DNA of 29,565 nt from an uncultured Chloroflexia bacterium (GCA_963766735.1 CAVYBU010000011.1:1-29565); one strand, 5' to 3'. Numbered from the stretch's first letter, positions 1-29,565 are shown. Program-made: numbers and translations. The notes: a model not told the origin generated them from the sequence alone.

Positions 1-973
1 TGGCGCCATCGGGCTCCCACTTCGGACGTTCGTACAGGCCGGCCTTGTCGGCCAGCACTCGTGCAGGCCCCCCGTCCCAGGGCACCACCTTCAGGAAGGC
101 GCCGCAGGTCACGCAGTCCAGGGATGGCGTCTCGAGGTAGGCGAGCTCGCGGTCCTGGGGATCCCACGCCGGCAGGCCGAGCCGTCCGAACCCGACCCGG
201 ACCAGGGGCCGGTCGACGGCGCCATCCGAGCGGTGCAGCATGATTCGGCCGGAGCCGTCGCCCTCAGCGCCCAACCGGTCAGCCCCTTCATCGACGCTGA
301 CAAACCCTGTCCCGTCGTGCTTGAAGACGAGGTCGTTCGCGATCCACGACCCGAGATCGCGAACGGGCGACCCGTCGGTCGCCACGACTCGCACCTGGAC
401 CGGCCCGTCGGTCGACCCGGGAACCTGGACGGCGATCTCGGACGGGGACAACCACTGGAAGGCACGCACGTCGGGGACCTCACCGACCAGCGTGCCGTCC
501 GGCTCCAGGATCCGGAGGCGTCGCGGCTCGCCTGGAGCAGCGGTGGTCGCGTGGACCGCCGCCACATGCCTGGCGTCCGGCGACCAAGCCGCAGCGGCGT
601 AGACGCCGTCGTCGCGGATCTGCCGTGGGTCGCCGCCGTCGCCGTTGGCGATGACGAGCCCGTCGGTGTACCCGACGGCGAGTCGTGGCCCGTCGGCCGC
701 GGGAGGCTGGATCACGCGGCTGCCGACGAGTGCGAGCGCGCCCAGGAGCGCCGCCAGGAGCAGCGTGAGGAGCACGACCAGGCCGATCCTCGGGTGCGCT
801 CGTGGCGCCGTCCCCGCGCTCCCCTGCTGCAGCACGACGAGGAGCCCAGGCCGCTGTCGAGCCGTCCGGGTCGAGGACATGACGGTCGCGAACAGCGTGT
901 CCGGCTCCCGCCGGGGCGCCGCAGCGTCGAGCATCGAGCGCAGCTGGCGTTCGAGATCGTCGGAGCTGGTCAT
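1..973 (-). CDS. Single-pass membrane protein with PD40/WD40-like beta-propeller, putative anti-sigma factor (module 1); runs off the window edge
   Basis: Missing from the ORF track because there is no stop in the window. ATG at 973-971 overlaps the sigma TGA (ATGA). Translates MTSSDDLERQLRSMLDAAAPRREPDTLF...RQRPG, then TM IGLVVLLTLLLAALLGALALVG, then AAWSPDA, PAWDPQD and PKWEPDG repeats. Frame is open to position 1. Confidence 0.85.
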   Translation of the reverse strand, partial: MTSSDDLERQLRSMLDAAAPRREPDTLFATVMSSTRTARQRPGLLVVLQQGSAGTAPRAHPRIGLVVLLTLLLAALLGALALVGSRVIQPPAADGPRLAVGYTDGLVIANGDGGDPRQIRDDGVYAAAAWSPDARHVAAVHATTAAPGEPRRLRILEPDGTLVGEVPDVRAFQWLSPSEIAVQVPGSTDGPVQVRVVATDGSPVRDLGSWIANDLVFKHDGTGFVSVDEGADRLGAEGDGSGRIMLHRSDGAVDRPLVRVGFGRLGLPAWDPQDRELAYLETPSLDCVTCGAFLKVVPWDGGPARVLADKAGLYERPKWEPDGA

Positions 974-1524
974 GCCGTCCGTCCAGTCTCTGCGCCGGAG
1001 CGTTCGTCAGCGGCGAGCGCCGCCCGCAGCGCGTCCGTTGCGCGGTGGAGCCGGGACTTGGCGGTCCCCAGCGGAATGTCGAGCGCCACGGAGATGTCGG
1101 CCAGGGACAGATCCGCGTAGTAGGCCAGGACAAGGATCGTCCGGTGATCCGTCGGGAGGTGGGCGAACGCCCGCTCCAGCTGGTCGCGGACACCGATCGA
1201 CACGAGGCCGTCGGGCACCGGGGTGTCGTGGTCGAAAGCCAGCGGGATCTCGACGATCTGGCGGCGGCGGTCGCGCCGCGAGGCCCGATAGCAGGATCGG
1301 ACCAGCAGCCGGTGGAGCCAGGCGTCGAGCCGGTCCGGGTCCCGCAGGCCGCGGATGTCCCGCCACGCCTGGATGAGCGCCTCCTGCACGGCGTCCTCGG
1401 CGCGGTCCGGGTCGCGGAGGATCAGCCTGGCCGTGGCGTAGAGCCGCGCGATGACGCCGTGGACGAGCACGCCGAAGGCCTCGTGATCGCCCTCCCGTGC
1501 CCTTCGCACCAGCTCGTGCCGCAT
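970..1524 (-). CDS. ECF (sigma-70 group IV) sigma factor, module 1
   Basis: 184 aa. Region 2 GDHEAF...AEDAVQEALIQAWR...DAWLHRL; region 4 LSLADISVALDIPLGTAKSRLHRA. GAGGGAG RBS upstream. Confidence 0.95.
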   Translation of the reverse strand: MRHELVRRAREGDHEAFGVLVHGVIARLYATARLILRDPDRAEDAVQEALIQAWRDIRGLRDPDRLDAWLHRLLVRSCYRASRRDRRRQIVEIPLAFDHDTPVPDGLVSIGVRDQLERAFAHLPTDHRTILVLAYYADLSLADISVALDIPLGTAKSRLHRATDALRAALAADERSGAETGRTA

Positions 1525-1566
1525 CGGCCGGCTCCCTCAGTCCCTGGCCACGCCAGGGGCCCGCAT

Positions 1567-1575
1567 GGTACGGGG
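1567..1575 (-). promoter_or_regulatory. Candidate -10 element CCCCGTACC upstream of sigma 1
   Basis: Identical 9-mer at 2800-2808. It also overlaps TACCAT (TANNNT). Followed by a 7-bp hairpin at 1542-1558. Confidence 0.4.
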
Positions 1576-1577
1576 TC

Positions 1578-2753
1578 TCACGGTGTCGGTCTGAGCCGGG
1601 GGTGCGTGGCGCTGATGCCATCGATTCGCACGAGCCCCGTGCCGTCGGCATCGACCTGCGCCGCGGTCCGCGTGTCCATCTGCACGAACAGCACCTGCAG
1701 GCCGTCCGGTGTCCAGCTCGGGTGCGACGATCGGACGTCATCCGACCCGTCGTAGACGAGCTCCATGAGCTTCGACCCGTCCGGGCGCATCGTGTACAGG
1801 CGGACCGGGGCGCCCGACGGGTCCACGTCGTGGGTCGTGAACACGATCGCGTCTTTCGTCGGGTTCCAGTCCGGGTACGTGGCGAACAACTGTGGATCCG
1901 TGATCGCCTTGGGCGTCGAGCCCGCCTTGACGGGCAGGATCGCTATCGACGCGCCGGTCTCCGATCCATCATCCTGGAACTGCTCGAGCTGGACGACGAG
2001 CCTGTCGCCATCCGGGGACCATCGGGGCTGGTCCACGAGCTGCAGCCGCTCGGTTCGCGTCACGACGGTGACCTCGCCCGAGGCGACGTCGACGATCTCG
2101 ATCGCCGATGACGATGGCGGTCCACCGGCGACGGGCGGCCCGTGGTAGCGCGTGTGTGCGATCCGCTTCCCGTCCGGCGACCAAGCCGGGAAGTCGCAGT
2201 CACCGTCGCACGTGCCAACCGGTCGGGCGCTCGCACCGTCGACCGCCGCGATCCAGATCGCATCATCGAGTACGAAGGCGATCTGGGCCCCGTCCGGTGA
2301 CCAATCCGGGTGCTTGGCCTCCCCTGGCGCAGGCATGGGCAGCTGGTGGGCCCCGGTGCCATCGGGCCGGACAAGGCAGATGGTGTCCGGCTGACCAGGC
2401 GTGGGTCCGCACGGCGAACCCCACTGGAAGACGATCCACGCCTCACCCGGCAGCACCGTGACCGGCGTCGGGGCGGGCGACGGCGTGGGTGCTTGACTCG
2501 GCATGGGTGCCTCGGTAGGGGCCTGGGTCGCAGCCGTGGTGGGCGCCGGGGTCGACGCAGCGGCGGGTGCCGCGGGCGACGGCTCGGTCGATGCGGGAGC
2601 CTGGGCCGGACTCGAGCAGGCGGTCAGTGCGAGGACACTCGCGGTGGCAAGCACGGCGAGCGCTGGACGCACCTTGGGCACCGCTGCTCCCGCACCGCGT
2701 GCAGACGCACGAGCCGGACGACGGCTCATCGCCTCGACGATCGTTCGAAACAT
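1578..2753 (-). CDS. Lipoprotein with Pro/Ala/Thr-rich linker and PD40 (TolB-like) beta-propeller (lipoprotein B)
   Basis: C-terminal part of the 838-aa track ORF. GGAGGA before GTG-ATG at 2756/2753; a later start (ATG 2729) is possible. Lipobox LTAC, PAT linker, repeated PDWSPDG/PAWSPDG/PRWSPDG/PSWTPDG, ends HPRLRPTP. Confidence 0.85.
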   Translation of the reverse strand: MFRTIVEAMSRRPARASARGAGAAVPKVRPALAVLATASVLALTACSSPAQAPASTEPSPAAPAAASTPAPTTAATQAPTEAPMPSQAPTPSPAPTPVTVLPGEAWIVFQWGSPCGPTPGQPDTICLVRPDGTGAHQLPMPAPGEAKHPDWSPDGAQIAFVLDDAIWIAAVDGASARPVGTCDGDCDFPAWSPDGKRIAHTRYHGPPVAGGPPSSSAIEIVDVASGEVTVVTRTERLQLVDQPRWSPDGDRLVVQLEQFQDDGSETGASIAILPVKAGSTPKAITDPQLFATYPDWNPTKDAIVFTTHDVDPSGAPVRLYTMRPDGSKLMELVYDGSDDVRSSHPSWTPDGLQVLFVQMDTRTAAQVDADGTGLVRIDGISATHPRLRPTP

Positions 2754-2799
2754 CACTCCTCCACCCGACCTGCCGGGCAGCCGGTCGGCTGGCCCATGA

Positions 2800-2808
2800 G
2801 GTACGGGG
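2800..2808 (-). promoter_or_regulatory. Candidate ECF promoter element CCCCGTACC upstream of lipoprotein B
   Basis: Same 9-mer as at 1567-1575. GGAACC lies 17 nt upstream on the minus strand. Confidence 0.4.
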
Positions 2809-2886
2809 CAGGAGGAACGGCGCGAGGTTCCATCTTCGTCGCCGCTGCCCAGACGCGCCGACGCGCGGGGTCGGCTCCGCGGCCCG

Positions 2887-4033
2887 TCAGGGCTCGTCGA
2901 GCACGGCTCGCGCGATCGCTCGAGCGGTGGCGCGATGGTCGGGGGTCTGCTCGCGGTTGGCCAGCAGGACGATCGTGAGGTCGTCGTCGGGGTAGCGGGC
3001 GAGGTACGTGTAGAACCCGTCGATGCCCCCGTCATGGGCGACGATCCGGTGGCCGTCCTCCTCGCCGACGTGCACGCCGTAGCCGTACCCGAACCCGACC
3101 CGGTCGGTGGTCTCCACCAGCGGGGTGGCGACCTGCTCGCGCACGGCGGCCGGGACGAGGGCGTCGGCGTCAAGGGCATCGGCCCACCGCTGCAGGTCGA
3201 AGCACGGTCGAGTAGAGCCCGCCGGCGGCGTACGGGACCGACATGTCGATGGCTGCGGCCGGCGTGAAGGCGGACGTCTAGCCGACCGCGAGCCCGGGCG
3301 TGTCGCCGTCCTCGTAGCCGCTGTCGGCCATGCCCAGCGGTTCGAGGATCTCGTCGCGCAGGAACTGCTCGTAGGGCATGCCGGACGCCCGCTCGATCAC
3401 CATGCCGAGGAGCACTTAGCCCGTGTTGTTGTAGCCGAAGAAGCGGCCCGGCTCCCAGGCGAGCGGGGTGTCCGCGACATCGGCGACGGTCTCCGCCGGG
3501 GTCGACGCGGTCATCGGGTCGGAGTCGGGCTGGTCGGTGAAGCTCGCAATGCCCGAGGTGTGGGCGAGCAGGTGCTCGATCGTGACCGCCTTCCAGGCCT
3601 TCGGGCAGTCGTCGATGTAGTCGCAGATCGAGTCGCTGCGCTTGATCAGCCCGCGGGGCTCGAGGATCAGGATCCCCATGCCCGTGAACTGCTTGGTGAT
3701 CGAGCCGATCCGGAACCGCGTCTCCGGGGTGTTGGCGAGCCTGGCAGCGTCGTCGGCCATGCCGATCCCCTTCGCGTAGAGGACCTCGCCGTCCTTCGCG
3801 ACCAGCGCCGCGCCGTTGAAGTCGGTCCCGAGCAGCCGATCCAGGCGCGTCTCGAGGTCCGGGGTGGCCGTCGGGGTCGGAGCGGGCGCTGAGGTGGGAA
3901 CCGGGGTCGCCGCGGGCGCCGCGGACAGACCCGCCGGGCGTGACGGCGCCTCCGTCGGTGCGCCGGGCTGTGCGCCGCTCGCACACCCGGCAAGGGCGAG
4001 GGCGGCGACGATGCCGAGGACGGAGCTTCTCAT
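2887..4033 (-). pseudogene. Serine hydrolase, beta-lactamase class C / D-Ala-D-Ala carboxypeptidase family lipoprotein; two in-frame stops and one frameshift
   Basis: GGAGG RBS then ATG 4033; lipobox LAGC; SxxK (GSITKQF), YxN (YNN), HDGG. TAA at 3418-3416 and TAG at 3280-3278 are in frame, and there is an extra base at 3200-3201. Homology continues through all three (NTG*VLLG, LAVG*, YSTVL/DLQRW). Confidence 0.85.
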
Positions 4034-4060
4034 GGCGTACCTCCGGGCCATGCACCCGAA

Positions 4061-4091
4061 GGCCGGCGACCCGCCGGGCGGATCGCCGGCC
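4061..4091 (-). terminator. GC-rich hairpin (terminator or mRNA processing/stabilising stem)
   Basis: Minus strand GGCCGGCGATCCGCC-C-GGCGGGTCGCCGGCC pairs fully with one G:U, which occurs only in the minus-strand RNA. It lies 16 nt after the 4107 stop and is followed by only UU. Confidence 0.55.
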
Positions 4092-4106
4092 CAATGGTGC
4101 TCGCGT

Positions 4107-4538
4107 CTAGCGGGTCAGCACGCCCACGTAGTGGTCGATCACCCCGCCGCCGACGTAGTAGCCCACGAGGTTGCCACCGCCGCGGATGCCCTCGTAGGCA
4201 CCGGCGCCCGAGACGACCTTCCAGCCGCCCTGGTCCTGCGGCGAGTCGTTGGCCGTCGCCGCGTTGAGGTGGATCGTCAGCTTGTCCACGCCGTTGGCGC
4301 ACGTGAAGGTCTTGTCGAGGTGGAAGGTGCCGGCCCGGCCGCCCCCGGCGAACCGGAAGTTCGAGTTGGTGGCCGTGCCCTCGGCGCAGAAGCCGCCGGT
4401 TGCGGTGAACGTCTCGGTGCCGCCGAAGCCGTCCACGGTGAGGGTGATCTCGACCGGTGATGCCGCCGAAGCGGCCGGGGCGAGCAGGGCCGCCGCGATG
4501 AGGCCGGCCGCGAGCGGGCGCAGGAGCGGGACGCGCAT
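4107..4538 (-). CDS. Secreted hypothetical protein, possible dirigent/allene oxide cyclase-like beta-barrel
   Basis: 143 aa. GGGAGGA RBS; signal peptide ending ASA; two Cys; beta-rich; WKVVSGAGAYEGIRGGG motif. Confidence 0.75.
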   Translation of the reverse strand: MRVPLLRPLAAGLIAAALLAPAASAASPVEITLTVDGFGGTETFTATGGFCAEGTATNSNFRFAGGGRAGTFHLDKTFTCANGVDKLTIHLNAATANDSPQDQGGWKVVSGAGAYEGIRGGGNLVGYYVGGGVIDHYVGVLTR

Positions 4539-4575
4539 CAGGTTCCTCCCAGTTGTCTGGCGCGGCTGGAGCCGC

Positions 4576-4610
4576 GTTCACTGGGTATGGCGCACGGCAC
4601 ATGCGAATCG
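4576..4610 (-). promoter_or_regulatory. Candidate ECF promoter CGATTC-N12-CGCCATACCC-N3-GAAC
   Basis: Same layout and spacing as 7913-7947. Followed by hairpin CGCGGC-TCCA-GCCGCG. Confidence 0.6.
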
Positions 4611-4634
4611 ATGCGCCGATTCCAGAACCCGCTG

Positions 4635-5987
4635 CTAGTTGCCCAGTCGCGTCCACGGGACGGCCAGCCACGGCTCGCGAGGCGCATCGTCCACCTGCCG
4701 GAACTGCAGGGTGCCGTCGTCCGCCACCTGCCACGTGGCGGTGTTGAGGCCCGACGTGCGCGGCATCCGCCAGTCGAATGGCCACCGGATCACCACGCGC
4801 CCACCCTTCGCCGCGTAGTCGGCCGTGAACGTCTCTGTGATCCCAGCCGGGTCGCCGAGCTCCACCGAGAGGCGCCCGTCCGCGACGGTGATCGTGATCA
4901 CGGTGCCGTCGTCGCTGAACTGGTAGCGTCCGGCAGGGAGCCCGCCGGCCCGGGGGGCGAATGCCGCCCGCCCCGCATCCCATGCCGCGATCTGCACCGC
5001 CAGCGGCTCCGCCAGGCACTCGGCGCCCTTGGCCTCGAACCCCGGTCCACATTCCGGCAGCGGGTGCCCGCTTCGGGCTGCGTCCACGACCGCACGGATG
5101 GCCTCGACGACGAGCTGCGGCCGGTCCTCCATGACCGAGTGGCCCGCGTCGGTTGCCACCATGTGCAGCGCGTTCGATGAGAGTCCGCCGAGCGCATCCT
5201 GGAGTGGCGACCACGCTCGCTCGATGTCGCCGGTCATCCGCCCGTTGGTCAGCACGATGAGCGGCAGGTCGCCGAGGAGTCCTGACTCGAGCAGCTGGTC
5301 GCGGCTCGCGGCCTTGTCCACCTGGTGGCGGCCGTCGACCCACGGCTCGCCCTGGTCCCCCCAGCCGCCTGGCCGAAACTGCTCTTCGTGGCTGGAATCG
5401 ATCAGGATCAGGCCTGCCGTGTCCTCCGGGAAGCGCGCGGCGAAGAGGCGCACGATCATGCCGCCGTACGAGTGGCCGGCGAGCACGTATGGGCCCTCGA
5501 TCCCGGCCGCGACGAGCACGGCGTGCAGCTCGTCCACGCGATCACCGACCGATAGTGCCTCGACACCGGGAAGGGCCTCGCTGCCGCCGACCCCCGGTCG
5601 GTCGTACCAGCAGGTGCGGACAGCAGGGGCCAGACCCTCGGCGATGGGATCGAACACCGACCCGCTGGAGTCGAGGCCGGCCTCGAGGATGACGGTCGGC
5701 CTGGCGGCGCCGGTGCACGACAGTCGGACCGATGCGCCGCTCACCTCCACGCGACGGAGCGGCCCTTCCGCTGCAGCGGTGGGCGGTTGCGACGCCTCGG
5801 CCGATGCCGGAGCGGTGGGCGGTTGCGACGGCCCGGCCGCTGCCGGAGCCGCCGTCCGAGCCGAAGGCTCAGCTGGGACTGCTGGCGACAGCGCCGAGCA
5901 GCCTCCGGCCATGGTTGCGGCGACGGCTGCGACCAGGAGGCTCGTCAGCACACGCCACCTGGCTGGCCGGGTCATGAAGCCCTTCAC
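4635..5987 (-). CDS. Alpha/beta hydrolase lipoprotein with extra C-terminal domain
   Basis: GTG 5987 overlaps the upstream TGA (GTGA); ATG 5975 is an alternative start. AGGC lipobox-like, Pro/Ala linker, YDRPGVGGS, GHSYGG nucleophile elbow, DAGHSV histidine. Confidence 0.85.
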   Translation of the reverse strand: MKGFMTRPARWRVLTSLLVAAVAATMAGGCSALSPAVPAEPSARTAAPAAAGPSQPPTAPASAEASQPPTAAAEGPLRRVEVSGASVRLSCTGAARPTVILEAGLDSSGSVFDPIAEGLAPAVRTCWYDRPGVGGSEALPGVEALSVGDRVDELHAVLVAAGIEGPYVLAGHSYGGMIVRLFAARFPEDTAGLILIDSSHEEQFRPGGWGDQGEPWVDGRHQVDKAASRDQLLESGLLGDLPLIVLTNGRMTGDIERAWSPLQDALGGLSSNALHMVATDAGHSVMEDRPQLVVEAIRAVVDAARSGHPLPECGPGFEAKGAECLAEPLAVQIAAWDAGRAAFAPRAGGLPAGRYQFSDDGTVITITVADGRLSVELGDPAGITETFTADYAAKGGRVVIRWPFDWRMPRTSGLNTATWQVADDGTLQFRQVDDAPREPWLAVPWTRLGN

Positions 5988-7309
5988 GGCGCCAGTCGCT
6001 GCCATTCCGGCAGGTTGTCTCCCAGCTGCACCTCGGACCCCTCGCCGGAGGCGGTGTCCACGAGGTACGTCCGCGCGAGGTCGTTGAAGTAGAGGAGCGC
6101 CGCCGATCCGTCCGGCGACCACACCTTGACGGTCCCCGTGCCGGCGCTCCCGTCGCTCCGTGGCGACATGTCTCGGCCTTGCCCCGAGCCGTCGGCGGGG
6201 ACGACGGCCACCCACGACGACGCGTCCTGCGCGCCCTCGGAAGGAAGCACGAACCGCTCGACCATGAGCTGGGTGCCGTCGGGCGACCAGGTGGGCCACC
6301 CCTGGTGGATGCGCGGGTCCGCGGGCGCCGGCAAGGGCCGGTCGTTCGTCCCGTCGGCATCGATGAGGTGGACACGGAAGGACGTCATCAGGGTCACGGG
6401 ATCGAGATCCATGGCGTTGTAGGCGATGGTCGATCCGTCCGGGGACCACTGGGCACCTGAGAGCGTGTACTCCAGTCCATACGCCGAGATGCCGATGAGG
6501 TCGAAGCGGGGGCCGACCGAGCCGTCCAGGTGCGCGAGGTAGAGCCCCTGCGAGCGACTGCTGGTTGTCAACGCCCGCAGGAGGAACAGATCCGGGTCCG
6601 CCGGACTGGGCAGGGCGTCATACGGGACGAGACCGTCGGGAAGGACGATCTCCTGCGCGCCGCTGCCGTCGGCCGGCACCTTGAACAGCCGTCGGGTCCC
6701 GTTCTCGAACTGGCCCGTCACGAGCACGTAGGAGCTGTCGTAGGCCCACCATGCCTGCGCCCACCCATCCTGGATCGGCAGCCCGAGGACCTCGCGAGAG
6801 GCTGATCCGTCGCTGTCGGCCATCATGAGGTGGTCACCGTCCGACGCGGTGCGCACGAACATCATCGTCGAGCCGTCCGGCGACAGGTAGGGGCCGCTCT
6901 CCCGGTCAGGCCCGTCGATGATCGCCGCGACGTCGCCACCGACGGATGACGCCCGGTAGATCCCCCCGTCGCGCTCGAACACGAGGGCGCCGTTGCGGGC
7001 CGGACCCACCGGGAGCGGGAGCCTGGGCCGGGAGCCGGCGACGAAGATCGAGGTCGCAGCGAGGGCGAGGAGCGCCGCAAGCGCCAGCAGCAGGATCGGG
7101 CGCAGCGGCGCCTGTCCGGCCCACGCCGGCGCCAGGGTCACGCCCGCGGGAAGCCACGTTCCCGGGAAGCTCCAGCGCGGCCGCTGCGAGGTGCGCGCGG
7201 TCTGCCGGAGGATGCCCTCGAGGTAGTCGGGCCGGCGCGGCGCGGCGATCTCGCCGATCGCGGCCGTGATGCGCTGCTCGAACGGGTCGAACCGGTCGAC
7301 GGTCGTCAT
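5984..7309 (-). CDS. Single-pass membrane PD40 beta-propeller protein, putative anti-sigma factor (module 2)
   Basis: 441 aa. ATGA overlap with sigma 2. N-terminus FEQRITAAIGEIAAPRRPDYL...TARTSQRPRW; TM ILLLALAALLALAATSIFVAG; LSPDG/WSPDG repeats; ends LPEWQRLAP. Confidence 0.88.
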   Translation of the reverse strand: MTTVDRFDPFEQRITAAIGEIAAPRRPDYLEGILRQTARTSQRPRWSFPGTWLPAGVTLAPAWAGQAPLRPILLLALAALLALAATSIFVAGSRPRLPLPVGPARNGALVFERDGGIYRASSVGGDVAAIIDGPDRESGPYLSPDGSTMMFVRTASDGDHLMMADSDGSASREVLGLPIQDGWAQAWWAYDSSYVLVTGQFENGTRRLFKVPADGSGAQEIVLPDGLVPYDALPSPADPDLFLLRALTTSSRSQGLYLAHLDGSVGPRFDLIGISAYGLEYTLSGAQWSPDGSTIAYNAMDLDPVTLMTSFRVHLIDADGTNDRPLPAPADPRIHQGWPTWSPDGTQLMVERFVLPSEGAQDASSWVAVVPADGSGQGRDMSPRSDGSAGTGTVKVWSPDGSAALLYFNDLARTYLVDTASGEGSEVQLGDNLPEWQRLAP

Positions 7310-7869
7310 GCCGTCCTCCCTCCCTGCGGGCTGGGGACGGGGGGCACGTCCGTGGTCAACGTCCGGCGCAGACCCTGCATCGCCCGGTGCAGCCGAGACT
7401 TCGCAGCCGGGAGGGAGATCCCGAGCGAGGCCGCCGCCTCGGGCAGCGGGTAGCCGAGGTAGTAGTGGAGGACGACGAGCGCCCGGTGCTCCGGGTCGAG
7501 CCGGGCCAGTGCCCGCTCGACGAGGTCGCGGTCCGCGAGGCTGCGTGCGGCGTCGCCGCCCGCAACCGGCTCGTCGATGGGCAGGATCTCGACCTCGATG
7601 GGACGGCGCCGGCGCCGGCGGGCCTCGTCGAGGCAGCTGTTGACGAGGAGACGGTGCAGCCAGGCGTCGAACCTCTCCGGGTCACGAAGTCCAGGGAGGT
7701 CACGCCAGGCGCGTACCAGGGCGTTCTGGACCGCGTCGCGCGCGAGCTCGCGGTCCCGCAGGATGAGGCGTGCGGCCGCGTCGAGGCGCGTGGCGGACGC
7801 CGTGGCGAGCACGGCGAAGGCGTCGTGATCGCCCCGCCCCGCCCGCTCGACGAGCTCCCTCCGTTCCAC
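7306..7869 (-). CDS. ECF sigma factor, module 2 (close paralog of sigma 1)
   Basis: GTG 7869 chosen by alignment to sigma 1 (187 aa). GDHDAF...ARLILRD...DAVQNALVRAWRD...DAWLHRLLV; region 4 AAKSRLHRA. Confidence 0.93.
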   Translation of the reverse strand: MERRELVERAGRGDHDAFAVLATASATRLDAAARLILRDRELARDAVQNALVRAWRDLPGLRDPERFDAWLHRLLVNSCLDEARRRRRRPIEVEILPIDEPVAGGDAARSLADRDLVERALARLDPEHRALVVLHYYLGYPLPEAAASLGISLPAAKSRLHRAMQGLRRTLTTDVPPVPSPQGGRTA

Positions 7870-7912
7870 GGTCCCTGGTCCCTCACCCTGGCCCCGGCGC
7901 ACGATGTGCCGG

Positions 7913-7947
7913 GTTCGAAGGGTATGGCGTCGGCGCAACCGGATTCG
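7913..7947 (-). promoter_or_regulatory. Candidate autoregulatory ECF promoter CGAATC-N12-CGCCATACCC-N3-GAAC
   Basis: Shared with 4576-4610; directly upstream of sigma 2. Confidence 0.6.
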
Positions 7948-7978
7948 TTTCGCCGTTCGCCTCGCCTGGAGTCCGCGA

Positions 7979-9070
7979 TCAGGGCGTCGGGCGGAACCTC
8001 GGGTGGACGCCCGCGATGTATCCGCTGCTCGTGGCCGGCTGCGCGTCGCTGCCGTCGAGGGCGACGGTCGCCATGACCCACGGGTCATCGGAGCCGACCT
8101 TCGCCGTGACGAACGCGATCCGCGTGCCGTCGGGCATGAACGTCGGCTGGACGGCGAAGGCGTGCTCGTCCGCGTAGTGCGTGAGCTGTGTCAGGCCGGT
8201 CCCGTCGGGGTTGATCGTCCACAGGTCCGCCTCGGCGTCAAACTTCTCGGGGTCGACGGGCCGGAAGAACACGATCAGCGAACCGTCCGGGCTCCAGTCA
8301 GGGTTGGCGGGCCAGTAGGAGTCGCCGGTGATCACCGTCGGCTTGGGCTTGGCGGCGCCCACGTCGATGATCGCGAGGCTGCCGCTGTCGAAGTCCTCGA
8401 GACTGGTCGCGCCGTCGCGCCGGTGGAGGTACTCCGCGACGATCTTCGTACCGTCGGGCGACCACCGGGGCGCGAAGAGCGCGCGGTTCCTGGTGGTTGT
8501 GAGGACGACCCTCGTCGTCTTGCTCGCGACGTCGTAGATCTCGAGCGTTGAGACCCAGTCGTCCTCGAGCGAGTGACGGTGGAACGCGATCGACGTACCG
8601 TCCGGCGACCACGCGGGCTCGTCCGCGATCGAGCACGTGTCGCAGATGACGATGTGCTCGGGGTTGCCGCCGTCGGCGTCCGTCACCCACAGGTCGCGCG
8701 CAGCAGCGCCCTTCGTGCTGAAGACGAGACGCTGGCCGTCCGGCGACCAGTCCGGGTGGAGTTGCTCCGTGCCCTCGGCCGCATCGGTGGGAAAGAACAG
8801 GTCGGTCCCGTCCGGACGCACGAGCCTGACGCCATAGAGACCGTCGCCGCTGTCCCCCTGGAAGGCGATCCACGCCTCGCCGGGGAGGACCGCCGGCTTC
8901 GGCGTCGCAGTCGGAGACGCGGCGACCGTGGGGCCGGGCGTCGCAGCAGCCGACACAGCCGGAGAGGCTGAGGGCGCTGTGGAGGGCTCCTGGGTGGCGG
9001 TCGGCGCCCCGGTGGCGGCACAGCCGGCGAGGACCAGGACGGCCACGATGGCCAGGACGGGACGCTTCAC
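7979..9070 (-). CDS. Lipoprotein with PAT linker and PD40 beta-propeller (lipoprotein A)
   Basis: GTG 9070 overlaps the upstream TGA, with a GGAGG RBS. MKRPVLAIVAVLVLAGC lipobox; VLPGEAWIAFQ; four WSPDG motifs; ends HPRFRPTP (363 aa). Confidence 0.9.
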   Translation of the reverse strand: MKRPVLAIVAVLVLAGCAATGAPTATQEPSTAPSASPAVSAAATPGPTVAASPTATPKPAVLPGEAWIAFQGDSGDGLYGVRLVRPDGTDLFFPTDAAEGTEQLHPDWSPDGQRLVFSTKGAAARDLWVTDADGGNPEHIVICDTCSIADEPAWSPDGTSIAFHRHSLEDDWVSTLEIYDVASKTTRVVLTTTRNRALFAPRWSPDGTKIVAEYLHRRDGATSLEDFDSGSLAIIDVGAAKPKPTVITGDSYWPANPDWSPDGSLIVFFRPVDPEKFDAEADLWTINPDGTGLTQLTHYADEHAFAVQPTFMPDGTRIAFVTAKVGSDDPWVMATVALDGSDAQPATSSGYIAGVHPRFRPTP

Positions 9071-10479
9071 GGTTGAACCTCCGGGAGCCATTCGAGACAG
9101 GGAGCGCCCAGCCCGCGGAGCGGGAAGTCGGCGGCTTGCGGCACGGACGCGATCGACCTCGACTGGGCGTCGCCCCAGACGTCGGTTGCCCAGAGCCTTG
9201 CGGCGTCGCCGGTCCGGCTCTTGACCGGGCCGGCGGTATCCACCGTGAGCAGCATCGTGCCGTCGGGCGACCAGGCCATCTCCGACCTCTCGCCAGTCGT
9301 CCCGGGCAGCTCGACGACGCGGGGTTCCGACCCGTCGAGCGGGTAGATCGTGACGGCCTGCCGCGCCGGCCACCCTCGCCACTCGGTGACAACTGCCAGG
9401 CTCGTGCCGTCGGGCGACCACCTGACGGCCGGTATGGCCGGGCCAACGAGGAACGGTAGGACCTGGTGGGCGCCCTCGTCGAGGTCGATCACCTCCAGCT
9501 CGCCGGTGTCCGTCATTGCGACGATGGATCCACCGTCGGGTGACCAGGCGCCGGCAGGGACGTACAAGCTCGACCGTGACGCGAGATCCGGATGGCCCGC
9601 GTTGCGGACGCTCCCATCCGACGGGGTGACGAGGGTCAGGCCCCGATCACCCGGCAGGGTGGAGACGGCGAAGCGCGACCCGTCGGGCGACCAGGAGATC
9701 GACGGATACGCCTCCGGGTCATCAACTGGCAGCCCCGCGATGACCCTGTCGGTGCCGCCGCCCAGCAGGTGGATCTGGAGGGCGTCCGGTCCATCGGGCA
9801 CGGCCAGGGCGAGGACATCGCCGGAAGGCGACAGCGCGCCACCGGAGGCGCCGACGATCGGATACCAGTCGATGTGGGGGTTGGCGACGTCGCCATCGCG
9901 GAAGGTGACCACCGAGGCGCCCGCCGCCTGATCGACGAACGCCCTCGACCCACGGTCGCCCGACCAGACCTCGAAGCCCCCGTAGTTCGTGAGCTGCCGG
10001 TGTTGGCCTTGACCGCTGAACGAGGGGAACAAGTGCGCGTCGAACGAGCGGAACGTATCCGCACCGAAACCGCCCAGCCTCACCGCGTCGACGTTGCCCA
10101 GCAGTTGCGGGCATCCCCGGGCTTGCATCGTGGCCGACGCCCGGATGGTGCCGTCGGCACCGAACAGGTGCGTCCTGTCGTCATCCGTCAGCTGGACCAG
10201 GATCCGGCCGCCTCCGCCCAGCGGCGCCGGCTCGGGAGCCAGGAACCCACCGGCGAACAGCAGGCCGGCCACGCTCGCGAGCGCCAGCAGGCCGAGCACG
10301 ATCGCGAGACGCAGACCACCGAGCCGCGGCGCGAGGTGCGGCAGCGCGAAGCCCCGGCCGCGCTGGCCCGCGGCGATCTCGGCGGCGAGCACCCGGGCGT
10401 TCACGTGGCGCGGAGCGGCGTCGGTGTACCGGTCGAAGGCGTCGGCCAGGCGGGTTTCGAAGGTCGTCGGTTCAGGCAT
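9067..10479 (-). CDS. Single-pass membrane PD40 beta-propeller protein, putative anti-sigma factor (module 3)
   Basis: ATG 10479 overlaps the sigma 3 stop by 8 nt. MPEPTTFETRLADAFDRYTDAAPR...; TM LAIVLGLLALASVAGLLFAGGF; four WSPDG motifs (470 aa). Confidence 0.85.
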   Translation of the reverse strand: MPEPTTFETRLADAFDRYTDAAPRHVNARVLAAEIAAGQRGRGFALPHLAPRLGGLRLAIVLGLLALASVAGLLFAGGFLAPEPAPLGGGGRILVQLTDDDRTHLFGADGTIRASATMQARGCPQLLGNVDAVRLGGFGADTFRSFDAHLFPSFSGQGQHRQLTNYGGFEVWSGDRGSRAFVDQAAGASVVTFRDGDVANPHIDWYPIVGASGGALSPSGDVLALAVPDGPDALQIHLLGGGTDRVIAGLPVDDPEAYPSISWSPDGSRFAVSTLPGDRGLTLVTPSDGSVRNAGHPDLASRSSLYVPAGAWSPDGGSIVAMTDTGELEVIDLDEGAHQVLPFLVGPAIPAVRWSPDGTSLAVVTEWRGWPARQAVTIYPLDGSEPRVVELPGTTGERSEMAWSPDGTMLLTVDTAGPVKSRTGDAARLWATDVWGDAQSRSIASVPQAADFPLRGLGAPCLEWLPEVQP

Positions 10480-11017
10480 GGTCGAGCTCCGTCCGGAGAC
10501 GCTCGATGAGCCGGGCGAGGCGGCTGCGCACGCCCGACGGGGAGAGGTGGAGTTGCACGGCGATCTCGGTGGAGTCGAGACCGGCGACGAACCGGAGCGC
10601 GAGGAGCGCGCGGTCGTCGGGCTTGAGCTTGGCAAGGACACGGGCGAGATCCACGGCGCCGATCCGGTCCGCGGGGTCTGCCCCCGGCGCGGCGTCCAGT
10701 GATTCGCTGATGTCCACGACGACCCGGCGGCCGCGCTTGCGCACGACCTGGCGAGCCTCGTTCGCGGCGATCGCCACGAGCCAGGATCGGACCTGGGACT
10801 GGTCGCGGAGCGTGGAGAGCCGGCGCCAGGCGATGGCCCACGCGCTCTGCGTGGCGTCCCGTGCGGACTCGACATCACCGCACACCGCGTAGGCGACCTT
10901 CGCCATTGATCCGTGGTGTCGCTCCACCAGGCGCGCGAACGCCACCTCGTCGCCGCTCGCCGCGAGGCGGACGGTGGCGTCGGTCGCCGGGATGTCCCCG
11001 ATCGTGATGTCGGTCAT
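10472..11017 (-). CDS. ECF sigma factor, module 3
   Basis: 181 aa from ATG 11017. GDEVAFARLV...ARDATQSAWAIAWRRL...SWLVAIAANEAR; region 4 EIAVQLHLSPSGVRSRLARL. Confidence 0.93.
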   Translation of the reverse strand: MTDITIGDIPATDATVRLAASGDEVAFARLVERHHGSMAKVAYAVCGDVESARDATQSAWAIAWRRLSTLRDQSQVRSWLVAIAANEARQVVRKRGRRVVVDISESLDAAPGADPADRIGAVDLARVLAKLKPDDRALLALRFVAGLDSTEIAVQLHLSPSGVRSRLARLIERLRTELDHA

Positions 11018-11023
11018 GCGAGG

Positions 11024-11051
11024 TAGATGCGCCACGGTGCGCAAGTGTCCC
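11024..11051 (-). promoter_or_regulatory. Candidate leaderless ECF-type promoter GGGACA-N16-CATCTA
   Basis: Resembles the general ECF GGAAC-N16-CGTC layout; the -10 ends 6 nt before ATG 11017; no SD sequence. Confidence 0.45.
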
Positions 11052-11068
11052 AGCCGACGCAAGAGGGG

Positions 11069-11083
11069 TCCGCGAGTCGCGGA
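11069..11083 (-). terminator. Short inverted repeat between EamA and sigma 3
   Basis: TCCGCGA-G-TCGCGGA; followed on the minus strand by CCCCTCTT. Confidence 0.3.
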
Positions 11084-11139
11084 GCCTCACACGGGCTGGG
11101 TGCCGTTCGAGGAGTTCGCGCGCTGGGATCGCTGGTAGA

Positions 11140-12081
11140 TCAGGCCCCCGGCAGCCGCGCCCGCACGCTTGTCGGCAGGACGCTGCCCCGCCTCGTCAGC
11201 CACAGCCCCAGGATGATCACCGCGCCGCCCACGACCTGGGCCGGCCGGACCGGCTCGGCGAGGAAGATCGCACCCAGGATGACGGCGCCCGCCGGGACCA
11301 GGAGCTGGCTCGCCGAGGTCCGCGTGGGTCCGATGTGGCGAATGGCGTTGAACACGAGCACGTTCGCCGTCCCCACGGCCAGTGCGCCCGAGAAGAGCAC
11401 CGCCACGACCACCGGCAGCGTCACCACGACGGCCGGCGAGGTGGCCGCCTCCCAGATCCCGAGCGGGACCAGCAGCAGCGTCCCACCCAGGACGGTCCAG
11501 GCCGTCGCCTGCAGGGGATCAACGCGCCGGAGCAATCTCGTTCCGAGCACCGTGTAGACCGCCCAGAACACGGCCGCCGCTAGCGTGAGCACGTCGCCTG
11601 CCAGCGAGGCCCCCAGCGTCAGCTCGTGACCGCCGGCGATGACGAGCGCCACCCCGACGAACGCCGTCAGCGCGCCCGCCAGCTTCGGGGGCGTCAGGCG
11701 GTCCATCCCCAGGGCTCCGGCCAGCAGCGCGACCAGCACCGGGGATGCCGCCACGATCAGCGCCGAGTCGCCAGCGGTGATCTGTGTCAGCCCGAGAGTC
11801 CACGCCACCTGGTAGCAGCCGAACCCCAGCATGCCCAGGCCGATCAGCTGCAGGGTGAGCCCGGTGGGCCGGCGGATCGCCCCCGTGCGCCAGCGGACCA
11901 GCAGGAACAGGGTGAGGGTGGCGATGACGAACCGGGCAGACGTGAAGGTGAGCGGGCCCAGCTCGGCGATTGCCGCCTTGACCACGACGAAGTTGGCCGA
12001 CCAGATCAGGACCGTGAGGAGCATGCCGGCTTCGGCCAGGCGGCGATCACGGGGCGACCCGGCGGCGACTGGCGGAGGCAC
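11140..12081 (-). CDS. DMT/EamA family transporter
   Basis: About 10 hydrophobic segments; IWSANFVVVK, GPLTFTSARF, GAIFLAEP. Start uncertain: the frame is open up to an ATC at 12204. Confidence 0.9.
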   Translation of the reverse strand: MPPPVAAGSPRDRRLAEAGMLLTVLIWSANFVVVKAAIAELGPLTFTSARFVIATLTLFLLVRWRTGAIRRPTGLTLQLIGLGMLGFGCYQVAWTLGLTQITAGDSALIVAASPVLVALLAGALGMDRLTPPKLAGALTAFVGVALVIAGGHELTLGASLAGDVLTLAAAVFWAVYTVLGTRLLRRVDPLQATAWTVLGGTLLLVPLGIWEAATSPAVVVTLPVVVAVLFSGALAVGTANVLVFNAIRHIGPTRTSASQLLVPAGAVILGAIFLAEPVRPAQVVGGAVIILGLWLTRRGSVLPTSVRARLPGA

Positions 12082-12203
12082 AGAGACGCCCGCGGGAGAC
12101 GCGAGGCCTGACGGGGACGCGGAGACGCCCGCCGGGATGGCGGGCGTCGAACGCGAATTCGAGGGATCGACGGGCCGGGGGCCCGCCGGGGTGGACGACG
12201 CGA

Positions 12204-12359
12204 TCAGGCGCCTTCCTGCTCGAGCTCCAGGGCCTCCTCGTCGTCCTCCTCGGTCAGCTTCAGCCAGACGAAGAGTCCGGCCAGCACGACCATGGGGATG
12301 ATGATCAGTGCGCCCAGGGTGACCCCGAGCGCGACGGCAACGGTCCGCAGCGCCTTCAT
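12204..12359 (-). CDS. Small single-pass membrane protein with acidic tail (51 aa)
   Basis: Below the ORF-track cutoff. AAGGAGG RBS; MKALRTVAVALGVTLGALIIIPMVVLAGLFVWLKLTEEDDEEALELEQEGA; mostly G/C in third codon positions. Confidence 0.8.
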   Translation of the reverse strand: MKALRTVAVALGVTLGALIIIPMVVLAGLFVWLKLTEEDDEEALELEQEGA

Positions 12360-12420
12360 GGGCTTGGGCCTCCTTGCTACGACATATCGCTATTGATTGT
12401 GCCCGGTGTCGGGCGCCCTG

Positions 12421-12939
12421 TCACGAGGCGGGGGCGCCGGGGTCGGCCTTGCCTCCCCGATGCATCGGGCCCTGGGCCACCAGCGACGAGACGTCGTCAC
12501 GGGTGAACTCGGCCAGCTGATGGTGGGCGCCCGACTGGCCGGCCATGAGGAGCCGGACCACGTAGGCACCCTCCTGCTCGAACAGGAACACGTCCTTCGG
12601 CTTCTGCTCGTCGATCCAGCGTCCGATCACGCGCAGGGCGCCTTCGTGACCCACGTTCGTCGGGGCCGGTTGCTCTACGTCACCGCGACGCGTCGCGGCC
12701 TCCTCCATGAACTTGGCGATGTCGTCATCGACGAAGGTCAGGGTCTCCTTGGTCTGCGTCCCGATCGCCTCGGACCACGCCGAGGTCGACCCACCGGCCA
12801 TGACCAGCCCCTGGACGACGAACCCGTCCGGCACCTCGAGCAGCAGGATGTCCCGCATGCCGCGTTCATCGAGAAAGGCGCCGATCGACCGGAAGACCTC
12901 CTCGAAATCCTGCCGCGGGCTCCCCTCGTAGATCCGCAT
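12421..12939 (-). CDS. Hypothetical cytoplasmic protein with internal two-fold repeat
   Basis: 172 aa; GAGGAG RBS; globular-protein composition; two similar ~65-aa halves. Confidence 0.85.
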   Translation of the reverse strand: MRIYEGSPRQDFEEVFRSIGAFLDERGMRDILLLEVPDGFVVQGLVMAGGSTSAWSEAIGTQTKETLTFVDDDIAKFMEEAATRRGDVEQPAPTNVGHEGALRVIGRWIDEQKPKDVFLFEQEGAYVVRLLMAGQSGAHHQLAEFTRDDVSSLVAQGPMHRGGKADPGAPAS

Positions 12940-12984
12940 TGCTGCTCCTCGCTGCGCCGCCCGCCCCCGGGCGTTGACCGGGTG

Positions 12985-13149
12985 CTACGAGCCGGTGGTC
13001 CGGTCGAGCAGGCCCCGATCCCTCGCACGCCGCTCGCTGGACCGGAAGACCACGATCGTCGCGAGTGTAATCAGCGCCCCGGCCACAGACAAGGCGCAGA
13101 TGGCCGCAAACGCGTCCGTGACCGAGGATTCGGTGACTGCGGTCCACAC
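12985..13149 (-). CDS. Small single-pass membrane protein with basic tail (~54 aa)
   Basis: TM AFAAICALSVAGALITLATIVVF then RSSERRARDR. Fills the gap between co-oriented genes. Start is GTG 13149 (TACCCG 6 nt upstream) or GTG 13167. Confidence 0.6.
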   Translation of the reverse strand: MWTAVTESSVTDAFAAICALSVAGALITLATIVVFRSSERRARDRGLLDRTTGS

Positions 13150-13185
13150 ACGGATCGGGTACGTCACAGCCGGACCGCGCAGGTC

Positions 13186-14118
13186 TCAGCCCGCGAGCGC
13201 GACCGCCAGCTCGCCCGCGACCCGTGCGTCATTGAGGATCAGCGAGGTGTTGGCCACGACGGACGCGCCGTCGGTGATCGCCGCCACGCGCGCCAGCAGC
13301 CACGGCGTCACGGCGGGGCCGGTGATGCCCGCCCGATCGGCCTCGTGGACCGCCTGGGCGATCGCTTCGCGGGCGACGTCGTCCGGGAGGGCGTCGGCCT
13401 CGGGCACCGGCGTGCAGACAAGGATCCCGGATCCGAGCCCCAGCGACTCGTGGGCCTGGACGACGGCCGCCGCCGCCGCGATGTCGGGCACGGACTGGGG
13501 CGCGGGGATCCCGCTGCCGCGCGAGTAGAACCCGGGCAGCTCGTCCGTCCCGACGGCCAGGACCGGCACGCCATGCGTCTCGAGGTACTCGAGCGTGAGC
13601 GGCACGTCCAGGATGGCCTTGGGGCCTGCGCAGACGACCGTCACAGGGGTGCGAGCCAGCTCACCGAGGTCGGCGGAGATGTCGAGGCTGGGCCGCTCAC
13701 CACCGAGGGCGCCGCGGTGAACCCCGCCGATGCCGCCGGTCGCGAACACGCGGATGCCCACGGCGTGGGCGGCGATCATCGTGGCGGAGACGGTCGTGGC
13801 GCCCCACCCGCCCCAGGCGATGGCCGCGGCGAGGCTCGGACGCGCGACCTTCCGCACGGTGCCGCGCGGGGCCGTCGCCAGGAACTCCAGCTGTTCGGCG
13901 GACAGGCCCACCAGCAGGCGACCGTCATGGAGCGCGACGGTCGCGGGCACGGCGCCGGCGGACCGGACGGCCAGCTCCGACGCGGCGGCGACCTCGATGT
14001 TGCCCGGGTAGGCGAATCCGTGTGTGATGAGCGTCGACTCGAGGGCGACGACGGGACGGTTGTCGCGCAGGGCGTCGGCAACCTCGGGGGCGATGGCGAT
14101 GCGGTCGGGGCTGAGCAT
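13186..14118 (-). CDS. psuG: Pseudouridine-5'-phosphate glycosidase
   Basis: VALESTLITHG, GATTVSATM, FATGGIGGVHRG, DISADL, GPKAILD motifs; 310 aa from ATG 14118. Confidence 0.96.
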   Translation of the reverse strand: MLSPDRIAIAPEVADALRDNRPVVALESTLITHGFAYPGNIEVAAASELAVRSAGAVPATVALHDGRLLVGLSAEQLEFLATAPRGTVRKVARPSLAAAIAWGGWGATTVSATMIAAHAVGIRVFATGGIGGVHRGALGGERPSLDISADLGELARTPVTVVCAGPKAILDVPLTLEYLETHGVPVLAVGTDELPGFYSRGSGIPAPQSVPDIAAAAAVVQAHESLGLGSGILVCTPVPEADALPDDVAREAIAQAVHEADRAGITGPAVTPWLLARVAAITDGASVVANTSLILNDARVAGELAVALAG

Positions 14119-14124
14119 GGGATG

Positions 14125-14130
14125 AGGGTA
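14125..14130 (-). promoter_or_regulatory. -10 box TACCCT, leaderless psuG
   Basis: TANNNT 6 nt before ATG; no SD. Confidence 0.6.
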
Positions 14131-14183
14131 CGTCCGCGGTGCGCGGGGTGCACCAAGTGACGACGGCCGCCGGGCCGGCGGGC

Positions 14184-14189
14184 TAGCCT
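14184..14189 (+). promoter_or_regulatory. -10 box TAGCCT, leaderless S9 peptidase
   Basis: TANNNT 7 nt before ATG 14197; no SD. Confidence 0.6.
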
Positions 14190-14196
14190 GTGGGCC

Positions 14197-16238
14197 ATGG
14201 CTGACCGAACGCGCCGGACACCCCGGCTCCCCACCCCCGAGACGCTCCGCCGGCAGGTGGTCCTCGAAGAGCACGACCTGTCACCCGATGGGTCCTTCGC
14301 CGTGGTTTCACGGCGCGTTGTGGAGGGGGAGCACTACACGTCCAGCCTGTGGCTCGTGCCGATCCAGGCAGAGGCACGCGGCCGAGCCCCCACTCCCAGC
14401 CGCCTGACCCGGGGGCCCGTCCGCGACACGCGGCCCCTGATCTCGCCCGACGGCCAGCGCGTTGCGTTCCTGCGCGAGACGCCCGCCGACGATGACGCTC
14501 CCGCCTCGCTCCGGATCCTCGACCTTCGCGGCGGCGAGCCCCTGACCTTGCCCACCGGGGACCTGTCGGTGCGCGAGCTACGCGTGGTCGCCGGATGGCC
14601 TGCTGGATCGCGTTCACGGCCAGGACGGACCCGCAGCGGTTCATCGTCGGTCCCGTGCCCAAGACTGGCGAGCCTCGCGCGCGCCGCGTGACCACGATGG
14701 ACTGGCGCTACGACGAGACCGGTTACGTCGATCGGGTGCGGCAGGTGCACGTCATCCAGGCGGCGGAGACTGGACAGCCGCGCTGCCTCACCAGCGTCGC
14801 CGGCGGCGTTGCCGACCTCGCCTGGCGCCCCGACGGCAAGGCCATCGCCTTCACCGCAGACCCACGAGACGACGCAGATCGCCACCCCCGGACCTCGATC
14901 TGGGAGGTGCCGCTCGGGGGCGGCGACATCCGCGAGATCATGGCGCTTGCCGGCCCGGTCAAGTCGGCGGCGTACTCTCCGGACGGCCGCTGGGTCGCGG
15001 GGATCGGGGTGGACGACCCGGACTTCTTCGACGACCTCTCCCCCACCCTGTACCTGGGTCCGGCCGATGGTTCCGCGCCAGCCGTGGCCCTGGCACCCGC
15101 TCTGGACAGGCCGGTCGGGAACTGGGCCGACACGGACCTGACCGGCTGGATGACCGATGGCCGACCCGGGCCCACCTGGGACGGGACGGACGCGGTGGTC
15201 GCGCTCGTCACGGATCGCGGACGGACGCACCCATGGCGCTTCCCACTGGATCCCGAGATTGGCCGGCCTGCCGGTCAGCCCGCGCCCATGGTGCAGGGCG
15301 ATGTCATGGCCAACACGATGGCGCTGGGCGGCGGGCGCTTGACGGTGACGGCCACGGTGGGCGCCCGGCCACCGGAGCTGCTCCTGGTCACGAAGGCCGG
15401 CTCGCTGCGCCCGCTGACGACGATGGGCTCCTCGTGGATCAACGGCCTCGCCTGGCCAGAGATGCGCCGCGTGGACGCCCCGGGACCCGGTGGCACGATC
15501 GAGACGTGGATCGCCTCCCCGGCCGGCGCCGGCGACGAGCCGCTGCCCACCGTCGTGGACGTCCACGGCGGGCCGCTCGGAGCGTGGGCCCCGGCCCCGT
15601 CCCTGGAGGTGGTCCTGCTCTGCGCCCGCGGCTACCGCGTCGTCCTGCCGAACATCCGGGGCTCTGCGTCCTACGGTGCCGCGTGGATCAAGCCGCAGCT
15701 GGGCGAGTGGGGAGGACCGGACGCGGAAGACGTCCACGCGGCGCTCGACCACGCCATCGACATCGGCCTGGCGAACCCCGACCGCCTGGGTGTGCTGGGC
15801 CTCTCGTATGGCGGCTTCATGGTCAACTGGCTCGTGGGGACCACGGACCGGTTCCGGGCAGCCGTGTCCGAGAACGGCGTGAGCAACCAGGTCTCGGCGT
15901 GGGCCCAGAGCGACAGCGGCCCCGAGTACTGCCGCGCTGCCCGCATGGGCGATGCGACCACGCCCGAGGGCGTCGAGCAGCTGTGGCAACAGTCGCCGCT
16001 GCGGAACGTCGCCAGCGTCCGGACCCCGCTGCTGATGCTCCAGTCGGAGGCCGACCGGCGTTGTCCGACGTCCGACAACGAGCAGCTCTTCATCGCGCTC
16101 CGGTGGCTGGGCCGGGAGGTCGAGTACATCCTGTACCCGGAGGAGTTCCACGTCATCCAGGCGATCGGTCGCATCGACCGGCGGATCGACCGGATGACCC
16201 GGATGCTCGACTGGTTCGACCGCTTCCTGAAGACGTAG
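14197..16238 (+). pseudogene. S9 family (acylaminoacyl/prolyl oligopeptidase-like) peptidase, frameshifted as given (possibly a sequence error)
   Basis: N-terminal propeller (LSPDG, ISPDG) in ORF 14197; catalytic domain (VHGGP, GLSYGG, EADRRCP, EEFH) in ORF 14595. Removing single bases near 14580 and 14601 restores ELAWSPDGRWIAF and a ~679-aa protein. Confidence 0.85.
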
Positions 16239-16337
16239 GCCACGGGGCGGCAACCCGTCGCGTGTGGGCCGGCGGGTCCGTATCGCCCGACCTCCGGTCC
16301 GCGGTCGCGCGGGTGGACCGTCGCCGGAAGCCGTTGC

Positions 16338-17327
16338 TCAGGCGAGCGCAAGCTCCCCCGGTGGGTGGGACAGGTGCCGGAGCGCGAGCCGGTTGCCCGC
16401 GATGGCGCCCCGTCGCACGGCCGCCGGCATCCCAAGGCCTCGATGCCGGGCCTCGACCCACGCGGCCAGGAAGCCGGCGTTGAACGCGTCCCCCGCGCCG
16501 GTGGTGTCGCCTGTCTTGACCGATGCCGTGGCGACCTCGAGGCGGAGAGGCTGGTCGCCGTCGCGGAGCAGCACGATGGCACCCTTGCGGCCGCGCTTGA
16601 CGATCGCGATCGGCGCCAGGTCCAGCAGGCCCGCATGGCGCTTCGAGCCCATGAGGGCTTTGGCCTCGTCGCGGGTGGCGAACAGCAGGTCCGGGGCAGC
16701 CTCCCGGATCAGGGCCAGGGCGGAGCGGCGGCCCTTCGCGAGGAGTGGTCCGCTCGATGAGAGGTCCACCGTCACGAGGGCGCCGGCCTCGCGCGCGAGG
16801 CGGATGGCGACCATGCCGGCCCGGCCCAGCGGCTGGTCCAGGAGCGAGTAGGCCGGGAGGTGGACGACCTCCGCCCCCGCGAACCAGGACGGGTTCAGGT
16901 CCTCCGGCCGGAGCCGCAGGGCGGCCCCCCGATCCGTGACGAAAGAGCGTTCGCCGCCCGCCTCCACGAACACGCCGATCCGACCCGTTGGCGACCCCGC
17001 CACGCGCACCGCCCGCACGGTCACGCCGTCCGCGGCCAAGGCGGCGACGAGGGCCCTGCCTGCAACGTCCCGGCCCACCGCGCACACGAGAGAGCTCCGC
17101 GCGCCGATCTTCCCCAGCCACCGTGCCGTCGAGGCAGCCGAGCCGCCCTGGCGCAGGGCCACGCGTCCGGTGATGTCCGTGCCACGGGCGAGGTCTCGAT
17201 CCGCCGCCAGCACGACATCCATCACCAGGTCGCCGACCACCACGATGCGCGGCCGATGAGCCGCCGGCAGGCGGGTGGACGGGGAGCGGCCGGGAGGGGG
17301 CCGGCTCGAGGCAGGCTGGGCGGGCAT
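16338..17327 (-). CDS. PfkB/ribokinase family kinase, likely pseudouridine kinase
   Basis: [30 protein letters not shown]. Substrate inferred only from proximity to psuG. Start 17327 from the leaderless promoter. Confidence 0.9.
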
Positions 17328-17334
17328 GGCGCCG

Positions 17335-17340
17335 AGGATA
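17335..17340 (-). promoter_or_regulatory. -10 box TATCCT, leaderless PfkB kinase
   Basis: TANNNT 7 nt before ATG 17327. Confidence 0.6.
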
Positions 17341-17355
17341 CGCCGCCGCCCGCGA

Positions 17356-17361
17356 TACGAT
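17356..17361 (+). promoter_or_regulatory. -10 box TACGAT for tkt
   Basis: Near-consensus -10 in the divergent intergenic region. Confidence 0.5.
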
Positions 17362-17448
17362 GGCCCCCGCGGCTCGACTCGCCGCGCCGTGCGCGCCGCC
17401 ACGGGGACGCGCCGGTCCATCCCGCGTCCCGCGCACCCGGAGACAGCG

Positions 17449-19539
17449 ATGACCAGCCCCTCCGACGATCTCGATCTGCTCGCCGTCAACACGATCCGCA
17501 CCCTCTCGATCGACGGAGTGCAGCAGGCGAACTCCGGGCACCCTGGCGCCCCCATGGGCGCGGCGGCGATGGCCTACGCGCTCTGGACTCGCCACCTCCG
17601 CCACGCGCCGACGGATCCCGCCTGGCCGGACCGCGACCGGTTCGTGCTGTCGGCCGGACACGCGTCGATGCTGCTCTACTCGCTGCTCCACCTGACCGGC
17701 TACGCCGTGAGCCTGGACGATCTCCGCTCGTTCCGGCAGTGGGGCTCCATCACGCCCGGCCACCCCGAGTACGGCATGACACCGGGCGTGGAGGCCACCA
17801 CGGGTCCGCTCGGGCAGGGCCTGGTCAACGGCATCGGCATGGCCATCGCGGAGCGCCGCCTCGCCGCTGAGTTCAACAGGCCGGGACACGACGTCGTGGA
17901 CCACCGCACGTACGTCATCTGCTCGGATGGCGACCTGCAGGAGGGGATCACCGCGGAGGCGAGCTCCCTCGCGGGTCACCTGAAGCTGGGCAAGCTCATC
18001 GCCCTCTACGACGACAACCGGATCCAGCTCGACGGCCCCACCGCCTGGACGTTCACCGAGGACGTGCTCGCGCGCTATGCGGCGTACGGCTGGCATACCC
18101 AGCGCATCGAGGACGGAAACGACGTCGCGGCGATCTCGGCGGCCATCGAGGCTGCGAGGGCCGACGGCCGCCCGTCGATCATCGCGGTCCATACCCACAT
18201 CGGCTTCGGCAGCCCCAACAAGCATGACAGCCAGAAGTCGCACGGCGCCCCGCTCGGCCCGGATGAGGTCCGCCTCACCAAGGAGGCGTACGGCTGGGAC
18301 CCGGACAAGACCTTCTTCGTCCCCGACGAGGCGGGCGAGCTGTTCCGCCGTGCCGTCCCCGCGGGCGAGGCGCTCGTGGCGGATTGGGAGGCGCGTGTCA
18401 CCGCCTACGCGGCCGACTTCCCCGCCGAGGCGGCCGAGCTCCGCCGCCGCGTGAGCGGTGCGCTGCCCACCGGTTGGGACCAGGCGCTCCCGGCCTACGA
18501 CACCGGTTCCGGGATCGCCACCCGGAACGCCAGCCAGGACGCGATCCAGGCGCTGGCCGCGGCCCTGCCGGAGCTGTTCGGCGGGTCCGCAGACCTGTCC
18601 GAGTCCAACCTGACGGACGTCAAGGCGCTGGGCCACGACCACTTCGAGGCCGATCACGCGGGGCGCAACATCCGCTTCGGCGTGCGCGAGCACGCGATGG
18701 GCGGCATCGCCAACGGCATCGCCTACCACGGCGGGTTCCTCCCCTACTGCGCGACGTTCCTGACGTTCAGCGACTACATGCGGGGCTCGGTGCGGATCGC
18801 GGCCCTCTCCGGCCTCCACGTCACCTACGTCTGGACCCACGACTCCGTGGGCCTGGGGGAGGACGGGCCAACGCACCAGCCGGTCGAGCACTACGCGGCG
18901 CTGCGCGCGATCCCGAACCTGTGGTTCATCCGCCCCGGCGACGGGAACGAGGCGATCGCTGCCTGGGCGCTGGCGGCAGAGCGGTCATCGCTCGCGGATG
19001 CCGCCCCCGGACCTGTGGCGCTGGCGTTCACCCGCCAGAAGCTGCCGACGCTGCCGGGCACGAAGGAGGGGGCACGCGATGGCGTCCGCCGCGGCGGGTA
19101 CGTGCTCAGGGAAGCGACCGGGGGAACGCCCGAGCTCATCCTCGTGGCCACCGGATCCGAGCTGGCCCTGTGCGCGACGGCTGCCGATGCGCTGGAGGCC
19201 GACGGCATCCCGACCCGCGTCGTGAGCCTGCCGTGCTGGGAGCGGTTCGAGACACAGGACGCCGCCTATCGCGAGAGCGTGCTCCCGGCGGGCGTGCGCA
19301 AGCGGGTGACGGTCGAGGCCGGCGTCTCCCAGGGCTGGGAGCGCTGGGCCGGCGACGAGGGCGCGATCCTGGGGCTGGACCGGTTCGGGGCCAGCGCACC
19401 GGCCGGGACCATCCTGGAGGCCTTCGGGTTCACCGCCGAGAACGTCGCATCTGTGGGGCGGCGGGTGGTCCGCGAGGGGCTCCGCGGGCGCGTCGGCGTC
19501 TCCGATCCGTCCCTTGGCCACCCGCACGTACGCGGCTGA
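17449..19539 (+). CDS. tkt: Transketolase
   Basis: GGAGA RBS; [16 protein letters not shown]...DDN TPP motif, [18 protein letters not shown]; 696 aa. Confidence 0.98.
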
Positions 19540-19552
19540 AGGAGCGACGGCG

Positions 19553-20041
19553 ATGCGCGTTGCGTTGGCGGCCGATCACGCTGGGGCCGCGTTCAAGGAC
19601 GAGCTCATGGCGAAGCTGGAGGCGCTGCTCCAGGCCGATGACGAGCTGATCGATCTCGGTGGCGACGGCTCCGACCCGCAGGACGACTACCCGGACTTCG
19701 CGTGGCTCCTTGGCCAGGCAATCCAGACCGGGCACGCGGACCGGGGGATCCTGGTCTGCGGCTCCGGCGTGGGGGCGTCCATCGCGGTCAACAAGATGCG
19801 CGGCATCCGGGCGGGGCTCTGCCACGACACCTACTCCGCGCACCAGGGCGTCGAGCACGACGACATGAACGTGCTTGCGCTGGGGGCCAGGGTGATCGGG
19901 ATCGAACCGGCGGTGGAGTGCGCGGAGGCGTTCCTCGCGGCGCGCTTCTCGGGCGAGCCCCGGCACCGGCGGCGCGTGGGCAAGGTGCTGGCGATCGAGG
20001 CGTCCTCGATGGGCCCGGCCGAGGGCAGGGGAGAGGGCTGA
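19553..20041 (+). CDS. rpiB: Ribose-5-phosphate isomerase B
   Basis: AAGGAG RBS; ADHAG, DDYPD, GILVCGSGVG, HDDMNVLALG, RHRRRV. Confidence 0.95.
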   Translation: MRVALAADHAGAAFKDELMAKLEALLQADDELIDLGGDGSDPQDDYPDFAWLLGQAIQTGHADRGILVCGSGVGASIAVNKMRGIRAGLCHDTYSAHQGVEHDDMNVLALGARVIGIEPAVECAEAFLAARFSGEPRHRRRVGKVLAIEASSMGPAEGRGEG

Positions 20042-20106
20042 CCGAGAACACCTCCACCGAGGCCTGACGCCCATCCGCGTCGAAGGCGGTCGCTGGCGTG
20101 CAGGCC

Positions 20107-20112
20107 TATGCT
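20107..20112 (+). promoter_or_regulatory. -10 box TATGCT, internal promoter for gnd-zwf-opcA-pgl
   Basis: TANNNT in the 119-nt rpiB-gnd gap. Confidence 0.45.
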
Positions 20113-20160
20113 TGACCCGCCGCCGTCGCACCCAGTTCCGGCCGCCAACGGAGATCCCTC

Positions 20161-21060
20161 ATGCGCATCGGCTTCATCGGACTCGGACGGATGGGCGCGA
20201 ACATGGTCCGCCGCCTGCTCCTCGACGGCCACGAGATCGTTGCCTACAACCGGACGCCCGAGAGGACGACCGAGATCGCGAAGGAGGGAGCCGAGGCCGC
20301 CTTCTCGATCGGAGAGCTGGTCTCGAAGCTGGAGAGACCTCGCCACGTCTGGATCATGGTCCCGGCAGGCGACGCCACTCAGGCGCAGATCGACGAGCTG
20401 CTGGAGCACCTGGAGCCCGGCGACACGATCATCGACGGCGGCAACACCAATTTCCACGACGACGTCCGACGCCACGCCGAGCTCAAGGTCAAGGGCATCG
20501 CCTACGTCGACGCCGGCACGTCCGGGGGGATCTGGGGACTCCAGGTCGGGTACTGCCTGATGACCGGTGGTGAGGCCGAAGCCGTGAAGCCGCTGGAGCC
20601 CATCTTCCTGTCGCTGGCACCTGAGGGCGGGTACATGCATGTGGGCGGGCCGGGCGCAGGCCACTACGTGAAGATGGTCCACAACGGCATCGAGTACGGC
20701 CTGATGCAGGCGTACGCCGAAGGCTTCGAGATCATGCACGCGTCCGACTACGACCTCGACCTTGGGGGCATCGCCGAGATGTGGAACCACGGTTCGGTCG
20801 TGCGCTCGTGGCTGCTGGAGCTGGCGGTCCGGGCGTTCGCGTCGCAGGGCAACGACCTGGCGCACCTGAAGGGCTGGGTGGCGGACTCCGGCGAGGGCCG
20901 CTGGACGGTGCAGGAGGCGATCGACAGGGACGTCCCGGCGCCGGTCATCACGCTTGCGCTGCTGACCCGGTTCCGCTCGCGCCAGGATGATTCCTACGGC
21001 GGCAAGGTGCTCGCCGCGCTCCGCAACGAGTTTGGCGGCCACACGGTCAAGACGGGCTAG
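20161..21060 (+). CDS. gnd: 6-phosphogluconate dehydrogenase (decarboxylating), short-chain form
   Basis: GLGRMG, IDGGN, GTSGG, VKMVHNGIEYG, DSGEGRW, RNEFGGH; 299 aa. Confidence 0.96.
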   Translation: MRIGFIGLGRMGANMVRRLLLDGHEIVAYNRTPERTTEIAKEGAEAAFSIGELVSKLERPRHVWIMVPAGDATQAQIDELLEHLEPGDTIIDGGNTNFHDDVRRHAELKVKGIAYVDAGTSGGIWGLQVGYCLMTGGEAEAVKPLEPIFLSLAPEGGYMHVGGPGAGHYVKMVHNGIEYGLMQAYAEGFEIMHASDYDLDLGGIAEMWNHGSVVRSWLLELAVRAFASQGNDLAHLKGWVADSGEGRWTVQEAIDRDVPAPVITLALLTRFRSRQDDSYGGKVLAALRNEFGGHTVKTG

Positions 21061-21062
21061 AC

Positions 21063-22748
21063 GTGGCGAAACCTCCGGGGGCCACCGCCGGGACGCCCGG
21101 CGCGCCCGCGAGCCCCGCGCCCGCGAGCTCCGCGCCGCCTGCGAGGAAGGACGCCCCGCGCACCATGCGGGACCTGCGCCTCGCCACCGAGAGCCGGCGT
21201 CGCACCCCCGCGGCAAAGCCCCTGGACAACCCGCTCCGCGACGGCCTCCGCCTGGAGCGCGTCCCGGAGCCGGCCGTCTTCGTCCTGTTCGGCGCCACCG
21301 GCGACCTCGCCCACCGCAAGGTCATCCCGGCGCTGTTCCAGCTGTGGCGCACGCACCTGCTCCCCCATGAGTTCACGTTGGTGGCCGTCGGCCGCCGCCC
21401 GTACACGGACGAGACCTTCCGGCGGGAGCTGAAGGAATCGCTGGACAGGTACTCCCGCGTCCAGCCGGTTGATGCGGAGGCGTGGGACGAGCTCGCCTCC
21501 CGGATCGTCTACCACCGCGGCGACTTCGCCGATCCCGCGGCGTACACGTCCCTGGCGGAGCTCCTGGACGGCCTCGACCAGACGCACGGCACCCGCGGCA
21601 ACCGGGTCTTCTACCTGGCCACGCAGCCGTCGGCGTTCGCGGAGATCGTGGCCCAGATCGGCCGGGTGGGCCTGGACCACGAACGCCACGAAGGCGGCTG
21701 GCGACGGGTCGTCATCGAGAAGCCGTTCGGGCGGGACCTTGACTCCGCGATCCGCCTCAACCGCGAGGTCGGGAAGGTCTTCCGGGAGCGGCAGGTCTAC
21801 CGCATCGACCATTACCTGGGCAAGGAGACGGTCCGCAACCTGCTGGTCTTCCGGTTCGGAAACGGCATCTTCGAGCCCATCTGGAACCGCCGCCACATCG
21901 ACCACGTGCAGATCACCGTGGCGGAATCCATCGGGATCGAGGGCCGTGGCGCCTTCTACGAGGAGACGGGCGCCAGCCGCGACTTCCTCCAGAACCACCT
22001 CCTCCAGCTGCTGAGCCTGGTCGCAATGGAGCCGCCGGCAACCTTCCAGGCCGATGCGCTGCGCGACGAGAAGGTCAAGGTCATCCGTGCCATTGGCAGG
22101 CTCACCCCGGAGCAGGCCCGCCGCGACGTCGTGCGCGGGCAGTACGGCCCAGGGTGGGTCGCGGCCAAGCCGGCCCACGGGTACCGCGCGGAACCCGCCG
22201 TCGATCCAGCGTCCGAGACCGAGACCTACATCGCGGCCCGCCTCACGATCGATGACTGGCGCTGGTCGGGGGTTCCGTTCTTCCTGCGGATGGGCAAGCG
22301 CCTCCCGAAGCGGGCGACCGAGATCGCGATCCAGTTCAAGGAGGTGCCGCACCAGCTGTTCCAGGACAGCGCCACGGATCCGGAGCCCAACCTGCTCGCG
22401 ATGCGGATCCAGCCGGATGAGGGGATCATGCTCCGCTTCGGGGCCAAGGTCCCGGGCCTGGGCATCGACGTCCGCAACGTGACGATGGACTTCACCTACG
22501 GCTCCGCGTTCCAGACGGACAGCCCGGATGCCTACGAGACGCTGATCCTGGACGTGCTCCTCGGCGATGCCTCGCTGTTCACCCGAGCCGACGAGGTGGA
22601 GGAGGCCTGGTCGATCGTGGACCCGATCGTCGCCACCTGGGCCGAGCAGGAGGCTCCTCCCTTCCCGAACTACGAGGCGGGCACGTGGGGTCCCGAGGCC
22701 GCCGACGATCTGCTCGCCCGCGAGGGCCGACGGTGGCGCAGGATCTAG
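21063..22748 (+). CDS. zwf: Glucose-6-phosphate 1-dehydrogenase
   Basis: GATGDLAHRK, EKPFG, RIDHYLGKE, WRWSGVPF. The start may be the later ATG (MRDLRL). Confidence 0.97.
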   Translation: MAKPPGATAGTPGAPASPAPASSAPPARKDAPRTMRDLRLATESRRRTPAAKPLDNPLRDGLRLERVPEPAVFVLFGATGDLAHRKVIPALFQLWRTHLLPHEFTLVAVGRRPYTDETFRRELKESLDRYSRVQPVDAEAWDELASRIVYHRGDFADPAAYTSLAELLDGLDQTHGTRGNRVFYLATQPSAFAEIVAQIGRVGLDHERHEGGWRRVVIEKPFGRDLDSAIRLNREVGKVFRERQVYRIDHYLGKETVRNLLVFRFGNGIFEPIWNRRHIDHVQITVAESIGIEGRGAFYEETGASRDFLQNHLLQLLSLVAMEPPATFQADALRDEKVKVIRAIGRLTPEQARRDVVRGQYGPGWVAAKPAHGYRAEPAVDPASETETYIAARLTIDDWRWSGVPFFLRMGKRLPKRATEIAIQFKEVPHQLFQDSATDPEPNLLAMRIQPDEGIMLRFGAKVPGLGIDVRNVTMDFTYGSAFQTDSPDAYETLILDVLLGDASLFTRADEVEEAWSIVDPIVATWAEQEAPPFPNYEAGTWGPEAADDLLAREGRRWRRI

Positions 22749-24097
22749 GCCGCCCCGCCGGGGCGGCGAAGCCGGGCGAGATCATCGCCGTCGGGACGCG
22801 GCCGAGCGGCGGCGGGCGGATCCAGCCACTCGAGGTGTCGAGACCGGGAGAGCCGATGCTGCGCTGGCTGTCCCGCGCCCGCACCATCGACGACATCGAG
22901 ACGGAGCTGGCGCGGATCTGGGCCCAGCCGAACCTGATGGTGGACGCGAACGGCGAGCGGCGCGGCCGGTACATCGCGGCCCGGACCAGCGTGATGAACC
23001 TGGCGGTCATTGCGCAGAAGCCGGAGGTGGGCGAGTGGGCGGCGGAGATCATCAGCCGCCTGGCCGGCCGGCACCCCAGCCGCACGATGGTGGTGCTCTC
23101 CGCGGATCCGGACGGGCCGCCCTGGCTGGACGCCCGGATCGAGGCCCACTGCGTCCTGCCGCGGCCCGATGCCCCGGAAATGTGCTCGGAGGTGATCCAC
23201 CTCACGGCTGGAGGCGAGACGGGCCGACACCTGACGGCGCTGGTGGCCCCGCTGCTCATCCACGACCTGCCGGTGACCACCTGGTGGCCCGGCGAGCCGC
23301 CGCTCGACTCGGTCCCCACGGTCGAGCTGCTGGACATCGCAGACCGCCTCGTGGTGGACGGTTCGGGCTGGTCCGGTGACGGCCTGGTGCGCCTCCGCCA
23401 GCTCGCCCGCCTGTACGACGAGCACGAGCGGATCGCGATCCGTGACTTCGCCCTGGTCCGGCAGTCGCGCTGGCGCGAGGCAATCGCCACCGTCTTCGAC
23501 CTCGCGGAGTTCCTCCCCTTCCTCGGGCACGTCCGGCGGATCGCGGTCACCTACGGGACGCACGACGAGACCGGAGCACCCGGCACGACCAACGTCGTCA
23601 AGCCGCTGTACCACGCGGCCTGGCTTGCGGCCCGGCTGGGGATGCGGGTCGTATCCCCATTGACGCCGGTCGAAGCACGGGGGCAGGCACGGGGGGGCCG
23701 CCGGGGCGCGGGCGGGGGCACGGGCGGACGGCCCCGGCCCGGCGAGAGGGCGCCGCTCCACCACGGGCTCGCGGCGCGCCTGCGCAGCAAGACCTCCGAC
23801 GTGGCGGTCGTGATCCGGCCGATCGCCTCTCCGATGCCTGCCGGGACGACACTGCGCGTGGAGCTCCTCGCCCACCGGCGCGGCTCGGAGCTGCGCGCGG
23901 ACGTGACCGCCGAGGCGGAGAACGTCCACGTCCACGCCTGGCTGGACGGCGTTGAGGCGATGGACCGGACATTCAAGGCGCCGCGACCCACGGATGCCGA
24001 CCTGCTGGGCGAGGCCCTCGAGATGGGAGGCCGCGATCCGCTCGCGGTGGAAACCATCCGCATGGCCGCGCGCCTCGCGGGAGACGTCGACCTGTGA
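22733..24097 (+). CDS. opcA: G6PDH assembly/effector protein OpcA
   Basis: Directly after zwf, with an overlapping GTG (VAQDL); HPSR, PLLIHDLPVTTWWPG, RLVVDG motifs. Confidence 0.88.
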   Translation: MAQDLGRPAGAAKPGEIIAVGTRPSGGGRIQPLEVSRPGEPMLRWLSRARTIDDIETELARIWAQPNLMVDANGERRGRYIAARTSVMNLAVIAQKPEVGEWAAEIISRLAGRHPSRTMVVLSADPDGPPWLDARIEAHCVLPRPDAPEMCSEVIHLTAGGETGRHLTALVAPLLIHDLPVTTWWPGEPPLDSVPTVELLDIADRLVVDGSGWSGDGLVRLRQLARLYDEHERIAIRDFALVRQSRWREAIATVFDLAEFLPFLGHVRRIAVTYGTHDETGAPGTTNVVKPLYHAAWLAARLGMRVVSPLTPVEARGQARGGRRGAGGGTGGRPRPGERAPLHHGLAARLRSKTSDVAVVIRPIASPMPAGTTLRVELLAHRRGSELRADVTAEAENVHVHAWLDGVEAMDRTFKAPRPTDADLLGEALEMGGRDPLAVETIRMAARLAGDVDL

Positions 24098-24903
24098 TCG
24101 CCCCGCGCCCCCGTCGCCTGCCCATCGTCCGCGTCCTGCCGACGCCCGACGCTGCGGCCGAGGCCGCGGCGACAGCGATCGTCGTCGCCCTGGAGGCCGC
24201 GATCGCGGAACGGGGCGTTGCCCACTGGGCCACCACGGGTGGCTCGGCGGCCCCGGGGATCTACCGGCACCTGCGCGTCCCGCCCCTCCGGGATCTCGTG
24301 GACTGGTCGAGCGTCCACGTCTGGTGGGGCGACGACCGGTTCGTCCCGGCCGGCGACCCACTGTCGAACGTGCTGCCGCTCAACGAGATGCTGCTGGCCG
24401 CCGAAGGGGACGACGGCGACCACGGCGGGATCCGGATCCCGGTCTCGAACGTGCACCCGGTACCGGTCGCCGAGGCCATCGTCAACGGTGACGGCCCCGT
24501 CGGTGCGGCGGCGGCCTACGAGACGTCGCTCCTCCTTGAAGGCCCCGGACGGGATCAGGAGGGCGTTCCGGCCTTCGACGTCCTGGTGCTGGGCGTCGGC
24601 CCCGACGGCCACGTGCTCTCGGTCTTCCCCGGGTCCGCGGTCTGGGAGGAGGGATCGCTCGTGCGGGCGGTGCCGGCCCCGACCCACGTGGAACCGCACG
24701 TGGAGCGCGTGACGATGCACCCGGACGTCGTCGCTGCCGCGAGATCCGTCCTCGTGGTGTCCACCGGGGCGTCCAAGGCGGCCGTGCTCGGCGCGGCCTG
24801 GGGCGGCGACGACGCCCGCGATCTGCCGGTGCGCATGACGATGGCCACCAACGCAACGTGGATCCTGGACGAGGCCGCGGCGTCCGAGCTGCCGCGCGAG
24901 TAG
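24094..24903 (+). CDS. pgl: 6-phosphogluconolactonase
   Basis: GTGA overlap; TGGS, WWGDDRFVP, LGVGPDGHVLSVFPG, ERVTM. Confidence 0.95.
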   Translation: MIAPRPRRLPIVRVLPTPDAAAEAAATAIVVALEAAIAERGVAHWATTGGSAAPGIYRHLRVPPLRDLVDWSSVHVWWGDDRFVPAGDPLSNVLPLNEMLLAAEGDDGDHGGIRIPVSNVHPVPVAEAIVNGDGPVGAAAAYETSLLLEGPGRDQEGVPAFDVLVLGVGPDGHVLSVFPGSAVWEEGSLVRAVPAPTHVEPHVERVTMHPDVVAAARSVLVVSTGASKAAVLGAAWGGDDARDLPVRMTMATNATWILDEAAASELPRE

Positions 24904-24914
24904 GGCTGCCAGCC

Positions 24915-25748
24915 ATGGCCGCGCCCTTCCCCGACGCGCCGAGCCGCATCGTCACGTCCCGCGATGGCACGTCCATCGCCGTGTTCTCGACAGGACTGGG
25001 GCCGGACGTGCTGCTGGTGCACGGGACCAGCGCGGATCACCGCACGTGGCGGGTGGTGGCGCCGGCCCTCGCGGGCCGGCGGAGGGTCCATGCGCTGGAC
25101 CGGCGGGGACGCGGGAACTCGAGCGACGGGGCGGCCTATGCGATCGACCGCGAGCTGGAGGACATCGCTGCGGTCGCGGACATCATGGCGGACGAGGCAG
25201 GTGGACCGATCGACGTCGTCGGGCATTCGCTGGGCGGGCGGATTGCGCTGGCCGCGAGTCGGCTGACGGGGAGCATCCGGCGGATCGTCGCCTACGAGGG
25301 CGCGCCCGCGGCACGTGATGCGTCGGGGCGGAGCGATGACGAGGAGCTGCTCCGCCGTCTCCGTGCGGACCTCGCGGCGGGTGACCTGGACGGGCTGCTC
25401 GCACGATTCATGACGGAGGCTGTGGGCATGCCGGCGGCGGAGCTCTCGGCGTTCCGCGCCGACCCCATCTGGGCGCGGCGGGCAGCAGCCGGCCCGACCG
25501 TCGTCCGCGAGCTGGACGCCGCCCTCCACGCTCCGGCGATCGCCGCGGACACCCTCGCGCTGGTGACCGTCCCCGTCCTGCAGCTGACCGGCTCCCTGTC
25601 CCCCGCCTGGTTCCGGGACGGTGCCGTGGCTCTCGACGCCAGCCTCGCGAAGGGCCACCTCGAAGTCATCGAGGGCGCGCGCCATGCGGCGCACCACACG
25701 CACCCCGCCGAGTTCCTCGCCCACCTCCAGTCGTTCTTCGCCGACTGA
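24915..25748 (+). CDS. Alpha/beta fold hydrolase
   Basis: LLVHG, DRRGRGNS, GHSLGG, GARHAAH; 277 aa. Confidence 0.9.
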   Translation: MAAPFPDAPSRIVTSRDGTSIAVFSTGLGPDVLLVHGTSADHRTWRVVAPALAGRRRVHALDRRGRGNSSDGAAYAIDRELEDIAAVADIMADEAGGPIDVVGHSLGGRIALAASRLTGSIRRIVAYEGAPAARDASGRSDDEELLRRLRADLAAGDLDGLLARFMTEAVGMPAAELSAFRADPIWARRAAAGPTVVRELDAALHAPAIAADTLALVTVPVLQLTGSLSPAWFRDGAVALDASLAKGHLEVIEGARHAAHHTHPAEFLAHLQSFFAD

Positions 25749-25829
25749 CGCACTGGGCAGTCACACGATGACGTCCTCCCGGTTCGCCTCACCGCAGCCG
25801 GCGGCACGTCACGGACTCGGCCGGGAGGC

Positions 25830-25835
25830 TAACAT
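25830..25835 (+). promoter_or_regulatory. -10 box TAACAT, leaderless citrate synthase
   Basis: TANNNT 6 nt before ATG 25842. Confidence 0.6.
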
Positions 25836-25841
25836 TCGCGC

Positions 25842-26960
25842 ATGACCGATCCTGTCCCCACGCCTGCCGACACCCGCTCCTACTCCCCCGGCCTCGAGGG
25901 CGTCATCGCCGGCGAGACCACCCTCTCCTACATCGACGGCGAGGCTGGCCGCCTGCTCTACCGCGGCTACCCCATCGGCGATCTGGTGAGGAGCGGGTCG
26001 TATGCGGCGATCACGGAGCTGCTCTGGACCGGTGACTGGAAGCCGGACGCGAAGCTGCCCTGCCAGCCGGTGCCGGACGGCGTGATGATGGCCCTCCGCG
26101 CCCTGCCGCACGACGCCCGGCCGATGGACGCCCTTCGGACCGCGGTGTCGGCCTGGGGCGCGGTGACCGACCCGGCGTGGCCGCCGACCGCCGAGCAGGC
26201 CCGCGCGCTCACGGCGTTCTCGCCGTCCGCGCTGGCCGCGTTCGCCCGCCTCCGTCAGGGCCTGGAGCCGGTCGCACCGGACCCGGACCTCGATCTCGTC
26301 GCCGGGTTCCTGTACCAGATCAACGGTGAGAAGCCGGACGAGGCCACGGCCCGCGCGCTGGACGCGTACTTCATCGTCGGCGCCGAGCACGGCTTCAACG
26401 CCTCGACGTTCACCTGCCGCGTCATCACCTCCACCCGCGCGGACATCGCGTCGGCCGTCTGCGGCGCCATCGGTGCGATGAAGGGCCCGCTCCACGGCGG
26501 CGCCCCGTCCGAGGTCGTGGAGCAGATCCACCAGGTGGGCACACCGGAACACGCCGAGGAGTGGGTCCGCGACGCGATCGCGAACAACGTGCGCCTGATG
26601 GGCTTCGGGCACCGCGTGTACCGGGCCTACGATCCACGCGCCGCCGCCCTGCGCGAGGTGGCCGAGGGCATGGAGCACAAGCCGGACTGGCTGGCCCTCG
26701 CAATGTCGGTCGAGGACGTCGCCCTGCGCGTCCTGGCGGAGAAGCACCCGGACCGGGCTCTCAAGACCAACGTCGAGTTCTACGCGGCGCCCGTCCTCAT
26801 GGGCGTGGGCCTTACGCCGGACCTCTTCCCCGCAACGTTCGCGCTGGCACGCCACGCCGGCTGGACCGCCCATGCGATCGAGCAGGGCGCGAACAACCGG
26901 CTGATCCGCCCGGACGTGAAGTACGTTGGCTTTGGAGAGCGCCCGCTCCCGAAGGGGTAG
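25842..26960 (+). CDS. Citrate synthase / methylcitrate synthase family (short CitA-like form)
   Basis: GLEGV, LLYRGY, EHGFNASTF, GPLHGGA, MGFGHRVY, TNVEFY; 372 aa. Confidence 0.94.
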   Translation: MTDPVPTPADTRSYSPGLEGVIAGETTLSYIDGEAGRLLYRGYPIGDLVRSGSYAAITELLWTGDWKPDAKLPCQPVPDGVMMALRALPHDARPMDALRTAVSAWGAVTDPAWPPTAEQARALTAFSPSALAAFARLRQGLEPVAPDPDLDLVAGFLYQINGEKPDEATARALDAYFIVGAEHGFNASTFTCRVITSTRADIASAVCGAIGAMKGPLHGGAPSEVVEQIHQVGTPEHAEEWVRDAIANNVRLMGFGHRVYRAYDPRAAALREVAEGMEHKPDWLALAMSVEDVALRVLAEKHPDRALKTNVEFYAAPVLMGVGLTPDLFPATFALARHAGWTAHAIEQGANNRLIRPDVKYVGFGERPLPKG

Positions 26961-27015
26961 TCGATCGCCGGTCGCGGGTCCGGGTGGCGCGTCGCGCTGC
27001 CGGCGCGCGGCGCAG

Positions 27016-28011
27016 CTACAGGTACCCGCGCCTGCGGAAGAACAGCAGCACGCCCGCGAGCGTCAGCGCCATCACCCCGATGATCAGCCAGAACTCGGTC
27101 AGGGTCTCGTCACCCGGCAGGTCCACGTTCATGCCGCCGATGCTGGCGATCAGCGTCAGCGGCAGCAGCGCCACGCTGAAGGCGGTCAGCACGCGCAGGC
27201 TCTGGTTCAGCCGGTGTGAGAGCACCGACTCGTTCGAGTCCTCCAGTGCCTCCGCGACCTCCTTGTAGTTCTCCAGCACGTCCCAGATCCGCTCGGCGGC
27301 GTCCGTGATGTCGTCGAAGTAGATGTCGAGGTCCTCGGCGAGATAGCGCTGCTTCGTGCGCTCCAGGTCACGGAGCACCGCTCGCATCGGGCGGACCACG
27401 CGGCGGAAGTTGATGATCTCCTGCTTCGCGTTCGACAGTTCGCGCACGATCTCCGCGGACCGTCCCTCGAAGATGTCGTCCTCCAGCTGGTCCAGCTTGG
27501 CGCCCATCTTGCGCAGCATCGGGAACGACGCGTCCACGCAGGTATCGACGATCTTGTAGAGGAGGTATCCGGTGCCCTTGGAGAAGACGCCATCCCGCAC
27601 CTCGTCGCGCTCGCGGTAGCGCTCGAACATCGCCGCCAGCGGCGGCAGGTTCCGGTCCGGAAGCGTGATCAGGAAATCCGGCCCGACGAACAGGTCGAGC
27701 TCCGCGGTGAGCAGGCGGTCCTGCGACTTGTCGAACACCCCGAAGTGCAGGACGATGAACAGGTAGTCGTCGTACGCGTCCAACTTCGGACGCTGGTTGC
27801 GCGACGCAACGTCCTCGATGGCCAGGGGGTGGAAGCCGAACTCCCGCTCCAGCCACTCGCGGTCCGCCTCGCGCGGACGCTCAAGGTTCAGCCAGCGGAC
27901 ATCGCCCGACGCGATGATGTCGGGCTGGTTCTCGTCAGGCGCGAACGGCGGCTCCAGGAGCACGCCAGGCCGCGATCCGCGCAGCCGCGACCGCTGCAGC
28001 AGGTTGGGCAC
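27016..28011 (-). CDS. corA: CorA family Mg2+/Co2+ transporter
   Basis: FHPLAIED, QRPK, GMN signature between two C-terminal TM helices. Confidence 0.93.
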   Translation of the reverse strand: MPNLLQRSRLRGSRPGVLLEPPFAPDENQPDIIASGDVRWLNLERPREADREWLEREFGFHPLAIEDVASRNQRPKLDAYDDYLFIVLHFGVFDKSQDRLLTAELDLFVGPDFLITLPDRNLPPLAAMFERYRERDEVRDGVFSKGTGYLLYKIVDTCVDASFPMLRKMGAKLDQLEDDIFEGRSAEIVRELSNAKQEIINFRRVVRPMRAVLRDLERTKQRYLAEDLDIYFDDITDAAERIWDVLENYKEVAEALEDSNESVLSHRLNQSLRVLTAFSVALLPLTLIASIGGMNVDLPGDETLTEFWLIIGVMALTLAGVLLFFRRRGYL

Positions 28012-28039
28012 TTGGAGGCACTCCGGTCGTCATGACGCG

Positions 28040-28045
28040 ATCCTA
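28040..28045 (-). promoter_or_regulatory. -10 box TAGGAT for corA
   Basis: TANNNT 28 nt upstream of the corA GTG. Confidence 0.55.
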
Positions 28046-28219
28046 GCGCAGTGCGCCGATTGAGGGAACAGGCTTCCTGCGCGCACGCACCAGGCGGAGG
28101 TCGCCACCGCCGGCCCCTCGAGGCGAGCGGAGGCTTGGGCCCGAACAGGCGCCTTGACGGAACCGGGTCCCGCGACGCCGCGTTGCACGATCCTGGAAGG
28201 ACCCGCATCCTTGCGCGCG

Positions 28220-29565
28220 ATGCCAGACCCGACACCCGTCCGCCGCCCCACCCAGGCCCGACCCGGACGCCGCCCGGGTCGGGCGACCGCGCCGCGCCTG
28301 CTGCTGCTGAGCGCGATCTTCCCGGGCCTCGGCCACCAGGTCGCGGGACGGTCGCGCTGGGCAGCCGCGCTGGGCTTGCCGCTGGTGGCCCTCATGGTGG
28401 TGATGGGCGGCGTCGCCGTGATCGCCATCGCGACCGGGAGCGCCACCTCGTTCGCGACGCGCCTGTTCGACCCGGCGGTCCTCGGCGTGCTGCTCGCACT
28501 CCAGGTGGTGGTGCTCGGCTGGCGGCTCATGGCCCTCGGGGCCGTCCGCGCCATCACTACCTTCCGGCCCCCATTCACCACGCTGGCGGCCGGGCTGGTC
28601 GCCGTTGCGATCGTGGTCGGGCCGCAGATCTGGCTGGCGGGCCTCACGCTGGAGGCCAGGAGCGCGGCGGCGGCCGTCTTCGAACCGGTGGACTCCGGCG
28701 GCGCGTGGGTGCCCGCAGAGACGCCGCCGCCGGTCGAGTCGGACGACCCGGACTTCGGCATCGAATCCTCGCCGACGCCGTCAGCATCGGCCGAGGCCTC
28801 GCCGTCACCCTCCCCCACACCCGGGATCCCGCGAGTCAACGTGCTGCTGATCGGGATGGACTCGGGAGTGGGCCGCAACACCGCCCTCACGGACACGATG
28901 ATCGTCGCGTCGCTCGACCCGGTCGGACGGACCGTTTCGATGGCGTCCATCCCGCGCGACCTCGTGGACGTGCCGCTGCCCGACGGACGCACGTTCAAGG
29001 GCAAGATCAACGGCCTCGTCTCCTACGTGCGCTGGCACCCGGGCAAGTTCCCCGGCGCCAGGGACGGCCAGTCCGTGCTCGCCGCGGCGATCGGCGGCCT
29101 GCTGGGCCTCGAGATCGACATGTGGGCACAGGTGAACCTGGGCGGGTTCGTATACCTCGTGGACTCCGTCGGCGGCGTGACGATCAACGTCACGGACGGC
29201 TTCTGCGACCCGAGGTACAAGGAGTACGGCATCGCGGGCTTCGGCGTGTCACCCGGCCGCTATCGCATGAACGGAAACCAGGCGCTCGCCTATGCCCGGG
29301 TCCGGAAGGCGGCAGGCGAGAGCGACTTCACCCGGGCGGCCCGCCAGCAGGAGCTCATCGCGGCTCTGCGGGACCGCATGGTGCGCGGAGCATTCCTGGA
29401 GAACCCGGGCGCGTTCCTCAAGTCGCTCGGCAGGACGATCACCACCAACATCAAGCCATCGTTCATCGCGGATTACATCGACGCCGCAGCCGATGTCGGC
29501 CGCAAGGACGTCTTCCGGACGGTGGTCAAGCACCCGCTGGTGCGGAGCGGCTACGACAAGCGAGG
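28220..29565 (+). CDS. LCP (LytR-CpsA-Psr) family cell-envelope phosphotransferase; runs off the window edge
   Basis: Missing from the ORF track (no stop in window). N-terminal TM region (LSAIFPGLGH...), Pro/Ser linker, NVLLIGMD, TDTMIV, SIPRD, KING, ALAYARVR, SDFTRAARQQ. Confidence 0.92.
   Translation, partial: MPDPTPVRRPTQARPGRRPGRATAPRLLLLSAIFPGLGHQVAGRSRWAAALGLPLVALMVVMGGVAVIAIATGSATSFATRLFDPAVLGVLLALQVVVLGWRLMALGAVRAITTFRPPFTTLAAGLVAVAIVVGPQIWLAGLTLEARSAAAAVFEPVDSGGAWVPAETPPPVESDDPDFGIESSPTPSASAEASPSPSPTPGIPRVNVLLIGMDSGVGRNTALTDTMIVASLDPVGRTVSMASIPRDLVDVPLPDGRTFKGKINGLVSYVRWHPGKFPGARDGQSVLAAAIGGLLGLEIDMWAQVNLGGFVYLVDSVGGVTINVTDGFCDPRYKEYGIAGFGVSPGRYRMNGNQALAYARVRKAAGESDFTRAARQQELIAALRDRMVRGAFLENPGAFLKSLGRTITTNIKPSFIADYIDAAADVGRKDVFRTVVKHPLVRSGYDKR

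Follow-up and report, generated by a model that had tools for sequence, protein, structure and literature searches.

Paralogous ECF sigma factors paired with TolB-like propeller membrane proteins likely control surface lipoproteins in a Limnocylindrales-type Chloroflexota bacterium

When ECF sigma genes, membrane propeller proteins and propeller lipoproteins stand in a row on one strand, do the lipoproteins help to sense a signal, or are they what the sigmas switch on? We addressed this question in a window of 29,565 nt, which is an entire contig (C11, 1-29565) and carries the genes concerned in positions 1-11051 (Table 1). The locus is likely to comprise three paralogous ECF sigma/anti-sigma modules and the exported proteins that they switch on, with the lipoproteins mainly as regulated surface outputs and with sensors and cargo exchanged between strains. 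The loci nearest to the modules are found in Limnocylindrales or "Chloroflexia" MAGs (65-72% identity), and judged by these relatives the host is a Limnocylindrales-type Chloroflexota bacterium.

Table 1. Features of the sigma/propeller locus and its upstream neighbor.
Feature	Coordinates	Strand	Remarks
TMprop1, putative anti-sigma, >324 aa, cut by contig end	<2-973	-	ATGA overlap with sig1; N-terminal HMM match
sig1, ECF sigma, 184 aa	970-1524	-	Pfam Sigma70_r2 + r4_2; NCBIfam sigma70-ECF 69.5 bits
lipoB, TolB-propeller lipoprotein, 367 aa, lipoA paralogue	1578-2681	-	Lipobox LTAC; ends 53 nt before sig1
PF00144 (beta-lactamase-family) lipoprotein gene, broken	2887-4051	-	Pfam matches in two frames
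Small secreted protein, 143 aa, signal peptide	4107-4538	-	ORF reading
Second sigma2-type motif GATTC-N12-CGCCATACCC	4583-4609	-	~45 nt before secreted-protein ATG
Alpha/beta-hydrolase lipoprotein, ~450 aa	4635-5987	-	Abhydrolase_1 1.7e-12 (Pfam); GTGA overlap with TMprop2 stop
TMprop2, putative anti-sigma, PD40 ectodomain, 441 aa	5984-7309	-	ATGA overlap with sig2; PD40 3e-14 (Pfam); N-terminal HMM match
sig2, ECF sigma, 187 aa, start codon GTG	7306-7869	-	Pfam Sigma70_r2 + r4_2; NCBIfam sigma70-ECF 72.9 bits
Sigma2-type promoter motif GAATC-N12-CGCCATACCC	7920-7946	-	~50 nt before sig2 GTG
lipoA, lipoprotein, TolB-type beta-propeller only, 363 aa	7979-9070	-	Lipobox LAGC; GTGA overlap with TMprop3
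TMprop3, putative anti-sigma, 470 aa	9067-10479	-	8-nt overlap with sig3 (ATGCCTGA); N-terminal HMM match
sig3, ECF sigma, 181 aa, start codon ATG	10472-11017	-	Pfam Sigma70_r2 + r4_2; NCBIfam sigma70-ECF 75.2 bits
Sigma3-type promoter motif GGGACAC-T-N-CATCT	11025-11051	-	Ends ~7 nt before sig3 ATG
EamA transporter	11140-12081		Upstream of sig3; Pfam

Genes were called by GC3 frame analysis, ORF reading and Pfam, and the sigma, TMprop and exported-protein genes all lie on the minus strand. These calls agree with the one-strand order of sigma, TM-propeller and lipoprotein genes given in a preliminary description of the locus, and with its observation that every sigma stop overlaps the next start (three of three sigma genes). 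Stop/start overlaps occur at five junctions: the three sigma/TMprop junctions, TMprop3/lipoA and TMprop2/hydrolase. The two GTGA overlaps at the latter junctions had been missed earlier. The proposed array of three modules holds as a gene order, but its beta-lactamase-like gene is broken and TMprop1 runs past the end of the contig. A candidate fourth module at 11140-12984 was rejected, Pfam indicating the EamA transporter and a family-less ORF in its place. Sig1 and sig2 are 52% identical and sig3 is ~35% identical to both; lipoA and lipoB share 36% identity, and the ectodomains of TMprop1, 2 and 3 show only repeat-level similarity to each other.

All three sigmas consist of sigma-2 and sigma-4 domains only and score above the 42.9-bit cut-off of the general ECF model (NCBIfam sigma70-ECF, TIGR02937), as expected of ECF (group IV) sigma-70 factors. 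The closest NCBIfam model, TIGR02983 (SigE-fam_strep), gave 110, 108 and 83 bits, below its cut-off of 141.6, and a PDB sequence search with sig2 returned generic ECF matches only. In the AF2 model of TMprop3 (pLDDT 74.6), a pair of short N-terminal helices precedes a single TM helix (55-79), which is followed by an all-beta, TolB-like ectodomain; TolB was the best Foldseek match (E 2e-11). The truncated TMprop1 matched no Pfam family, PD40 included, and showed weak similarity to PD40 proteins only. Domains, overlaps and topology together bear out the ECF sigma/membrane anti-sigma-type pairs with an extracytoplasmic propeller that had been proposed.

The core sigma/propeller-anti-sigma pair is of a known kind, although the preliminary description had named no characterised system with this architecture. 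In Thermoanaerobacter tengcongensis, the ECF sigma Tt-RpoE1 is bound by its downstream anti-sigma Tt-TolB via residues 1-39 (Liu et al. 2012, PMC3397946), and propeller anti-sigmas are on record for ECF39 and ECF266 (Casas-Pastor et al. 2021, PMC7826278). Tt-RpoE1/Tt-TolB resembles the modules here in its overlapping genes, short cytoplasmic N-terminus, single membrane span and large TolB-like outer domain, and Tt-RpoE1 reads its own promoter, as we propose for this locus; that promoter, tGTTAC-N16-CGTC, is unlike both motifs found here (PMC3397946). The TMprop proteins have the layout of a Tt-TolB-type anti-sigma, with sigma binding presumed by analogy. According to the available portion of that report, the system is a single module in a Firmicute, and neither a propeller lipoprotein nor hydrolase cargo is described there (PMC3397946). 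In the ECF39 subgroups without two-component systems, the product of the +1 gene is a putative anti-sigma with one TM helix, in which WD40-like beta-propeller repeats may be present; all ECF39 are from Actinobacteria and use a CAACC (-35)/CGTC (-10) promoter (PMC7826278), whereas the present modules are from Chloroflexota and have other motifs. The ECF266 partners, termed "AS factors of a new type", are +1 proteins of Firmicutes (Clostridiales) with Pfam Beta_propel and one TM helix (PMC7826278). The single TM helix is shared with the proteins studied here, but the host differs and the Pfam matches are to PD40, not Beta_propel. The available ECF39 and ECF266 descriptions do not mention a +2 lipoprotein, and the main text of the same paper makes no mention of propeller, WD40, TolB, PD40, Kelch or lipoprotein (PMC7826278). 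Our literature search found no report joining ECF sigma, anti-sigma and PD40, and a search on Limnocylindria sigma factors gave sigma-factor counts only.

Two promoter motifs were found in the locus, each derived partly from sites at which it was then counted. The sigma3-type motif probably marks a leaderless, autoregulated promoter. It also precedes sigma3-type genes in contigs C8, C7 and, in a looser form, C3. Its nine strict matches in the loci of other genomes comprise seven before sigma genes and two directly before lipoprotein genes, with none elsewhere. The sigma2-type motif has two matches in the window against 0.01 expected, the pattern having been derived from these two sites. It is conserved before sig2 orthologues in three other genomes (L008, L025 and L028) and also precedes one lipoprotein gene (L024) and one secreted-protein gene (L019). 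Because it precedes the sig2-TMprop2-hydrolase unit as well as the secreted-protein gene in the window, control of exported hydrolases, as suggested before, is plausible. No promoter was found for sig1 or lipoB. Targets that have diverged can escape strict patterns, and the regulons may therefore extend further; a loose promoter pattern was dropped after it gave 75 matches, mostly chance.

The exported proteins are of several kinds. Four carry a lipobox Cys after a signal peptide (LAGC, LTAC, LAGC, AGGC), as bacterial lipoproteins do, and Lgt, LspA and M50 proteases are found in the genome. The AF2 model of lipoA (pLDDT 87.2) matched TolB (2w8b_A) with E 1e-16, TMq 0.64, rmsd 3.1 Å and 20% identity. 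LipoA shares the C-terminal beta-propeller fold of TolB (Tol-Pal); unlike TolB, which has an N-terminal alpha/beta domain and a six-bladed propeller (TIGR02800), it is without that N-terminal domain and is lipid-anchored, and it scored 95 bits with that model (all ≤95) against a cut-off of 343. In the alpha/beta-hydrolase lipoprotein the C-terminal part is without known family. The small secreted protein had no Pfam or NCBIfam match and gave uncharacterised, unnamed clusters in the Atlas, where an AOC-like barrel is only a lead (0.85). Compared with its intact C8 paralogue, the PF00144 gene is interrupted by two in-frame stops (3416-3418 and 3278-3280) and shifts frame near 3200; it retains the SxxK motif of PF00144 hydrolases but lacks their intact frame. 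A contig of run X5 matches 3207-3632 of this broken gene without difference.

In the mechanism that we propose, each sigma would be co-translated with its single-pass membrane protein, and by analogy with Tt-TolB residues 1-39 the ~46-residue two-helix cytoplasmic N-terminus of the latter would hold the sigma. Sensing would be the task of the TolB-like beta-propeller on the outer side of the membrane, with a peptide or an envelope fragment as possible ligand. On signal, the sigma may be freed by proteolysis or conformational change and would then read the type-specific promoter ahead of its own operon. The sigma3 operon would also yield lipoA, and the sigma2 operon the alpha/beta-hydrolase lipoprotein; the second copy of the sigma2-type promoter would drive the gene of the small secreted protein and, before it was broken, that of the PF00144 lipoprotein. 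The PD40 lipoproteins, as TolB-propeller-only relatives of the sensor domains, would be mainly regulated surface outputs, and strains would exchange sensors and cargo at fixed breakpoints.

Two sigma operons elsewhere also include an extracytoplasmic protein. In E. coli, sigma-E shares its operon with the membrane anti-sigma RseA and a third, extracytoplasmic protein, RseB. RseB is soluble and periplasmic, has a fold other than the TolB propeller and binds RseA, whereas the third protein here is a lipid-anchored TolB propeller, replaceable by a hydrolase. Because rseB belongs to the sigma-E operon, a place in a sigma operon is compatible with signalling. In Streptomyces coelicolor, the ECF sigma operon sigE-cseA-cseB-cseC includes an extracytoplasmic lipoprotein, CseA, whose loss alters signalling and raises sigE promoter activity; SigE, as far as the available text goes, is without anti-sigma and relies on a two-component system, unlike the modules here (PMC6767563). 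No RslA/RslAA pair, which had also been named as precedent, was found.

The preliminary description envisaged a three-part sensor in which a lipid-anchored PD40 propeller would affect sigma release, either by binding ligand or by docking on the anti-sigma propeller (compare RseB on RseA, or CseA). We consider this unlikely. LipoA is translationally coupled to TMprop3, and contig C3 and relatives repeat the order sigma, membrane protein, lipoprotein, with a same-strand sigma ≤3 kb upstream in 12 of 28 Chloroflexota-labelled lipoprotein homologues. In five loci (L004, L007, L009, L046 and L017) the TMprop ectodomain is of the lipoprotein family, so like-with-like pairing is conceivable. However, the sister contig C8, with sigma3 100% and TMprop3 98.9% identical to those of C11, has a PF00144 hydrolase lipoprotein in lipoA's place after TMprop3, behind the same signal peptide and with divergence beginning directly after the lipobox Cys codon. 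LipoA orthologues of 70-79% identity adjoin sensor ectodomains that are ≤30% identical or of another family, and lipoprotein genes with their own sigma3- or sigma2-type promoters stand alone in L004, L017 and L024. The expected co-occurrence with a sigma extends to those 12 of the 28 Chloroflexota-labelled homologues but to just two of 15 labelled Actinomycetota, one of which differs in layout. The latter, Rathayibacter L030 with a sigma near a lipoB-like gene, was not accepted as the same architecture, an opposite-strand ORF lying between. Given the C8 cargo swap and the sigma-type promoters directly before lipoprotein genes, the lipoproteins and hydrolases look like regulated outputs, and the propeller lipoproteins are easier to read as products of the switch than as partners in it; docking on the anti-sigma propeller is disfavored by the same swap, by the separate promoters and by the conserved lipoproteins beside diverged ectodomains. 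Regulated output would give the large "TolB-like" lipoprotein family (at least 1161 clusters at E ≤ 1e-20 among 8000 candidates scored) its first functional context, that of a sigma-controlled surface protein.

What is new here is the two conserved promoter motifs, the tandem arrays across the lineage, the fast-evolving sensor domains and the fixed breakpoints at which sensors and cargo are exchanged. As a tentative and rather doubtful extension, promoter, sigma and cytoplasmic anti-sigma segment could form a constant cassette on which strains recombine different propeller sensors, joined where the cytoplasmic segment ends, and different lipoprotein cargos, joined at the lipobox cysteine. If true, each strain would have its own fast-evolving set of surface sensors and responses, perhaps directed at phages, competitors or variable polymers. 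To our knowledge, ECF systems with propeller sensors have been catalogued but only one has been studied, and we know of a ligand for none. The many natural sensor swaps that this lineage carries on constant sigma cassettes, together with two clear motifs and small cis-encoded regulons, allow direct tests of specificity, signal and output in a heterologous host.

The assignment of the TMprop proteins as anti-sigmas was weighed in the same way. A Pfam search of their first 90-100 residues at E up to 10 gave no anti-sigma domain (zf-HC2/RsrA-like, RskA), which leaves gene position, topology and analogy as the grounds for the anti-sigma role; the cytoplasmic part is just ~46 residues, modelled at low confidence. 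Co-transcribed envelope proteins beside sigmas that are controlled otherwise would also fit these two points, but such an arrangement is very improbable. The N-terminal segment is conserved with the sigma type across genomes and the ectodomain is not (83-91% identity for sig2, 56-86% for the N-terminus and 36-37% for the ectodomain). In this genome the segment occurs solely right after sigma genes (8/8 HMM matches). C8 and C11 may be two strains in one bin, which makes per-genome counts uncertain. The N-terminus of Tt-TolB, equally short, binds its sigma (PMC3397946).

That the order of the three putative anti-sigma modules is an assembly chimera of mixed strains is extremely unlikely: window positions 9021-29565 are 92-97.5% identical to C8, genome contamination is 4.2% and there are three near-identical sig2 copies (the sig2' and TMprop2' copies of C8 show frameshifts), but contigs of other runs are near-identical to many parts of 1-11100, records in X1 (8345-9090) and X2 (8381-9070) span the 9021 junction in C11 order, and the module order recurs in other genomes. 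The runs holding the stretch are sediment or aquatic metagenomes (share ≤0.44).

Because the window has a G+C content of 72%, its ORF lists are full of false frames; genes were called from third-position GC, frame plots, translations and Pfam. The array comprises eleven genes, all on the minus strand (coordinates are collected in the table). Three encode sigma factors (sig1, sig2 and sig3) that contain Sigma70_r2 and r4_2 in Pfam and pass the general ECF model of NCBIfam. Identity is 52% between sig1 and sig2 and ∼35% between sig3 and either of them. Each is followed by a single-pass membrane protein (TMprop1 to TMprop3). The preliminary description had every sigma stop overlapping the next start, and this is true of all three (ATGCCTGA at sig3/TMprop3, ATGA at the other two); two further junctions, TMprop3/lipoA and TMprop2/hydrolase, are coupled by GTGA. 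The TolB-propeller lipoproteins lipoA and lipoB are 36% identical, and pairwise comparison of the TMprop proteins found repeat-level likeness only. TMprop1 is truncated by the contig end, the window being all of contig C11, and Pfam detected no PD40 in its available part. An ORF upstream of sig3, considered as a fourth module, was rejected as an EamA transporter (Pfam).

Coordinates of features in the window and of corresponding stretches elsewhere
Feature	Window	Elsewhere
Eleven-gene array	2..11017 (-)	
PF00144 lipoprotein gene	2887-4051	
In-frame stops in PF00144 gene	3416-3418; 3278-3280	
Frameshift in PF00144 gene	near 3200	
Run X5 contig match	3207-3632	
Hydrolase C-terminal third	4635-5100	
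Promoter, sig2, first 49 TMprop2 codons	7162-7950	C8 227222-227960; C3 320381-321181
Common lipoprotein signal peptide	9020-9070	C8 225952-226010
Long match to contig C8	9021-29565	C8:226001-204220
Sigma3-type promoter of sig3	11017-11051	
Sigma3-type promoter of lipoprotein gene, sigma-like codons		L004 5808-5860; L017 5783-5835
Long ORF	12421-12939 (-)	
S9 peptidase gene	14595-16235	
Long ORF	24555-25724 (-)	
Long ORF	28051-29565 (+)	

Alignment identified one ∼46-residue segment common to the N-termini of TMprop1-3 and three proteins on contig C3 of the same MAG. An HMM of this segment gave eight matches in the genome (three on the window's contig C11, three on C3 and two on C8), and 8/8 lie directly 3′ of a sigma gene. 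The AF2 model of TMprop3 (pLDDT 74.6, alignment of 13 rows) has two N-terminal helices (7-18 and 28-40) ahead of a TM helix spanning 55-79 and an all-beta domain from 92 to 465; Foldseek ranked TolB first (E 2e-11) with modest TM-scores. Since Pfam found no anti-sigma domain in TMprop1-3, we infer a putative anti-sigma role for them on the basis of their position, their coupling, their topology and a precedent. The precedent is T. tengcongensis, whose anti-sigma factor is encoded by the “TolB” gene 3′ of rpoE1 and binds via residues 1-39 (PMC3397946). The supplement entries available for ECF39 and ECF266 describe +1 anti-sigmas with one TM and WD40-like propellers; the ECF39 members there are all Actinobacteria with a CAACC/CGTC promoter, and neither host nor promoter fits the Chloroflexota sigmas of the window (PMC7826278). 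Given these two sources, the tentative suggestion of an uncharacterised architecture is not supported. The core belongs to a type of system already described. What is new is the Chloroflexota form, its two promoter motifs, the lipoprotein/hydrolase outputs and the fixed exchange breakpoints, for which literature searches returned no describing paper.

The MAG comprises 3.6 Mb in 35 contigs (completeness 93.9%, contamination 4.2%). Because the long match to C8 is 92-97.5% identical and includes housekeeping genes (transketolase, pentose-phosphate genes, citrate synthase and CorA), C11 most likely represents the same locus as C8 from a second strain, with both binned into one MAG. The two versions part ways inside the ECF/propeller region. 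Among public-run contigs aligned to the window, both arrangements occur in the single run X2, with a C8-like hydrolase gene continuing into 9021-9417 in record 12 and the C11 order running across 9021 in record 15.

The stretch from the sig2 promoter to TMprop2 codon 49 has a DNA identity of 98% to C8 and 92% to C3. Past codon 49 the ectodomains are unrelated: the window has one of PD40 type, C8 and C3 have Kelch-like ones. Between species, identity is 83-91% for sig2, 56-86% for the partner N-terminus and 36-37% for the ectodomain. Frameshifts in the C8 versions of sig2 and TMprop2′ may reflect genuine decay or indel errors.

The sigma2-type motif, GAWTC-N12-CGCCATACCC, lies ∼50 nt 5′ of sig2 and ∼45 nt 5′ of a small secreted-protein gene (2 window matches vs. 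0.01 expected, with the pattern built from those same two sites). Its 10-mer occurs eight times genome-wide: three before sig2 copies, one before the secreted-protein gene and four elsewhere. In other genomes the motif precedes sig2 orthologues (L008, L025 and L028), a degenerate remnant (L003), a secreted-protein gene (L019) and a lipoprotein gene having a Shine-Dalgarno site (L024). The sigma3-type motif, GGGACAC-T-N12-15-CATCT, ends with its -10 element ∼7 nt 5′ of the sig3 ATG with no Shine-Dalgarno site in between, which suggests a leaderless sig3 mRNA; this spacing recurs in six other genomes. In this genome the motif is located solely 5′ of sigma3-type genes. Nine strict matches in other genomes' loci comprise seven 5′ of sigma genes and two directly 5′ of lipoprotein genes (L004 and L017). 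In these two, the promoter is followed by sigma-like first codons with the ATG lost, which looks like the remnant of a deleted sigma/anti-sigma pair.

Four results favor the lipoproteins as a product of the system rather than a partner. First, C8 keeps sig3 (100% identical) and TMprop3 (98.9%) and has, in lipoA's place, an intact PF00144 hydrolase lipoprotein. The two lipoproteins have a common signal peptide (16/17 residues) and DNA divergence begins immediately past the lipobox Cys codon, which points to a lipoprotein “cargo slot” 3′ of TMprop3. Second, lipoprotein genes elsewhere have their own sigma-type promoters. Third, lipoA orthologues in L003, L004 and L005 stay similar (79, 72 and 70%; sig3 87, 63 and 74%) where the TMprop3 ectodomain diverges (≤30%) or, in L004, belongs to another family. 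Fourth, the family is mostly without a sigma outside Chloroflexota. The survey used 45 of 79 related loci, those with a full-length homologue and an upstream flank of ≥3 kb; the remaining 34 had partial matches, short flanks or no match. By phylum labels from record titles, a same-strand ECF sigma lay ≤3 kb upstream in 12/28 Chloroflexota loci, 2/15 Actinomycetota loci (one with a different layout) and 0/2 others. These results argue against lipoproteins docking on the anti-sigma propeller, as originally proposed; alongside them, the lipoproteins may still have a signaling role.

LipoA is predicted to be a TolB C-terminal propeller alone (pLDDT 87.2, high confidence; vs. 2w8b_A, E 1e-16, TMq 0.64). 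Its family with lipoB has a conserved C-terminal HPR-x-RP motif. Of the 8000 candidates scored, at least 1161 clusters belong to it at E ≤ 1e-20, and they are annotated as “Tol biopolymer transport system component,” as “TolB protein” or as hypothetical. The genome encodes Lgt and LspA. The nearest lipoA-relative loci (65-72% identity) lie in MAGs labelled “Candidatus Limnocylindrales” and “uncultured Chloroflexia.” Tandem repeats of the sigma/membrane protein/lipoprotein unit are common in this lineage, and in L004, L007, L009, L046 and L017 the membrane protein's own ectodomain belongs to the lipoprotein family. Among the loci retrieved, lipoB, encoded at 1578-2681, has its best relatives in Microbacteriaceae (Rathayibacter and others, 52-59%; Chloroflexota loci ≤44%), and it may have been transferred between phyla.

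The gene described initially as a beta-lactamase-like lipoprotein does belong to PF00144 and keeps its SxxK motif; its frame is disrupted by two stops and a frameshift relative to the intact C8 paralogue. Neither stop is unique to this assembly, since an X5 contig, possibly not independent of the source sample, spans them with zero differences. The hydrolase has ∼150 residues past its alpha/beta-hydrolase domain without a family match, and a 28% identical hydrolase lipoprotein follows a sigma/propeller/lipoprotein unit in L007. Three long ORFs matched no Pfam family at 1e-5, and 24555-25724 is doubtful as a real gene because it overlaps plus-strand genes. The window also contains an S9 (prolyl oligopeptidase family) peptidase gene, a peptidase class that uses PD40-type propellers.
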